A DNA stretch of 64,000 bases from Candidatus Doudnabacteria bacterium (GCA_963840645.1 CAWIZL010000004.1:395470-459469), one strand, 5' to 3'. Numbered from the stretch's first letter, positions 1-64,000 are shown. Notes: generated by a model from the sequence alone, not told the origin. Program-made: numbers and translations.

Positions 1-343
1 TCGTGATGCGCCTGTGTCCGCCCTCGTGGCAGATGACGAAGCGCAGGTAGTCCATTGATTTTTCCAGTAGATCCTGGGGATCGATCCTGATGATGTTTTC
101 CTTGAAATCCCAGTGCCAGCCCTGGCCGGGCTCGTTCAGCTCTACGGGAATGCGGAAGTCCTTGCCGATGAAGTACGCCAGCGAAGAGAGCACCTGCTGC
201 TTGCGTTTAATTTCGGCCTGCTGCTCGGGGGTGAACTGGGCGAGAATATCCCTTTCTTTGTTACCCCTCAGCGCGTGGAAGGCCTGCTCTGGCTGCGCTG
301 CAACCGCTGTTTCTATGGGAGATGTATTTTCAGGATTGCGCAT
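1..343 (-). CDS. HExxH-motif metallopeptidase-like protein, N-terminal part (gene continues past left edge)
   Basis: Minus-strand ATG at 343-341. Own translation MRNPENTSPIETAVAAQPEQAFHALRGNKERDILAQFTPEQQAEIKRKQQ...MDYLRFVICHEGGHRRIT stays open to the window edge and contains HEGGH. Not in the ORF track because there is no stop in the window. Confidence 0.55.
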   Translation of the reverse strand, partial: MRNPENTSPIETAVAAQPEQAFHALRGNKERDILAQFTPEQQAEIKRKQQVLSSLAYFIGKDFRIPVELNEPGQGWHWDFKENIIRIDPQDLLEKSMDYLRFVICHEGGHRRIT

Positions 344-398
344 AAATATGCTTACATGGTAGCAGAATTACAGAATGTTTTCCATTTATGTTATGCGA

Positions 399-592
399 GA
401 CATCCAATCAGCTTCACCCTCACCCACATGGGAAAGTGTTTGCTCAACGGGGCACGATCCCGCAACCTTCCGCGCCACAGGCGGACGCTCTACCAGTTGA
501 GCTACACCCACCACGAGTGTATGAACCAAGAAACAAAAAACTCTCACACAGAAAAAGTGAAGAGCTTCGGTAACGCCCGCTGTGTCAGGCGC
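399..592. repeat. 194-bp direct repeat, left copy (partner 10978..11171)
   Basis: By-eye alignment: 449..592 is identical to 11028..11171 (about 144 bp). 399..448 differs at 7 positions (G/A, CTCAC/TGTAG, C/G). Confidence 0.9.
447..512 (-). pseudogene. tRNA-His(GTG)-like fragment lacking a 3' acceptor strand
   Basis: Reverse complement GGTGGGTGTAGCTCAACTGGTAGAGCGTCCGCCTGTGGCGCGGAAGGTTGCGGGATCGTGCCCCGT. It has G-1, acceptor 5' strand, canonical D arm and an anticodon arm with GTG. The T loop is ATCGTGC (non-canonical) and no CACCCAC(C)CCA follows. Confidence 0.45.
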
Positions 593-651
593 AGTCCTTA
601 TTGAACTACTTAATAATACTACCCAATTTATACGCGTCCGTCAACCACGAT

Positions 652-680
652 TTGACAAGAATCCTAGCCTATGTTACGAT
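652..680 (+). promoter_or_regulatory. sigma70-like promoter of the ABC exporter leader
   Basis: TTGACA (652-657), 17-nt spacer, TACGAT (675-680). Confidence 0.55.
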
Positions 681-686
681 ACTAAC

Positions 687-886
687 AATATTTCCATTAA
701 CTGGGGAAGCCCAGAGAAAGACGGCTGACCGCTAGGATATGTCTTTGCGATTGGTTGCACTTTCTCCCCGGCCTCTGCCGGCAAGCATAATGGCCTAGGC
801 TAGGAACGCCTACCACACCTTGCCCCCAGCAGCCGCGGCGAAAGCCTCGGCTGTTTTTTGTTCTTTGAAAATTTGAAGGAGATGGA
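687..886 (+). promoter_or_regulatory. ~200-nt 5' leader ending in an intrinsic terminator (candidate riboswitch or attenuator)
   Basis: Lies between the promoter and the SD/ATG of the ABC exporter. Terminator at 830-859. CGGCTG at 722-727 repeats the terminator 3' arm and could pair with its 5' arm CAGCCG as an antiterminator. Confidence 0.4.
830..859 (+). terminator. intrinsic terminator inside the leader
   Basis: CAGCCGCGGC-GAAA-GCCTCGGCTG stem with a GNRA loop followed by TTTTTT, 27 nt before the ATG at 887. Confidence 0.7.
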
Positions 887-2647
887 ATGTTCAAAACGTA
901 CGCACAGCTGGCTGAACTGCTCAAGCCATTCCGAAAAAAATTCTACCTGTTCCTGCTCATCGTGCTCGTGTACGAAGCAGCGCAGGTGGTCAACAGCTAC
1001 ATCCTCACCGGCGCAATCCGCATGTACCAGAACAGCGCCAGCACGTGGGTGTGGGTCGGCTTCTTCGTAGCGCTAGAGGTTTTCGACACGCTCTTCCGCC
1101 TCAACGATGGGTTGCTCGACTGGCACATTGTCTCAAAGCTCCTGTTCCCGATTGCCAAGCACGTCGACATGCTCGTGCTGAAGGTCTTTTTGTCACAGGA
1201 TGCCGCATGGCACCAGCGCAACAACAGCGGCGTGCTCATCGGCAAAGCGGACAACGGCAAGCGCAAAGTAGAAGAGGTTGCCGACATGATGGCGTGGGAG
1301 TTCATCCCCACGTCCATGCAGGCAATCCTGACCCTGCCGCCGCTCCTGTACTTCTCACCGCTCATCGCGGGCATCACCCTAGCTTCGCTCGCCCTGTTCA
1401 TTGCAGTCACAAAAAGGGGCGAAGACTTCCGCCTGCCCATGCGGGTAGAGCGGCACAACCTGTACGAGGAACTGTGGCAGAGCACAGAGGAAGCGGTCAA
1501 GGCACACGAGACCCTCTCTATCTACGGCCAGGTTGACCGAACCATAGCAGAGCACGATGCAACCAACGACCGCATCACCGAAATTGGCAATACAGAAGCA
1601 CGCAAGACAATCTTTCGGTACAACGCAATCCGCAGCGCTGTCATACAGAACACGAGCAGGCTCGTCCTGGGTGTGCTCATGTGGCAGGTCTACCACAAGA
1701 CCATAACGGTCGCCGAGGTATTCTTCGTGTACACGCTCAGTGAACGACTGCTCGGCTCGTTCTGGCGGTTCGCCAGGATGATTCGACGGGTCGGCGAGTG
1801 CAGCGAGGGCATCAACAGGCTGCACAGGCTCAGCAAAGAGCAACCAGAAATTGTCGATGGGCCAGAAACTCGGCACAACCTCGTCGTCCCGCGTCACCTG
1901 ACCGTCGAGTTCAGAGACGTCACGTTCTGCTACCCGGGCATCGCCAGGGAAGCAATCAGCAACGTGAGCCTGGTGGTGAACGATGGCGAGCAGGTTGCCA
2001 TTGTTGGCCCATCAGGCTCAGGCAAGACCACGCTGAGGAGGTTACTGCTCCGCCTCTTTGAGGTTACGAGCGGTGAAATTCTCATCGGCGGCATACCCAT
2101 TAAGCAGTGGCCGCTCGAAACGCTCAGGTCGCTGTTCGCGTACGTGCCGCAGGGGGACGAGGTGTTCATATTCGATAGCGATATCGAGCAGAACATTCGG
2201 CTCTCACGGCCAGAGGCAACCGAAGCAGAGGTTGCCGTGGCGGCTCGGCAGGCTGGCCTCAGCCAGTTCATAGAGTCGCTGCCAGACGGCTACAAAACAA
2301 AAGTCGGCGAGAAGGGCATGAAGCTATCTGGGGGCCAGAAGCAGCGCATGGCTCTCGCGCGTGCAATCGTCAGCGGCAGGAGGTTCCTGATTCTGGACGA
2401 GGCAACCAGCTCTGTAGATGCCTTAACAGAACAGGAAATACAGCACGAACTCAAGGAGGTTCTCAAGGGGGTAACGTCTATCGTCATCGCCCACCGCATG
2501 CCCACCATCTGGGGTGCGGACAAAATTGTGGTCATGAACAACGGCGGCAAGGAAGCAGAGGGCACGCACCACGTGCTCATGACCGAGACCGACGGCATCT
2601 ACCACAGGATGGTCAGCTTACAAACCATCCACGAACATCTAACGTAG
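887..2647 (+). CDS. ABC transporter, fused permease/ATPase (exporter type)
   Basis: 586 aa. The N-terminal half is hydrophobic. Walker A GPSGSGKTT, signature LSGGQKQR, Walker B FLILDEATSSVD. SD GAAGGAG upstream. Confidence 0.92.
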   Translation: MFKTYAQLAELLKPFRKKFYLFLLIVLVYEAAQVVNSYILTGAIRMYQNSASTWVWVGFFVALEVFDTLFRLNDGLLDWHIVSKLLFPIAKHVDMLVLKVFLSQDAAWHQRNNSGVLIGKADNGKRKVEEVADMMAWEFIPTSMQAILTLPPLLYFSPLIAGITLASLALFIAVTKRGEDFRLPMRVERHNLYEELWQSTEEAVKAHETLSIYGQVDRTIAEHDATNDRITEIGNTEARKTIFRYNAIRSAVIQNTSRLVLGVLMWQVYHKTITVAEVFFVYTLSERLLGSFWRFARMIRRVGECSEGINRLHRLSKEQPEIVDGPETRHNLVVPRHLTVEFRDVTFCYPGIAREAISNVSLVVNDGEQVAIVGPSGSGKTTLRRLLLRLFEVTSGEILIGGIPIKQWPLETLRSLFAYVPQGDEVFIFDSDIEQNIRLSRPEATEAEVAVAARQAGLSQFIESLPDGYKTKVGEKGMKLSGGQKQRMALARAIVSGRRFLILDEATSSVDALTEQEIQHELKEVLKGVTSIVIAHRMPTIWGADKIVVMNNGGKEAEGTHHVLMTETDGIYHRMVSLQTIHEHLT

Positions 2648-2669
2648 CAAACGCTCAGCGCATTCTACA

Positions 2670-2697
2670 GGCGGCTCTCACCAGGGCCGCCTTTTTT
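2670..2697 (+). terminator. intrinsic terminator after the ABC exporter
   Basis: GGCGGCT...GGCCGCC stem followed by TTTTTT. Confidence 0.7.
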
Positions 2698-2898
2698 AAT
2701 ACCAGGCTCGTAAAGAACACCTTTGATTCTCCGCGTGCCAGATGAGACAGCTTCTTCTTTCACAACCTTGAACTCTCAGCACAGGGCTCTCAAGTTTGTC
2801 ACCGAAGCATCTGGAAACGGGGTCATGATCTCATGGCTCCAAGCGCTACCGATAGCGAGCTCTCTGAAACATAAGGCATTTGCCATAACAAAATAAAA

Positions 2899-3441
2899 CT
2901 ACCTGTTTACAAAAACCCCGTCCTCTTCCCGAAGAAAGAAGACGGGTTGGCTTGACCACTTCTCGATGCCGAGCAGCGCCCCGTACATCATGTACAGGAG
3001 AGGCCAGAGCGGGAACGTCATCACGATGCTGCCCGTGAAAGCTATGAGGTCGTACACATCGCTGAACCACGCTTTGGCCTGAGCCTTACGCAGCTCGAGC
3101 TGGGTTACGCGGTGGGTGTCGATGGCGGCGATGCGCTCCTCAGGCTTGAACTCTCGGGGAGCACTCCCGATGCTCGCCATCCAGCCCTGGGAGAACCCGT
3201 GCCGCTCCTGGGCTCTGCGGATCCTGTAGTTGAAGTACTTCTCCAGCACCCACGAGACGTGGAATATTGCCACGCCCATGAACATGGGGATCAGCGACCA
3301 CTCTGGCACAAGCCCTCGCTCGTTGCCGTGGGGGTCGTGCAGGATTGCACGGGCGTGCGGAATGGCAGCCCGCAGCCAGATGCAGCACAGCAAAACAAAA
3401 ACCGCTACGTACAGGTACAGCCGAAGCTTCTTGACGTTCAT
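2899..3441 (-). CDS. membrane protein, unknown function
   Basis: ORF 2899..3465 trimmed to MNVKKLRLYLYVAVFVLLCC... with SD AGGAGGAG immediately upstream. Several hydrophobic segments. Confidence 0.6.
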   Translation of the reverse strand: MNVKKLRLYLYVAVFVLLCCIWLRAAIPHARAILHDPHGNERGLVPEWSLIPMFMGVAIFHVSWVLEKYFNYRIRRAQERHGFSQGWMASIGSAPREFKPEERIAAIDTHRVTQLELRKAQAKAWFSDVYDLIAFTGSIVMTFPLWPLLYMMYGALLGIEKWSSQPVFFLREEDGVFVNR

Positions 3442-3456
3442 ACTCCTCCTTTTTTC

Positions 3457-3520
3457 TCTCACCACAGCAAACCATCGAGTGATTTTCTAAGGTGAAGGCT
3501 CGGATGGTTTCATCCGAGCC
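3457..3520 (-). promoter_or_regulatory. conserved intergenic hairpin motif, copy L1, plus adjacent GC hairpin
   Basis: tctcaccacagcaaaccatcgagtgattttctaaggtgaag aligns with the four copies at 43.7-45.4 kb. The GC hairpin gctcggatg...catccgagc lies at 3498-3520. Confidence 0.6.
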
Positions 3521-3559
3521 GTAAGTTGGGCATGCGCATTCTGCGCATGCGGTTGGAGG

Positions 3560-4955
3560 CTACCTCTGAGAGAGGTTCGCGAGGCGGTCGAGGTACGGCT
3601 TTGCCTCGTCGCCGAAGACAGCCTTGACCCTTGCCTCGAAGCCCTCGCGGAACTTCCCGCTGGCTCGGGCAATGGCGGAACGCAGGCTGTAGCCGAGCCT
3701 CCTTGCTGTAGTAGCCGAAGTCAGCCTTGAGGAACTTCTCCCACGGGCCGTTGGTGAACTTCCCGTTGAGCTGGTCCCGCATCTCGAGTGCCTTGATCGC
3801 CCACTCGAGCTGCTCGCGCTGCGAGAGGTCTGCCCAGGTCTTCTTGGCGCGGCGGGGGCTCCTCGGTTGTGCCTGAGCCGTGTGCGGTGGCTCGGGAGAT
3901 GCCTGCGCCTGTGGAGCATGGCCGTTGGCTATGCTTGTTCCCCGCGCTGCATCGAGCAGGGCGCGGAATGTGCTGAGCTGCTGGCTGTCGGCCAAGAGCT
4001 GGGTGTACTCGGCTTGTATATCGCCGCCCAGCACCCTGACGAGTTCGTTGAGTCTTGAGGTATTCTCCATCTTCGTTTCACTTCCTTTCGTTGCGGGTTG
4101 AACTGCGATTGGTTGAACTGCTGTACCAACGGGTGGCACGCTGACCTCAGCGAATGCCGTCGCGTTGGCAAAGAAAAGTTTGCTGCCCACCCACGCTTGC
4201 GCGAAGGCGAGCTCTGAGCAGCTCGGTGTTTGCTGTCCGAAGTGGAAGAAGTACGTTCGCATTCGGAAGGGCTGGCGCTTGTAGCGGCTGACGTAGATGT
4301 ACCTTTCGATTAAGACAGGCACCCACGGCAGCTGCTGAACGCGCAGGAGCTCGGCCATCTCGATGAGCAGGCCGAACTCGCGCTTGGCAGCCTTGGCCGC
4401 ATCAAAGGGCTTGAAGAAAGCCGAGGCATCCTGCCTGACGGGCACACAGCGCTGTTGGGCTACGAGTTGGTCGTACAGGGTGCTTGCCTGTGAGCCGAAC
4501 AGCCGCTTGCCCCGCGCTCGGAAGCTCGGCCACTGCTCGAGCACCAGGTTGCGCCGCTGGTCTGCAACCGTGATTGCCAGGCAGCAGCCAGTGCTCTTCA
4601 GTACGAGCGGGAGCACGGGTGAGAAGTTCTGAATAGCCGCGTTGCTCATGGTTCCACACAAGTCGAGGTGGAAGCCGTCAATGTACGCCCGCGCTTCGCC
4701 GTGTCCAGCGAGGATGCGGTCGAAGGTTCGGAGTTGGTTGTGCGTGCCGTAGCGGTGGGTAGATATGAGATCGCCCGCCCGCTGCCTGTTGCGCTCGATG
4801 AGCCAGCCGTGCTCTGTGGGAACGTTGAGTTCCGACCAGAGCTTGGCTTCTAGGCCTCGTCCGCCCAAGGTCGCAAGCTGCGCCTGCCCGATGGGAACGT
4901 ACCGCGACAGGAACGATAGGAAAAGTCGAATTACCTGCTCTTTAGTAGCCTCCAT
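3560..4955 (-). pseudogene. hypothetical protein, apparent frameshift near 3695-3712
   Basis: The 481-aa ORF reads MEATKEQVIRLFLSFLSRYVPIG.... After ...ADFGYYSKE a plausible C-terminus (RLGYSLRSAIARASGKFREGFEARVKAVFGDEAKPYLDRLANLSQR*) continues in the frame of ORF 3560..3919. Confidence 0.5.
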
Positions 4956-5066
4956 AAGGCCTCCTGATAGATTTGAAAAAACATTTCCGCAGAGAAAAAT
5001 TTCTCAACAGAACTATCAATTGTAATAGTAAATCATCTTTTTGTCAAGTCGAGAAATAAGGCGAAA

Positions 5067-5095
5067 TTGACATAATTGATTAAAAAACCTATAAT
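5067..5095 (+). promoter_or_regulatory. sigma70-like promoter
   Basis: TTGACA, 17 nt, TATAAT, 26 nt upstream of the ATG at 5121. Confidence 0.65.
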
Positions 5096-5120
5096 ACTGT
5101 GAATCCTGAGGAGGGTTGAA

Positions 5121-5882
5121 ATGGAACCGCAAAAGAAATCGCCCGCACTACCACTCGAAACTTTACAAAAGGTTGTTGAGCTGCGTAACACGCGAGAGAT
5201 TTCTCGCGCAGTTCAATACACCGAAGAAGAGCTGGCAACGCACCTGCAGCTCGGAACAACGGACACCGAATCCAAACAGCTGCTCATCGAGACCCTGCTG
5301 AGGCTCATCAAGGACATTGGCCTTGGACAGGACAACGTAGAGCTATCGGCAGCAATCGATGCACTGCTGGAAACCGTAGAGCATCTCGACCGCGCCGCTC
5401 TCGACTTGGTAGCTGGCGCAGAAGCGCAGGCTGCTGAACTTGCCGAGGAGCTCACGCATGTGGAGCCACGATCAGAGCAGTCTCTCAATCTAACGCTCGA
5501 CCAGATCTGCACCGAACTCCGCCGCCGCGAGCAGTGGAGCGATGCAGTCAGGAACGTCCAGGAGCACCTGGAAAACGAGCGGGATACGAAACGGGAGAGA
5601 CTGTCCGTGACGACCCAGCTTCTCAACCTCGATGCATGTGAGGATGAGCAGGCGGCTAGAGCAGAGAAAGGCCGTCTGGAAGCAGAGCTCGCCAGCGAAG
5701 AAGGCGTGATCACGAGCATTGTCACAATGCTCGCCGAGAACGACCAGGAGATCGGTACGCTGCTCTCGTACCGACAGGCCATCAAGCTGGTGGCGGCTGG
5801 TTTCCCAACCACCCTCATCGGCAAGCCGTTCCGCTACTTCAACAACTTCGGCGATAAAAATAACCCCACGACCAGTACTTGA
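5121..5882 (+). CDS. acidic coiled-coil-like hypothetical protein
   Basis: 253-aa ORF with SD GAGGAGGG and a strong promoter upstream. Confidence 0.6.
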   Translation: MEPQKKSPALPLETLQKVVELRNTREISRAVQYTEEELATHLQLGTTDTESKQLLIETLLRLIKDIGLGQDNVELSAAIDALLETVEHLDRAALDLVAGAEAQAAELAEELTHVEPRSEQSLNLTLDQICTELRRREQWSDAVRNVQEHLENERDTKRERLSVTTQLLNLDACEDEQAARAEKGRLEAELASEEGVITSIVTMLAENDQEIGTLLSYRQAIKLVAAGFPTTLIGKPFRYFNNFGDKNNPTTST

Positions 5883-5915
5883 TCGTGGGGTTCTTTGTTT
5901 GACTTCAGAGCGTTG

Positions 5916-7427
5916 CTACTTGAGGAATTCGCCCCTGACCTCGTTGGCGAACATCATTGCCTGGTAGCGGTCAGAGGGGAACTTGCTCGCGCCGATTGCC
6001 ATGAGCACCTGGACGAAGCAGTGTTCGCGCCGGGCGACCTTCTGGTCGGGCAGTGCCTTGTACCCCCCCCTCACATTCACGAAGATCATCTTCGGATTGT
6101 TGGGGCTGACCTGGGCAAAGACGTATGGGTGGAGCGTCTGGCCGCGGTAGAGGTAGAAGACCTCGTCGCGGACGCGGATGGCGATGTGCCGCCGGTACTG
6201 CCGTTCAGGGTCGGGTTCTCCCTTCTCGCCGCCGTCATCCTTACCGCCAGGTTCGGCGGGTTTCGGATCGCGGGGCTTGCGGGGCTCGCCACCCTTGTCA
6301 CCATCATCGATGATGAGGCCGAACCGTTCGTTGAACAGCTCTGCAAGCTCGTCCAAGGTTTCCGCAGCACTACCGTTGATCGAGTCCCGCTCGATGAGCT
6401 GCTTTGCCTGTGATGCGACGTCCCTGATGAGGAACATCAGCAGGCGCTGCCACTCCTTGTTGCCCTTGCGGGTGAACTCCTTGGCGAGCGTGCTACGCGC
6501 GGTGTTCTGGTGTCGGAGCAGCCCTGGTGCGAAGATGTCCCCGACGAGATCGGGGTACCACAACGGATCGGGGAGCAGCCTGCCAAGCTTCTGGCAGCTC
6601 GCCACCCGAAACCCTGTCTCATCGTCGCACAGCCAGATGCCGTCGCTGTCGGTGTTGCCCGCGGCGAGGCGGGCACGGTAGCGCCCGTCGGTTGATGACA
6701 GGTTGATCTCCTTCTCGAGCGGGGGCGGCTGCATTGCCTTGCCACCGATCGTGAGATCGAACATCTTGTCCTGCTCGCGCGGGAGGAGCCACTTGATTGC
6801 CTCGTAGATCTCGGCGTGGCTCTTGAAGATGGGGGTCGGGATGACGATCGCCGTGAATGGTCCCTGGAGGTTCTTGAGAAGCCCATTTCGGTGGATGTCG
6901 CTGAGATGAAGCGCTCGGTGTCGAAGCCCTGCTCCGTCTCTGCCTTCTCGGGGATGACGGGCACGAAGCGGACGTTGCCCGTCTTCGACGTGCGGGTGAG
7001 CAGGTAGTAGCCGTTCTTGATGCGGGTCATGACATCGTCGTGCAGGCAGTTCTCGTTGAGAGCGAGCGCCGCCAGTCGGCCGATGCCCTTCTGGGATGCG
7101 CCGCCGTACGATCCGTTCACGTGATTGCGGAGCTGGCTCAGCGGTGTGCCGAGCCAGTTGAAGTAGCGCTCGAGCGCTGGATCGGTCAGGCCGCAGCCGT
7201 GGTCCGAGCACGACGAGTGCCGGGCTCTTGCTGGGCGAGAGCGGGTGGTTGGGAACGAGCGACAGCTCGATCTTCGCCCGCTTGGGTTCCCAAACGTTGG
7301 GGTTGGCCATGCTGGCGACGACTGAGTTGCGCACCAGCTCCATGAGTCGCTGCCCGACGCTCTCGTAGAGGCCAGTGGCGAGGTTGTCGACCATGTGGAA
7401 CGCGGTAACCTTCATCTGGAATTTCAT
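5916..7427 (-). pseudogene. GHKL (HATPase_c-like) ATP-binding protein with two compensating frameshifts
   Basis: The N-terminal and C-terminal parts read in the 503-aa ORF frame. The segment ~6900-7205 only makes sense in the frame of ORF 6437..7120: DHGCGLTDPALERYFNWLGTPLSQLRNHVNGSYGGASQKGIGRLAALAL, which contains the DxGxG and GxxGxG boxes. Confidence 0.7.
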
Positions 7428-8125
7428 GACTTTGCCTTTCCCTTTCTCTTGCGACGTGGCAGTCCTATGTCTGAGAGGTCTTCTCTCGTCACAGGCTGGT
7501 TGCGAGCCGCGTTCGGCTCTGGGAAAACTACGGTGATGGCAAACGCGTCGCAGATTTTCTGCAGCGCACCGCGGATTTGCATCCGATCGCCATCGTAGAC
7601 ATCTGCTGGTGCTACGCCAGACTCAACAATCAGCCCGACGAGCGAGTTGAATAGAGATATGGTGTGGTCAATGAGCTTGCGGATGACCCCTGATCCAGGA
7701 CGATTGGTTGGTAGTTCAGCAACTGATATTTCTACAGCTGCAAGTGCCCTGCATGAATCATGCTCGTCACCGTTCTTGGGTTGTTGTTGGATTTCGATCT
7801 CCAGGAACGTGGCGTCCCCCAGTGCTTTGAGGGTGCGGAGCACGAGCTGGATATCTTTTTCCAACATAGGTGATTTACCAGACAGCCAGTGCCGTGCTTC
7901 GTGGAAGGATTCGCCCCTCATGTTTAGGTAGTGGCGGCAGAAGAAGCGAACCGCGTTGCGGGTTGCGCCACTTTCCGTGGGACTCTTGCTGGTGATGGCC
8001 GCCTCAAGCTGATCGAGCATCTTCGAGAAATCCCAACTCAGGGTTTCCTCATTGAGCTCGCTAGCTATGGACTGCTTGGCTCGTTCGTACGTATCCGATT
8101 GGCTTTGCGTGAGCTCTGAAGCCAT
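7424..8125 (-). CDS. hypothetical protein, upstream partner of the GHKL ATPase
   Basis: ORF 7424..8227 trimmed to MASELTQSQSDTYERAKQ... with SD AGGAGG. Its stop overlaps the GHKL start by 4 nt. Confidence 0.6.
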   Translation of the reverse strand: MASELTQSQSDTYERAKQSIASELNEETLSWDFSKMLDQLEAAITSKSPTESGATRNAVRFFCRHYLNMRGESFHEARHWLSGKSPMLEKDIQLVLRTLKALGDATFLEIEIQQQPKNGDEHDSCRALAAVEISVAELPTNRPGSGVIRKLIDHTISLFNSLVGLIVESGVAPADVYDGDRMQIRGALQKICDAFAITVVFPEPNAARNQPVTREDLSDIGLPRRKRKGKAKS

Positions 8126-8206
8126 GTAAAAACCTCCTCTAAAATTGGGAAACTGCATTCTCGACTTTCTTCGGGGTACAGCTAGGTATTGCCAGAAGAA
8201 TTCAGA

Positions 8207-8235
8207 ATTATATGGTATATTTGACAAAATGTCAA
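8207..8235 (-). promoter_or_regulatory. sigma70-like promoter of the two-gene operon
   Basis: Minus strand reads TTGACA, 17 nt, TATAAT. Confidence 0.65.
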
Positions 8236-8299
8236 CTATTTTTCGGGCATGAAAAAGCCACGGATTCCCATTAAATCCGTGGCTGTGGTTGAGCGAGGG

Positions 8300-9154
8300 C
8301 TACTTCTTGGGTGCCCGTGCCCCCTTGATGAGGCTGTCGAGGTTATCGAGCGCCCCCTGGAGACGCGAGACTTCTCCCTGAAGCTCCTTGTTTTGAGCGG
8401 CGAGAGCGGTATTCTTGCCAGTCAGATCTGCCATTTTGTCGACCAGCTCCCGAAGGCCAGCAATTTCCTCTTCTTTGGCCGTAAGTGCCAGCTGGAGCTT
8501 GTCCCGCTGCTCTATGACACCCCGCATCCGATCGCTGATCCTGAGGACGGCATCCTGAGCCTCGGCGAAAGCAATGCCGAAGCTATCAAGAGCTGTGAGC
8601 GCAGAATCGAGCTCTTCCGATTCCTCGGATTCGCCCTTCGGATCTCCCTGATCGGCAGTTGGCGTAGGCACTTCATTTTCTTGAAGTGCCACAGGTTGGA
8701 GCCTGGCATCAACCGTATCACTACGGTGCTGGTACTGAGCTGCGCCGTTGAGTACGGGGTGGAGACCGTTACCGTTTGCTTCCACAGGTGGTGCCGTGGT
8801 TTGCGCGGCTCCATTGCGGATGTCGGCCAGGGCGCCGATGATGTCCTTCACCTCGCCTATGGTCAGCGCTTGGTTCGGGCAGCAGGCACCTGCCTGCTTA
8901 GCGGCACGCCGCATGTTGGAGAGGGTGCCGTGGTTGGTAGCAACCATGGTCAGGACAACCCCGACCCTGGCAGAGACCTGCGATTCAGGCACCTGCGCAC
9001 GGAACTCACCCCTGATCCATTCGCCGCCACGGTTCATGGTTTCGATGAGCGACTTGACCTGGTTGAGGCCGCGGAAGTCGTCTGGCCCTACGACCAGGAC
9101 AACTTTTTCTTTCGGAAGCGTCTTTGGCAGCTGATTGAGAATGCCTTCTCTCAT
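8300..9154 (-). CDS. hypothetical protein with C-terminal coiled coil
   Basis: ORF 8300..9184 trimmed to MREGILNQLPKTL... with SD AAGGAGGAG. The C-terminus is heptad-like (LTAKEEEIAGLRELVDKMADLTGKNTALAAQNKELQGEVSRLQ). Confidence 0.6.
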   Translation of the reverse strand: MREGILNQLPKTLPKEKVVLVVGPDDFRGLNQVKSLIETMNRGGEWIRGEFRAQVPESQVSARVGVVLTMVATNHGTLSNMRRAAKQAGACCPNQALTIGEVKDIIGALADIRNGAAQTTAPPVEANGNGLHPVLNGAAQYQHRSDTVDARLQPVALQENEVPTPTADQGDPKGESEESEELDSALTALDSFGIAFAEAQDAVLRISDRMRGVIEQRDKLQLALTAKEEEIAGLRELVDKMADLTGKNTALAAQNKELQGEVSRLQGALDNLDSLIKGARAPKK

Positions 9155-9190
9155 AGCTCCTCCTTTTCGTGGTGTAAACACCAACGTAAT

Positions 9191-9219
9191 AATTTACCTC
9201 ATATTTGGTATTTTGTCAA
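9191..9219 (-). promoter_or_regulatory. sigma70-like promoter
   Basis: Minus strand reads TTGACA, 17 nt, TAAATT. Confidence 0.55.
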
Positions 9220-9315
9220 GTCCATGACTAGACTTTCTCGCGACTTCTTGTTATACTGGTGTGCTTCTTGGGCTGCCTACGGCAAATACCACCCAGAGCG
9301 TGCAGGAGGAAAATC

Positions 9316-9852
9316 GTGAACAGTTTCATGGAGTGGCTCGCCGACGAGGCAAAGGGCTTTAAGGCTGTCCTCGGGTACGTTGTCTTTGCGGCTCTCGTCG
9401 TCATATCTCTCGACTACGCAGTAGACTCTGCCCTCATCAACTTGGGCTTGGCGCCGTCGCCACCGCTCCCAGCGGTCGGGGACACCCCGTTCAGGTACTA
9501 CAACGCGATGATGTTCGCCACCATGTTTCTGTGGGGCCCCATCAAGGAAGAGGTTATCTTCCGCGTGCTGCCCCTGTCAGTGGTGGTCTCGTTCATTTCG
9601 AGGAAGCCAGCGTACGTGTTCGGGGCAATGGCTGCCTGCGCAGGAATTTTTGGCGCCATACACCCGTACGGATTGGCCGGGAAGACGCAGGTTGCCATTG
9701 CTGGCTTCTTCTTTGGCCTCGTGTTTCTGAAGTGCGGAGGTATGAGCAAGTCATTCGTAAAGGCTTCGGCCTGCGCGATGGCAGCCCATGGCCTGTCGAA
9801 CCTGTTCACCGTCATAGACGCGTGGTGGGACTACTTCGCCTTGGTGAAGTAG
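9316..9852 (+). CDS. CPBP (CAAX/Abi) family intramembrane glutamic endopeptidase
   Basis: Motifs EEVIFR (EExxxR), FGAIH (FxxxH) and HGLSN (HxxxN) in a multi-TM protein. GTG start 5 nt after GGAGGA; the ATG at 9328 is an alternative. Confidence 0.8.
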   Translation: MNSFMEWLADEAKGFKAVLGYVVFAALVVISLDYAVDSALINLGLAPSPPLPAVGDTPFRYYNAMMFATMFLWGPIKEEVIFRVLPLSVVVSFISRKPAYVFGAMAACAGIFGAIHPYGLAGKTQVAIAGFFFGLVFLKCGGMSKSFVKASACAMAAHGLSNLFTVIDAWWDYFALVK

Positions 9853-9905
9853 TCCCCTGGAGCATTAGTGTGCTGTTAGACATCAAAGATTGAAAAAGGA
9901 GGCAC

Positions 9906-10169
9906 GTGGTGGTGAAGTTTACGGTCGAGCAATTGGAAAACCCGCCGACGGTTTTCGGAATTCTACAGGGAGACTTTGGAGTCAGGGTCTTCTATAACCA
10001 GCAGGCTGGCATCAGAGCTATTGAAGATTTGAGCCAGTTCCTCTCTGGTGAAGAACAAAGAAAGCTGAAAGATCTCGTCCTGTGTGACAGGAAGCTGCCA
10101 GTACATGGCGAGACAGTGGAAATGGAAGAGCTGGTTGCGGAGGCTCTGCCTACCAACTATGTAATGTGA
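9906..10169 (+). CDS. small hypothetical protein
   Basis: 87-aa ORF with SD AAGGAGG upstream of a GTG. Confidence 0.4.
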   Translation: MVVKFTVEQLENPPTVFGILQGDFGVRVFYNQQAGIRAIEDLSQFLSGEEQRKLKDLVLCDRKLPVHGETVEMEELVAEALPTNYVM

Positions 10170-10236
10170 AGATAGATCAAAAGCAAAAGGGCGCAGCGGT
10201 GATTTACCGAAGCGCCCTTTTTTGTTCACAATTATT

Positions 10237-10881
10237 TTACGGTCTCTCTTTGTGCCACGGGGTCCACCCCGCTGGTGCCTTAACCAGAGTGGCCTGCTTC
10301 GGCTCCAGCTTGTATCGTCTGATGGCACGCTGCCATAGGGAATCAACTTGCTCAGAGCCCAGGACATCCTTAGGCAGCAAGCCTTTTGCCTTTGCATTGG
10401 CAATCTCGGTTCCCAGCATTTCCATGAACACGTAACGGACACGGTTGCGACCAACCTCGTCGTCACCGATCTCGTCTGCAACGTACGGAGGTAACGATTG
10501 CTCCTTGGCCTGCGTGAAGAGCTCGTCCGATTGCAGGGTAGATCTGAAGGTGTCGATTTTCTGCTTGAGGCCTCTGGCCTGGCTCATCAAGTACTCATAG
10601 TGCTCTTGGTAGGCCTCGAGCCAGAGTTCTAAATTTTTTTCTTGGTTACCAACTTCTTTTCCATGCGCGATCACCTGGTCGTAGTCCGCCCGTGCCCTGT
10701 CCATCTCTTGCTTGGCCTCTGCCATCATAGCTTCCGCAGCCTGTTCTTCCTCGGGTGTAGCCTCGGCGCGTAGCCCACTGGCTAAATCATAGTCAGCCTG
10801 GGTTTTCTTTAGAGTATCAACGGTCTCCGTGTGGTGCTCTAGGCTCTGGTAGTGCTCGCCTGCGTTGTGTTCGGTGTCCAT
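10237..10881 (-). CDS. hypothetical protein
   Basis: 214-aa ORF with no competing ORF. No obvious SD. Confidence 0.5.
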   Translation of the reverse strand: MDTEHNAGEHYQSLEHHTETVDTLKKTQADYDLASGLRAEATPEEEQAAEAMMAEAKQEMDRARADYDQVIAHGKEVGNQEKNLELWLEAYQEHYEYLMSQARGLKQKIDTFRSTLQSDELFTQAKEQSLPPYVADEIGDDEVGRNRVRYVFMEMLGTEIANAKAKGLLPKDVLGSEQVDSLWQRAIRRYKLEPKQATLVKAPAGWTPWHKERP

Positions 10882-10977
10882 GGGAGTAAGTTATAGTATT
10901 ACGGAAAGTATATCACTTTATTTGCCGGTACAAAAATTCTACGTGGTCAGGATCCTACTGATACTCACCTTAGGCAG

Positions 10978-11171
10978 GACATCCAATCAACTTCACCTGT
11001 AGCCACATGGGAAAGTGTTTGCTCAAGGGGGCACGATCCCGCAACCTTCCGCGCCACAGGCGGACGCTCTACCAGTTGAGCTACACCCACCACGAGTGTA
11101 TGAACCAAGAAACAAAAAACTCTCACACAGAAAAAGTGAAGAGCTTCGGTAACGCCCGCTGTGTCAGGCGC
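10978..11171. repeat. 194-bp direct repeat, right copy
   Basis: See 399..592. Confidence 0.9.
11026..11091 (-). pseudogene. tRNA-His(GTG)-like fragment, second copy
   Basis: Same 66-nt sequence as 447..512 except one base in the 3' strand of the T stem. It also lacks a 3' acceptor strand. Confidence 0.45.
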
Positions 11172-11208
11172 TATTCCTCACGTATCATAGCTTTTTTAAG
11201 ACCCCTCG

Positions 11209-12297
11209 TCAATTCTCATTCGTCTGCACTGGTTTCGCGTACTGGCTCACATCGTTCCACACGGCCTTTGAAATATCTGTCACCATCTGCTGCTGCGCGT
11301 CTAAGCTGCTGCCCTTTGTCATGACGCAGAGCAGGTAGTTGTTGCTGCCGCCAGTGGAATCTTTGCCGTACACAATGCCGCAATCGTGGAACTCGTACAC
11401 CGTTGCGCCGCTGCCATCAGTGGCAGCTTCTGAACGCTCGCCAAACTTGTGAGCAACAGTTGTGCCAGATGGCACACCTGCCACCAAACCGCCCGTGTAG
11501 TCTGTCTGCGTCAGCAGCTCGAGCGCTTGGTTTGAGTAGTTGTGATCAAGGTACGCTGCATTGTACAGCGCACGGAAGAACAGGGCGTAGCTGCGCGGCG
11601 AAATGAAGTCTGCGTTGGTCGTGCTGGTCGAGAGCGGCAGGTTCACGCCAAAGTCTGCAAAAATGTCCTGCACCTTGCTGGCTGTCACCAAGTTCAGCAG
11701 CGCGTTGAACGCGTTGTCGTCAGAGTAGCGAATCATGTACGAGATCATGTCGTTCACCGTGTACGCCTTGCCGAGCGTGATAGACTGCGACGGCTTTATG
11801 TTCTGCGATGGAATGTAGTCTGGTCCGTTGTAGATAATTTTCTGTTGGAGCAGTGCTGGGCTGTCCTCTGCCTCAGAAAGAATTGCCATCATGAGCGGTA
11901 CCTTGCTGAGGCTGCCTGGCGAAAACTGGTCGTCAGGATTGACGCCAACCCAGCTTGGGTCTGTGAGGTCGCGGAAGTAGACACCAATGGTGGTGCCAGA
12001 GTTAGCCTTAACAATTTTTGAGACGTCAGAATCAATGTGCGCCTCGTACGGGTAGCGCTGTTCGTAGAGCTCCTGCGCATTGAGGTCACCCCCAAAGTAG
12101 GGGTTCAAGAGCGGGTACTGCGCCAGTGTCTGTGGCTGCTGCACGTAGTTAGAGAGAGCCAGCACGTTTGGGCCTATTGTGCGTCTCACACGAAAGTAGG
12201 CAGCTGCAAATCCAGCTGCTACAAAAATTGCGGCAACGGCAACAATTGCCCATGCGTTCCTCTTCATCCACCTGCCAAACTGCCGTAGCTTCGCCAT
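11209..12297 (-). CDS. serine hydrolase, class A beta-lactamase-related
   Basis: N-terminal TM anchor. SxxK as SLSK (GSLSKVPLMMAIL), an SDN-like motif (YSDDNAFN), and HKFG in the position of KTG. Confidence 0.7.
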   Translation of the reverse strand: MAKLRQFGRWMKRNAWAIVAVAAIFVAAGFAAAYFRVRRTIGPNVLALSNYVQQPQTLAQYPLLNPYFGGDLNAQELYEQRYPYEAHIDSDVSKIVKANSGTTIGVYFRDLTDPSWVGVNPDDQFSPGSLSKVPLMMAILSEAEDSPALLQQKIIYNGPDYIPSQNIKPSQSITLGKAYTVNDMISYMIRYSDDNAFNALLNLVTASKVQDIFADFGVNLPLSTSTTNADFISPRSYALFFRALYNAAYLDHNYSNQALELLTQTDYTGGLVAGVPSGTTVAHKFGERSEAATDGSGATVYEFHDCGIVYGKDSTGGSNNYLLCVMTKGSSLDAQQQMVTDISKAVWNDVSQYAKPVQTNEN

Positions 12298-12298
12298 G

Positions 12299-13097
12299 CT
12301 ATTTTATGATCAAAGATAGAAGGCCAATGCAGATGCTGTAGATGCCGAACGGCACGAGCGCATTCACCTCGTTCTTCTTGAAGTACTTCACCAAGAATGA
12401 AACTGATGCGTACGCAACAACGCCTGCAACCACGCCCCCTAAAACTGCAACGCCAAAGTTGCTGTGCATGCCAGGCTTGAGCAGCTTTGGCACTTCGAGC
12501 AAGCCCGCTGCCAGAATAATTGGCGTTGCAAGCAAGAACGAGAAGCGAGCTGCTGCCTCGTGGCTAAGGCCTGCCAGCAGGCCGCCAACGAGCGATGACC
12601 CAGAACGTGAAATTCCCGGAATGAGCGCGAGCGCCTGTGCTGTGCCAATCCAGAAAGCCTGCCACGGCGTGAGGCGTTCGAGCGAGCCGCGAATGCGCTC
12701 TTGGCGGCTCAGCCACTCACCTGCCAGCAGAATGGTCACCGTTCACAATGAGGAACATTGATGCAACCACAAAGCTCCCATACAGCGGTTCTAGTTTTTT
12801 CTGCAGCAGCAAGCCGAGGATGCCAGCTGGGATTGTGCCGACAACCAAGAGCAGCAGCAAGTTGTCTTTGCGCCAGTTCTTGATGATGCTCACCCAATCG
12901 CGCCAGAAGTAAGCAACGAGTGCGAGCGCAGTGCCGAGGTGCAGCATTGTGAGGAATGGCAGGAACTCTGGGTCGTTGATATTGAAGTGTAGCCCGAGCA
13001 AGTGTGGCAAGATGACCGCGTGACCAAGACTGCTGACTGGAAACAGCTCTGTAATTCCCTGGACTACTGCAAACACGAGTGACTGGAAGATTGTCAT
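12299..13097 (-). pseudogene. uppP: undecaprenyl-diphosphate phosphatase, split by a frameshift near 12735-12742
   Basis: N-terminal ORF 12717..13097 (MTIFQSLVFAVVQGITELFPVSSLGH...) and C-terminal ORF 12299..12739 (...ALIPGISRSGSS...) together form a full BacA/UppP. The junction reads LIVNG/VTILLAGEW. Confidence 0.85.
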
Positions 13098-13142
13098 TGT
13101 TGTAGTTTCTTAATTGTACGGGTTGGGAGTGGGTTTTGTTTC

Positions 13143-13239
13143 AGGCCACGGGGAGGAGTTTTTGCGAGCTTCGAGTTTCGTTTCTTTTGCGAAGCAAAAG
13201 CCAAGAAACGAGCGCTCGCAAAAACTCCTTCCCGTGGGC
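13143..13239. repeat. ~97-nt imperfect palindrome between the ABC ATPase gene and uppP
   Basis: aggccacggggaggagtttttgcgagc ... gctcgcaaaaactccttcccgtgggct. The 27-nt arms have 2 mismatches and there is inner symmetry. Confidence 0.7.
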
Positions 13240-13950
13240 TTAAAAGAAAGCGTTTCTCACACGTTCAATCTCCAAACCAAAGGCATGCCCCTGCTCACGT
13301 CTCGGTCTCGGCAGTGAAATAGCAAACTTAGCAGCAATCAGGTGATCCTGCACGACGATGATCTCATCTGCCAAGACAACAGCTTCTTCTACAGAGTGTG
13401 ACACCATCACAATGGTCAGCTCGCCCTTGCTCGCCTCCCAAATTTTTATGAGGTCAGCGTGCAGCTCGTCTGTTGTCTTGATATCGAGCGCTGAGAACGG
13501 CTCATCGAGCAGGAGCACAGCTGGCCTCACCGCGAGCGCACGCGCAATCCCCACGCGCTGCCGCTGGCCACCAGACAAATCGCGCGGGTACTTTTCCAAA
13601 AAATCTGCTAGGCCAATCATCGTGAGAAAGTGAACGCTGTCACGGTGGACTGTTGCAGGTGCATCCCCTTTTGCCTGGAGCACAATTGCAACGTTCTCCA
13701 GAACGGTCATCCACGGGAACAGCGCGCCATCTTGGAAAACCATTGAGACGCTGTCAGGCTTCTTGACCATGCCAGAGCTGGCCACCTCAAGGCCAGCAAT
13801 CAACTTTAGAATTGTAGACTTCCCAGAGCCGGACAGCCCGACCAAGCACAGGAACTCGCCCTGTGCCACTGATAAAGACACGCCTCTTAAGCCAACGCTG
13901 TTGCCCGTAAAAGTTTCTCCTACGTTGTCGAGTTCAATGGTTGGGTTCAT
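13240..13950 (-). CDS. ABC transporter ATP-binding protein (nitrate/sulfonate/taurine-type importer)
   Basis: Trimmed to MNPTIELDNVGETF.... Walker A GLSGSGKST, signature LSGGQRQR, Walker B LLLDEPFSALD. Confidence 0.9.
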   Translation of the reverse strand: MNPTIELDNVGETFTGNSVGLRGVSLSVAQGEFLCLVGLSGSGKSTILKLIAGLEVASSGMVKKPDSVSMVFQDGALFPWMTVLENVAIVLQAKGDAPATVHRDSVHFLTMIGLADFLEKYPRDLSGGQRQRVGIARALAVRPAVLLLDEPFSALDIKTTDELHADLIKIWEASKGELTIVMVSHSVEEAVVLADEIIVVQDHLIAAKFAISLPRPRREQGHAFGLEIERVRNAFF

Positions 13951-13951
13951 G

Positions 13952-14731
13952 CTATTCAAACCTAAATTTTTCAGAGTAGCGCAGCAGCTTCTGCCACACG
14001 AAGAAGTTGATGAACGCGATTGCGGCAATGAGCACGAGCATGGTCACCACGAACACGTCGTTGCGGCCGCTCGCAACGGCGTTCACGAGCATGCTGCCAA
14101 TGCCAAAGAGGTCTTGGCTCGACGTGCCACCAGGAATGTACGTGTGCAGCACCTCAGCTACAATGATGACGTTCCAGCCAGACGCCCACGCCAGGAGCGA
14201 ACCTGTGACTATTTGGGGAAACACTGCTGGCATCAACACCTCACGCAGGTAGCGCCAGCCCGTGATCTTAAAAACTTTTGCAGCGGCAAACACGTCTGAC
14301 GGCACAGTTTTCAAGCCACCGGCAATGTTAAAGACGAGGCTCCACATCATGGTGAGGAACAGAATGAACACGCACGCTGCGCTGTAGTAGCCAAAGCGGA
14401 TGAACACGAGAATGATGACCGGAAAAAATGCCAGCACTGGCACAGACTGGGTCACGTCAAAGAGCGGCAGGAAAATTCGCTCTGTGACGTGGCTGTGGGT
14501 GGCAAGAATTGCCAGTGGAATAGCCGCGGCAAGCGAGAGCACGTACGCAATGAGCAGGCGTGAAAAAGTTGCGCCGAGTGCGCTAAAAATCGTCCACACT
14601 GAAATTTGTGAGTGGAGCCCAACTGGAAACAGGTTCAGGCTTGCAAACAGGATGACGGCTGCGAGTATGAAAATGGTCGGCGCAATGAGCGCAGAGTAAA
14701 TGCGCTGCTCAATCGAAACCGGGTACGACAT
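13952..14731 (-). CDS. ABC transporter permease
   Basis: Multi-TM ORF abutting the ATPase gene. The start is uncertain (ATG 14731 chosen; the ORF is open to 14833). Confidence 0.75.
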   Translation of the reverse strand: MSYPVSIEQRIYSALIAPTIFILAAVILFASLNLFPVGLHSQISVWTIFSALGATFSRLLIAYVLSLAAAIPLAILATHSHVTERIFLPLFDVTQSVPVLAFFPVIILVFIRFGYYSAACVFILFLTMMWSLVFNIAGGLKTVPSDVFAAAKVFKITGWRYLREVLMPAVFPQIVTGSLLAWASGWNVIIVAEVLHTYIPGGTSSQDLFGIGSMLVNAVASGRNDVFVVTMLVLIAAIAFINFFVWQKLLRYSEKFRFE

Positions 14732-14927
14732 TGACCCACGCCTTAAGACGTGGTGAATGTGTTTCGTGTTCTGGGAACGTTGGTTTTGGTGTGAGTACAT
14801 AGCGCTAAAAACATTATACACCATTTGACTCAATCCCCTTTTTCTGTCAAAATTACACAGGACTTAGAGTATCTCTCTGCGCTTCCAGCGCATTTTTATT
14901 TGCTACACTTAACGGCTCCACATACAT

Positions 14928-16799
14928 ATGGCACAGACACGCGAAGACATCAGAAACATTGCAATCATTGCCCACGTTGACCACGGCAAGACAACGCTGG
15001 TTGATGCAATGCTCAAACAGACGCACACGGTCAAAGAAGGTCGCTGAGGGCGCTGACTTGATCATGGACTCAATCGGCAGCTTGAGCGCGAGCGCGGCAT
15101 TACCATCAAGGCAAAAAACGCGAGCGTCATGTACAACAGCGTAAAGATCAACATTGTGGACACGCCAGGCCACGCTGACTTTGGCGGTGAGGTTGAGCGC
15201 ACCTTGAAAATGGCTGACGGCGTGCTGCTTTTGGTAGATGCAAAAGAAGGACCAATGCCACAGACAAAGTTCGTGCTGCGCAAAGCTCTCGAGCTTGGCC
15301 TTCGTGCCATTGTGGTCATCAACAAAATTGACCGTCCAGATGCCCAGATAGACGAAGTGGTGAACAGAACATTTGATTTATTTGTAGACCTGAAGGCAAA
15401 CCACGACCAGCTCGAGTTTCCTATTATTTACGCATCTGCCATTAACGGCGTTGCAGACCCAGACGTGAAGACAGCGCTCGAACGCGCGGCTAGCCACACG
15501 AGCGACATTACTCCCCTGTTCGAAGCTGTCATCAAAAATATTCCAGCACCAACAGTAAACTTAGACGACAGCTTTGCAATGCTGGTTCTGGCAATTAGCT
15601 ACGATGCGTACAAGGGCAAAATGGGTACAGGCAAAATCTACTCTGGCAAGGTAACAAAAGGCCAAGCTGTCACGCAAATTAAGGTTGACGGCACAAAGGT
15701 CAATGGCAAGGTCAGCAACCTCATGGGCTACCAAGGCCTCGGCATGGTTGAAATTCCAGATGCGCTGGCTGGCGACATTGTTTCCATCTCAGGCTTTGAC
15801 GACATCTCCATTGGCGAAACAATTGCCGATGCGGCAAACCCAGTTCAAATTCCACCGGTGAGCATTGAAGAGCCAACAGTGCGCATGACCTTCTCGGTTA
15901 ACAGCAGCCCGTTCGCAGGTCGCGAGGGCAAGTTTGTGACGTCGCGCAACATTCGCGATCGCCTGTTTCGCGAGCTTGAGACAAACGTTGCACTGCGCGT
16001 TGAAGAGACAGGCAGCACAGACAGCTTCTTGGTTTCTGGCCGCGGCGAGCTGCACCTTGGCATCTTAATAGAGACCATGCGTCGTGAAGGCTACGAGCTG
16101 CAAGTTTCTCAGCCAGAGGTCATCTTCAAAACAGATGCCGCAACTGGCAAGAAGCTTGAGCCGTACGAAATTTTGGTCATTGACGTGCCGAGCCAGTACC
16201 AGGGTACCATGATTGAAGAAATGGGCACGCGCGGTGGCGAGCTGTTGAAAATGGACAGCAGCGAGACTTCTGCGTCGAGCGGCAGCACGTCTGAAATTCA
16301 CGCAGAGTACCTTGCGCCTACGCGCGGCATCATTGGCCTGAAGAACGCGCTGCTCACCAAGACGCGCGGCACAGCTGTGGTGAACAACCTGTTTGATTCG
16401 TACCGCCCAGTTGTGATGGAAAAGCCAGACAGCGCAAACTCGCATGGTTCTTTGATAGCATCAGAGGCTGGCGTCTCAAACGCGTATGGCTTGAACAATG
16501 CGCAGGAACGCGGCACGCTGTTCATCAAGCCTGCTGTTGAGGTGTACGAGGGCATGATTGTTGGCAAGAACGCTTTTGACAGCGACCTTGAGATCAATGT
16601 CACGAAAACGAAGAAGCTCTCGAACATGCGCTCGTCTGGTGCTGATGATGCAATTATCTTAACGCCGCCACGCGAAATTACTTTGGACTTGGCACTCGAG
16701 TACATTGGGCCAGATGAACTTGTAGAAGTTACGCCGAAGAGCGTTCGGTTGAGAAAGCGCTACTTAACGATGAATGAGCGCAAGCGCTCCGGAAAGTAA
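14928..16799 (+). pseudogene. typA: translational GTPase TypA/BipA with two closely spaced frameshifts (~15035 and ~15075)
   Basis: [37 protein letters not shown], then two in-frame TGAs. [11 protein letters not shown] is read in the +1 frame. The original frame then resumes: QLERERGITIKAKNASVMYNSVKINIVDTPGHADFGGEVER... (556-aa ORF). Confidence 0.9.
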
Positions 16800-16956
16800 G
16801 CACTAAAACAAAAAGAAGTCCTCTTTGCTCCGACTGAAGTCGCTGCAGAGGACTTCTTTTTTATGCAATATATTCCTTTACAGCTATGTAGCACTCTGGT
16901 TGACAAATTTGTTAAATTATGATACTTTAGATCTACAATTTCTTGGAGGAAATTCA

Positions 16957-17547
16957 ATGAAAATAGAACTTGGCGAAATAGAATTGGCCGCTATCAAAAT
17001 CGCAGAGCAGGCTGTTCGGGTTCTGCCTGAGCAACCATGTCTCTACCCTTTTCCATTCCTCTGTTTGCTAGACTTTGAATCTCGCGAAGAGAACACGGAG
17101 GAGGACGAAGAAGACATCACGACAGTTACCTTCCGTGCTCAAATGTCGCGCGGCTGCTTTAGCAGTCTCCATCAGGACCGATCATGCTGGCCAGAATTCG
17201 TGCTGCACATGGTGGAAAACGATTCTGGCTCGTTGGGGTGCAACTCTGCCCAGGTCAGGTACGAATCTCTTAAAGACCAATTTCATCAAATTGGTTCACT
17301 GCTACCGTCGACGAAGATGGTGAGAAGTACAAAATTTGCATCGAAATCAAAGCACCTCCTACTTAAACACCAACCATTCCTGCGGGATACGCACGAGTCA
17401 CTGGCGACGTTTCAAAAACGTACGCCAGTTTTTATTTATCCAACTACTGTAACGCTGACTGGACTATCATCAAAAACTGCAGGGCTGCTGGGCTGCTACC
17501 AGTTTTTATTTCAGTATCCAGTATTTCTAGCTTCTGGAGCGCGCTGA
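16957..17547 (+). CDS. hypothetical protein (3' end doubtful)
   Basis: MKIELGEIELAAIK... with SD GGAGGA. The 3' ~100 nt overlap holA on the opposite strand, and another frame gives ...DGEKYKICIEIKAPPT* ending near 17365, so a frameshift is possible. Confidence 0.3.
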   Translation: MKIELGEIELAAIKIAEQAVRVLPEQPCLYPFPFLCLLDFESREENTEEDEEDITTVTFRAQMSRGCFSSLHQDRSCWPEFVLHMVENDSGSLGCNSAQVRYESLKDQFHQIGSLLPSTKMVRSTKFASKSKHLLLKHQPFLRDTHESLATFQKRTPVFIYPTTVTLTGLSSKTAGLLGCYQFLFQYPVFLASGAR

Positions 17548-18418
17548 TCAATTTTGCTTGGCTGAACTGCTTGGCAATTTTTTTGTACATAAAAATTCTG
17601 CCGGGGGTGTAGCCTGTGTCTGAGGCAATAGCAGCGTCTGGTACTCTCTGCTCTGCCATGCCCTGCACAACGAGCACGCCACGGAACTGCTCAGCGAGCA
17701 CGCCAGAGATGCTTATAATTTTTGCTTTCTCGTCATTGCCTGGGAGCCTGTCCATGTAGTTCACGAGGGATGTGATGGCAGCAGGCCTGTTACGGTTCGC
17801 GATCGCATTCGTCACGGCAAAAATATCTTCTGCGATGTTCTCTGAGACAAGGGCTGCAACGTCTTCTGTGGTGATTGCGTTGCCAGCTGCGTACGTTGCC
17901 AGCTTCTGCAGCTCTGAATCAGCCTGCCACAAATCGTAGAGCTCGTCGCCAAATTCACCTTGCCCCATGCCAAGACGCGAGAGGAACTGCTCGAGGGCTT
18001 TTGGCGCAAAGGTTGCTTTGTACGTTGCTGCCCGATCACCCACCCACTTGCTGAATGCTGGACCACTTGGGATCACAAAGTCCTTTGCCGTAATCCGCTT
18101 GTCGCCAGTGACAGCCTTGCTCTGCTTCTTGCGCTTGTCGAGCGCATCCTCAATGAACACGTACGTGTTGCCTGAATGTGCAAGTGCTGCCAAAAAAGCA
18201 TCGAGTTGAAAATCTTCGTTCACTCCTGAAAAAAAGTTTGTGATTTTAAATAGTTTCTTTGAGCTGAAAAGACCCTGCTCAGACGTTGCCTGCAAAATAT
18301 CTTTTGACGAACCTTCACCCTCAAAAATAAGCACATCCGCGCCAGCTTCTTTAGCCTTCAGCTGCTCAAAAAACTCCCTTTTTGAAAAGTCGTCTTTGCC
18401 TGTCATGAGGTAAATCAT
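17444..18418 (-). CDS. holA: DNA polymerase III delta subunit
   Basis: Trimmed to MIYLMTGKDDFSKREFFEQLK.... Length and overall pattern fit HolA. Confidence 0.7.
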   Translation of the reverse strand: MIYLMTGKDDFSKREFFEQLKAKEAGADVLIFEGEGSSKDILQATSEQGLFSSKKLFKITNFFSGVNEDFQLDAFLAALAHSGNTYVFIEDALDKRKKQSKAVTGDKRITAKDFVIPSGPAFSKWVGDRAATYKATFAPKALEQFLSRLGMGQGEFGDELYDLWQADSELQKLATYAAGNAITTEDVAALVSENIAEDIFAVTNAIANRNRPAAITSLVNYMDRLPGNDEKAKIISISGVLAEQFRGVLVVQGMAEQRVPDAAIASDTGYTPGRIFMYKKIAKQFSQAKLISALQKLEILDTEIKTGSSPAALQFLMIVQSALQ

Positions 18419-18489
18419 GGGGGTAGTATATACGTTATTGACTTCTATTGAAAAACTGCTATTATGCTCGTGAAAATGGAGGAATAGTA

Positions 18490-18906
18490 ATGCTGCTTGT
18501 TCAGTACGTTCAGAGTGCACCAATGCATTTTTTTGCCATTGGGTACGTGTTGTTCATCTTCGGCGTGCTGGCAATCCTTTTGCCGCCACGCCCCCGCGCA
18601 ACCGTGGTGGCCAGCGTATGTGTCATGCTTGTGTACCTGCTCTGTGTGCACGCCTTTGGATTGTTTGTCTACTACAACGGTGCACACAGCCCAGGCAGCG
18701 GATTTGTTACCCGTTACTACGTAGATGGCAGTTTTGAAGTTAACGCAACCAACAGCTACCGGTACTGGGTGCAGCCACGAGATACCGTGCACGTAGAAAT
18801 TGGTGGCCACCCGCTTGATAGAGCCACGCCGACGCGCGCCATGCCGTTCGCGCTGTACGTTTGGAACTCTGATATCGAACATGGTACACTCACGAAGTAC
18901 GAGTGA
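18490..18906 (+). CDS. membrane protein, unknown function
   Basis: MLLVQYVQSAPMHFFAIGYVLFIFGVLAILL... with SD GGAGGA. Terminator follows. Confidence 0.5.
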   Translation: MLLVQYVQSAPMHFFAIGYVLFIFGVLAILLPPRPRATVVASVCVMLVYLLCVHAFGLFVYYNGAHSPGSGFVTRYYVDGSFEVNATNSYRYWVQPRDTVHVEIGGHPLDRATPTRAMPFALYVWNSDIEHGTLTKYE

Positions 18907-18922
18907 GCTCCGAGCGAGCACC

Positions 18923-18949
18923 ATAGCCCATCGCAAGGTGGGCTATTTT
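18923..18949 (+). terminator. intrinsic terminator
   Basis: atagccca-tcgcaagg-tgggctat followed by TTTT. Confidence 0.6.
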
Positions 18950-19191
18950 CATGCTTAGGTAAAAGTGAAGCCGCCGCCCGAGAAATTGGGCGACGGCGAG
19001 TTGTGGGAACATCACGCGAGGTAACTCTCAACGAGAAGTCAGCTGCTGTAAATACCTGCGACCGGCGCAAAGCTTCATCACGTGAAGCAACGAAACGCTC
19101 GTACTTCTGAAGGTCAGTCTGGAACCTGACGTACACCAAGGTTCCAGGTGTGACCAGGCAAATCTTGCACCTGCAGTGCTTGCCGTGCTTC

Positions 19192-19419
19192 TTACCTGCT
19201 GCCATTCTTGACCACCTCTTCGACCAGACTTTCATTAGGTTGTACCCAGATAACTTTACCACCTCGTAAGGTGGCGCTAGCGATAACAGTAGTCGACGCG
19301 TTCGACCCCATCAAATCACTATGGTAGACGAGTACACTTTTTGGAATACGATCAGGGCTATTGGGAAAATGATCCCACCAAGTGCTCCTGTAACCACGGC
19401 GCAATCGGTTTGTTTCCAC
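19192..19419 (-). CDS. hypothetical protein (may continue by frameshift into ORF 18756..19214)
   Basis: GTG start 8 nt after AGGAGG. The downstream overlapping ORF (MAAGKKHGKHCRCKICLVTPG...) would otherwise run through the terminator hairpin. Confidence 0.4.
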   Translation of the reverse strand: METNRLRRGYRSTWWDHFPNSPDRIPKSVLVYHSDLMGSNASTTVIASATLRGGKVIWVQPNESLVEEVVKNGSR

Positions 19420-19461
19420 TGTTTAATCCTCCTGGTGATACTTTACCATACTGCATTTATT

Positions 19462-19487
19462 AATAAAAATCCCCGTAAGGGGATTTT
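19462..19487 (-). terminator. hairpin plus T-run, probable native terminator downstream of tRNA-Lys before element insertion
   Basis: aaaatcccc-gtaa-ggggatttt; on the minus strand it is followed by TTTTTATT. Confidence 0.55.
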
Positions 19488-19500
19488 AGAATTTTGTGCT

Positions 19501-19563
19501 TGGTGGAGGCTGTGGGACGAAGTTAGAGGGGAGATTGCTAAAATTAACTCGCCCACCTATTGA
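19501..19563 (+). repeat. attL of element A: tRNA-Lys 3'-end core TGGTGGA fused to the orphan recombinase tail (RLWDEVRGEIAKINSPTY*)
   Basis: tgg tgg agg ctg tgg gac gaa gtt aga ggg gag att gct aaa att aac tcg ccc acc tat tga. The core and reading frame match the recombinase A / tRNA-Lys junction at 22922. Confidence 0.75.
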
Positions 19564-19567
19564 TCTT

Positions 19568-20161
19568 TTACAACCTTACTGGAGGCATACCCACCACCAT
19601 TGGCGATGGGCCTGCAAGTATTTCCTGCAATGGGATACCCAGAAACGTTGCTACCTGGTTTGCAATTGAAAGTTCCTTGCCCTGGCCGCTCATCAGCACG
19701 CCCGCCACTGATTGCCCAGAACTCTTGGCGTTTTCTAGCGGCACCTCAGTGCCATCCTTGAAGACAATCACGGACTGCGAGGTGAGCACCTCTTGTGGCA
19801 CTGACATGGCACCCTTTTCAGCAGGTGTGCTCTGCTGCATGTGGTACTCCTTGCGCAACTCAACACGCACGGCATCCTGCGTGGCGTACGCTGCTGACTT
19901 ACCTGCCAGAATGCTCTTCTTTGCAAAAGAAATTTGGCTCCTGTTGATTTGCACTGTGATGCTGCCACTGACCAAGATCAGCACGAGTCCGAAAACAAAG
20001 ACTACGACAGGAACCCAGATAATGTTTGAGAAACCAGAAGTAGCATAGTAGTGGTAGGATAGGTACAAACCTACGAGCAGCAATATTACGCCAATGACCA
20101 AGCTAGAGGCATTGCCATCTTTCAAGGTCATCTCATCTTGTGTCTGGTTCACGATTTTCAT
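19568..20161 (-). CDS. membrane protein, unknown function
   Basis: 197-aa ORF with two N-terminal TM segments. Confidence 0.6.
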   Translation of the reverse strand: MKIVNQTQDEMTLKDGNASSLVIGVILLLVGLYLSYHYYATSGFSNIIWVPVVVFVFGLVLILVSGSITVQINRSQISFAKKSILAGKSAAYATQDAVRVELRKEYHMQQSTPAEKGAMSVPQEVLTSQSVIVFKDGTEVPLENAKSSGQSVAGVLMSGQGKELSIANQVATFLGIPLQEILAGPSPMVVGMPPVRL

Positions 20162-20177
20162 ACCTTAAATGTTAATT

Positions 20178-21212
20178 TTATTGGCTAACTAAATTTAGTG
20201 CTGCTTGGGTGTCGTAGGACGGTTGTCCGCCTACTGTTCCGTCATTTACTTGTTGTATGCCGGTGAGCGTCATCGTGTAGCCGTACAAAGACGTGGAGCC
20301 ATTTACATTCAAAGATACTGACTGGCTCTGCCCAGAAGCATTGTCCTTTACCGTCATGGTGAGCTGGCTCATTGTTAAGTTGGTGACTTGAAAGTAAAGA
20401 GCACCCCCATTGCCGCCGCCGCTTTCACCGGAGCCTTGGTATAGGTCCAACGTTTCTAAACCAGCGCCGAGCGTTGGAGTTGTACCAGCAACTGTTGTTG
20501 GGATTGGAGTTTCAGTTGGCGTAGGTGCTTGCGTTGATGGGAACATTGGCGCGCTCACAGAAGCACTACCCTGCGCCGCTTTCGGCAGGGTAATTTTGCA
20601 GTACTGGTTGAGGGAGGCGGTGGTGGCACTTGAACCCGTTGACGGGTTCTGCCAATCGCCGAGGTAGGTCGCCAAGAGTGGAAGCGTGAACGTGCAGTCC
20701 TGGGTCATGCCGATGCTCACCTGCTGCGACTGGTTGTACTGCGCGATCGACTGCGTGTAGGTATCCAACTGCGCCTGGGTGATTTTACCAGAAGCCAGGT
20801 ACTGGTTTTCCAAGCTGGTGTCAACGACCACGCTGAACGCCGTCCTCGTCGAAAATATGTGGCAGTACTGTCCAGAGTAGCCGAGTATCTGCGCGTGCTC
20901 GCTATCATTGTTTATGACCCCAAGCCCCGTGTTCTGGTTGATTGTGGCGTTCACCTCTGACGGGCTGCACGTCTTCGAGGCAGCAACAAACCCAGCAAAG
21001 TCTGTGCCGTAGTCTTTAGTGTTAGTTGTTGGGGTTGGGGTAACCGCAACCATTGTTGGCGTGGGACTGGCTGTTGGTGCTGAGCTGGGCGTTTGAGTAG
21101 TAGTTTGTGCAGCTTGGATAGGTGCAGGTGTCTGAGTGGAAACCTGCGGAGAAGAATTGCATCCAGCAGCTATGAGGACAACGACGGGCAAAACCAGTAA
21201 AAACCTTTTCAT
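20178..21212 (-). CDS. lipoprotein, Thr/Pro/Gln-rich
   Basis: MKRFLLVLPVVVLIAAGCNSS, a signal peptide with a lipobox. Confidence 0.7.
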   Translation of the reverse strand: MKRFLLVLPVVVLIAAGCNSSPQVSTQTPAPIQAAQTTTQTPSSAPTASPTPTMVAVTPTPTTNTKDYGTDFAGFVAASKTCSPSEVNATINQNTGLGVINNDSEHAQILGYSGQYCHIFSTRTAFSVVVDTSLENQYLASGKITQAQLDTYTQSIAQYNQSQQVSIGMTQDCTFTLPLLATYLGDWQNPSTGSSATTASLNQYCKITLPKAAQGSASVSAPMFPSTQAPTPTETPIPTTVAGTTPTLGAGLETLDLYQGSGESGGGNGGALYFQVTNLTMSQLTMTVKDNASGQSQSVSLNVNGSTSLYGYTMTLTGIQQVNDGTVGGQPSYDTQAALNLVSQ

Positions 21213-21308
21213 TTGGTTGAGGTTATTAATTTACTACAGTGTGGCATGAATTACCCGTTTAAACAAACTTGCTTTCTCTTAGTAAAGCTAGTCCAACCCG
21301 TTTTCGCC

Positions 21309-21469
21309 TTAAGTGGTATATGTATCTAGTATAACGGGAACATGGAGACAGGGGCGCAAAACGCAGGGAGCAGCGTGGGCGCGTGGCAGTGCCACATTGC
21401 CCCCGCAGCCACGGGAGCGGCGAAGAGCTTGAGACAATACCCAAAGGCGAGTATCCTGCTGATACCAAC

Positions 21470-21497
<28 letters not shown>
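21309..21497 (-). CDS. remnant of a small Pro-rich protein (homolog of 27593..27796), 5' end overlapping recombinase A
   Basis: The C-terminus ...NVALPRAHAAPCVLRPCLHVPVILDTYTT aligns in frame with ...GVAAPPRTPPAPCPPVILDI of element B. The N-terminal part is antisense of the recombinase start. Confidence 0.3.
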
Positions 21498-22997
<1,500 letters not shown>

Positions 22998-23027
22998 GCA
23001 TATAATTGTGCGAGCATGCCTAGCGCT

Positions 23028-23140
23028 GGTGGTGCGCACTCTGGGACGAAGTGGGACGAGCACTGCAAAACCACCAACTGAGAGATTATAGCGTAAACAA
23101 TGAAAAAGGGCAACAAATTTGGCAGCAAACTAAAGGCTAG
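23028..23140 (+). repeat. attL of element B: tRNA-Arg 3'-end core GGTGGTGCGC fused to the orphan recombinase tail (ALWDEVGRALQNH...*)
   Basis: ..g tgg tgc gca ctc tgg gac gaa gtg ..., in the same frame as agg tgg tgc gcc at the recombinase B / tRNA-Arg junction. It lies 30 nt from the tRNA-Lys 5' end. Confidence 0.7.
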
Positions 23141-23163
23141 AATTGAGCTCCTTTTACAAATCC

Positions 23164-23192
23164 TTGACAAATAATCATATATATGATACTAT
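23164..23192 (+). promoter_or_regulatory. sigma70-like promoter
   Basis: TTGACA, 17 nt, TACTAT. Confidence 0.55.
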
Positions 23193-23214
23193 ATTAATAG
23201 TCAAGGAGGAATTT

Positions 23215-23499
23215 ATGAAGCAAACCAGAAGCAAACGGCACGAAGTCGCAGGTGCTCGCCACGGCGAGCAGTACCTGCTCTACGCAACGATCGAAGAAGC
23301 CTCGGCGGCAACCACGAGGGCAATGGCCAAGGTCAAGCAGCCCTACGAGCTGCCGTACAGGACGCGCGTAGACCATGCCACGTACATGCGACTGTGCAAG
23401 CGCAAAACAGGATTGCCTGTAGACGCTCGCCCGCGGCGCATTGCGCGGATGAACCGCTCCGAAATGCACAGAGCATTCGGACCACTGTCAGTCTGGTAG
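23215..23499 (+). CDS. small basic hypothetical protein
   Basis: MKQTRSKRHEVAGARHGEQ... with SD AAGGAGG. Confidence 0.5.
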   Translation: MKQTRSKRHEVAGARHGEQYLLYATIEEASAATTRAMAKVKQPYELPYRTRVDHATYMRLCKRKTGLPVDARPRRIARMNRSEMHRAFGPLSVW

Positions 23500-23577
23500 C
23501 AAAACACGACCCGGTAGCTTCTCAAAGCTATCGGGTTTGTCATTAAATTTTTCAATGCTACAATTAGCACATTACCA

Positions 23578-24111
23578 ATGGATAAGAAAATACGCATGGA
23601 TTCAGAATTGACACCACACACAGGAGAACCAACACTGAGCGCGAGCGAACGTCAGGGAAACGAAGCGCAGCTTAGACGAGATCGAATTAGACTTGAATAC
23701 CATATTACCGATGAAGAAGGTTTACGCTTTACAGAAAAATTGAAAGAGAAAATCCTTTCGTTACCAGAGGAGCCATCCACAGAAGCAATCGTGGACAGCA
23801 TGGATAGCGCGTTTGAAGGTAATGACGACAGAACTTTAGAAATCAAAAACGCTTACATGGACAGCCTGGCTGGGAAAGCCGCTGAGATGATACATTTCTA
23901 TCTCACCCCAGATCAGCAACTTTTGGCAGAACCGTTCACCGAAAGGCTGCGCGAGCATGTTTCAGGTGAGCACAGGTTTACGAGCTTCGCCGATGCCTAC
24001 GAGGAACTATCTAAGAATCAAAATACCCTCGCCAAGATGGGCTTCGATAAGGATGCACTGGTAAAAATGTTTTTCATTGAACTCAAAGATTATTTGCAGC
24101 AGGCCAAATAG
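23578..24111 (+). CDS. acidic hypothetical protein
   Basis: 177-aa ORF with no competing ORF. Confidence 0.5.
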   Translation: MDKKIRMDSELTPHTGEPTLSASERQGNEAQLRRDRIRLEYHITDEEGLRFTEKLKEKILSLPEEPSTEAIVDSMDSAFEGNDDRTLEIKNAYMDSLAGKAAEMIHFYLTPDQQLLAEPFTERLREHVSGEHRFTSFADAYEELSKNQNTLAKMGFDKDALVKMFFIELKDYLQQAK

Positions 24112-24150
24112 TCTTCTGTTTTTGAAAAGAAAAATTGCTAAAAATAAGCT

Positions 24151-24939
24151 CTAGCTCTTCCAGGCAAAGATACTTCCTGCCACGTGCTGTTCTTCAAATA
24201 CATTCGCAGGATTAATCTTCAATAGCTCGGCGGTCAGCTCTTTTTCGTAGGCCGTAGCTCTGTCTCCAAATAATCTCCTTGTAGCGTAAGATGTGGTGTA
24301 CTGGCCATTGATAATATCCTCAGCCGTTACCACCTGCACTGCCGAAGGGTACTTCTTGTACCCCAACCTTTCAAAGCCAGCCCGCCTTAAAATTTCTTCA
24401 TGTTTCTCTGGCTCTATCTTGAACAACCCATCTCCCGCTCGCCGCTCACTACCCAAATATTTTTTGATGACCTCTAATACTTTCTCTTCCCACACGCTGC
24501 GCTCCTTATTCCATATGCTCTGGCCAGTCCACGTTATGAAGATGCCACCATCTTCATCCAGTATCTTGGATGCTAACTTTGCAAATCTTTCTCTGTCCAG
24601 CCAGTGGAACGATGAGCCGAGCGTGACTAGCTTGAATTTACCAACCTCTTCGTTCAACTCATCACCCGACTTGTTGAGCCACTGGATGTTTTCAACCCCA
24701 AATTGATGCGCTCTTTCTCGTCCAGCCTCTGCCATGCCAGGGTCAACCTCGACCGCGACTACCTCTTTAAAATATTTGCTCAGCGGTACTGCGAGAACAC
24801 CTGGACCAGAGCCAACATCGAGTAACCTGCCCTGTCCGTTCAAGCCAAACTTAGCTACAACGTCCTCAAACATTTCTTGTGGGTAAGGTGCGCGGTACTT
24901 GGCGTAGTATTTTGACGTGCCATCGAAAAGTGTTTTCAT
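24151..24939 (-). CDS. class I SAM-dependent methyltransferase
   Basis: Motif I LLDVGSGPGVLA followed by an acidic residue at the end of beta-2 (VAVEVD). Confidence 0.85.
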   Translation of the reverse strand: MKTLFDGTSKYYAKYRAPYPQEMFEDVVAKFGLNGQGRLLDVGSGPGVLAVPLSKYFKEVVAVEVDPGMAEAGRERAHQFGVENIQWLNKSGDELNEEVGKFKLVTLGSSFHWLDRERFAKLASKILDEDGGIFITWTGQSIWNKERSVWEEKVLEVIKKYLGSERRAGDGLFKIEPEKHEEILRRAGFERLGYKKYPSAVQVVTAEDIINGQYTTSYATRRLFGDRATAYEKELTAELLKINPANVFEEQHVAGSIFAWKS

Positions 24940-25622
24940 GCTATCCCAATTTGCACAATTGCTTCTATCTTCTCAACGAGCATCCGCGTCTCGTCATCGT
25001 AGGCTACGTCTCCCCGCTCACCGTACTTCTTGATCCTCAGGTACTCGCCCCACACGCGCTCTCGCCCGAATGCGTACGTATGCCACGTGGTAGCATCCAG
25101 GATTATGTCGGTATTTGGGTAAACTGCGCTAAAAGTTTTCTGAACGAGCTTTGCGGTTGGCAAAAATTTCCTCAGCGTGAGGTACGCCCGCCGTGAAGCG
25201 TGGCTCTTGAAAACGTAGAGTACTTTTTCGTACGAGCTAAAATCTAAAACCTTTAGTGATTCGGTTACGTTCTCAAGGGTGTTAGCTGAAGTAGTTTCCG
25301 AGTAAAACTCCACACCAGGAAAATCTGTCTTATCTATTCTATCCAGCACGTAAGAGCTTTCTGGCTTCTCTATTCCGTTAACGCCGCCGTACTTAGCCGA
25401 TGAGCCGCCACTGATGAAAACTTTTTTTGAGATGTTGTGATTGAGAAGATCGGTTATGATGCCCACCACAATATCAGGCTCAAGTGGTGTAGAGAATACG
25501 AAGATTAGATCTGCTGGCTCAATTGGATCATCACGACGAAAGCAAAGCTGGGTGACCAGCTTGATAGCCTCATCACTTAGCTCAGGAACTGCTGGATGTC
25601 GATCCACTTCTCTTGCTTGCAT
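24936..25622 (-). CDS. YdcF/DUF218-like protein
   Basis: Pattern ...VFISGGSS...E...YSETTSANTLENV... is typical of DUF218. The stop overlaps the next gene's start by 4 nt. Confidence 0.6.
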   Translation of the reverse strand: MQAREVDRHPAVPELSDEAIKLVTQLCFRRDDPIEPADLIFVFSTPLEPDIVVGIITDLLNHNISKKVFISGGSSAKYGGVNGIEKPESSYVLDRIDKTDFPGVEFYSETTSANTLENVTESLKVLDFSSYEKVLYVFKSHASRRAYLTLRKFLPTAKLVQKTFSAVYPNTDIILDATTWHTYAFGRERVWGEYLRIKKYGERGDVAYDDETRMLVEKIEAIVQIGIA

Positions 25623-25633
25623 TTATGGATCTC

Positions 25634-26368
25634 TTAATACAACTTAGCTAACTTTTTTAGCTTTTCACCCGTTGGCGTGGAGGTAATTTTTTGAATATTT
25701 TCAGTCTGAAATTTCAACACGTCTACAGTTTTATTTGGTGTATACGTTTGGGCTTCATTAGAAAACTGGGATACTCCATACTTCCTAACGTTAAACTTCT
25801 TATCGGCAGTAGATTTTTTTAACTCGTTTACCTTCGCATCATCACCTTCAGGTAGGGCATCAATTTGAAATTCATCATGAATTGTTGCGAGCATTCTCTG
25901 TGCAACTTTTGCCCTTTCTTCCGTTGAGATCCAAAAGAAATTATTTTGGCGATTAACAAAATCCTCGATAATCTCAGAAGAATTATAGAACGAGTTTAGG
26001 AGCTGGAGCTGATCGATATCAAAATCTCTCACGAATAGGTGTGAGTACTTTCTCCAATTATTTGTGGGCAAAACAGAGGGCAGATCACCAATGTTATTTG
26101 AACGTAGTTTTTCAATGATGATATCAATCTTGGCTTCAGCATTCCTGATTTCGAAAATTACAGTTGTAGCGGCGTTTGTTTTGATATCCAGTTGTTGTTT
26201 GTTATAGACGAACAGAGCGAAACTGCCAACTACAAATGTAACAGTTGCGAAAAAGAAACTACTGTTAGCAAAATGAGAATGCGCTTTATATAACCACAAT
26301 CCACCAAGCACATAAAGAACATAGATGATTGCCAATAACAGGTAGGGATTGGATTTAATTTTTTTCAT
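25634..26368 (-). CDS. membrane-anchored hypothetical protein
   Basis: 244-aa ORF with two N-terminal TM segments. Confidence 0.55.
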   Translation of the reverse strand: MKKIKSNPYLLLAIIYVLYVLGGLWLYKAHSHFANSSFFFATVTFVVGSFALFVYNKQQLDIKTNAATTVIFEIRNAEAKIDIIIEKLRSNNIGDLPSVLPTNNWRKYSHLFVRDFDIDQLQLLNSFYNSSEIIEDFVNRQNNFFWISTEERAKVAQRMLATIHDEFQIDALPEGDDAKVNELKKSTADKKFNVRKYGVSQFSNEAQTYTPNKTVDVLKFQTENIQKITSTPTGEKLKKLAKLY

Positions 26369-26432
26369 AAAATTCTTTAGTGGTTGACTGATTAGAATAG
26401 TCGAGGCGAACGAATCATCTTTTCTTATTTTT

Positions 26433-27371
26433 CTAAATTAGTCTCCTGACCTTGTAGATAAAGCACCCTGGCTTTATTTTGTACGCCCCGTCCTCATTTT
26501 TGTAAACTGACAAGTCTTTCTCTAGAGAGTTTAGGATTTCTTCAACATCGGGATTTTGGTTGAAGTGGCACTCCATGTGAAAGTTCATGTAGTACTCTAG
26601 GACTGCCTCCGTGTTTTCAAAGACCAGCGGCTCTCCAATTAAGTGGCTGACCTCGGCTTCTACGATGCCATCCCTCTGTAATTTTTCCAGCACCGCATCA
26701 ACAGCCAGCTTTGAGGGGCTTTGCTTGTCAGGGTTGTGGAAAACAGGGTTGTCTCTCTTGCGCTGACTTATTGACGGACGCTGCTCATCTGACAGAGAAT
26801 CGAAGTGCGTCAGAAAAAATAGACCGCCCACGTTCAAAGTTTTTGTAAACAATCTATTTAGCGCGGCTTCAATTTTTGGCACACCTTTTTCTAGACCATC
26901 TATTTTTAGATGCTGGTGCACGGAGTGAGACAGGCTCCACATGCTGAATACCAAATCGTAGCTGCTCTCTGTAGAGTTTATGAAATCTATGGTGTCAGAC
27001 TGAACTGTATTGACGTTATGGTAATCAGCCAGTAAGGACTTGGCATGTTCCAGCATTGTGCGGCTCAGGTCAACGAGGTCTATCTTCTCGTAGTTAGACA
27101 GAGCCTCTAAAACTGGCATCGTCGCCCTAGCTGAACCACAGCCAAACTCCAAAATGCTTTTTACTTTCTGTTCTTTCTGAACAGCCTCTTGAAGGTATGC
27201 CAAATCGTCCTTGCCATCAAAAATGTACCTCTTCAGTATGGTACTGTACTCGTGCGGATCGAGGTAAAGGCCTTCGTCAGGCTGTAGCTTAAGCCACGCG
27301 TAATCTTTTCTTTGCATTGAATTCTTTAATCTCTTGGTAATTGCCGAAGTATGCTTGGTATATTCTGCCAT
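26433..27371 (-). CDS. class I SAM-dependent methyltransferase
   Basis: Motif I ILEFGCGSARAT, then DLVDLS. Confidence 0.8.
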   Translation of the reverse strand: MAEYTKHTSAITKRLKNSMQRKDYAWLKLQPDEGLYLDPHEYSTILKRYIFDGKDDLAYLQEAVQKEQKVKSILEFGCGSARATMPVLEALSNYEKIDLVDLSRTMLEHAKSLLADYHNVNTVQSDTIDFINSTESSYDLVFSMWSLSHSVHQHLKIDGLEKGVPKIEAALNRLFTKTLNVGGLFFLTHFDSLSDEQRPSISQRKRDNPVFHNPDKQSPSKLAVDAVLEKLQRDGIVEAEVSHLIGEPLVFENTEAVLEYYMNFHMECHFNQNPDVEEILNSLEKDLSVYKNEDGAYKIKPGCFIYKVRRLI

Positions 27372-27406
27372 AATATTTTAAACTTTGCAATGTTACCAAG
27401 AAAAAA

Positions 27407-27582
27407 TTGACTTCTTCCCCCAACAGGAATATGCTGCTCTTGGTAACGAAAGTTACTAACCTACTTACGTCCTACCCAGCAAACGTTAGTTTTAGCTAAG
27501 GTCGCGGATATCACTTTTGATATTTCTTAGCTAGGCGAAATTCGTAGTGTACCAGAATACCAGACCACAATCTGGTTTTTTT
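27407..27582 (+). promoter_or_regulatory. promoter plus ~140-nt structured transcript ending in a terminator (candidate sRNA or leader upstream of recombinase B)
   Basis: TTGACT (27407), 17 nt, TATGCT (27430). Internal hairpins (tagctaag...cttagcta; atatca...tgatat). accaga-ccacaa-tctggt followed by T7 at 27559-27582. Confidence 0.35.
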
Positions 27583-27592
27583 CGTGCACACT

Positions 27593-27796
27593 ATGAAGTA
27601 CAGCCAACAATTGCAGGATAGGCTGAAAGCCTACCTGTTAGAACTGAATGGTGTCCAAATTACCACAGACGAGGCTGAGGCTTACTTGGATTCTATGGCT
27701 AGCTACTTTCTGCTCGTTGGCAAGCGCGGCGAGGGTGTCGCGGCACCGCCGCGCACCCCGCCTGCTCCCTGCCCCCCAGTTATACTTGATATATAG
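27593..27796 (+). CDS. small protein with Pro-rich C-terminus
   Basis: MKYSQQLQDRLKAYLLELNG...PPRTPPAPCPPVILDI. The C-terminus is conserved in element A. No SD. Confidence 0.4.
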   Translation: MKYSQQLQDRLKAYLLELNGVQITTDEAEAYLDSMASYFLLVGKRGEGVAAPPRTPPAPCPPVILDI

Positions 27797-27885
27797 CTCA
27801 CTTAATCCGAAAATGGAAACAATGAAACATCTGTTCTTGAATGTCAAAGTGGCAAAAGAAATTTTTAAGTAGTAGAATGCCTACC

Positions 27886-29403
27886 ATGAACATTCTCTAC
27901 TGCCGTAAATCATCAGAAGCCGCTGACAGACAGGTGGCATCCATAGATTCCCAGAAAGACACCCTGCTTGAGCTGGCTGAAAAGTCTGGCTTGGGTGATG
28001 TTAAAATTTTCACCGAGAGCATGTCCGCCAAAGAACCAGGCAGGGTAGAGTTTGCAAAAATGATTACGCTGGTCAAGGCAAACCCAGGCAGCACATTGCT
28101 CGTGTGGAAACTAGACAGGCTTGCTCGTAATCCCGTAGATGAGGGAGAAATAAAATGGCAGTTGCAGATTAAAACAATTGCACGAATCATCACGCCCGAG
28201 AGAACCTACTACCCAGAAGACAACTCTTTGATCGCCTCTGTGGAGTTCGGCATGGCAACTCAGTACATCAAAGATTTGTCTGCCAACGTAAAGCGCGGCA
28301 ACAAGAGCAGACTAGAAAAAGGTGGGCTGCCTGGCGCAGCACCGATTGGCTACTTGGACAACAAGCTCACCAAGCACAAAGAGGTTGACCCTGTGAGGTC
28401 AGTCTTCATCAGGCAAGCATTCGAACTGTACGCCACTGGTGGGTACTCGCTCAAGCAGATCAACGTAATGATGCACGAGAAAGGCTTGCGCAGTAAGGGT
28501 GGGCTGAAACTCAGCAAGTCGAAGATGCACTACATGCTACAGAACCCCTTCTACCACGGCATCATCCGCAGGGACGGACAATTTTACAACGGCGCACATG
28601 AGCCGCTGGTGTCCACACAACTGTTCCAAGACGTACAGCGCGTCCTGTCGGGCAAGTCTCGCCCACGACCTCAGAACCACTTCTTCCACCTTAGAGGCAT
28701 GGTGTCATGCGCCCAGTGTGGCTGCGCCTACACTGGCTCAGACAAGAAAGGCCACGTGTACTACTACTGCACGAACGGACGAGGCAAGTGCGATCAACAT
28801 AAAAAGTACATCAGCAAGAAAGCTATCGATGAGCTGACTGCAAAACTCTTCACCGAAATTCAGTTCTCCGAAGAAGCCATTGAGATTGGATACCTTGCCG
28901 CCAAGGAAAACGCCGTTGCACAGTCCAGCTCTTCGCACACCCAAGAAAGCGAATCCTCCAAGAGGCTCAAGATCGTCCGCCAGCAGCTCGCGAACCTCGT
29001 GGAGGTAATCGCGACTGACCCGAGCACGGTGAACGTGCTCAAGCCCCAAATCTTGTCTCTGGAGGCGGAAGCAAAAGCAATCGAGGGTCAGGTTTCAACT
29101 GCCAAGCCCCAAACGCTCGATGAAGCCTTATCTACTTTGGAACAAACAAAAAAGGCCTTTCTACAGGCCTCTTCTGCTAGTTCTGACTATTCAAATGGCA
29201 CTGATGCGTACAAGTTTGAAATGCTCAAAAATTTACTTTGGAACTTTTCACTGGAAGACCAAACTGTGCAGTCGTACCAGTTCAAAACGCCGTTTTCTCT
29301 GCTCGCCAAATCCCCTAAAAACCTCGATTTGGACAGGTGGTGCGCCCGGCAGGATTCGAACCTGCTACCTTGTGGTTCGAAGCCACACGCTCTATCCAAA
29401 TGA
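27886..29403 (+). CDS. large serine recombinase B
   Basis: Paralog of A, with most positions identical by eye. Zinc ribbon CAQCGCAYTGSDKKGHVYYYCTNGRGKCDQH. The last ~22 codons are antisense of tRNA-Arg. Confidence 0.9.
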   Translation: MNILYCRKSSEAADRQVASIDSQKDTLLELAEKSGLGDVKIFTESMSAKEPGRVEFAKMITLVKANPGSTLLVWKLDRLARNPVDEGEIKWQLQIKTIARIITPERTYYPEDNSLIASVEFGMATQYIKDLSANVKRGNKSRLEKGGLPGAAPIGYLDNKLTKHKEVDPVRSVFIRQAFELYATGGYSLKQINVMMHEKGLRSKGGLKLSKSKMHYMLQNPFYHGIIRRDGQFYNGAHEPLVSTQLFQDVQRVLSGKSRPRPQNHFFHLRGMVSCAQCGCAYTGSDKKGHVYYYCTNGRGKCDQHKKYISKKAIDELTAKLFTEIQFSEEAIEIGYLAAKENAVAQSSSSHTQESESSKRLKIVRQQLANLVEVIATDPSTVNVLKPQILSLEAEAKAIEGQVSTAKPQTLDEALSTLEQTKKAFLQASSASSDYSNGTDAYKFEMLKNLLWNFSLEDQTVQSYQFKTPFSLLAKSPKNLDLDRWCARQDSNLLPCGSKPHALSK

Positions 29404-29414
29404 GCTACGGGCGC
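29338..29414 (-). tRNA. tRNA-Arg(TCG)
   Basis: GCGCCCG TA GCTC ATTTGGATA GAGC G TGTGG CTTCGAA CCACA AGGTA GCAGG TTCGAAT CCTGC CGGGCGC A CCA. Confidence 0.92.
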
Positions 29415-29523
29415 ATGACGTACTCTGCACCAAATTATACCGTAGCCATTAAAAAAATTCAATGGCAGGAAACAAAAGGTCACCCCAGATTAATCCTTAC
29501 GAGTTTACTTTGGCACCAGGTAG

Positions 29524-29553
29524 CAAAACCCCCGCTCTTGCGAGCGGGGGTTT
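29524..29553 (-). terminator. intrinsic terminator of the giant surface-protein gene
   Basis: cccccgct...agcggggg stem; the minus strand continues TTTTGC. Confidence 0.7.
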
Positions 29554-29582
29554 CTTGCTGAGCTAGTGAGCGCTATTCGCTA

Positions 29583-32500
29583 CTAGTAGGACAGCGTGTT
29601 ACCAGCGATTGGCAGCACGGATGCTGGCAGGTTGGCAGAAGCGCCGCCCTGGTCATTCCATACTACCGCGGTAATGTTCGGCTGGACAAAGAAGTAGGTA
29701 GAACCAGTGTGTGCCCATGATGGGTTGGTGCTATCCACTGACAGTGTCAAGATACGAGTCGTACCTGCGTTGATAACGTAGCCGTCTGGCAGAGCCACGT
29801 TGACGGTAACTGCATTGCCGCTTGGAGCTGCACTGTTGTCTGTAAGACCTGTATCAGCCAAAGTGCAGGTTGATGCACAGGTAACAGTGACAAGGGTAGG
29901 AGCAGTCACGACGAGGACAACGTTACCAGTTGTGGTGACGAGGCCTGTGACGTGGGTTGTGCTGGTAACCGTGTTGATTGCGGTTGCCAACGTGTTGCCG
30001 TTACCTGTCACAGTGGTGACTCCACCAACGGATGTTGTGTCGATCTTGAGGTCGCCGGCTGTGATGGCTGCGCCACCTGCAATGGCAATTCCAATTGTTG
30101 GGATTACCACGTGCGATGTGCCTGCGGTCAAGCCAGTGCCTGCCAAGGTTGCTGTTGCGCCCATGCCAATGGTGATGTCACCGTTGGTTGAAGCGCGGTA
30201 CAGGGCAACTGTAGCAGAAGAAGCAGCTGGGCCGACGTAAGCAGCTGTAACGCCAGTTGTGGCGGTAACAGTGTTGATGGCGGTGATGAGGTTTGTTGCC
30301 TCAGCATTGTTTGAGCCACCGAGAGTCACAGCGCCCACAGATGTTCCGTTGATCGTGAGATCGCCGGCTGAGATAGCTGCTGGGGTCGTGATGGCTGCAC
30401 CCAAGACGCTGCTCCTTGCGCTGGCGGTTACGCCGACAAGCGCGTTAGAAATGGCGCCGTTAGGGTCGCGAATGGTGAACGGGTTCGTCATTGAGGCAAC
30501 GCCGTTGTTCGTAACCTTGACGGTGAACTGCTGGAGCACAGCGTCGTAGTTAGAAGCAGCTTTGAAGTCCCACATGGCGAAGTAGTCCTGCGAGCTGGTA
30601 CCACGTGTACCGCTTGGGGAGCTACCGTCCAGGGTAACCGAGAGGTTTGTCCTGAACACTGTCTGGCCGTTGGCTGTAGCAGTACCTGTTGGGGAAATGC
30701 TCAAACCAGAGCCATCACCAGTTGCCACAATGCCCGTGGAGCCTGTCACACCAAAGGTGTGGATGCTTCCAGAGATTGAGGCAGTGCTGTTGTAAGGTGC
30801 GACGTCAGCAACAATCGTGATCGTCTTTACCGAGCCAACCGCGATGTGGTAAGCAGGGTTGAACGTGAAGGTTGCTAGGCCGTTGCCACCAGAAGAGGTC
30901 AAGCCTGTGACAGTGCCGCCGATTTGCGTTTGGCCATCAAAGAGCTTGATGTTCTGGAGAGCGTTCAGCGCGTTTGTCGTGATACCTGAGAAGGTATCGA
31001 GAACGCTGAGGCTCGTGAGGTTTGCGCCCTCAGCTGTGCCAGTGGTCAGCTTGAAGCTGCCCATGGTCACGCCAGTTGCACCCATTGCAACGTTAGCAGC
31101 TGCAACAGCACCGGTGTCATTGCTGACAGTCAGGGTTGTTGAAGTTGTGCTGAGAGTCAAGTTCTGACCTGCAATACCAGGAGCAGAAATTGCTGAGCCG
31201 CTTGCCTGGGTCGCAGAGCGAGAGGTGCCAGAAGAGGCACCTGAACCCTGTGCGCTGAGCAGGTATGCAGGAACAACAGTTGCTGCTGGTGCACCGCTCA
31301 GTGTGTCCTCGTAGACGTCAACAGCTACGCTGCCGCCTGCTGGGATCAAGAGTGGGTTGCCGCTGAACGCGTAGCTTGCACTTGGGGTAATTGAACCCTG
31401 GGTGTAAGTACCGAACTGCGTGCCGTTCACGAACACTTTCATGTTCTGGAACGTGTTTGTTGCAGCAGAAGCCTCAATGGTGACGCTGCTCAGGTTAATG
31501 CCTTCGCCAGCTGCAGCGCTCAGTGTGAACGATGCAACGCGCTGGTTAGAAGCGCCTGGGACAACCGTCTGAGCACCGAGTGAAGAGTTCACCGCTGCGT
31601 AGAATGGTGTTGCTGAGAACGTCAGCGCACGGCCATTGTTTGCAGTTGTGGTGACAGTAGCCAGAGAAATCTGACCCTGTGCGCTTCCACCAGATGCCAG
31701 GTTTGCCTGGACACCCTTAATTGCACCTGTGCCAGCAGTTGTTGCTGTGCTCAGGATGTCTGACTTGATCGAGATAATACGGGTGGTATTAGCAAGGATC
31801 GTGTAGTTCAACTGGGAGCTCGAGTTACCGAACGTGCCAGTGAAACCGTTCACGAACGTTGGGTTGTGTGATGCGTCACACGTGCCAGTCAACGTTGGGT
31901 TGCTTGCACAGGTGGTCACAGCGTAGCTCAGGATTGAGCTTGGCGTTGTGTACGTCGAGCCAATCTGAACGCCCTGGTCATCAACGAGCTTCAGGTTTGC
32001 AAGCACGCTGTTGTTGCAGTCTGTTGCGCTACCGCACGTTGTGCCGTTAGCGTACGAGAATGAAACTGGCAGGCTGTTGATCTTGACTGGTTCACCAGAT
32101 GCGGTGAAGTCAAACTGAGACAGAGTCTGGTTGCTGACGCCTGTTGCAACGTTGCCCGTTGGGGAGTTTGCATCAGTGTTCACAACAAGGTTACCTGCCT
32201 GAACCGATATAGGAGCTGCAGTGCAGGCAGAAACATCCTGTTGTACTGGGAAGCTCGTGCAGCTTGAGCTGGTCGACACGGTTGCGAGGATACCAGCGTT
32301 GTACGTCTGATCCCAAGCTTGGACATCAGAGTTTCGCTGGATGCTCATGTAGAAGTTGCGACCTGGCGTTCCGAGAACGTCAGCGTAGACGCTGAAGGTC
32401 ACGTTCTGGCCTGAAGAAATCGTGTAAGGATTTGCGGTCAGGTCAAAGTTTGCCTGGTTGTTTGCATTCAGCTGTGGAATGGTTGAACCAACCTGTGTTC

Positions 32501-33857
32501 CAGAGCCATTCTTCAGCATGATGTTTGCCAGGTCAGTTGAAGCGTTGATAGAGCCAACTTCTGTGAGGGTGAGGTAGCTCATCTTCACAGCGCTGTTCTG
32601 CGCCAAGAACTGGAACTGGCCAACGAGTACACCCGTAGAACCAGCATTGACGCTGGTGCCAACAGTGCTTGCAGATACCTGCAGAGTTGCCAAAGCTGGG
32701 TTGCTCAGAACTGTGCTCGTCATGGCATTGCCCGTGATTGGGAAGTTGCCGGCAACAGAACCGTTTCCAGAGGTCACTACGTCAGATGCTGACGCAATGC
32801 CCAAAGAGTAGGTCTTGCTGGTGGTGACGCTAGAGCTGAGATCCATCTTGAGGCTGATAACCACAGTGCTGTCTGCGGGGACTGTGAACAGACCGTTGCT
32901 GTTCGAGAAGGTAGCACGACCGGAACCCAAAGAAGATGAGTAGCCGATACGGTTGCTGCCCTGGAACAGGTAGACATTGTTGATGTCTGAGTCTGAACCC
33001 AAGCCCGTGCGGGTGACGGTCAACTGGGTGACGACAACCTGGCTGGAACCAGCTGTGAAGTTGACATCAGCCATGTCGTTGAACGCTGAACCAGCTGCAA
33101 TGTATGCAGATGCTGGTGTGGTTGAAGCCAAAGAAACTGACAAGCCGCCAGAGACTGGCAGGACTGTGCCTGTTGGTGTTGGCGTTGGGTTAATTACTGG
33201 GCCAGAGGGGCTGAGCATTCCCATTGTCCACATTGGCATGATGCCGTTGCTCATAGGAAGTGCGTTGTCGTAGGTGTTGCTTGGAACAACTGCGTTCCAA
33301 GAGTAGCCCCACGAGTTGAACACTGCCAGTGATGGAATACCCTGCTTGCCTGTTGATGAAATCAGGTAGACAGTGCCTGCCTGGTTGACCAACGTGCCTG
33401 GCAGGTGCGCCATTGCAGTTGAGCTGATTGGGGGCAACGTGTTCATGAACGATGTATCGCCAGGAATCACGTTAGAGAACGAGTAGCCCAAACCGGTGAA
33501 CACAGCTGCTGACGTAAAGCCAGCGCGTGAGCCATTCGTCATGATGTAGACAGTGCCCATATCATTGATAAGGCTGCCGTCCATAGGAGGGACGAAAGAA
33601 CCGGTTGGGAGCGCCAAGTCCTCAGGAGAAGCTGCCTGCACGCCTGCCCAGGAGTTGAATCCGTAGGACAAGAATGCGCCAGCTGAGGTGTAAGGCTGTT
33701 TCTGGTTAGATGAGTTGATGAAGTACACAGTGCCGTTTGAAACGACGTTTGTGCCGACAGCGTGCTGTTGAGCTGATGCCACGAATGGCAGAGCTGCAGC
33801 AATCATCGCAGAAGCAGCGCCTACTGCAAAGATTTTCTTTGCGATAGAGGTTTGCAT
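29583..33857 (-). CDS. very large secreted or surface protein (~1424 aa) with internal repeats
   Basis: Signal peptide MQTSIAKKIFAVGAASAMIAAALPFVASA with SD GGAG upstream. Three ~55-aa N-terminal repeats (GTVYFINS.., GTVYIMTN.., GTVYLISS..). The remainder is a long Thr/Ser/Ala/Gly/Val-rich beta-like region. Confidence 0.8.
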   Translation of the reverse strand: MQTSIAKKIFAVGAASAMIAAALPFVASAQQHAVGTNVVSNGTVYFINSSNQKQPYTSAGAFLSYGFNSWAGVQAASPEDLALPTGSFVPPMDGSLINDMGTVYIMTNGSRAGFTSAAVFTGLGYSFSNVIPGDTSFMNTLPPISSTAMAHLPGTLVNQAGTVYLISSTGKQGIPSLAVFNSWGYSWNAVVPSNTYDNALPMSNGIMPMWTMGMLSPSGPVINPTPTPTGTVLPVSGGLSVSLASTTPASAYIAAGSAFNDMADVNFTAGSSQVVVTQLTVTRTGLGSDSDINNVYLFQGSNRIGYSSSLGSGRATFSNSNGLFTVPADSTVVISLKMDLSSSVTTSKTYSLGIASASDVVTSGNGSVAGNFPITGNAMTSTVLSNPALATLQVSASTVGTSVNAGSTGVLVGQFQFLAQNSAVKMSYLTLTEVGSINASTDLANIMLKNGSGTQVGSTIPQLNANNQANFDLTANPYTISSGQNVTFSVYADVLGTPGRNFYMSIQRNSDVQAWDQTYNAGILATVSTSSSCTSFPVQQDVSACTAAPISVQAGNLVVNTDANSPTGNVATGVSNQTLSQFDFTASGEPVKINSLPVSFSYANGTTCGSATDCNNSVLANLKLVDDQGVQIGSTYTTPSSILSYAVTTCASNPTLTGTCDASHNPTFVNGFTGTFGNSSSQLNYTILANTTRIISIKSDILSTATTAGTGAIKGVQANLASGGSAQGQISLATVTTTANNGRALTFSATPFYAAVNSSLGAQTVVPGASNQRVASFTLSAAAGEGINLSSVTIEASAATNTFQNMKVFVNGTQFGTYTQGSITPSASYAFSGNPLLIPAGGSVAVDVYEDTLSGAPAATVVPAYLLSAQGSGASSGTSRSATQASGSAISAPGIAGQNLTLSTTSTTLTVSNDTGAVAAANVAMGATGVTMGSFKLTTGTAEGANLTSLSVLDTFSGITTNALNALQNIKLFDGQTQIGGTVTGLTSSGGNGLATFTFNPAYHIAVGSVKTITIVADVAPYNSTASISGSIHTFGVTGSTGIVATGDGSGLSISPTGTATANGQTVFRTNLSVTLDGSSPSGTRGTSSQDYFAMWDFKAASNYDAVLQQFTVKVTNNGVASMTNPFTIRDPNGAISNALVGVTASARSSVLGAAITTPAAISAGDLTINGTSVGAVTLGGSNNAEATNLITAINTVTATTGVTAAYVGPAASSATVALYRASTNGDITIGMGATATLAGTGLTAGTSHVVIPTIGIAIAGGAAITAGDLKIDTTSVGGVTTVTGNGNTLATAINTVTSTTHVTGLVTTTGNVVLVVTAPTLVTVTCASTCTLADTGLTDNSAAPSGNAVTVNVALPDGYVINAGTTRILTLSVDSTNPSWAHTGSTYFFVQPNITAVVWNDQGGASANLPASVLPIAGNTLSY

Positions 33858-34427
33858 TTGATACTCCATTGCCGCGTAGTGCGTAATTAATTGTTCATAT
33901 GCTGCAATCAATCACGTAGAGGTGCGCAGCAATTCTTAATTTATAGAACTTTTGACTGTTGGCGGAAAACGCGCTTGTCCTTGAGACCGACCGTTTCTTC
34001 TGTTTAAAAATGAAGGTTCTCGAACAAAAAGAACAAAAGGAGCGGTATTTTCCCAGTCACTGACCCTGACGGCGACAACGGGCCGCTGTTACAGTTTTTT
34101 AGTGGTCAGCCTCGGTAATGTTATGCGCTTCGCTGGTTTAGGGCTTGCGCACAAAAAACCAAGAAAAAAGCCTGAAATTTGGCGCATTTTCGCCTATTTT
34201 TTCAGTGCGTTTTTCTTGGCTTCTTTAGTTTTGCTTTGGGTAGATTTCTGAATTTCGACCATGGTGTGGATAATCTTAGGAGAGGGGGAATTTCTAATCT
34301 GATTATACTGGTTTGTGTAGATAAAGTCAATTGGGCCTAGGGGGCCAGCAAATCCCACGACGAGGCAAGTTAAAAGCCGCGCTCTGAATGGATCTGTTGA
34401 TCCATCCCAGCATTGCGGCTTTGTGTT

Positions 34428-35390
34428 TTATGCGTTTCGATAGCGGGGCTTCACAAATCCCCGTAAAGACACCAGCCCCTGGACAAGCTTGGGGCAGACT
34501 CTCAGCAGTGTGGCGATCAGCCAGAGCTTCTGGCTCTTGTTGTGCTTGGCGGCTTTGGCAAAATACTGCGAGGCCAAGATGGGATTCCCGTCCTGGAATG
34601 CCTGCTTGCCCCAAACAAGTGCGGCTTCGCCTGTTGCGGCATCAATCCTCTGTGAGAGCAGAAGGGCTTTGGCCGGCGGCAGCATCTGATTTTTGAACAC
34701 CTTACGGTACGCCGCCAATCGATCCTCATGCAGCCGAGCCTCGTTAGAAGAAAGGCTGTCCCCGCTCAGGCGGCGGTAGCCGGCAACCACCTGAGGCAGG
34801 TGATAGATTTCCCAACCCTGCGCTGCAATTTCAAGCCATAAACCGAGATCTTGGCAAACAACGAGGTTTGGATCCCATCCACCAGCATTGGTAATCGCCT
34901 CCCTCCGAACCATTGACGATGAGTTGTAAACCGTCGCCTTGGCGCGAACCAAGCTCCCAAACGAAGGACTTTCAGACTGAGCATTCAGGTCGTCGAGCGT
35001 CTTGCCCTCGTGTACGCTGCCACCGAAAATTCTCATGTTTCCGTAGACCACCCCAAAAGATGGCTGATTTCTCATGAAATCCGTCTGCAGCTGGAGGCAG
35101 TCTGGCATTAAAACATCGTCCGCATCGAGCAGCTGAATCAGCGGCGCCCTGCTCAGCTCAAAAGCTTTATTGCGGGCAGCTGAGACACCGCCGTTTGGCT
35201 GCACATGGTAGGTGATCCGATCCCGGTAGGGAGCGATTGCTCGCTCAAAATCGGGGGTATCGGGTGAACCATCGTTCACCACAATGACCTCGAAAGTTCC
35301 GCTGAACTTCTGAGCAAAAACAGAGTCAAGTGCCTCTGCGATGCAATGTGCGGCCTTGTAGGCCGGGATGAGAACAGACACGTCTGGCAT
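34428..35390 (-). CDS. family 2 glycosyltransferase
   Basis: MPDVSVLIPAYKAAHCIAEALDSVFAQ...VIVVNDGSPD...LDADD. SD AGGAGG upstream. Confidence 0.85.
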   Translation of the reverse strand: MPDVSVLIPAYKAAHCIAEALDSVFAQKFSGTFEVIVVNDGSPDTPDFERAIAPYRDRITYHVQPNGGVSAARNKAFELSRAPLIQLLDADDVLMPDCLQLQTDFMRNQPSFGVVYGNMRIFGGSVHEGKTLDDLNAQSESPSFGSLVRAKATVYNSSSMVRREAITNAGGWDPNLVVCQDLGLWLEIAAQGWEIYHLPQVVAGYRRLSGDSLSSNEARLHEDRLAAYRKVFKNQMLPPAKALLLSQRIDAATGEAALVWGKQAFQDGNPILASQYFAKAAKHNKSQKLWLIATLLRVCPKLVQGLVSLRGFVKPRYRNA

Positions 35391-35631
35391 AAACTTTTTC
35401 CTCCTACCTTTTTTCCTCAGCGTACCCATGATGTACTGCTAGGTTACTGAGAGAAAATTGCCACCCCTAGCAGGCAATTTTCCAACCAGCAACCATTAAC
35501 TTATCATTAACTTACTTATAGAGTACTACATTTAATCCTGTTTGTCCAGTCAACGCATTCACTGCTGCCCGACCGACTCCCGCTGCTACCACCGCCAAAT
35601 CAAAAAAGCACACTGCGGTGCCTTTTTGATT

Positions 35632-35810
35632 TGGAGCGGGAGGCCAAAGCTTTTGCTTTGGCACTTCCATTTCGATTTGCTCCGCAAATCAAATAGGTGA
35701 AGGTCGCTTGGCCGTTCGGCCTTCGCTGCCGCTCAGGCACTCCGGCACCGCCTTGCAACTCCAGACTGTGGAACGAGGTTCGAATGGAAATAGCTAAAAT
35801 GCTGCCTTAA
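35632..35810 (+). repeat. orphan tail c1: tRNA-Gly core TGGAGCGGG (35632) separated by a 125-nt insert from the tail LWNEVRMEIAKMLP* (35766-35810)
   Basis: Hairpin plus core at 35601-40, as found left of tRNA-Gly. The tail is ctg tgg aac gag gtt cga atg gaa ata gct aaa atg ctg cct taa. Confidence 0.6.
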
Positions 35811-36599
35811 TTACTTTATTTGGATAGAGCTAATTAAAGCTTCTGTTGGCAGGTCTTCATCGCTTTCACCATACCTTGAATAAGTAACGGTTAGGTAATC
35901 ATTCTTGCCAACTATATAAACCGTAACTTGGTCAGAGTCCCCATTGCCTGCACTAACCTGGGGTAATTGTATAATTGCAAAGGCCTGTTTTCCGTTTAAC
36001 TGGAAATCTGCCAAAACTTCCAAATTATTATTCAAGGAGCCTGTACCACCAGGGAATCTGTCAGTGCCAGTTATCTGTCCTTCCATCCCGTCCTGAAAAT
36101 TTGTATTAGAATAATACTGGATATTGACCACAGGTCCTGAATCTTGTTCTTGCAAATGTATTAAATTGTTGGAACTCCACTGGCTATTATCCAAAGACCA
36201 ATATTGAGGAGAGTATTTAAAACTTACTGCTTTATCCGGGCTTATATAAGTTTGCCAAGTCCGAGTGATTGCCGTTAGGGCATCTCCATAAATATTTGGC
36301 AACTCGGGATCACTATCGTAACCAGCAAAACTTAGTACTGGAACATTATTTGGCATTATCCATACACCGCTACGATTTGCCCCACCGGGACCGTATAAAT
36401 AACATTGCAGGCCGTGAGTGCCCGTGACAGAGCCACCGGCTCCGTAAGATTGAATGCTATGAAAATCACAAGGCTGGCCAACAGCTATTGTGCTTGTTGC
36501 AGACTTTGTAGACACGGGATTGATTGGGGATGGTTTTTTACTATTACATCCAGCGGCTAACAAAACGACAATTGGGAATGCAACTAATAATTTTTTCAT
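35811..36599 (-). CDS. lipoprotein
   Basis: MKKLLVAFPIVVLLAAGCNSKK, with a lipobox. Confidence 0.7.
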   Translation of the reverse strand: MKKLLVAFPIVVLLAAGCNSKKPSPINPVSTKSATSTIAVGQPCDFHSIQSYGAGGSVTGTHGLQCYLYGPGGANRSGVWIMPNNVPVLSFAGYDSDPELPNIYGDALTAITRTWQTYISPDKAVSFKYSPQYWSLDNSQWSSNNLIHLQEQDSGPVVNIQYYSNTNFQDGMEGQITGTDRFPGGTGSLNNNLEVLADFQLNGKQAFAIIQLPQVSAGNGDSDQVTVYIVGKNDYLTVTYSRYGESDEDLPTEALISSIQIK

Positions 36600-36612
36600 A
36601 AGCTGTTTGTAA

Positions 36613-37679
36613 CTTGGTTTCAATAGTCTAGCGCAACGAGGTGATATGCTCACCTCGTATGAACACACCAAACTACAGGCGTCTCTCCGGCCGTGAACGG
36701 GAGGAGATCAGCAGGGGCTTGGCGGCTGGTTCTTCCCGAGCGGACATCGCACTCCAGCTCGGCAGGAGCACGAGCACGGTTGCCCGAGAGGTTGCGGGCA
36801 ACAGCGGCGCCAGCGGGTACCGGGCGTTCTCGGCTGGGCAGCGTGCGCGGGCTGCGGCGGCAGCCCGCAGGGGTGGGATCCGCCGCCTCGACCGTGAGCC
36901 GCGGCTCCGCGCGTACGTGGTCGCGGGGCTGCGGAAGCGGTGGTCGCCGCGGGAGGTCGTCAGGCGGATGAAAATGGAGTATGCTGCTGACAGCAGTATG
37001 CGCATCTCCCACGAAGCCATCTACCAGTACATCTACGTCTTGCCGCGGGGCAGCCTGAAACAGGAGCTGGTCTCGGCGCTGCGCCGCGAGCACGCCTACC
37101 GCAGGAAGACCGGCGGCAAGGGGCGGCCCGGGGAAGCGCGCGGCAGGATAGCCGGGATGCTCTCCATCGAGGAGCGCCCAGCCGAGGCTGCCGACCGAAC
37201 CGTGCCAGGCCACTGGGAGGGCGACCTGATCCTGGGGAGGCACAAGCGGTCTGCCCTCGGCACGCTCGTGGAGCGCACCACGCGGTACACGATCCTCGTG
37301 CCGCTCGGCCGCCAGAAAGATGCCGCCAGCGTACGCCGGGCGTACGCGCGAGCTTTCCGCTCGGTGCCGCAGGAGCTGGCGAAGACGCTCACGTACGACC
37401 AGGGCAAGGAGATGTCCCAGCACGCGAGGTTCACCGTTGCCACGGGCATCCAGGTCTACTTCGCACACCCGGCATCCCCGTGGGAGCGGGGCACGAACGA
37501 GAACACGAACGGGCTCATCCGGCAGTACTTCCCGAAGGGCACCGAGTTCGACAAGGTCTCCACGCGGGAGGTCAAGCGGGTGCAGCGGCAGCTGAACGAC
37601 CGGCCGAGGGCGGCGCTAAGCTTCTACAAGCCAGACGAAATCTTTAACCGACTCGTTGCGCTAAATGTTTGAAACCAAG
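36613..37679 (+). mobile_element. IS30-family insertion sequence, strongly GC-rich relative to its surroundings
   Basis: Terminal inverted repeats cttggtttcaatagtctagcgcaacgag (36613-36640) and ctcgttgcgctaaatgtttgaaaccaag (37652-37679). Single transposase ORF. Confidence 0.85.
36659..37672 (+). CDS. IS30 family transposase
   Basis: N-terminal HTH-like region. DDE region HWEGDLI...TLTYDQGKEM...YFAHPASPWERGTNENTNGLIRQYFPKG. Confidence 0.9.
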   Translation: MNTPNYRRLSGREREEISRGLAAGSSRADIALQLGRSTSTVAREVAGNSGASGYRAFSAGQRARAAAAARRGGIRRLDREPRLRAYVVAGLRKRWSPREVVRRMKMEYAADSSMRISHEAIYQYIYVLPRGSLKQELVSALRREHAYRRKTGGKGRPGEARGRIAGMLSIEERPAEAADRTVPGHWEGDLILGRHKRSALGTLVERTTRYTILVPLGRQKDAASVRRAYARAFRSVPQELAKTLTYDQGKEMSQHARFTVATGIQVYFAHPASPWERGTNENTNGLIRQYFPKGTEFDKVSTREVKRVQRQLNDRPRAALSFYKPDEIFNRLVALNV

Positions 37680-37718
37680 AATTAAAAGTGTTCTTAGTCA
37701 ATTGTGGTTACCGAGTTA

Positions 37719-37794
37719 TGGAGCGGGCTGTGGAACGAGGTTCGAAGGGAGATAGCTAAGAATTCTACTTTTCAAACAGGCTAACGTACTCGAA
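37719..37794 (+). repeat. orphan tail c2: TGGAGCGGG plus [18 protein letters not shown]
   Basis: tgg agc ggg ctg tgg aac gag gtt cga agg gag ata gct aag aat tct ... taa. Confidence 0.7.
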
Positions 37795-38896
37795 CAGCTC
37801 GAAGGATCTATTACGTGAGTACCCTGTTTTTTCCTTTAGAATACCCTTACGCTCAAACTCGCCCACCAAACGCGTAGCCGTAACGAAAGCAACGCCCAAA
37901 TTTTCAGCAATTTGATTGAGGCTCATGATGGGCTGTGAAAAAAGAGCCACGAGAAATACCTGACCCAGCTCAGCGCGCTTACCCATTTCTAATATTTTTT
38001 TGCCGTAACGTTCCCGAAGCATGACAATCTTCTCGAGGGTCGTCTTCCCCTTTGTAGCTGTTTCAATGATACCAGACAGAAAAAACCTGATCCATTGTTC
38101 AATGTCGTTTGACGCACGCGCAACGGTGAGCGCATCGTAGTATGACCCCTTGTTTCGCTCAAAAAAATCAGAAAGGTACAGAGTTGGCTTCTTGAGTACG
38201 CCTGCATCTACAAGCTGGAGCGTGATGAGCAGGCGGCCGGTTCTCCCGTTGCCATCGAGGAATGGGTGAATCGTTTCAAACTGGTAGTGGCTCATGGCCA
38301 TTTTGATGAGCAGGGGGATCTCAAGCTGCTTGCTGTGCCAAAATCTTTCTAGGTCGGAAAGAAGCTCGGCTAGCTCATTTGGATGCGGGGGAACAAAAAC
38401 AGCATCTTTCAAGCTTGACCCGCCAATCCAGTTTTGGCTCGTTCGAACTTCGCCCGGCATCTTGCGCTCACCTCGAACGCTCGTGAGCAGCACCTTGTGG
38501 GCATCCTTGAGCAGCCGCATTGAGAGAGGCAGCTTGCTGAGATTTTTGATTGATTGGTTAATTGCAGCCACGTAGTTCTGCAAGCTCTTTCCAGTCATCA
38601 CGTCGTTCTGGGTTCACGTCTTCTCTAGACAAGAGAGCTTCGTCAATTCTCGTCTTTGTACCCTCAATACGGCTCGATGTGGTCGCCTCTTTTGTAATGT
38701 GCATGCGGATAAAGTAATCTATATCTGGCACGAGGGTCGAGTAAGCATTCAGTTCACCCAACAGGCGCATTGCCTCACCGAGGAGCACGTTGATCTTTGG
38801 ATCTTGCCAAACAAAAAGTTTGTTGATCGGCAGTGGGCTGAAGCTCTTGTACTCAAACTGTTGCTTGTAGGAACCTGCTTTGAAAGCTGTTGGCAT
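37765..38896 (-). pseudogene. Fic family protein, split by a frameshift near 38596-38612
   Basis: N-terminal ORF 38558..38896 and C-terminal ORF 37765..38601 carrying the Fic motif [12 protein letters not shown]. The junction reads ..EDVNPE / [13 protein letters not shown]. Confidence 0.85.
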
Positions 38897-38991
38897 AAGT
38901 GTAAATATAAAAATCTATATTTACACATTAGCACACTAAGTGAAAACAAGCAAAACCATACTTTCACTTAATCCAATGTGATTATTAATAG

Positions 38992-39085
38992 CCTTACGGT
39001 GCAACAAAAAACACCAATGTTTAGTTGGTGTTTTTTGCTGGAGCGGGCTGTGGAGCGAGGTTCGAAGGGAAATAATTAAGAATAT
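38992..39085 (+). repeat. copy of the tRNA-Gly downstream flank (38992-39038) plus orphan tail c3 (TGGAGCGGG plus LWSEVRREIIKN...)
   Basis: ccttacggtgcaacaaaaaacaccaa is identical to 47711-47736. A hairpin follows, then tgg agc ggg ctg tgg agc gag gtt cga agg gaa ata att aag aat. Confidence 0.7.
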
Positions 39086-39102
39086 TGGTGTTTACCAAAA
39101 TA

Positions 39103-39858
39103 CTAACGGAGCTGCTCTTGGTGATTCCCCTCAAAAATTGGGTGGACACTCTTGACCATGTAGCCACCTTTTTCCAGCAATAGCTCATAAACCATGTTCT
39201 TGCGCTCAAGGACGACCATCCACCCATACTTGGCTGCTTCTTCGTACAACGCAGCGTTCGGATTGAAAGCAATGGGGTGGTCAACAACTGATAAAAAAGA
39301 ACTGTCGCGGTGCGTGTCGCCAACGCCAATGCTATCTTCCATGGTCAACCCCCGTTCTGCGACAATGTCGGCAAGCAGCTTCTCCTTGTTCTTGTTTGTT
39401 TGGCTCAACCGCTTGCCAGTGTACAAGCCATTGTTCACCTCAAGCTCAGAAGATGTCACGACGTCAAAACCAAGCGCGTATGCAAATGGCTCTACGATAT
39501 CCTTGATTGAACCAGAAATAGCAATGAGCGTGCGCCCTTCCTTCTTTAATTTTTCAATTAAGTTGATCGTGTACGCGTAGCAGTATTTTCCTTTGACGGC
39601 GAGAACCTCGTGGACAACGTTTGCCATTTGCGCAGGACTGACCTGGGGCGTAATTTTTTCAAACACTTCGAGGATAGCCTTGTTGTATGCCCAGTAGCTC
39701 TCTGTGGAACCACGCTCCTTCCACACTTTCTTGGCTTCCTGCACCTGCTTGCGCTCTGGTTCAAGGTTAAGCTTTTCAATTAGTGCTTCGGCAACATCGA
39801 AGGTCAACGTGTGCGTATACACTGTACCGTCTAGATCAAAAATGGCAAATTTATTCAT
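39103..39858 (-). CDS. HAD-superfamily hydrolase (subfamily IB-like)
   Basis: MNKFAIFDLDGTVY (DxDxT), ...ISGS..., ...GVGDTHRD. Confidence 0.85.
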   Translation of the reverse strand: MNKFAIFDLDGTVYTHTLTFDVAEALIEKLNLEPERKQVQEAKKVWKERGSTESYWAYNKAILEVFEKITPQVSPAQMANVVHEVLAVKGKYCYAYTINLIEKLKKEGRTLIAISGSIKDIVEPFAYALGFDVVTSSELEVNNGLYTGKRLSQTNKNKEKLLADIVAERGLTMEDSIGVGDTHRDSSFLSVVDHPIAFNPNAALYEEAAKYGWMVVLERKNMVYELLLEKGGYMVKSVHPIFEGNHQEQLR

Positions 39859-39877
39859 TGTGGTTCCGTTAGTGCAG

Positions 39878-40486
39878 TTAATTGTGCAGGACTTTCAGTT
39901 GATCTCGGCGCACCAGAAGAAGCAGGACAAAACCAGCATTGATAACTGCAACCACGGCAGGGAAAAGTGCAGTTGTTAAGTTAAACGAAGCAAGCGCGAG
40001 AAGGCTCAAGCCATACTTCAGCGTACTGAGCACGTATAAGGTTGCTGTTTCTCCGTTCGGTCGTAAGTATCCTTTGCGGTAGGTTGGAGCAAAAGCTAAA
40101 ACATCTGCGAGGGTAATTACAATAACGGCTCCAAGAGGTTCTTTCGTCAGAAGCCAGAGCACGATAGCTGCGAGCGTTCCACCAAAGCAGACCCAGTCAA
40201 ACTTAGTAAGGCCTCTTTCGCCTCTTTTGACGGCGAGCATGGCAATTCCAAAAATACAAACTGCGCTCACGGCAGATGTCCACGCTCCTGCACCGCCACC
40301 TTTAGCAATCTGGGTAAAGAACGAGACTGCATTCAGGAGACCAAAACCTAGCCACGTAAAGAGGTGCGGCTTCGTTGTGCCTCGAAAGATGTCCCGGTAG
40401 TAGGGAAGGTATCCGATAAGACCAATGAAGATGGCGGCGAGTCCCAGTATGACGTGGTAACTGTAGATCATATATTCTACATACAT
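39878..40486 (-). CDS. multi-pass membrane protein
   Basis: 202-aa ORF with about 6 hydrophobic segments. Confidence 0.6.
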   Translation of the reverse strand: MYVEYMIYSYHVILGLAAIFIGLIGYLPYYRDIFRGTTKPHLFTWLGFGLLNAVSFFTQIAKGGGAGAWTSAVSAVCIFGIAMLAVKRGERGLTKFDWVCFGGTLAAIVLWLLTKEPLGAVIVITLADVLAFAPTYRKGYLRPNGETATLYVLSTLKYGLSLLALASFNLTTALFPAVVAVINAGFVLLLLVRRDQLKVLHN

Positions 40487-40501
40487 TCTACCACACCAAC
40501 T

Positions 40502-40573
40502 TATTGGAATGAGGTTCGAAGTGAGATAGTTAAGAATTCTGGTTTAGTTTATAGCCTTTCCCGTAAAGATTGA
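40502..40573 (+). repeat. orphan tail c4: YWNEVRSEIVKNSGLVYSLSRKD* (no Gly core)
   Basis: tat tgg aat gag gtt cga agt gag ata gtt aag aat tct ... Confidence 0.6.
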
Positions 40574-40659
40574 ACATAAAAAATCCGCCAGGCTTGAGCA
40601 ACCTGGCGGGAACAGACTTAGCTATTGGCAACACTAACCTTCACTGTATTCTTCTGAGA

Positions 40660-41040
40660 CTACGCCGCCGTCTCCACGGCAGGCTCTTCACCCTCCAGCA
40701 GGCCGAGCTTCCTGAGAAATTCAATAGCTACCTCAGTGACCTCGTAGCTCTTCCACGTGATTTGGCCGCGGTGCTCATCACTGTTGTCAAAGCTCTTCCA
40801 GTAAACCTCGATTGAGCCTTTGGCTATGGCCTCACGCACCAATTTGGCCATTGCCCGCTTCTCGGCTGCATCAGTGCGTTTGCCTGGAATGCGCTCGAAA
40901 GCCTCCTCGATGGCTTCATCGCAGACGAGTCCATCGCACCGCTCGAACAGGTCGCGCTCGTCCTTTGCGAGAAAGAACCTGGAAGCTCCGATCATCGTGT
41001 GCCGAAGCACAAACAATTTTAAAGCCGCCTTTGCTGCCAT
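40660..41040 (-). CDS. hypothetical protein
   Basis: Trimmed to MAAKAALKLFVLRHTMIG... with SD GGGGGA. Terminator hairpin ccgccagg...cctggcgg downstream. Confidence 0.5.
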   Translation of the reverse strand: MAAKAALKLFVLRHTMIGASRFFLAKDERDLFERCDGLVCDEAIEEAFERIPGKRTDAAEKRAMAKLVREAIAKGSIEVYWKSFDNSDEHRGQITWKSYEVTEVAIEFLRKLGLLEGEEPAVETAA

Positions 41041-41196
41041 TGGAATTCCCCCTTGAAAATCTACCCTTACACGAGCCAGCACTTTTAGGTCTCTGGATTC
41101 AGACCGAGTTTCCCCGCCCCAGCAAGCCAGCAATTGGTTTCCTAGGGTAGAGGCTCGTGCAACTAGACACGAGCCAGGTTTGAAACCTGCAAGAAG

Positions 41197-41586
41197 CTAC
41201 CGCTTCGCCAATCTTACAGGTCTGAGGAATGCGGCGACTGTCGGATTCAGAGACTTAGCACCTGTGTGGTCAACCTCAAACCTGACGCTATCCCCTTTGT
41301 GCAAGACGGCGAACTCGCCCCAGTGGGCTGAGTAATCGTCCACGGTTATGTCTCTCAAGATGAGCGACCTGTCTGTGCCGTGCACGAAGCCAAAAGTTAC
41401 CGTGCCATTCTCCTCGTAGTGCCGCGAGACGACAAACCAGGTACTCGCCGCCATTTCATCTGCCTGCTTAGATGACTTGGCGATGTACTGCCCAATGTTC
41501 GCACTTCGAACTTTGACACCGATGGCCACCAGAGAACTGACTGCCAGGATAATGGAAATACCTACAGCCAGCGGCTTCTTCTTCAT
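41197..41586 (-). CDS. membrane-anchored hypothetical protein
   Basis: MKKKPLAVGISIILAVSSLVAIGV..., with a signal or anchor segment. Confidence 0.55.
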   Translation of the reverse strand: MKKKPLAVGISIILAVSSLVAIGVKVRSANIGQYIAKSSKQADEMAASTWFVVSRHYEENGTVTFGFVHGTDRSLILRDITVDDYSAHWGEFAVLHKGDSVRFEVDHTGAKSLNPTVAAFLRPVRLAKR

Positions 41587-41706
41587 TGTTATTCCTCCTC
41601 AATTCACGGACAAAAAAGAGTAGCACGTTCCTTGCTTTTGGTCAATGCGTATTGGATAATATTTAAAGACTTTCTACCTAGTAAAAAATGAAGAAGTTTT
41701 TACATA

Positions 41707-42069
41707 TTATCTCAGATAAAACTCAAGCCTGATGCCGTCGGGGTCGTCGAACCACAGGAACTCTCGCTTGCTGTACCTGTCAATTTGGATGCCGCTGTTT
41801 TTTATGGCCGCACCCTGTAGCTTCTTGGCGTACCGCTTCAGCTCAACCACGCTCTTCACCCTGAACGCGAGGTGGTTCAGGCCAATGTTGTGCTTGTCAA
41901 AGCTGCGGGCACTCTTCTTGTACGGGTTGGTCAGGAACAGCTTCGTATCGCCGAGCTGCCAGCTGGCATCCCACTCGCTGACTTTCGACTTTTCCAAAAA
42001 AGATTGGTAGAATGCCGTGCTCTTCTTGAGGTCTTTGACTGATATGACAATGTGGTCGAGTGAGGGCAT
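41707..42069 (-). CDS. VOC family (glyoxalase/bleomycin-resistance fold) protein
   Basis: MPSLDHIVISVKDLKKSTAFYQ...GLNHLAFRV... Confidence 0.8.
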   Translation of the reverse strand: MPSLDHIVISVKDLKKSTAFYQSFLEKSKVSEWDASWQLGDTKLFLTNPYKKSARSFDKHNIGLNHLAFRVKSVVELKRYAKKLQGAAIKNSGIQIDRYSKREFLWFDDPDGIRLEFYLR

Positions 42070-42082
42070 TTGTGGGTTTTAA

Positions 42083-42640
42083 CTAAATGGACTTAAGGTA
42101 CTTCTTCACCTTCACGAGAGCCTTCTTGCGCATAGACGTTTTCTCTTTCTCTATCTCGCCCATCTCTGCCCACGTCTGGGTGTACCCTTTGGGGATGAAG
42201 ATGGGATCCCAGCCAAACGTTGTTTTGCCTTTTGGTTCTGTACTGATAGAGCCAGACGTACTGCCAGTAAATATTTTCGCAGTCTTCCCGTCGTATATGC
42301 AGTACGCTATCTCAGCTATTGCGCTCTTGTCCTTGTAATTTCTGAGGAGATCGCAAATGCCCTCGTTGCCCAAGGACTTCAGGAATCACTTGATGAGTGA
42401 GCCTGGTAAGCCGTTCATTGCGCCAAATTTTAGTGAAACGTCTTCCACCATCACGGGTTCCCGAATGATCTGGTACGCTGTCCTAGCCTTGTGCTCGACC
42501 ACCTCGCGCACGTCGAGCGACTGTATCTCTGGTAAATCAATGGAGCGCTGACGAATAGACACGTCGAAATACTCGCTCAGATACCTTGCCTTTGCGGGAT
42601 TTCCTGTTACGAATGTTAAATTTGTTAAATTCTTAGACAT
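42083..42640 (-). pseudogene. rdgB: non-canonical purine NTP pyrophosphatase (ITPase, Ham1/RdgB family) interrupted by an in-frame TGA at 42386-42388
   Basis: FVTGNPAKA...VMVEDVSLKFGAMNGLPGSLIK-TGA-FLKSLGNEGICDLL...FGWDPIF. It aligns with human ITPA ...[24 protein letters not shown], so the stop sits on the conserved Trp. Confidence 0.85.
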
Positions 42641-42681
42641 GGCTAGATTCCTTAGCTTAATCTACTTAGATTGTACCACGA

Positions 42682-42783
42682 GACAAACTTGGAACGCTTT
42701 GCGACGTTAGAACCTATTGGCAGACTACGGATGAGAGGTTTTACATACCAAAATTGTCCCTGGAGAAGGCTTTGGTCAATTAA
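42682..42783 (+). repeat. orphan tail c6 (long variant): ..LCDVRTYWQTTDERFYIPKLSLEKALVN*
   Basis: Homologous at the peptide level to c5 (LVHDVRTFWRSTDERFFIPMLSLESVELA*). Confidence 0.6.
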
Positions 42784-42861
42784 AAATCCTTCTCAACTCA
42801 CCAGAGACTGGTGAACTCAGAAGGATTGCGGGACGTTCGTACTGAACGCCCCGCTTTGTTG

Positions 42862-43053
42862 CTACAAATCCGCTCGGAGGCGGAAGATGAGCCAGATGTA
42901 GGCCGCGACGGGGAGAACGAGGATGGTTGCCACCACCCACAGAACCTTCCCCCACCAGCGCGGCGCTCTCCACACCATGCGACCCGTGAAGAGCATCGCG
43001 CACAGCGTGGCGATGCACGCTGCTGTGAACCAGAGAACCTTTTCGTCAACCAT
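42862..43053 (-). CDS. small two-TM membrane protein
   Basis: 63-aa ORF, last gene of the GC-rich operon. SD AAGGAGG upstream. Confidence 0.5.
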   Translation of the reverse strand: MVDEKVLWFTAACIATLCAMLFTGRMVWRAPRWWGKVLWVVATILVLPVAAYIWLIFRLRADL

Positions 43054-43087
43054 AAACCTCCTTGAGAGAATTGGAATGCTTGAACGC

Positions 43088-43591
43088 TCACTTGCCGATG
43101 ATCCACGGGCGCAGCGCGGTACACTTGCCGATGGTGCTGTACAGGATCTCGACGCCTGGAGTCCGCAGCAGCTCCTCTGCCTCGTACTGCTTTCTGTCCG
43201 CAGTCAAGTGGATGAACCCCAGCTGCTTCTCGATCCGCCGCTTCATCGCTGCGTCGAGCAACGAGGCCGCCTTACACGTTTCGGCAAAACCGGCGTGACC
43301 CTGCTCAACGGCGTTGGCGAAGTTCTGGATGATGTCGTGCGACTCGTTGCGGATGCTCGACTGGAGCGCCCGCTCGGCTTCCCCAGCGTCGAGAATGTAA
43401 CGCTCCCGCTCGACCTCCCGCTTCTCGACCGTCCACCGGACGTTGGCGAGCTCGTCAATCTTCTTGTCGGCGAGCTGCTCGTTGGCGAGAAACGCGGTGG
43501 CTGCCAGAGCGGCAGGCGTTGCGGGTTTCGTTTGCTGGGCGAACGACGTGCCCAGTACGAGCAAGGTAAAGGCGATGAGTTTCTGCGTCAT
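43088..43591 (-). CDS. secreted hypothetical protein
   Basis: MTQKLIAFTLLVLGTSFAQQ, a signal peptide. Confidence 0.55.
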   Translation of the reverse strand: MTQKLIAFTLLVLGTSFAQQTKPATPAALAATAFLANEQLADKKIDELANVRWTVEKREVERERYILDAGEAERALQSSIRNESHDIIQNFANAVEQGHAGFAETCKAASLLDAAMKRRIEKQLGFIHLTADRKQYEAEELLRTPGVEILYSTIGKCTALRPWIIGK

Positions 43592-43712
43592 GGTCTTGCA
43601 CACTCCACTTTTCCCTGGTTACTCCCAGAGAACACAGAGACCTAGAAAAAGTAGGTAGCTGAATACTCTGGAAGTACGCCTAGTCTGGTTCAATAAACAA
43701 GCCTCCTTTATG

Positions 43713-43774
43713 TTCTCACCTCAGCAAACCACGGAGTGATTTCCTAAGGTGAGTGCAGAAGTTTTGGCTTCTGC
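43713..43774 (-). promoter_or_regulatory. conserved intergenic hairpin motif L2 plus GC hairpin
   Basis: ttctcacctcagcaaaccacggagtgatttcctaaggtgag, then gcagaag..cttctgc. Confidence 0.65.
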
Positions 43775-43812
43775 CCCAGCAAAGCCCTGCTGGGTGGGGA
43801 ATAAACTGTTCG

Positions 43813-44208
43813 CTAGTGCATTCGCAGTGGCACCAGGCTCTCGTACCAGTTTTTTAGGTAAGCCTGCACCTCGGGGTGGTCCCCGATGGCCTGCTCGATA
43901 AGCTGGGCCTGCTGCCTCATGCCCTTGGTGAAGGCGACCGTGACCAGCTCCTCGAGTGCGGCGCGGACGGAGTCCTCGCTCGCGTTCGCCATTGCCTCGA
44001 GCGCCTTGAATCCGTCCTGCACGCTAGGGTTTTGGACGAACTCGATGCTGCCGGTATTGATCAAGCCGATGGCGCTCTCGCTTGAGCCATCGTCTTCGTT
44101 GCCGTCGAGGTCTCGCTGCACCTCCTCGATCGTCTCCATGGGGGTGACGACGCCGTAGTGCTCTGCCTTGCCGCCATCCAGGTCCTGCCGTACGAATGCA
44201 ATCCTCAT
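43813..44208 (-). CDS. acidic hypothetical protein
   Basis: Trimmed to MRIAFVRQDLDGGKAEHYG... with SD AAGGAGAGG. Confidence 0.55.
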   Translation of the reverse strand: MRIAFVRQDLDGGKAEHYGVVTPMETIEEVQRDLDGNEDDGSSESAIGLINTGSIEFVQNPSVQDGFKALEAMANASEDSVRAALEELVTVAFTKGMRQQAQLIEQAIGDHPEVQAYLKNWYESLVPLRMH

Positions 44209-44239
44209 TACGTTCCTCTCCTTTGAATTGAAGTTTTGT

Positions 44240-44306
44240 TTCCTCACCTCAATAAACCAAGATTGATTTGCTGAGGTGAGGCTCGCAGGGATTGGTGTCT
44301 GCGAGC
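44240..44306 (-). promoter_or_regulatory. conserved intergenic hairpin motif L3 plus GC hairpin
   Basis: ttcctcacctcaataaaccaagattgatttgctgaggtgag, then gctcgcag..ctgcgagc. Confidence 0.65.
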
Positions 44307-44320
44307 TTGTTGTATGTGGC

Positions 44321-44590
44321 TTACGTAGCCACGCCGTCTTCCTCGATGGTGGCGTTGTTCCGCCTCCAGGCATCCTCGGCCATGCCCGTCTGCGTCCCCT
44401 TGAGGACGAGCCAGGTCGGGCCAGAGTCGCTGACGGGGCACGGGATGCGCTCCATCTCGTGCCTGCCGGGGGCAATCACGGGAAAGGCTTCTTCCTCGTT
44501 CTCCCAGCGAGTGCCCGCTGCGAGGCGCTCCCGCAGAGCCTTGCCGTTTGTCAGGTGCCAGCTGTCGGTGATGACCACAAAGATGCTCAT
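44321..44590 (-). CDS. hypothetical protein
   Basis: Trimmed to MSIFVVITDSWHLTNGK... with SD AAAGGAGAA. Confidence 0.5.
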   Translation of the reverse strand: MSIFVVITDSWHLTNGKALRERLAAGTRWENEEEAFPVIAPGRHEMERIPCPVSDSGPTWLVLKGTQTGMAEDAWRRNNATIEEDGVAT

Positions 44591-44638
44591 GCTGTTCGTT
44601 CTCCTTTGGATTGTAGGTACCGTCGATTGATTTTTGTG

Positions 44639-44700
44639 TTCTCGCCTCAACAAACCACGAAGTGATTTCCTGAGGTGAGTCGCCAACGTTGAGGTTGGCG
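44639..44700 (-). promoter_or_regulatory. conserved intergenic hairpin motif L4 plus GC hairpin
   Basis: ttctcgcctcaacaaaccacgaagtgatttcctgaggtgag, then cgccaac..gttggcg. Confidence 0.65.
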
Positions 44701-44750
44701 TTCAGCGTAGCCCCGCTGAACAGGAATGCCGGGTCGCCGTGCATGGTCTA

Positions 44751-45278
44751 CTACCGCTTGTCGAACTGCTCTTGCAAGAAATCGTCGAGGGTTGGCAGTC
44801 CCTCGCTGGCAACTTGGTCGGCCAATTCTTCGTCGAGCGCACCGAGCACGCCTTCGATGATGTGTGCCGTGTACTCTCCTGCGGTTGCAATGCCATCCTC
44901 GCACGTCGGGTTGGTCTCGGGTCTCGACACGAACCCAGGGAAGTAGGGCATCATGGTGGCCTTGAAGTTGTAGGCCACGTCCGCGTCTGAGCTGCCCTCG
45001 AGTGGGGTTGTGACCACCACCCGCTTACCAGTCTGCCGCAGCTCCCTGATCTTGCTCGAGACGCTGCTGTCGCAGGACGGGCAGGTCAGGACGATTACCA
45101 GAACCACGCCAGCGTCCTCCGCTGAGGATGCCGCTTCGTGCTCCGCAGCAACGCGTTTCCTGATGTCGTAGAGCGCGTTCATGATGCACGGTGCCATTTC
45201 TTGGCAGGCACACCTGTCAGCGTAGCCGCCGTATAAACCGTCGTTCGATCCGATAAGTACCACGTGCACCTTTGACAT
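44751..45278 (-). CDS. hypothetical protein
   Basis: MSKVHVVLIGSNDGLYGGYADRC..., 175 aa, SD AAGGAGG. Confidence 0.55.
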   Translation of the reverse strand: MSKVHVVLIGSNDGLYGGYADRCACQEMAPCIMNALYDIRKRVAAEHEAASSAEDAGVVLVIVLTCPSCDSSVSSKIRELRQTGKRVVVTTPLEGSSDADVAYNFKATMMPYFPGFVSRPETNPTCEDGIATAGEYTAHIIEGVLGALDEELADQVASEGLPTLDDFLQEQFDKR

Positions 45279-45317
45279 TTTTCATGCCTCCTTGTGTCGA
45301 GAACCCTTGGAGTTGCT

Positions 45318-45381
45318 TTCTCGCCTCAATGAACCAAGATTGATTTGCTGAGGTGAGGCCGCGACGTTGTTCTGTCGCGGC
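45318..45381 (-). promoter_or_regulatory. conserved intergenic hairpin motif L5 plus GC hairpin
   Basis: ttctcgcctcaatgaaccaagattgatttgctgaggtgag, then gccgcgac..gtcgcggc. Confidence 0.65.
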
Positions 45382-45394
45382 TGGTCGTGTGTTG

Positions 45395-45811
45395 CTAGTA
45401 CTCGCGCTCCATGTGCAGGGAGCCGTCGTAGTGGTTGCGATCGTTCCCGCCAACCTCGTCGTCATCGTTGCAGTCCTCGCAGAGCGAGAAACCGTAGGTG
45501 ACGTTCGGCTCGCGCACGCCCTTGAACCACATGTGCTTGCCGCACTTGCAGGTCAGGCGGTACGCGGGACTGTTGAGGACGGCCTTACGGTCGTACCCGC
45601 CGTCCAGCTCGTCGCCGTCAGGTCCGCTGAAGCGAGAGAACATCTCCACTGGGGTGCCCGTGTTGCGGTTGGTGGCGATGAACTCATCGGCACGATCGGC
45701 TGAATCCAAGTTAATGTCCTGCTGGTCGGCTTCCCCAGGGTGAATCCGGAAAGTCCAACCAACAAAAATCCCCGTTACAACTTCCTGTGCGGTGGCGGTA
45801 CTAGTTCGCAT
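45395..45811 (-). CDS. hypothetical protein with Cys-pair (zinc-ribbon-like) motifs
   Basis: 138 aa, ...CKCGKHMWF...CEDCNDDD.... SD GGAGA. First gene of the operon. Confidence 0.55.
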   Translation of the reverse strand: MRTSTATAQEVVTGIFVGWTFRIHPGEADQQDINLDSADRADEFIATNRNTGTPVEMFSRFSGPDGDELDGGYDRKAVLNSPAYRLTCKCGKHMWFKGVREPNVTYGFSLCEDCNDDDEVGGNDRNHYDGSLHMEREY

Positions 45812-45832
45812 TACATTTTCTCCTTCTGGTTG

Positions 45833-45891
45833 TAGAAATATCGCTATTTCTAGCTACCAAGAGTGTAGCACATTTCCTTGCTATTTGTCAA
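45833..45891 (-). promoter_or_regulatory. operon promoter with a perfect palindrome in the 5' UTR
   Basis: Minus strand reads TTGACA (45891-45886), ~18 nt, TACACT. Palindrome TAGAAATA-tcgc-TATTTCTA at 45833-45852. Confidence 0.5.
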
Positions 45892-45973
45892 TAGGTATTG
45901 TGTAATATATTAAGAGGTTCTAACTTGTCCTAAGGTGTATTAAAAAAGTACTGCAAACATTGATGATTTGAAA

Positions 45974-46072
45974 TGGAGCGGGTTAGTGCACGACGTTAGA
46001 ACCTTTTGGCGGAGTACGGACGAACGTTTCTTTATCCCGATGCTGTCCTTGGAATCAGTCGAGTTAGCCTAA
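45974..46072 (+). repeat. orphan tail c5 (long variant): TGGAGCGGG plus LVHDVRTFWRSTDERFFIPMLSLESVELA*
   Basis: tgg agc ggg tta gtg cac gac gtt aga acc ttt tgg cgg ... Confidence 0.65.
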
Positions 46073-46089
46073 TAACCCCAAAATAGGCT

Positions 46090-46118
46090 TTTGACACGAT
46101 GGACAATTTAGGTTAGAA
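46090..46118 (+). promoter_or_regulatory. sigma70-like promoter
   Basis: TTGACA, 17 nt, TAGAAT. Confidence 0.65.
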
Positions 46119-46150
46119 TATATTGTTTTTACGCTACGAATGGAGGAAGT

Positions 46151-46444
46151 ATGAGAAGACCTATTTATAAAGTTGGCGATGAAGTAACGGTGGTGAAAGA
46201 AGCTGGCATGCTGGGCTTTCTTGTTGCTGGCAAACTCATGCAGGAACCCCCGAGCCACAACACCTTAGTCCACCTGCTCCCGAAGGAAAACTACACGCAC
46301 GGCAGCCTGAGGACGTTCTGCCAGGTTCGAGTTCCGCCGGGAAAAGGGCGGCCGGAGATGAGCTACGCACTGTACGGGTGGTGCAATTCTCTCTACGAGC
46401 TGGAGATGAACCAGAAATTCGAAATTGCTGCTCTGCCCGCATGA
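46151..46444 (+). CDS. small hypothetical protein
   Basis: 97 aa, SD GGAGGA. Has its own promoter and terminator. Confidence 0.6.
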   Translation: MRRPIYKVGDEVTVVKEAGMLGFLVAGKLMQEPPSHNTLVHLLPKENYTHGSLRTFCQVRVPPGKGRPEMSYALYGWCNSLYELEMNQKFEIAALPA

Positions 46445-46447
46445 CAA

Positions 46448-46501
46448 GAGCCCACGCCACGCAACGTTCCGACGTTCGTGCGGTGTGGGCTCTATTTTTT
46501 T
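46448..46501 (+). terminator. intrinsic terminator
   Basis: gagcccacgccacg...gtgcggtgtgggctc followed by a T-run. Confidence 0.65.
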
Positions 46502-46657
46502 ATGTCTGACTGTCGCTGGAGGCTGCAAACGTGGCAACACCACTATCTAAGATAACGATCGACCTTGATAAAAATACAGGCGTCCGTCCGGTAATAATCC
46601 GGGCGAACGCCTAACTGGTACTCTTGTGAAGGGTTAGAACCGACCGAGCACGAGTGC

Positions 46658-47508
46658 TTAGGTCTGTTTGAAAATCGCCAGGGCATCTTCGTCCGTCATC
46701 GCTTGACCGTTGGAAAAGATAGCCTCTCCATCGGTCGTGTAAATGATTGTCGGGTAAGGATCTCTCTCCTCGATCTCCGCCGACATAGAAGCCGCCTCCC
46801 GTGCTCCAGTCAACGATTCCGCCATAACCTTGCGGCCAGCTGGGGTGAACAGCCGGTCTTCCTGGGCTACTGTCATTGCAACTGGAGCACCCCGCTGGGC
46901 ATGCAGGTAGACTCGCAGAAAGAGCTCGTAGTTATCAACGTCCTCAGTCGGCCTCTCCCCACAAAGACGAACCAGGTTCAATTCACCTGGACAGGCTCCA
47001 CCCGATCCATCGTCGAGGTACAGAATGCCACGGCTCTCCCCAGGCTGCTCTCCGCGTACGAGACAGCGTGGGAGGAGACTATCATTGCCAATGAGAGTCT
47101 GAGCCAATTGCCTGCCCGTCTGTCTCAGATTCGCCGCCGCCATGGTGTATTCATCACGAACTTTCAGGATAGAATCGACCGTGATATGAGCGGGCACCCA
47201 CCCCGCTGTGGTTTCCTGAAGCGCAAAGAGCAGACGTTCCAAGAAGGCACGGAGCGGGTATGCCTCAAGCGTGGGATAGTGTGGCCCGATGCAGGCCTGC
47301 CACTAGGGCCGTAAGACCAGACAACAAGCTGCTGGTCATTGTTGTGCTGCAAGTAAACGGCATCGAACAGCTTTTGCTTCTTGCCGTTCGGTGGCGGGTT
47401 CGTGCTTGCCTTGTTCACGATTGCCTGCGTGGTATCTACGACCGCCGCTCGCATAGCCATCAGCTTGCGGAGGTATTCTGTATACGTAACGTTCGCTATC
47501 TGAGACAT
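46658..47508 (-). pseudogene. hypothetical protein, apparent 1-nt frameshift near 47285-47295
   Basis: MSQIANVTYTEYLRKLMAMR...QQLVVWSYGP (ORF 47164..47565 frame), then WQACIGPHYPTLEAYPLRAFLERLLFALQETTAGW... (ORF 46658..47242 frame). Confidence 0.45.
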
Positions 47509-47757
47509 GTCCGTGATGACCTCCAAATCGAATTTGACAACGTGCCTTCTGGCACACACCTTCACACATGATCCTCCGTGGTACTAAAGAATCTTGCGGG
47601 AAAGGTTTTGGTGACGATGTTCGAGACCAAAATGCTTCCCACAAAATTACTCTGTATTATACAAAAATTAGTAGAAAAATCAAGGTGATTGGGCTGCTAG
47701 GTTCGACTCCCCTTACGGTGCAACAAAAAACACCAAGTAAATACTGGTGATTCTTTT

Positions 47758-47832
47758 TGGAGCGGGTAGCGGGAGTCGGACCCGCGTCATCAGTTTGGAA
47801 AACTGAGATAATAGCCGTTATACGATACCCGC
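47758..47832 (-). tRNA. tRNA-Gly(TCC)
   Basis: GCGGGTATCGTATAACGGCTATTATCTCAGTTTTCCAAACTGATGACGCGGGTCCGACTCCCGCTACCCGCTCCA. Close to my recollection of E. coli glyT. The T loop TCCGACT is slightly atypical. Confidence 0.88.
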
Positions 47833-48014
47833 ACGTCTTTGACCTAAATTATAGCATAGCGTAATTGCGCAACGGTTACAGCAACTGGATGGCATCAAAA
47901 ATCCGCCATGCTAGCGGGTCTTTGGTAAAAAATAGTTTGGTCGGCACGGTCGCTCGGCTTCGCCTCGCTGTGCACTCCCTATGAGAACGTTGCCTTCAGC
48001 AACATTAATTAGTG

Positions 48015-48091
48015 TGGTCGGGAATCCGGGACTCGAACCCGGAACCTCTCGCTCCCAAAGCGAGCGCTCTAGCCAATTGAGCCAATTCCCG
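48015..48091 (-). tRNA. tRNA-Pro(TGG)
   Basis: CGGGAAT TG GCTC AATTGGCTA GAGC G CTCGC TTTGGGA GCGAG AGGTT CCGGG TTCGAGT CCCGG ATTCCCG A CCA. Confidence 0.92.
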
Positions 48092-48114
48092 ATGTGGATG
48101 AAAAAATAAACTTT

Positions 48115-48396
48115 CTACTTGCCGCGAACGGCTTCTTTGAGGTTCTTGCCTGCCCTGAACTTTGGAACTTTTGTTGCGGCAATTTGAATGCGCTCAGTTG
48201 GCTTCTGTGGGTTCACGCCCTCGCGCGCTGCTCTGTTGCTCACAGAAAACTGGCCGAAGCCTGAGATGTTCACCTCGTCACCTTTCTTGAGTGCCTCTGT
48301 GACAATGTCAACAAACGTGTTCAGAACTTTTTCTGCCTCAGACTTTGCAACGCCCAAACGGTTTGCCAAAGTTTCAATGAGATCGCTTTTGTTCAT
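48115..48396 (-). CDS. hup: DNA-binding protein HU
   Basis: MNKSDLIETLANRLGVAKSEAEKVLNTFVDIVTEALKKGDEVNISGFGQFSVSNRAAREGVNPQ... Confidence 0.92.
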   Translation of the reverse strand: MNKSDLIETLANRLGVAKSEAEKVLNTFVDIVTEALKKGDEVNISGFGQFSVSNRAAREGVNPQKPTERIQIAATKVPKFRAGKNLKEAVRGK

Positions 48397-48478
48397 GCAT
48401 TTTATCTTACGGAGCACGGGAGCAAGCCCCCCAAGTGCTCCGTAAGTATAGAACAGAACGATGAATCTGGCAATAAAG

Positions 48479-49288
48479 CTACATGCTGGTCAAAATTCTC
48501 TTCACGCTGACGAGAATTCCCATGAAGCTGCTGCCGAGCACGCTTCCGAGACCGAGCGTTGGGTTAACGTTGCTCGGCTCTGTTGCTGTTGCAGTGATAG
48601 CCTGCTGCTGTGCTGGCGCTGCTGCCAATGAAGGCTGTGGCTGTGGAGCCTGAACTGCCTGGGGCGTGAATCCAAGTCCAGGGTCAGTTGACCAATCTGA
48701 AGATGGGTCTGAAGGCTGCACTACAGTCACAGATGGAGAGCTTCCGCGTGGCAAACCCGTTGCAATCGACACAGCGGGCGAAACTGCTGCTGGCTGTGTA
48801 GACGTAGCACCAGCTGGTGCTTTCACCTTTTTAGGTTTCGTGACCTTCGGGGCTTTAGAAGCCTTTGGCACTGCAACCTTCTTCACCTTTGGGACTTTAA
48901 CCTTTGCTATACCCAGAGGCGCGCTCGCAACCACAACTGACTGCGTTGCATCCTGCGTGGCATCCACTGTGGTTGTACCACCGCCAGCTGCTGGAGCCAC
49001 TTTTTTAGTCACCTTCTTGGACGTTGACGTTGTAGACGAAGCTGCTTTCTTTGGCGTAGCCGGCTTTGTTGCCTTCGTTTTTTTAACCTTCGTGGTTTTT
49101 TTCTTTGCTGTTGTCGTTTTCTTTGCTACCTTAGCTGTCTTCTTCACAGCGGTGGATGCCTTTGTCACTGTCTTCGTCCCATGCTCCGGGGACTTTGCCA
49201 TTGCGAGCGGGGCGCTAGTAAGTAGGAGGCTCACAGCCAGAAAACCTGATGCAACAACCTTCGCAACTTTCTGTTTTCCAATGTTCAT
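48479..49288 (-). CDS. secreted Lys/Thr/Ala/Pro-rich low-complexity protein
   Basis: Signal peptide MNIGKQKVAKVVASGFLAVSLLLTSAPLAMA, then KKTTKVKK-type repeats. Confidence 0.6.
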   Translation of the reverse strand: MNIGKQKVAKVVASGFLAVSLLLTSAPLAMAKSPEHGTKTVTKASTAVKKTAKVAKKTTTAKKKTTKVKKTKATKPATPKKAASSTTSTSKKVTKKVAPAAGGGTTTVDATQDATQSVVVASAPLGIAKVKVPKVKKVAVPKASKAPKVTKPKKVKAPAGATSTQPAAVSPAVSIATGLPRGSSPSVTVVQPSDPSSDWSTDPGLGFTPQAVQAPQPQPSLAAAPAQQQAITATATEPSNVNPTLGLGSVLGSSFMGILVSVKRILTSM

Positions 49289-49367
49289 GTGTTTTGGCTT
49301 TACTTAATTAGCCAAAAGAAAAACCTTCTTCTGGAGAAGGTTGCGCAAACAGACAAACCAGGACGAG

Positions 49368-49841
49368 CTAGCTTTCACCTGGCACGGACATGTCATCATC
49401 GGCAACGGCAATCTCTGGCAACGTCTCAGCTGGGTACATTTTCTTGAAGAGCGTGCCGAGTACGCCGTTCACGAACTTACCAGAAGAGCTTCCGCCGAAC
49501 GTCTTGCCGAGCTCAACAGCTTCGTTTATCGCCACCTTTGGTGGAACTTCTTTCGCGTACATGAGCTCAAAAATTCCGAGCCGAAGAATGTTCCTGTCAA
49601 TGACGGTGATCTGGTCCATTGGCCACTCTGGAGCAGTTTCGAGTATTGTCTCGTTGATCTTCTCCAAGTTGTCGCGGACACCGTTCAAGAGCGTGTGAAT
49701 GAAAGTCGCATCGTCAATCCCAGGTGCAAACTGCTCAATGTTGTTCTTCACGAGCTCGTCTAAGCTGTCCTTCATGCCATTGAAGTCCCATTCGTAGAGG
49801 GTCTGCATTGCAACAGTTCTGGACAGGTGACGGTTTGCCAT
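49368..49841 (-). CDS. nusB: transcription antitermination factor NusB
   Basis: [20 protein letters not shown]...[14 protein letters not shown].... Confidence 0.85.
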
Positions 49842-49863
49842 CTCTGGTAACTTAAGCTACGTG

Positions 49864-50040
49864 CTACTTTGCAGTCTTGACCTGACGACCTCTGTAGTAG
49901 CCGCAGGCTTTGCAAACTTCGTGCGGCCTGACAGCAGCACCACAGTGCGAACAAACAGCAAGGCTCTTTGGGTTGAGGTGATCGTGCGCGCGTCTCTGGT
50001 TCCGACCTGACTTTGTCTTGTGCTTCTTTGGGACTGCCAT
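49864..50040 (-). CDS. rpmF: 50S ribosomal protein L32
   Basis: MAVPKKHKTKSGRNQRRAHDHL...CSHCG...CKACGYY. Confidence 0.9.
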   Translation of the reverse strand: MAVPKKHKTKSGRNQRRAHDHLNPKSLAVCSHCGAAVRPHEVCKACGYYRGRQVKTAK

Positions 50041-50393
50041 TGCTTTGTTGCTTGTATAAATTCTTAGTGCTACCTGCGAATTGTATAACAAAACAGCTTG
50101 GCTGTCAAAAAGATTGGTGAAAGCGTTGCATTGCCCACTCGTTTGTTGCAACCTTCCACCTGTTTATACTCGACGTCTATTAACAAGCCATTAATAAAGC
50201 ATTAAAAAAGACCTGTCAGATAGAGTCAATTAAATAATTACTCTCTGACTGGTCTTTTTGTGAGGCCTCGATGCTTTTTCAAGACTTCAAAACATATTAC
50301 ACTATAACTATCTTTTTGTCAAGTAATATGCCCCAATGCATAGATTTATTGGTAAATAACTGCTATAGTTGAATGAATCTGACGGAGGTCACG

Positions 50394-51194
50394 ATGAAAA
50401 CTTTAGTTCTAGACGGTGGCGGCCAACTTGGTTGCTTCACCTGGGGAATTTTGATCGAGCTGCACTTGCGCGGCTTGCGCCCTGAATACTTTGACACTTA
50501 CATTGCAACATCTGCTGGGGTATTCAATGCTTCATACTTTGCAACCAAACAGATAGGTGAGGGTACCCGAATTTGGACACAACACCTCCCGCAGGGGTTC
50601 TGGAAGTGGAATAAGAACGACATGGCCTACCTTGAACGGGTGCTACGGAAAATTGAACCATTGCACCATGGTCTGCTCGAGCATTGTTCTCCAACAATCT
50701 ACGCTGCACTCACGAATCCTAAAACCCTTACCTCAGAGTTGATCTGTCTGAATACTGCAAAAGATAGAGTTGGGGTGATGCTGGCATCTGCTGCGATGCC
50801 ATTCCTGACTGGTCCACGAACTATTGATGGCAAGGAATACTACGATGCAGGGCTGGTATCTCAACCACCCATCGAACACGCACAGCTAAACTCTGGGTCA
50901 GAGACTTGGGTTTTATTGACAACCCCGCACGGCTACCGCGCAGGTAGTGCTGCGTGGAAAATGATGAGTGCTTGCGCACTACACAACAAAAAAGTGCGCG
51001 CGCTCTTGAAAAATTGCCCGGCCCACAGAAACAGGGCGCTTCAAGCAGTGGAATCAAACCTCAACCTCAAGGTTATTCGACCAGAAACAAAGCTACCAAT
51101 CCACTGGAGGTCGAACAATCTAAGCGGAATTGCCAGAACCTTCGAGCTGGGCAGAGAAGCTGGACAACGCTTTGCCAAAGAACAAAAGTGGTAG
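50394..51194 (+). CDS. patatin-like phospholipase
   Basis: DGGGQLG (oxyanion GGG), GxSxG-type nucleophile elbow as ATSAG (Ala for the first Gly), and the catalytic Asp in DAG. SD GGAGG. Confidence 0.85.
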   Translation: MKTLVLDGGGQLGCFTWGILIELHLRGLRPEYFDTYIATSAGVFNASYFATKQIGEGTRIWTQHLPQGFWKWNKNDMAYLERVLRKIEPLHHGLLEHCSPTIYAALTNPKTLTSELICLNTAKDRVGVMLASAAMPFLTGPRTIDGKEYYDAGLVSQPPIEHAQLNSGSETWVLLTTPHGYRAGSAAWKMMSACALHNKKVRALLKNCPAHRNRALQAVESNLNLKVIRPETKLPIHWRSNNLSGIARTFELGREAGQRFAKEQKW

Positions 51195-51405
51195 TACAGA
51201 AACACCTCGGGCGTGTATCCATCGTTTCATCGGATGCACGCTCATTTTAACCTGTGGATTTCCAGTTGATAAAAATCATCACGAGATTAAATTTCTGACG
51301 ATCTTTCTTTCAAACATTCTCTTTCCACATTAAATTTGCACTTCAAAAATTACGGGTGTACTATCCCATTACGGCGCGAGTCGTTCAATTAACAAAAGGA
51401 GTTAG

Positions 51406-51888
51406 ATGGCGGAGATAAATAGTTTTGAAACCCTGGCAACTTACTTAAATGAGAAGTTTGATGCAATCGATAAAAGCTTTGCTGCAATTAACGAGCAATT
51501 CATTGCAATTGACCAGAGGTTCAATGCAATGGATTGTAGATTTGACGCGATGGACCAACGGTTTGACGCCATGGACCAACGGTTTGACGCCATGGACCAA
51601 CGGTTTGACGCCATGAACCAACGGTTTGACGCCATGGATCAACGGTTCGACGCGATGGATCAACGGTTCGACGCGATGGATCAACGGATGAAGAAAGTAG
51701 AGACTGTTATTTCTGACATGCCTACAAAGCTGTACGTCAGTGAAAAACTTATTGAAACCGAGGTTAACATAGCGAACTCGGTGAAAGTAGTTCAAAGAAA
51801 ACATGATCGCCTCGTGGATATACTGCAGACAGACAAGGCAATCACCGAAGAACACCACAAAGAGATCCGCGGCATTCCTGCATTCTAA
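51406..51888 (+). CDS. heptad tandem-repeat protein
   Basis: About 10 consecutive (M/I)DQRF(D/N)A heptads. Confidence 0.6.
   Translation: MAEINSFETLATYLNEKFDAIDKSFAAINEQFIAIDQRFNAMDCRFDAMDQRFDAMDQRFDAMDQRFDAMNQRFDAMDQRFDAMDQRFDAMDQRMKKVETVISDMPTKLYVSEKLIETEVNIANSVKVVQRKHDRLVDILQTDKAITEEHHKEIRGIPAF
51466..51690 (+). repeat. 21-bp in-frame tandem repeat array
   Basis: The unit atggaccaacggtttgacgcc is repeated head to tail. Eight near-identical units lie at 51508-51675, with degenerate flanking units. Confidence 0.9.
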
Positions 51889-52008
51889 TCGGTTGCTAAT
51901 AGGAAAGCGCGAGCCTTCACGGTTCGCGCTTTTCGTTTCTGCTACCTTTTCTTTCTGGGTTCTTGCTTTCTGGGAAGCGAACAGTGCCAGTTTGCAGCAC
52001 CTGAGCTT

Positions 52009-53679
52009 CTAGTAGTCCATTCCCATTCCGCCCATGCCACCCATTCCTGCTCCGCCTGGCATTGGCTTCTTGTCTTCAGGAGCATCAACCACAATTGCCT
52101 CTACGGTGACGAGGGTTGAGGCTATAGACGTGGCATTCTCCAGCGCCATGCGCGTGACCTTCACTGGGTCAACAATGCCGTGCTCAAACATGTCTGCCTT
52201 GCCTGCCATCCAGTTTCCCTCTTCGTACTTTGCAAAGTCGTAGCCAAACTGCGACTCAGTGGACTGCACGTAAGAGATAATGCCAGATGGCTCAACACCT
52301 GTGTTCTCGGCAATCTGCCGCAGCGGTGCCTCTAAAGCACGGCGCACTATCATCACACCAGCTCGCTCGTTCGAGCTGACACTAGCTGCAAAGCTATCGA
52401 GCTTTGGCGCAATCTTTGCCAACGCGGTACCACCACCTGCAACAATGCCCTCTTCAACAGCAGCTTTCGTTGCATTGAGCGCATCTTCAATTTTAAACTT
52501 CTTAGCTTTCATTTCAGTCTCAGTGAAAGCGCCAACCTTTATGACGCCAACGCCACCAGACAAGCGAGCCAAGCGCTCCATGAGCTTCTCACGGTCAAAA
52601 TCAGACTTTGTCTCTTTAATTTCAAGGCGAATCTGGCTAATGCGGTCATCAACAACCTGCTTGTCGCCGCGGCCATCTACTATTGTCGTGTGCTCTTTTG
52701 TGGCAATCACCTTACGTGCGTGCCCGAGCTGGTCAAGCTCTGTCTTGTCGAGCTTGAGGCCAAACTCTTCTGTGATGTACGTGCCACCACTCAACACTGC
52801 AATATCCTGCAACATTTCCTTGCGACGGTCGCCAAACCCAGGAGCTTTCACAGCCAGCACGCTGAACGTGCCGCGCATCTTGTTCACCACAAACGTTGTC
52901 AGGGCTTCACCCTCAACGTCATCTGCAATGATGACCATTTCCTTTTTGCCAGACTGCACCACTTTCTCGAGCAGCGGCAGAATATCCTGGATTGAAGAGA
53001 TCTTTTTGTCTGTAATTAAAATGTACGGATCTTCCCACACTGCTTCCATGCGCTCTGCGTTTGTGACCATGTACGCTGACACAAAACCGCGGTCAAAGCG
53101 CATGCCGCGCACGACTTCTTTTTCCAGGCCGATTTTTTGACCCTCTTCAACAGTGATCACACCATCAGCGCCAACTTCTTCCATTGCCTCTGCAATGTAC
53201 GCCCCGACCTGTGCATCGAGCGACGCAATTGTTGCCACTTGCTCGCGCTCAGCTTTTGTCTTCACCTGCTTGCTCACGCTCTTCAGCTCCTTGACGACAA
53301 ACTCAACAGCCTTGTCCATGCCGCGCTTAATGTCATTTGCCTTTGAAGAGCTCATGGCGACGAGCTGGAAAGCCTCTTCAATCATTTTCTGGGCAATCAC
53401 AGTGGCTGTTGTGGTGCCATCGCCAACGTTCTCGTTCGTCTTGTTTGCAACCTCCTTGATGAGAGATGCGCCAATGTTCTCGAACTTATCTTCAAGTTCA
53501 ATTTCCTTGGCCACTGTCACACCGTCATCGGTGATTGTTGGGCTGCCGTAGCCTCTGTCAATTACAACCGTGCGGCCAGTGGGTCCCAGCGTGACGCGAA
53601 CAGCGTTCGCCGATTTATCGACACCTGCCTTGATAGCCTTCTTTGCCTCGTACCCAAACTTTACATCTTTTGCTGCCAT
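52009..53679 (-). CDS. groL: chaperonin GroEL
   Basis: MAAKDVKFGYEAKKAIKAGVDKSANAVRVTLGPTGR...GGMGGMGMDY. Confidence 0.97.
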   Translation of the reverse strand: MAAKDVKFGYEAKKAIKAGVDKSANAVRVTLGPTGRTVVIDRGYGSPTITDDGVTVAKEIELEDKFENIGASLIKEVANKTNENVGDGTTTATVIAQKMIEEAFQLVAMSSSKANDIKRGMDKAVEFVVKELKSVSKQVKTKAEREQVATIASLDAQVGAYIAEAMEEVGADGVITVEEGQKIGLEKEVVRGMRFDRGFVSAYMVTNAERMEAVWEDPYILITDKKISSIQDILPLLEKVVQSGKKEMVIIADDVEGEALTTFVVNKMRGTFSVLAVKAPGFGDRRKEMLQDIAVLSGGTYITEEFGLKLDKTELDQLGHARKVIATKEHTTIVDGRGDKQVVDDRISQIRLEIKETKSDFDREKLMERLARLSGGVGVIKVGAFTETEMKAKKFKIEDALNATKAAVEEGIVAGGGTALAKIAPKLDSFAASVSSNERAGVMIVRRALEAPLRQIAENTGVEPSGIISYVQSTESQFGYDFAKYEEGNWMAGKADMFEHGIVDPVKVTRMALENATSIASTLVTVEAIVVDAPEDKKPMPGGAGMGGMGGMGMDY

Positions 53680-53698
53680 AGTTTAAAATTTCCAGTTA

Positions 53699-53995
53699 CT
53701 AGTCTACGAACATTGCCAGCACGTCGCTCTCGTCTTTCTCTTTGCTGACGTTCAAAATTTTGTACTCTTCGCCGTCTACCTCAACCTCATCGCCAGAGTA
53801 CTTGCCGAACACCACTGTGTCACCCTCTTTGAGGCCAAGCGACTTGATAGACTCGCCACTGCCGAGCGCCACTATTTTGCCCTGTGCCTTTTTTTCTTTC
53901 TCTGCGTTTGATGGCAAGACAATGCCAGACTTTGTGACCTCTTCTTCTTTCAGAGGCTTGACGAGGATGCGATCTCCGATTGGCTTTACTTTCAT
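53699..53995 (-). CDS. groS: co-chaperonin GroES
   Basis: MKVKPIGDRILVKPLKEEEVTKSGIVLP.... Confidence 0.95.
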   Translation of the reverse strand: MKVKPIGDRILVKPLKEEEVTKSGIVLPSNAEKEKKAQGKIVALGSGESIKSLGLKEGDTVVFGKYSGDEVEVDGEEYKILNVSKEKDESDVLAMFVD

Positions 53996-54021
53996 GTTGC
54001 GTGTTGGTTAATGCTGTTGGG

Positions 54022-54048
54022 TTAGCAATCTAGTGTTGAGAGTGCTAA
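54022..54048. promoter_or_regulatory. CIRCE operator (HrcA binding site)
   Basis: TTAGCAATC-N9-GAGTGCTAA against the consensus TTAGCACTC-N9-GAGTGCTAA. Located in the groES 5' UTR. Confidence 0.8.
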
Positions 54049-54063
54049 TTCATGTGCACAGGT

Positions 54064-54091
54064 ATTATATACAAAAAAAACGCTCCGTCAA
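54064..54091 (-). promoter_or_regulatory. groESL promoter
   Basis: Minus strand reads TTGACG, 16 nt, TATAAT. Confidence 0.65.
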
Positions 54092-54145
54092 GCGTTGTGG
54101 GTACAGGTATGGGCGGGATCGAAATCCCGCCCATACGCGTCTGGC

Positions 54146-54343
54146 CTAGTCGGGTGCAAGGATACAGAGCTTTGCAGGCTCTGCTGACTTCTGGCCGTTC
54201 CAGTAAACTGTTGGCAACGTGTGGGCAAGGCGCACTCCATGGGTACCTGCCAGCGAGCCATCCAACGCAGCGAACGCCACGTGGCCAAACTGTTCTTCAG
54301 TCTCCTCCAAAATTCTGCTGACGATTTTCCCTAAAGTGCTCAT
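54146..54343 (-). CDS. small hypothetical protein
   Basis: 65 aa, SD GGAGA. Hairpin tatgggcgggat..atcccgcccata downstream. Confidence 0.35.
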   Translation of the reverse strand: MSTLGKIVSRILEETEEQFGHVAFAALDGSLAGTHGVRLAHTLPTVYWNGQKSAEPAKLCILAPD

Positions 54344-54402
54344 TTTTCTCCAGCCTGATTAGAAACCAAGCTTAAACATTGTATGACAGATTCACTATTT
54401 TG

Positions 54403-55269
54403 TCAACCTTGCGAGTATTTGCTGGCCTTTGCTGCCTGGATGGAACGATAGCTCATCTGGCAGCACTGTGATGTAATCCTGTACTTTAATGCGGCGGCCT
54501 GGAGTCTGCCAACAGCTGCATCGAGCCAGTCACCAAAACGGTTTGCGAAAATAGACTCTACGCCACGTGCAATTTTGCTGGAACCTTGTGTTTTGTACTC
54601 CACCACGTACGGCTGCTGCAGGTACTCTGAAATCCATCCCAAATTTTGGCGCTGGAACTCGTAAGTTGCGCCACCACCAAAGTACGGGATGAGCGAGGTG
54701 TACTCAACTGCTGTGTACACGTTGTGGTCAGAGCCCAGGCAGTGGCTGCCGGCAACGTAGTGGTTGAGGCAGAACCTGTCTGCAACGTGCACGCCGTGGC
54801 GTCGCAGGCCAGTGAGCTGAAAGTAGACCGTGATCGCCAGTCGGCCAAGCCACATCCTGCGCGGCTGCGTGATGATGAAGAGGTCAATGTCACTGCCGTG
54901 CTTCGAGTTTGCCAAGGCCTCAGAGCCGGTTAAAGCTACGGCTTCTATGAATGGAACGTGCCGCACGTGCCGAAGGTACCTGCTCGCGCGCTTCAACCGT
55001 GGCGTTGCGTAAAAATTGTTCCTGAGGCGTTGGGCAACAAGGCTAGAGCGCCCAGTCAAAAAATAGAAGCCGTTCAAGGTTTCAACCGTACCAGCAAGTT
55101 CACCGCTGAGCACTGCCAAAACCTCACCAATGGTTGCGCTGGCCTGTCCAGCTAGCAGGTACTTCCAAACCTCGAGCAGCGTAACGGGGTGGTCCTGCAC
55201 GTCAAAGTAGCGCACTGTTGCCAGCACCTGTTCCTGCAAACTCGCCGGGCCTTTTCCAGTCTCTGCCAT
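54403..55269 (-). CDS. nucleotidyltransferase-domain-like hypothetical protein
   Basis: 288 aa. ...LTGSEALANSKHGSDIDLFIIT resembles the GS...DxD motif of the pol-beta NTase fold. Confidence 0.5.
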   Translation of the reverse strand: MAETGKGPASLQEQVLATVRYFDVQDHPVTLLEVWKYLLAGQASATIGEVLAVLSGELAGTVETLNGFYFLTGRSSLVAQRLRNNFYATPRLKRASRYLRHVRHVPFIEAVALTGSEALANSKHGSDIDLFIITQPRRMWLGRLAITVYFQLTGLRRHGVHVADRFCLNHYVAGSHCLGSDHNVYTAVEYTSLIPYFGGGATYEFQRQNLGWISEYLQQPYVVEYKTQGSSKIARGVESIFANRFGDWLDAAVGRLQAAALKYRITSQCCQMSYRSIQAAKASKYSQG

Positions 55270-55308
55270 ACGCAGAGTTTACCACGGAACCAGTGGTATA
55301 CTACAGGC

Positions 55309-56808
55309 ATGGACTTTGAAACGTTCCTGAACAAAATTCCAGCCAAGTTCAGCGAGAAAGACCGCGAGATGTTGCGCCGCGCGTTTGACCTTGCACACGC
55401 TGCGCACGCGGGGCAGAAACGTTTCTCCGGCGAGCCGTACGTGACGCACCCAGTGGAAGCTGCGCTGATCCTGGGTTCTATTTTTCCAGACGCCACGACC
55501 GTGGCAGCAACGCTCCTGCACGATGTGCCAGAGGACACAGAGGTTACCATTCAAGAAATTCAAAAAGAGTTTGGGGACGAGGTTGCATCGCTCGTCGATG
55601 GCGTCACGAAGCTGGGCAAGGTGCGCCTGCGCAACAGCACGGACAAGTACTACGTTGAAAACCTCCGCAAGATGTTCGTGGCAACGTCAAAGGATACGCG
55701 CGTCATCCTCATCAAGCTCGCTGACCGCCTGCACAACCTGAGAACGTTTGAGTTCGTGAGGCCAGACAAGCAGGTGCGCATTGCGCAGGAGACGCTCGAA
55801 ATTTTTGCGCCGATTGCGAGCAGGCTCGGCATTGGAGACTGGAAGGACGAGCTGGAAGACCTCTCGTTCAAGGCAGTCTTGCCCAAAGAGTACGAGGAGA
55901 CAAAGGTGCTCCGCCACGAGGCGCTCGCCGGCCGCGAGGCTGCGAGCAAAATTTTGCAGAAGGAGCTGGCCACGGTGCTGCGCACAGAGGGACTGCGCTT
56001 TGAAGAAATAACCGGGCGCACGAAGCGCCTGTACTCGCTGTACAAGAAGCTGCAGAAGTACGGGGGTGACATGTCGCACGTCTACGACCTCATTGCGCTC
56101 CGCATCATCACAAAGTCAACGCAGGAGTGCTACGCAGCGCTCGGCGCTGTGCACGAGCACTTCCAGCCGCTGCCCGGCCGCGTGAAAGACTTCATTGCCC
56201 TGCCAAAGCCGAACGGGTACCGCTCGCTCCACACGACCGTGTTTGACCACGCTGGCAACGTGTTTGAAATTCAGATCCGCACACAGCAGATGCACGACCA
56301 GGCAGAGCGCGGGTACGCTGCGCACTGGGTGTACGATGAGCAGGGCAAGTTCGATGAGGTACCCCGAAGTCCTGACGTGGCAAGCGGAACTGCCTGGGTC
56401 AAAGACCTGCAGGCAATCCACGACCAGGTGCAGAATCCGGACGACTACCTCAATGCGCTGAAGATAGACTTCTTCCGTGACCGCATCTTCGTGCTCACCC
56501 CAAAGGGCGACGTGAAGGAACTGCCAGAGGGCGCAACGCCAATTGACTTTGCATTCTCGGTGCACACTGACCTGGGCCTGTACATGCAGGGTGCAAAGGT
56601 GAACGGCAGGATAGTGAAGCTCGACTACGCACTGCGGAGTGGCGAGGTCGTGGAGATCATTAAGAGCAAGAAGCCTGTTAACATTTCTGAGGACTGGCTG
56701 AAGCACGTGAAAACGTCGCACGCGCGCTCCAAGATTCGCCAGCACCTCATGGAGAGTGATGCTGGAATCTTCAACAAGTTAAAAAAATTAGTAACAAGGA
56801 AAAAATAG
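55309..56808 (+). CDS. RelA/SpoT family (p)ppGpp synthetase/hydrolase (short form; no ACT domain apparent)
   Basis: The HD region HAGQKRFSGEPYVTHP...LLHDVPEDT, the synthetase region, and a TGS-like C-terminus. Trimmed to MDFETFLNKIP. Confidence 0.9.
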   Translation: MDFETFLNKIPAKFSEKDREMLRRAFDLAHAAHAGQKRFSGEPYVTHPVEAALILGSIFPDATTVAATLLHDVPEDTEVTIQEIQKEFGDEVASLVDGVTKLGKVRLRNSTDKYYVENLRKMFVATSKDTRVILIKLADRLHNLRTFEFVRPDKQVRIAQETLEIFAPIASRLGIGDWKDELEDLSFKAVLPKEYEETKVLRHEALAGREAASKILQKELATVLRTEGLRFEEITGRTKRLYSLYKKLQKYGGDMSHVYDLIALRIITKSTQECYAALGAVHEHFQPLPGRVKDFIALPKPNGYRSLHTTVFDHAGNVFEIQIRTQQMHDQAERGYAAHWVYDEQGKFDEVPRSPDVASGTAWVKDLQAIHDQVQNPDDYLNALKIDFFRDRIFVLTPKGDVKELPEGATPIDFAFSVHTDLGLYMQGAKVNGRIVKLDYALRSGEVVEIIKSKKPVNISEDWLKHVKTSHARSKIRQHLMESDAGIFNKLKKLVTRKK

Positions 56809-56809
56809 T

Positions 56810-57208
56810 ATGGCAAACACACCCGTGGACATAGATGAAGAAGAGATTAAGAAAAAGTTAACACCAGAGCAGTACAAGATACTGCGCGAAAAAGGCACTG
56901 AGGCGCCGTTCTCAAGCCCTCTGCTAGAAGAGCACGGGCACGGCATGTTCACGTGCGCGGTGTGCGGCGCGCAGCTGTTTGCGTCTGGTGCAAAGTTCGA
57001 CTCTGGCACGGGCTGGCCGAGCTTTGACCAGGCGATACCTGGGGCTGTGGTGCTAAAAGATGACAACGAGTACGGCATGCGCCGCACAGAGGTGGCGTGT
57101 GCAAACTGTGGTTCTCACCTTGGCCACGTGTTCGATGATGGCCCAGCTAACACAACGGGCAAGCGCTTCTGCATCAATGGCGCGTGCCTGGTTATGAAAA
57201 AAGAATAG
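56810..57208 (+). CDS. msrB: peptide-methionine (R)-S-oxide reductase
   Basis: CAVCGAQLF...GWPSF...CANCGSHLGHVFDDGP. Confidence 0.9.
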   Translation: MANTPVDIDEEEIKKKLTPEQYKILREKGTEAPFSSPLLEEHGHGMFTCAVCGAQLFASGAKFDSGTGWPSFDQAIPGAVVLKDDNEYGMRRTEVACANCGSHLGHVFDDGPANTTGKRFCINGACLVMKKE

Positions 57209-57211
57209 CTG

Positions 57212-58279
57212 CTAAATACCTAAAATTTCTCCCACCTGCTTCAGCAAACTAATGACCACTGCTGCTGGGAGCAAGCTGTACGACTCAATGCCGTCGTCAT
57301 CCTTAATTGTCCATAGGTTCTCGATTGTCTCAACTGTATCATCGTCACGCAGCTTGTAGTCGTAGCCTGGCGTGAGCTCGTAGCCATCAACGTAGTCTTT
57401 TGCAACGTCAACTGGCACAGAGTTTCGCAGGTAGACTTTGTCTACGCCGTGGAGCGTGAGCATGTTGTCGAAAATTTTCTGATCCATTTCAATGCGCGCG
57501 CGGATTGGCTCAATGCCCAGCTCATCGCCCTCTTTCGGGTACATGCGAGCCTTGTTGCACGTTGGCGTGTCGCACATTAAGTAGAACTGCTTCTTCTCAG
57601 GGTCGTAGCCAACGTCGCGCGTTGCCAAGAGCTTGAGGTTGCGAGGCGTCTTGCAAATTGGGCACACCACGCGGTACTTGATGCGCTCGTCAATGATAGA
57701 GTTTGCAACGCTGATGAACACAAAGAAGTCTGGCTCGCTCTTGTATCCGAGCGAGTCTTTGAAGTACAGCGAGTGGCCAACCTGGTCTAGGCTGCGCGGG
57801 AAACCATCCAGAAAAATGGCCTTGCCCGCGTGCTTGCTCACCTCGAACTTGATGAGTGCCATGGTGAGGTCTGACGACAGCAAGGTTGTCTGGCTGCGGC
57901 CAAGAATTTGGTCTATGGTTTCATCGACGCTGTGGAAGCCGCGGTAGTTTTCTTTCAAGAATGCCACGAGTGCTGCTTTGCCCTCTTCTGTTTCAACCTG
58001 CGCGTGGATGTCACGCACAATGTCGCCCACCGAAAGGTGTGCAACGTGATCTTTGCCAACAGCTTCCATGAAGAGCTTTGAGTAGGTTCCCTTGCCAGAG
58101 TTCTTCTTGCCGAGCAGGAACGCCACAAAGGTCTTGCCGCTATCGAGGTACGCCTTGATAGCGTCTATCTCCTTGCCAGCTTTTGCGCGAAAGTACTTTT
58201 GGCGCTCGTCAAAGTCATTGATGTCGAACTTCTGGACTGTGGCGCCCTCTGTCTTAGTTTTTCCAATTGGAAACTGCAT
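57212..58279 (-). CDS. adenylate kinase family protein with extensions
   Basis: P-loop GKKNSGKGT, FLDGFPRS, and a Cys-pair lid CPICK...C..PTC. Confidence 0.55.
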   Translation of the reverse strand: MQFPIGKTKTEGATVQKFDINDFDERQKYFRAKAGKEIDAIKAYLDSGKTFVAFLLGKKNSGKGTYSKLFMEAVGKDHVAHLSVGDIVRDIHAQVETEEGKAALVAFLKENYRGFHSVDETIDQILGRSQTTLLSSDLTMALIKFEVSKHAGKAIFLDGFPRSLDQVGHSLYFKDSLGYKSEPDFFVFISVANSIIDERIKYRVVCPICKTPRNLKLLATRDVGYDPEKKQFYLMCDTPTCNKARMYPKEGDELGIEPIRARIEMDQKIFDNMLTLHGVDKVYLRNSVPVDVAKDYVDGYELTPGYDYKLRDDDTVETIENLWTIKDDDGIESYSLLPAAVVISLLKQVGEILGI

Positions 58280-59094
58280 TAGTTTAGCGGTGGGTTGACC
58301 GTTGCCTTTGTGATGACAATTGGCGTGACAGGTGCGCCATCTTCCTGGCCCATTGCGCTCGGCGTGACCGGCACTGAGCCGATAGCGCTCACCACGCTCA
58401 TGCCGCTCGTCACCTTGCCAAAAATCGTGTAGCTGTTCGGCAGCTCTGGGTGGTCAGCCAGCATGATGAAGAACTGGGATGTGTTGGTGTTTGGTCCAGC
58501 GTTTGCCATTGCGAGCACGCCCGTGACGTACCCTGCTTTGTACGATGCTGTGTCTGGGTACAGCTCATCCATGAATGGCGCCCCGTACACGCTGCTGCCG
58601 CCACTGCCCGTGCCAGTTGGGTCACCTGCCTGGATCACGAAGCCGTGCGAAACGCGGTGGAACGTGATGCCGTTGTAGTAGCCTTTCGCGACGAGGCACT
58701 CAAAGTTTTCAACTGCCATTGGCGCATCGCTCGAGTAGAGCTCGAGCTGGATGTTGCCCATTGTTGTGTCGAGCGTCACTGTTTTGTTGGCAATGTTCAG
58801 GGTTGGAATGAAGTGGCCGTTTGCATCGTACTTCACGTCTGCCGTTGAGTTATTCGGGCAGCCAGGAATTTGCACGAGGAGCGCTGCTGCTGAAATCTGC
58901 GCTTGGGTTAGCGCGGGCGTTGGCGTTGGTGAACCTCCGGGAGTTGGGGTCATGCTTGGTGTGTTAGTTGGGTTAGTCTGGCTCACCTGGCTCTGGGGCG
59001 ATGTGCCTGCGCTGTGGTGGATTGCAACGATGGCCACGATGACCGCCACCACGACCACAATGCCAGCTGTAATGTACACTGCTCTGCTGCTCAT
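58279..59094 (-). CDS. membrane-anchored cyclophilin-type peptidylprolyl isomerase
   Basis: N-terminal TM segment. FHRVSHGFVIQAGDP...GPNTNTSQFFI. Confidence 0.85.
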   Translation of the reverse strand: MSSRAVYITAGIVVVVAVIVAIVAIHHSAGTSPQSQVSQTNPTNTPSMTPTPGGSPTPTPALTQAQISAAALLVQIPGCPNNSTADVKYDANGHFIPTLNIANKTVTLDTTMGNIQLELYSSDAPMAVENFECLVAKGYYNGITFHRVSHGFVIQAGDPTGTGSGGSSVYGAPFMDELYPDTASYKAGYVTGVLAMANAGPNTNTSQFFIMLADHPELPNSYTIFGKVTSGMSVVSAIGSVPVTPSAMGQEDGAPVTPIVITKATVNPPLN

Positions 59095-59152
59095 AGTTTA
59101 TTTTTTACTGGTAAGGTTTGTGGAGTTATTTTAGCAGGTAAGGGAACAGGTA

Positions 59153-60478
59153 TCAAGTAAGCGTGGTGGCTCTGAAATGGTTAAAGGTCGCGACTCCAAG
59201 CATTTCTGCGAAGTAGAGTGCTGCCATCCCCCACCACGCCACGTTCACGTTTGCGTACGAGAACGGCAGACCTGCTAGCCAGTTCACCACGAACAGAACG
59301 TACGCGAGTGGAAACTTTGCCACAGCTGCAACGGCAACACCGAGCACGGGCAACCCGAGCGCGTAGCCAATTCCAATGAGAGGCGCGAGCAACGGCACGA
59401 TGAGCAAGTTTGCAACTGGTGCAATGAAAGAGAACTGGTGAAAGGTGTACGCAATGACGGGCGCAGTGGCAACTTGCGCAGCAGTGGTGCTGACAAAAAT
59501 CCTCCGAATGCCGAACGTGGTGGGCAGGCGATCAACGAGCGGCGCGAGCACTGATTCAACAATTGGGCTGAAGTAGACAATGCCCAAAATTCCGACGAAC
59601 GACAAGATGAAGCCAAAATCAAAACGAGCTGCGAGCGGATTCAAAATTAAAATGACGAGCGCCGCAATGAGCAAGCTTGGCAGCAAGGCGTAGCGCCTTC
59701 CAAACGTTCGACACAGCACGAAGAGCACAGACATCACAACGGCGCGGAGCACAGCTGGCGCAAACCCAGAGCACACGAGGTACAGAGTTGCGAAGAGCAC
59801 GCTGGCACCCATAACCGTGCGCCTGCCAACCCAAACCCCTGCTGCCTCTATAGATACGAGCACGAGGGTGAGCTTGTAGCCAGAAACAGCAATGACGTGC
59901 GCAGTGCCAGTGACGCTGAAGGCACTGACAGTCTCACTGTCCAAGTTCGACTTGTCTCCTGTCAAAATTGCCTCTACTAAACCTGCTTGGTTCAACGGCA
60001 GCAGTTTTTCAATTTGCCGAAACAGTGCGTGCTTCAAATCCAAGCACCAAGCCACGACCCTGCTCGGCGGCGAGCTGCCAACCACAAAAATTTCTGTTGG
60101 GTAGCTCACCTGTGCAAAAATTCCTTTTGCAGCCAGGTAGTCTGGGTAGTCAAAGTCTGGCGATGCTGTTGGCTGCACGATTTTCCCCGTAATGTAGAGC
60201 TGGTCCCCGTACGCAAATGGCTGGTTTGAAAAACCTGTCACCAAAACTTTCTGCGACGTGGTGAATGCGCCAGCTGCTGGCTGCACAATGAGGGAGAACT
60301 TTTCATCTTTCACGGAAAGCTCTTCAACCACCAAAGCCTGGAACGCAAACTTTTGGCCAAAGTAAGCTGTGTAGCCGCTCTGCGGCACGGCAAAAAACGT
60401 GCCCGTAAAAATTCCAACAATGCACGCGCAGGCGCACAGGACAAACAGGCTGGCTTTTGCGGGCACTGGCTTTGGCAT
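59153..60478 (-). CDS. comEC: ComEC/Rec2 family competence channel protein
   Basis: 441-aa polytopic protein whose hydrophobic-segment pattern is typical of the ComEC core. Confidence 0.75.
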   Translation of the reverse strand: MPKPVPAKASLFVLCACACIVGIFTGTFFAVPQSGYTAYFGQKFAFQALVVEELSVKDEKFSLIVQPAAGAFTTSQKVLVTGFSNQPFAYGDQLYITGKIVQPTASPDFDYPDYLAAKGIFAQVSYPTEIFVVGSSPPSRVVAWCLDLKHALFRQIEKLLPLNQAGLVEAILTGDKSNLDSETVSAFSVTGTAHVIAVSGYKLTLVLVSIEAAGVWVGRRTVMGASVLFATLYLVCSGFAPAVLRAVVMSVLFVLCRTFGRRYALLPSLLIAALVILILNPLAARFDFGFILSFVGILGIVYFSPIVESVLAPLVDRLPTTFGIRRIFVSTTAAQVATAPVIAYTFHQFSFIAPVANLLIVPLLAPLIGIGYALGLPVLGVAVAAVAKFPLAYVLFVVNWLAGLPFSYANVNVAWWGMAALYFAEMLGVATFNHFRATTLT

Positions 60479-60695
60479 TTCGGCAGCCTAGCACATCAAC
60501 ATTAAAAAATTATGACGCACGCTAATACGTGTATGCCAAGTAGCCCCATGAGCCACTCCGTGCTACAATGCGAGCAGCTACACAACGCGCCAGACCAAAC
60601 ACCACTCCCCCGCTCGGCACAGTGGAACTAGGCGTACGCTAAAAAATTGGGCGACCAGGTAAAGGTCGAAAAACTTTACTCGCCAAAAAATATCT

Positions 60696-60896
60696 ATGAA
60701 CCATCACGAAATAGATGCAATGGTAAAATCAGACACTATGTCTGAAGACCAAAAAGAGTGGATGAGAGAGCACATGCGTAACTGGCGCAGCTGGGGATCT
60801 TGGTTTTCCTGGGGATCTCCAGTGGGTCTTGGCCTCTTCGTTATCTCGATCGGGGTCTTCCTGGTGCTCCTGCACTACGCAGGGCTAGCCAGGTAA
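60696..60896 (+). CDS. small membrane protein
   Basis: 66 aa with a C-terminal TM segment. Confidence 0.4.
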   Translation: MNHHEIDAMVKSDTMSEDQKEWMREHMRNWRSWGSWFSWGSPVGLGLFVISIGVFLVLLHYAGLAR

Positions 60897-60986
60897 AGCC
60901 GATCCACGAAGACACCGATCAAAAACCGCCTTGCGAGAGGCGGTTTTAAAATGGTACAATGCGGGCAAAGGTTACAGGAGGGGTTC

Positions 60987-61399
60987 GTGTCCAAGACAAT
61001 TTTTGCTCTATCCTTACTGGTACTCGCTTGGGCAGCGCAAGCCCAACAGAGTACCAAAACCAAAAACAAGGTTCAGGATGAACCTGCGTACGAGTGCTCA
61101 GTAGCACAACAGGGGAGGTTCTGTGGAACCGCCCAGGCTCGCCAACAAAGGCAGCTATCGCAGACTGCCAAAAACGCTTTGCTGACGAAGAAAAGGCGTT
61201 AAAGTTGCAATGGTGTCAGAGCCGCTACCGTTACCGAAACGACGGGACAGATAACCCTGACTGTGCCAAAGTTCCACCAAACGCCGACGAGGTAAAAGCC
61301 GCGAAACAGATCTGCAAAGACAGGCCGACAGCCTCCTACTGCGACAAGGTGATAACGACATGGCCACCGACTGCGCAAAAGGTACCAGCGAAGGAGTAG
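60987..61399 (+). CDS. secreted Cys-containing protein, probable frameshift near 61090-61110
   Basis: GTG after AGGAGGGG. Signal peptide VSKTIFALSLLVLAWAAQA (ORF 60951 frame). The plausible continuation ...GEVLWNRPGSPTKAAIADCQKRF... is in the ORF 61094..61399 frame. Confidence 0.4.
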
Positions 61400-61678
61400 C
61401 GCAGGAATGGAACTCTTGGTTACACCAGTGGGCGGCATCCTTTGCTGCCCAATTTTTTTATTCCACTCGTGCTAAAGGAAGCTTTTCAAGGTCTCTCAAT
61501 GTAAAACTTGCCCTGTACCCAGTTCTCTATAACCTCAAAGCTTGGAAAGTAGCGGGGCTGCGGCAGGCTGAGTCTGCCTTGTCAGGATCTTCGTGCCGCT
61601 TGCCCAGCAAAATTTTACCGTCGTGCTCTATGATTACGCCGAACCCTGCACCTACTCGCTTTTTCTCTTCTGGCATGG

Positions 61679-61942
61679 CTACAGGTAAATTTCGTCAACG
61701 TAGCACCACGTGAACCCTTCGCCTGGGCTCACTGACTTCATAATTGGGTGGCCAGTGGCTTTGAAGTGCGCTGTTGCGTGCTTGTTCTTTGAGCTGTTGC
61801 AGCAGCCAACGTGCCCGCACGTTAAGCACTGGCGCAGCATTACCCACGTGTCGCCTGTCTTGATACAGTCTTCGCATACTGTTACATCGTGCGGCGGGAA
61901 ATCCTTAATTTGGTCTCTGTGCGTGCAAATTTTTTCTGGCAT
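61679..61942 (-). CDS. UBP-type zinc-finger protein
   Basis: CEDCIKTGDTWVMLRQCLTCGHVGCCNSSKNKHATAHFKATGHP. Confidence 0.7.
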   Translation of the reverse strand: MPEKICTHRDQIKDFPPHDVTVCEDCIKTGDTWVMLRQCLTCGHVGCCNSSKNKHATAHFKATGHPIMKSVSPGEGFTWCYVDEIYL

Positions 61943-61957
61943 TTAATTTAAGTTTAA

Positions 61958-62554
61958 TTATTTTGTGCTGTTCATGCCATCCATTTGCTTCTTCCACTTG
62001 TTTGACTGCATGTGCCAGTTCGACGGATCAGCCACCTGAATTTCATCCCAAAGTTTTTTAGCTGATTCTGTGGAGAGCTTGTTGTTTCGCACAAACTCGC
62101 GGTTCCACTTCCACTTCTCTGGCAACGTAGAGCCGCGCTCCGCAAACTCTCTCAGTTCAACATCGACGTCCAGGTTGTCCGCATCCTTCACAATTTTCGA
62201 CTCAATTGACTCGTGCGCCTCGTACTCTCTTACGACCTCGCGCAAGCCTTCGAACGAAGAGCCATTGAGCGCATCGTCAGCTGCGGCCTCCTCATTAGCC
62301 GTAACGTACGTTTTCTGGACGTAGCTTAGGTCTGACACCCTCGCCTCTGCAACATCGTACACGAGCGCCATCTTCAAAATTTTCTCGTCACTGCCAACGA
62401 CACCTTCCATCTTGGCAATCATGAGGGCTAGAAACGCAACTCGGAAAGAGTGCTCTGGCACTGTGGCGCAGTCCATGCCCAGGTGCTGGCGCCACCCACG
62501 CTGGACGTTGAACAGTGAACCTATTTCAAATAAAAAATCTAGATCTTTTTGCAT
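61958..62554 (-). CDS. HD-domain phosphohydrolase
   Basis: ...[14 protein letters not shown]...[12 protein letters not shown]..., the H...HD pattern. Confidence 0.7.
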
Positions 62555-62583
62555 GCTGTTCCAAAAATTTACAACTCCTGATC

Positions 62584-62660
<77 letters not shown>

Positions 62661-62675
62661 ATGAGGCGCAATCTA

Positions 62676-63986
62676 CTACTCAGCTCCCCGCGGCAGCCGC
62701 GCCAAAACTTGTGCTGCTAAACTTTTCCGTGGCACGTTCTGCTGCTCGCGCGTGGCAAGGTCACGGATCGTCACAGTGCTGGCAGCGGCTTCGTCTTCAC
62801 CGTACAGCACGGCAAGCACAACGCCCTTCTGCTCAGCGTAGCGAAACTGCTTCTTCATGTCAGAGTCTTCGTAAATAACTTCTGCGTTCACGCCAGCCTT
62901 TCGTAGCTCTGTTGCAATTTCCAAGTACTCGCCTTCAAACTCGTTGCCCATGTTGAGCACGAGCACGTCTGTGACGTGGCCAGCTGCAAGCAAGCCAAGC
63001 TCTTGCAGAGCTGGCAGCAAGCGATCAAGGCCAATGGCAACGCCAACAGCTGGAACATCTTTGCCAGTAAACATTTTCATCAAACCATCGTAGCGACCGC
63101 CGCCAGCAACAGAGCCGTACTTGCGTGCCTCTGGAGTCTCCGTGATCACAGTTTCAATGACCGTTGAGGTGTAGTAGTCGAGTCCGCGGGCGAGCGTAAG
63201 GTCAACTTCAACGTGGCCAACGCCGAGCGCCTTCAGGCTTGCCAGCACAGCATCGAGCTCAGCAAACCCAAGCTCAACCTCCACGCTGTTCACCTTGCGA
63301 ACTTTTTCTTCGCCAGAAGACAGCAGCTCAATCAGCTTTTTTGCGTCCGCGGCACTTAACCCGCAGGTTGTGCGCAGCTCTTCAGCAACAGCCCCTGCGC
63401 CGACTTTTTCTAATTTATCAATTACCCTTATTGCACCTACAATTTTGTCTGGCGCAACGCCGCTGGCCACAACTACGCCGTTCAAAATTTTCCTGTTGTT
63501 CACCTTGATCTCAAACTTCTCCAGGCCAAGAGCCAGCATCACCTGCTCGACGAGCGCAATGCACTCTGCGTCTGGCACGCCAATTTCTGCGCCAACAACG
63601 TCAACATCGCACTGCACGAACTCACGGTAGCGACCTTTCTGGGTGTTGTCAGCTCGCCACACTGGCGCAACTTGGTAGCGCTTGAAAGGACGTGGCAGAT
63701 CGTTTGCGTACTGCGCAACAACGCGCGCAAGCGGCACGGTGAGGTCGTAGCGCATTGCAACAGCGCGGTCGCCGTGGTCTTTGAAGCGGTACATGAGAGC
63801 CTCGCCCTCATCACCGTACTTACCTGTGAGCACGTCTTCGTACTCGAGAGCTGGAGTATCGAGCGGCTCAAAGCCAAAGCGCTCAAACACGCGCTTGATC
63901 TTTTCAATGGCAGCCTGGCGCGTGATCTGCTCAGCAGGCAGGTAGTCGTGGAAGCCCTTCAACGTGCGTGGTTCAATCAGTTTCAT
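62676..63986 (-). CDS. hisS: histidine--tRNA ligase
   Basis: [20 protein letters not shown]...[11 protein letters not shown]...GGGRYDGL.... Confidence 0.92.
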
Positions 63987-64000
63987 GCTGTAACTATATA

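Follow-up and report, generated by a model that had tools for sequence, protein, structure and literature searches.

A conserved hairpin of about 40 nt separates orphan genes in three GC-rich clusters within the window (the whole 64-kb stretch of DNA analysed), which belongs to a Patescibacteria chromosome. This hairpin is probably a messenger-RNA signal; the reading that we favor, with a probability of roughly 40%, is that it is a cis-acting 'punctuation' element of a mobile-element lineage that serves in the processing or stability of polycistronic mRNA. The Patescibacteria are uncultured and have tiny genomes with many orphan genes and, to our knowledge, almost nothing is known about their gene expression and the organization of foreign genes in them. 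The motif provides a marker to trace one mobile gene pool across this genome and its sibling genomes, as well as a concrete RNA element for processing or protein-binding tests.

Copies, fold and placement of the hairpin

The six-gene orphan operon (42862..45811; minus strand, as are all genes and motif copies described here) consists of g1 (45811-45395), g2 (45278-44751), g3 (44590-44321), g4 (44208-43813), g5 (43591-43088) and g6 (43053-42862). It contains four motif copies, which are located at 45314..45359 between g1 and g2 (stem 45357..45320), at 44635..44681 between g2 and g3 (stem 44679..44641), at 44237..44282 between g3 and g4 (stem 44280..44243), and at 43709..43755, 3' of g4 (stem 43753..43715). 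Another copy, at 3452..3498, lies in island 1, between i1a (true stop at 3562-3560) and the membrane-protein gene i1b (3441..2899). All five copies that the initial annotation had placed on the minus strand, including the one in island 1, are indeed present. The covariance model R1, built from these copies, scores them at 64-71 bits (64.7, 70.0, 67.6, 70.6 and 63.8 bits, in the above order), and the search for further copies that had been suggested yielded a sixth, diverged one at 41107..41153 (31.9 bits, E 2.5e-6), between the genes h1 and h2 of a second small island. All six are oriented like the co-directional orphan genes that flank them, and a scan with the covariance model detected none in the approximately 50 kb of host-like sequence of the window. 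The left-arm 17-mer has eight matches at up to three mismatches against 0.28 expected, and none of 100 shuffles gave eight; the matches fall in both arms because the element is palindromic.

The consensus fold comprises a 10-bp outer stem, a 1x1 mismatch, a 6-7-bp inner stem and a 4-5-nt loop, that is, 16-17 pairs with one symmetric mismatch and no bulged bases; the arms, CUCACCUCAGGAAAUCA and UGGUUUGYUGAGGYGAG, are separated by a 4-5-nt spacer. The nested stems had been recognized in the initial annotation, with the outer stem given as 9 bp. There are two variants of the central part, A (GG-AAAUCAC-UUC-GUGGUUU-GU in 44635..44681; also 43709..43755) and B (GC-AAAUCA-AUCU-UGGUUC-AU in 45314..45359; also 44237..44282). 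The compensatory change from C:G to A:U that had been read into this difference does not stand: the A:U pair would close a 2-nt loop and cannot form, and the two copies in question fold with a 4-nt loop instead. Across the six copies, 21 of the 47 columns are invariant, and the most variable positions are the loop and the internal mismatch. The U/C difference in column 38 is found within both variants, and none of the six copies is a hybrid between variant sites from column 13 to column 32.

Compared to their shuffles, four of the initial five copies have far better folds, namely 45314..45359 (-17.5 kcal/mol, z -3.2), 44635..44681 (-20.8 kcal/mol, z -4.3), 44237..44282 (-23.7 kcal/mol, z -5.8) and 43709..43755 (-24.7 kcal/mol, z -6.2); the weakest of the five is 3452..3498 (-13.1 kcal/mol, z -2.0). 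Standard pairs occupy 93.8% of the stem pair cells, compared to 34-50% after sliding the 3' partners. Seven pairs vary and are still paired, five through G-U wobble and two through changes on both sides. In the covariation check, which had also been proposed, the observed score was matched or exceeded in 11 of 500 shuffles, a result that comes from six copies in one genome and depends on the diverged copy 41107..41153, which carries both double (compensatory) changes, in the outer stem. Taken together, these observations support conservation of the hairpin under some pairing constraint. In five of the six copies, the gene-sense strand is more stable than the opposite strand (e.g., -24.7 vs -12.8 kcal/mol), and an inner U-G wobble, also present in five copies, would become an A-C mismatch on the opposite strand. 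Conversely, pair 6:38 is an A-C mismatch in three copies and would be G-U on the opposite strand, so that the wobble asymmetry is weak if these mismatches are counted as independent events.

The upstream junction of the motif is fixed. In each of the six copies, the 5' base of the motif stem lies 0-1 nt after a gene-specific, non-conserved GC-rich hairpin, as called from minimum-energy folds of the intergenic regions. Four of these hairpins abut the motif: GCCGCGAC..GUCGCGGC (45358..45381), GCUCGCAG..CUGCGAGC (44281..44306), GGCUCGGAUG..CAUCCGAGCC (3497..3520) and GGCUCGUG..CACGAGCC (41152..41175), the last next to the diverged copy; CGCCAAC..GUUGGCG (44681..44700) and GCAGAAG..CUUCUGC (43755..43774) are 1 nt 5' of the motif stem. 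The motif is separated by 37-71 nt from the preceding stop codon and by 16-123 nt from the next annotated start. This variable distance to the start, set against the constant upstream junction, indicates that the motif is tied to gene ends rather than to gene starts, which it had been described as preceding. The other part of that description, a stop codon and a variable GC-rich hairpin without a U-run ahead of every copy, was borne out. There is no U-run 3' of the motif in any of the six copies, the tail being A-rich (GAGAACACAAAA and similar), and the terminator scan called no terminator at the motif sites; classification as an intrinsic terminator was rejected given that the GC-rich hairpin has no immediate U-run.

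The gene clusters that carry the motif

The operon has a GC content of 0.60, with GC3 of 0.73-0.78 in the ORFs measured, compared to a GC content of about 0.47-0.52 in the flanking genes. Its six products are orphans, as previously stated, with no significant match in Pfam or PHROG; g1, g2, g4 and g5 have no match in PADLOC, a search of 5.8 billion protein clusters returned no relative for g2, and eight of ten island proteins have no tblastn match in phage genomes. The genes that flank the motif copies are unrelated to one another, so that duplication of genes was not the way in which the motif spread.

At the operon head, the previously proposed promoter-like site, TTGACA-18-TACACT with an upstream TG, was confirmed at 45891-45862 (minus strand), and so was the 5'-UTR palindrome TAGAAATA-N4-TATTTCTA at 45852-45833 (minus strand). 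Approximately 75 nt of this head region have a homologous counterpart 5' of h1 (about 41700-41617). No promoter-like site was detected inside the operon on the gene strand from 45800 to 42800, which, together with the lack of U-runs, is consistent with read-through transcription. The operon ends in two hairpins (42782..42854, minus strand), a GC-rich one at 42854-42828 and a long one at 42827-42785 that contains UUCACCAG..CUGGUGAG and finishes in a U-run; the match of the latter to R1 is weak (14.7 bits, E 0.11), and it may be a degenerate motif copy converted into a terminator. Direct repeats of 63 nt (42702..42764 on the right and 45991..46053 on the left), 75% identical and with an identical 14-nt core, AGGTTCTAACGTCG, bracket the operon island.

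The second island (40585..41700, minus strand) consists of the shared promoter module TTGACC..AGCAAGGAA (41645-41628), h1 (41586..41197), the diverged motif copy, h2 (41040..40660) and an ordinary hairpin-plus-U terminator (40609-40585). The window also encodes two large serine recombinases and one IS30 transposase. The three GC-rich orphan clusters are apparently foreign, and the restriction of the motif to them supports its use as a mark of GC-rich orphan islands.

Comparison with known intergenic elements

The motif is a member of no catalogued family. A search of Rfam with the whole window at the gathering score returned tRNAs only, and the search of 40500-46100 at E values up to 10 gave five chance-level matches, none of them at the motif sites; the initial annotation, which could assign the motif to no known class and had named an Rfam match as evidence to the contrary, agrees with these results. 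No comparable motif was found in species-representative genomes, metagenomes, viral contigs, phages and plasmids, or in 13 related Patescibacteria loci. In related elements, the i1a homologue, which is 52-66% identical to i1a, is closed by an ordinary hairpin-plus-T terminator, and the first gene called beyond it, where one exists, is on the opposite strand; there is no motif copy at these loci, so the motif together with i1b looks like an addition.

Among the systems compared, the extended start-associated sequences (ESAS) of cluster K mycobacteriophages are nearest to the motif in geometry. These are 17-bp imperfect inverted repeats with a spacer of mostly 4-13 bp that are located upstream of non-structural genes (PMC3203893), and their function is still unknown (PMC3203893; PMC12699233). 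Both elements have imperfect 17-nt inverted arms, a short spacer and a total length of about 40 nt, both lie in a single orientation between genes, in an orphan-rich and non-structural region of a mobile genome, and, in phage Anaya, ESAS too are sometimes found immediately 3' of a variable GC-rich hairpin. However, R1 gives nothing above 9.6 bits in Anaya 30000-60835, the ESAS arm consensus (e.g., UGUUGACAUGCAUACAG in Anaya) is not shared by the motif, and the 13-nt SAS, GGGATAGGAGCCC, has no match at up to two mismatches on either strand of the window, compared to 16 matches in the right arm of Anaya used as the positive control. Furthermore, ESAS adjoin SAS, which are 3-7 bp before the start codon, whereas the motif has the upstream hairpin as its fixed neighbor and is 16-123 nt away from the start; the hosts, an actinobacteriophage and a Patescibacteria chromosome, differ as well. 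Membership in the SAS/ESAS was rejected because the SAS and the arm consensus are absent despite the matching geometry. The analogy to start-associated sequences drawn earlier is accordingly retained for the ESAS geometry and abandoned for the SAS and for any sequence relationship; the motif is an independent case beside these phage hairpins.

Other intergenic elements share some of these features. The PeSLs (promoter-early stem-loop cassettes) of T4-type phages are conserved intergenic stem-loop motifs on either side of unrelated orphan ORFs in plastic regions, and combine a terminator-like stem-loop with a sigma-70-type early promoter (PMC2839356; PMC4122927). In contrast, no promoter-like site follows the motif, and the emphasis is the opposite, the hairpin of the motif being conserved and the adjacent terminator-like hairpin variable; assignment to the PeSLs was rejected because the gene strand has no promoter-like site from 45800 to 42800. 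The RNase III sites of T7 and SP82 and the Correia elements are, like the motif, sequence-conserved intercistronic hairpins of mobile genomes with an internal irregularity and no U-run; the stem of the motif is shorter (16-17 pairs with the 1x1 mismatch), and the motif lacks both the terminal inverted repeats and the target duplication of the Correia elements. REP/BIME sequences are 35-40-nt imperfect palindromes that also follow stop codons inside operons and are typically numerous throughout a genome, often as inverted pairs and accompanied by a RAYT gene, but the 5' GTAG is absent from all six motif copies, on which ground membership was rejected; moreover, the motif has a single orientation, its six copies are confined to acquired islands within 64 kb, and no RAYT gene was seen among the ORFs scanned. 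Integron attC sites, which are 57-141 nt long, resemble the motif in that there is one imperfect palindrome per promoterless cassette, co-oriented behind a head promoter, with a one-strand folding bias. The attC boxes RYYYAAC (R'') and GTTRRRY (R') were not found in or beside the motif (regular-expression search within 40 nt on either side, both strands), the mismatch is symmetric where attC has an unpaired central spacer and extrahelical bases on the folded strand, and no integron integrase (tyrosine recombinase) was detected among the approximately 66 window ORFs scanned with Pfam. An attC identity was rejected on boxes, length and extrahelical bases; the attC analogy of the initial annotation fails for every sequence feature tested. 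The single match of the box search is a lone box, limited to one strand, that precedes the copy at 3457 by about 30 nt.

A putative punctuation signal and the competing explanations

Under the punctuation hypothesis, GC-rich clusters of one lineage would have been acquired horizontally by the Patescibacteria chromosome, and each would probably be transcribed as a single mRNA from one head promoter. Each cistron would then be followed in the RNA by its own GC-rich hairpin and, without a gap, by the conserved 40-nt hairpin, which could stack on that hairpin; between the pair and the next ribosome-binding site there would be a single-stranded A-rich tail. Such a double-hairpin module would most likely serve for mRNA processing or stabilization. 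A double-strand-specific nuclease, such as RNase III, might cut inside the 17-layer stem or, alternatively, a cut might occur within the A-rich tail; after either event, 3' hairpins would cap the upstream cistron, and the downstream one would be released. The copies, their fold and strand bias, the constant upstream junction, the confinement to the islands and the lack of promoter, terminator and known-family signals are observations; co-transcription, action on RNA and the involvement of a nuclease are inferences.

The geometry of the motif, with its 16-17 pairs and 1x1 mismatch that could be extended by stacking on the abutting hairpin, is compatible with RNase III sites of the T7 type, which comprise about two turns of double-stranded RNA with an internal irregularity, even if such a stem is at the short end of the range of RNase III substrates. 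Intercistronic RNase III sites are known in T7 and SP82, and REP sequences stabilize upstream mRNA. Correia elements in Neisseria mRNAs are bound by RNase III and are either cut or protected (PMC2649163). Conservation of 21 of the 47 columns goes far beyond what a hairpin alone needs, which points to a partner that recognizes the sequence or to recent spread, and away from a generic nuclease site.

A sequence-specific partner could be a regulator, encoded by the element or by the host, that binds the folded RNA or the double-stranded DNA palindrome and co-regulates all cassettes. We consider this unlikely, although the sequence of the motif is conserved far more than that of the neighboring structure-only hairpins, the 17-nt arms and 4-5-nt spacer reproduce the ESAS geometry, down to the variable GC-rich hairpin that precedes some ESAS hairpins in Anaya, and the same role is suspected for ESAS in cluster K mycobacteriophages. 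The product of g1, the first gene of the operon, contains a four-cysteine CxC...CxxC pattern that might mark it as a candidate nucleic-acid-binding protein. However, the loop and the mismatch, which RNA-binding proteins usually read, are the most variable positions, the candidate regulators all lack a recognizable domain, and the motif lies at varying distances from promoters and start codons. The hairpin pair could also act as a leaky, U-less terminator or attenuator, with graded expression of the operon genes as the result, which would fit the operon end, where the same two-hairpin layout recurs with a U-run and the second hairpin is weakly motif-like (14.7 bits). Given the A-rich tails of all six copies, the negative terminator scan and a conserved sequence that a generic terminator would not require, such a role is very improbable.

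The arrangement of the clusters also brings to mind recombination junctions at which single-gene cassettes are assembled or shuffled, either by site-specific recombination, as in integrons, or by homologous exchange between copies, as for the PeSLs, which are conserved intergenic motifs beside orphan ORFs in plastic regions (PMC4122927). One head promoter serves promoterless, unrelated, co-oriented orphans with the same site between each; the motif and i1b look added relative to the i1a loci of relatives; direct repeats bracket the operon island; serine recombinases and a transposase are encoded in the window; and the column 38 difference fits exchange between copies or recurrent mutation. Such junctions, which would represent a new way of assembling gene arrays, are nevertheless rather improbable: the core boxes and extrahelical bases of attC are missing from an element of 40 nt, not 57-141 nt, neither an integron integrase nor another tyrosine recombinase was found among the ORFs scanned, columns 13 to 32 show no hybrids, the promoter that PeSLs have is missing from the motif, and the shared GC and GC3 signature implies that the cassettes arrived together rather than singly. 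We hold as highly doubtful the more specific version of this scheme, a new gene-cassette capture system of candidate-phyla-radiation bacteria that would follow integron-like logic, with a different, 40-nt folded site that would dock at the base of a terminator-like hairpin and with some recombinase other than an integron integrase. Finally, the motif is short, palindromic, intergenic and repeated, and sits exactly at the 3' foot of pre-existing hairpins, where some insertion elements and group II introns insert. A selfish or neutral miniature repeat of REP, MITE or Correia type, functionless and inserting beside hairpins, is still quite improbable, with no target-site duplication, no terminal GTAG, a single orientation, no copies in the host-like part of the window, and no RAYT or IS200-type gene among the ORFs scanned.

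Downstream of the copy 43709..43755, there is an AAGGAGG sequence followed by a possible 24-codon ORF with a TTG start (43693..43619) and then by g5.

Copies, fold and position of the hairpin

The five copies of the conserved hairpin reported in the initial annotation are all present on the minus strand, four within the operon of orphan genes g1-g6 (42862-45811(-)) and one near position 3457. In the window, the 17-mer of the left arm, which matches both arms because the element is palindromic, has 8 matches with at most 3 mismatches against 0.28 expected, a number that none of 100 shuffles attained; the feature is real. The alignment of the five copies spans 47 columns with a mean identity of 83%, and in the predicted fold a 10-bp outer stem is separated by a 1x1 mismatch from a 6-7-bp inner stem, which closes with a 4-5-nt loop. 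Four of the five copies fold far beyond shuffled controls (z -3.2 to -6.2); the copy near 3457 is weaker (z -2.0). The covariance model built from these copies (R1) scores its own sources at 64-71 bits with filters off, and a search of the window with it yielded a further copy at 41107-41153(-) (31.9 bits, E 2.5e-6), between the orphan genes h1 and h2.

The sixth copy is informative with regard to pairing: the outer-stem pairs 4:40 and 9:35 both change from U-A to C-G with the fold kept. Across the six copies, standard pairs make up 93.8% of the pair cells, a proportion that drops to 34-50% once the 3' partners are slid; among the variable pairs, five change via G-U wobble and two on both sides, and the observed covariation score was matched by 11 of 500 shuffles. 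The covariation backing for a pairing constraint is real but thin, since a single sequence supplies both double changes, and the structure is modestly supported. The compensatory C:G to A:U change originally cited does not hold up, given that A-U pairing in AAAUCA-A-UC-U-UGGUUU leaves a 2-nt loop, whereas the predicted fold has a 4-nt loop. The two inner-stem/loop variants alternate along the operon (B-A-B-A), an order that chance could produce (1 in 3).

Fold energies give the advantage in stability to the gene-sense RNA over the opposite strand for five copies and a tie for the sixth (gene sense versus opposite, -24.7/-12.8, -20.8/-15.3 and -12.9/-7.6 kcal/mol). The inner stem contains a U-G wobble in 5/6 copies that would be A-C if read on the opposite strand; conversely, pair 6:38 is A-C in three copies and would be G-U on that strand. 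The balance of this evidence favours, but does not prove, action in the transcript sense.

In all six copies, the stem of the motif starts 0-1 nt past a GC-rich hairpin of 6-10 bp; the earlier observation of such a variable hairpin ahead of each copy was borne out, its sequence never being repeated. The motif lies 37-71 nt past the stop codon of the upstream gene and is followed by a short tail rich in A (such as GAGAACACAAAA). The description of the motif as preceding gene starts has to be abandoned: the distance to the next annotated start ranges from 16 to 123 nt, whereas the junction with the upstream hairpin is fixed, and the motif is therefore a gene-end rather than a start-associated feature. 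A U-run after the motif is absent at all six copies, and a scan of the operon detected no promoter-like site on the gene strand. The end of the operon repeats the layout, with a GC-rich hairpin followed by a long hairpin with a U-run; this second hairpin holds UUCACCAG..CUGGUGAG and is a weak match to R1 (14.7 bits). Directly after the copy at 43709-43755, there is a possible 24-codon TTG ORF (43619-43693(-)) with AAGGAGG located 8 nt upstream and a small hydrophobic peptide, MNQTRRTSRVFSYLLFLGLCVLWE, as the predicted product; this candidate may account for the long gap between this copy, first reported at 43713, and g5.

Genomic context and related loci

The window is bacterial chromosome, with genes for GroEL, RelA/SpoT, HisRS, ComEC, NusB and BipA and five tRNAs, and two of its proteins have relatives from Patescibacteria (by source names, e.g. 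Zambryskibacteria and Paceibacterota). Within these 64 kb, the motif is confined to three clusters, whose GC is 0.54-0.61 and whose GC3 is 0.62-0.79; the signature is strongest in the operon (~0.60 GC, 0.73-0.78 GC3), compared with ~0.47-0.52 GC in the flanking genes. The ten motif-adjacent proteins are mutually unrelated, which rules out spread of the motif through gene duplication. None of the ten has a significant Pfam match, and those tested have none in PHROGs, PADLOC or NCBIfam; eight island proteins compared with phage genomes by tblastn, and the whole operon compared with phages and plasmids by blastn, gave no match, and g2 has zero relatives among 5.8 billion protein clusters. The promoter regions of the operon and of the h1-h2 pair have ~75 nt in common (TTGAC-N4-AGCAAGGAA..GTGCTAC), with 0 occurrences of this module in viral contigs. 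The operon island lies between copies of a 63-nt direct repeat that have a 14-nt core in common, without mismatch. Another direct repeat of 202 nt (391-592 and 10970-11171, 96% identical), containing a degenerate tRNA-like sequence that matches only positions 8-63 of the Rfam tRNA model, flanks a 10.5-kb GC-rich block that includes island 1. Within this block, a probable integrated element, no gene was recognised as a recombinase.

The block carries a gene module (3510-8227) that recurs in other Patescibacteria, namely in the related loci L015, L018, L023 and L025, and encodes a protein of ~230-290 aa, a protein of ~503 aa with a weak GHKL-ATPase match in one relative, a protein of ~200-253 aa on the other strand (~253 aa in the window) and the i1a family, with 172 representative clusters. 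In two of these related loci, a large serine recombinase is located within ~7 kb. In the relatives, the i1a homologue is closed by an ordinary terminator of the hairpin-plus-T type; where a further gene is called next, it is on the other strand. Searches with R1 and the second covariance model, R2, identified no motif copy at these i1a loci, and the motif together with the membrane-protein gene i1b therefore looks like an addition to the module in this genome. Among the related Patescibacteria loci searched, 13 of them main loci fetched via the neighbouring glyoxalase gene and via the i1a family, the two models found zero copies, and a check of the six largest for repeats revealed no comparable hairpin family native to them. 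For the N-terminal half of i1a, Foldseek indicates a weak resemblance to the class I methyltransferase fold (E ~1e-4, low TM-scores), and the module that carries i1a has no match to a PADLOC defence-system or NCBIfam family; on these grounds, i1a was rejected as a recombinase acting on the hairpin. The i1a gene itself appears frameshifted at ~3690; the ORF 3560-3919 has the reading frame that encodes the conserved C-terminus VFGDEAKPYLDRLANLSQR*, and the true stop is therefore 3562-3560.

Beyond the window, an exact-pattern scan of species-representative genomes returned 8 singletons, compared with ~8-9 expected by chance according to our own estimate. Two pattern scans of viral contigs yielded 0 and 0 matches, and two of metagenome contigs 0 and 1; the single match (L022) is a perfect palindrome adjoining a tRNA on a high-GC contig. 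We attribute it to chance, given that a pattern which is itself palindromic carries only half the effective information.

Relation to known elements and possible function

Rfam returned no family at the motif sites, so the motif stays unclassed, as initially described. Integron attC sites, one of the two analogies offered, have core boxes, a length of their own and extrahelical bases, none of which the motif shares. The other analogy, with the start-associated sequences of phages, survives in part: the SAS itself is absent from the window, but the geometry is that of the ESAS, which in some cases also has a variable hairpin ahead, although sequence and distance to the start both differ, and neither R1 nor R2 detected the motif in a cluster K mycobacteriophage. 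In the cluster K mycobacteriophage Anaya (L027), some ESAS hairpins, e.g. those at 28040 and 29034, come directly after a GC-rich hairpin that is variable and terminator-like, so that the two-hairpin layout of the window is present there too. The motif further lacks the promoter of a PeSL, the GTAG of a REP and the U-run of an intrinsic terminator. The element is therefore a new family of a broad and well-known kind, the intergenic palindromes that recur in operons and mobile genomes. What sets it apart is that a variable hairpin is the docking point of the conserved one and that, within the window, the element is confined to acquired clusters of orphan genes in a candidate-phyla bacterium.

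With regard to function, we tentatively infer, with a probability of about 0.4, an RNA punctuation signal for the processing or stability of polycistronic mRNA: the conserved hairpin, docked on that of the preceding gene, would mark cistron ends. This reading is based on the single gene-sense orientation between cistrons of one promoter, the lack of a promoter or terminator signal of its own, the stem of 16-17 pairs with one irregularity, the fixed junction with the upstream hairpin and the A-rich single-stranded tail. T7 and SP82 contain conserved intercistronic RNase III sites. RNase III binds Correia elements and either cuts or protects them (PMC2649163). The proposed signal would be comparable to both. 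It also has to accommodate sequence conservation far beyond the needs of the stem, which sustains, as a less probable second reading, a site for a sequence-specific regulator. The function is inferred from six copies in a single genome.

More doubtful is a recombination junction, which would be compatible with the other readings and to which the cassette-like array, the apparent addition of the i1b unit and the flanking repeats point. That the motif is a purely selfish repeat seems improbable, and a U-less attenuator even more so. We give little weight to the idea that the arms imitate a Shine-Dalgarno/anti-Shine-Dalgarno duplex (GAGGUGA with UCACCUC), given that the full 7-mer is kept in only two of the six copies and that no start codon lies at the right distance downstream.

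Other repeats, mobile elements and interrupted genes

The window also contains a 45-nt repeat family (minus-sense consensus AUUCUUAGCUAUCUCCCUUCGAACCUCGUUCCACAGCCCGCUCCA), with copies at 19501-19545, 35757-35801, 37719-37763, 39039-39083 and 40493-40537 and a weaker one at 23030-23052. The copy at 19501 has a terminal GCCUCCACCA, and two copies are followed by hairpin-plus-U terminators. Neither ARAGORN nor Rfam made a call for this family, whose appearance is that of a small-RNA 3' end or of tRNA/tmRNA-like attachment-site remnants of successive integrations. Two paralogous large serine recombinases (70-80% DNA identity, 6416 nt apart) overlap tRNA genes with their 3' ends, one (21383-22963(+)) tRNA Lys (22922-22997) and the other (27841-29403(+)) tRNA Arg (29338-29414), which suggests two more integrated elements. 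An IS30-family transposase (36641-37672(+)) with HTH_38 and rve domains has the highest GC of the window ORFs (67%).

A Ham1/ITPase-like gene (42083-42640(-)) is interrupted by an in-frame TGA, at what we take to be the conserved tryptophan (IKWF) of human ITPA; a nonsense mutation, an error in sequencing or read-through might explain it, and general TGA reassignment is disfavoured because of other long ORFs. The BacA/UppP gene (12299-13097(-)) is split over two ORFs that cover profile positions 2-124 and 134-257, likely reflecting a frameshift or a pseudogene.
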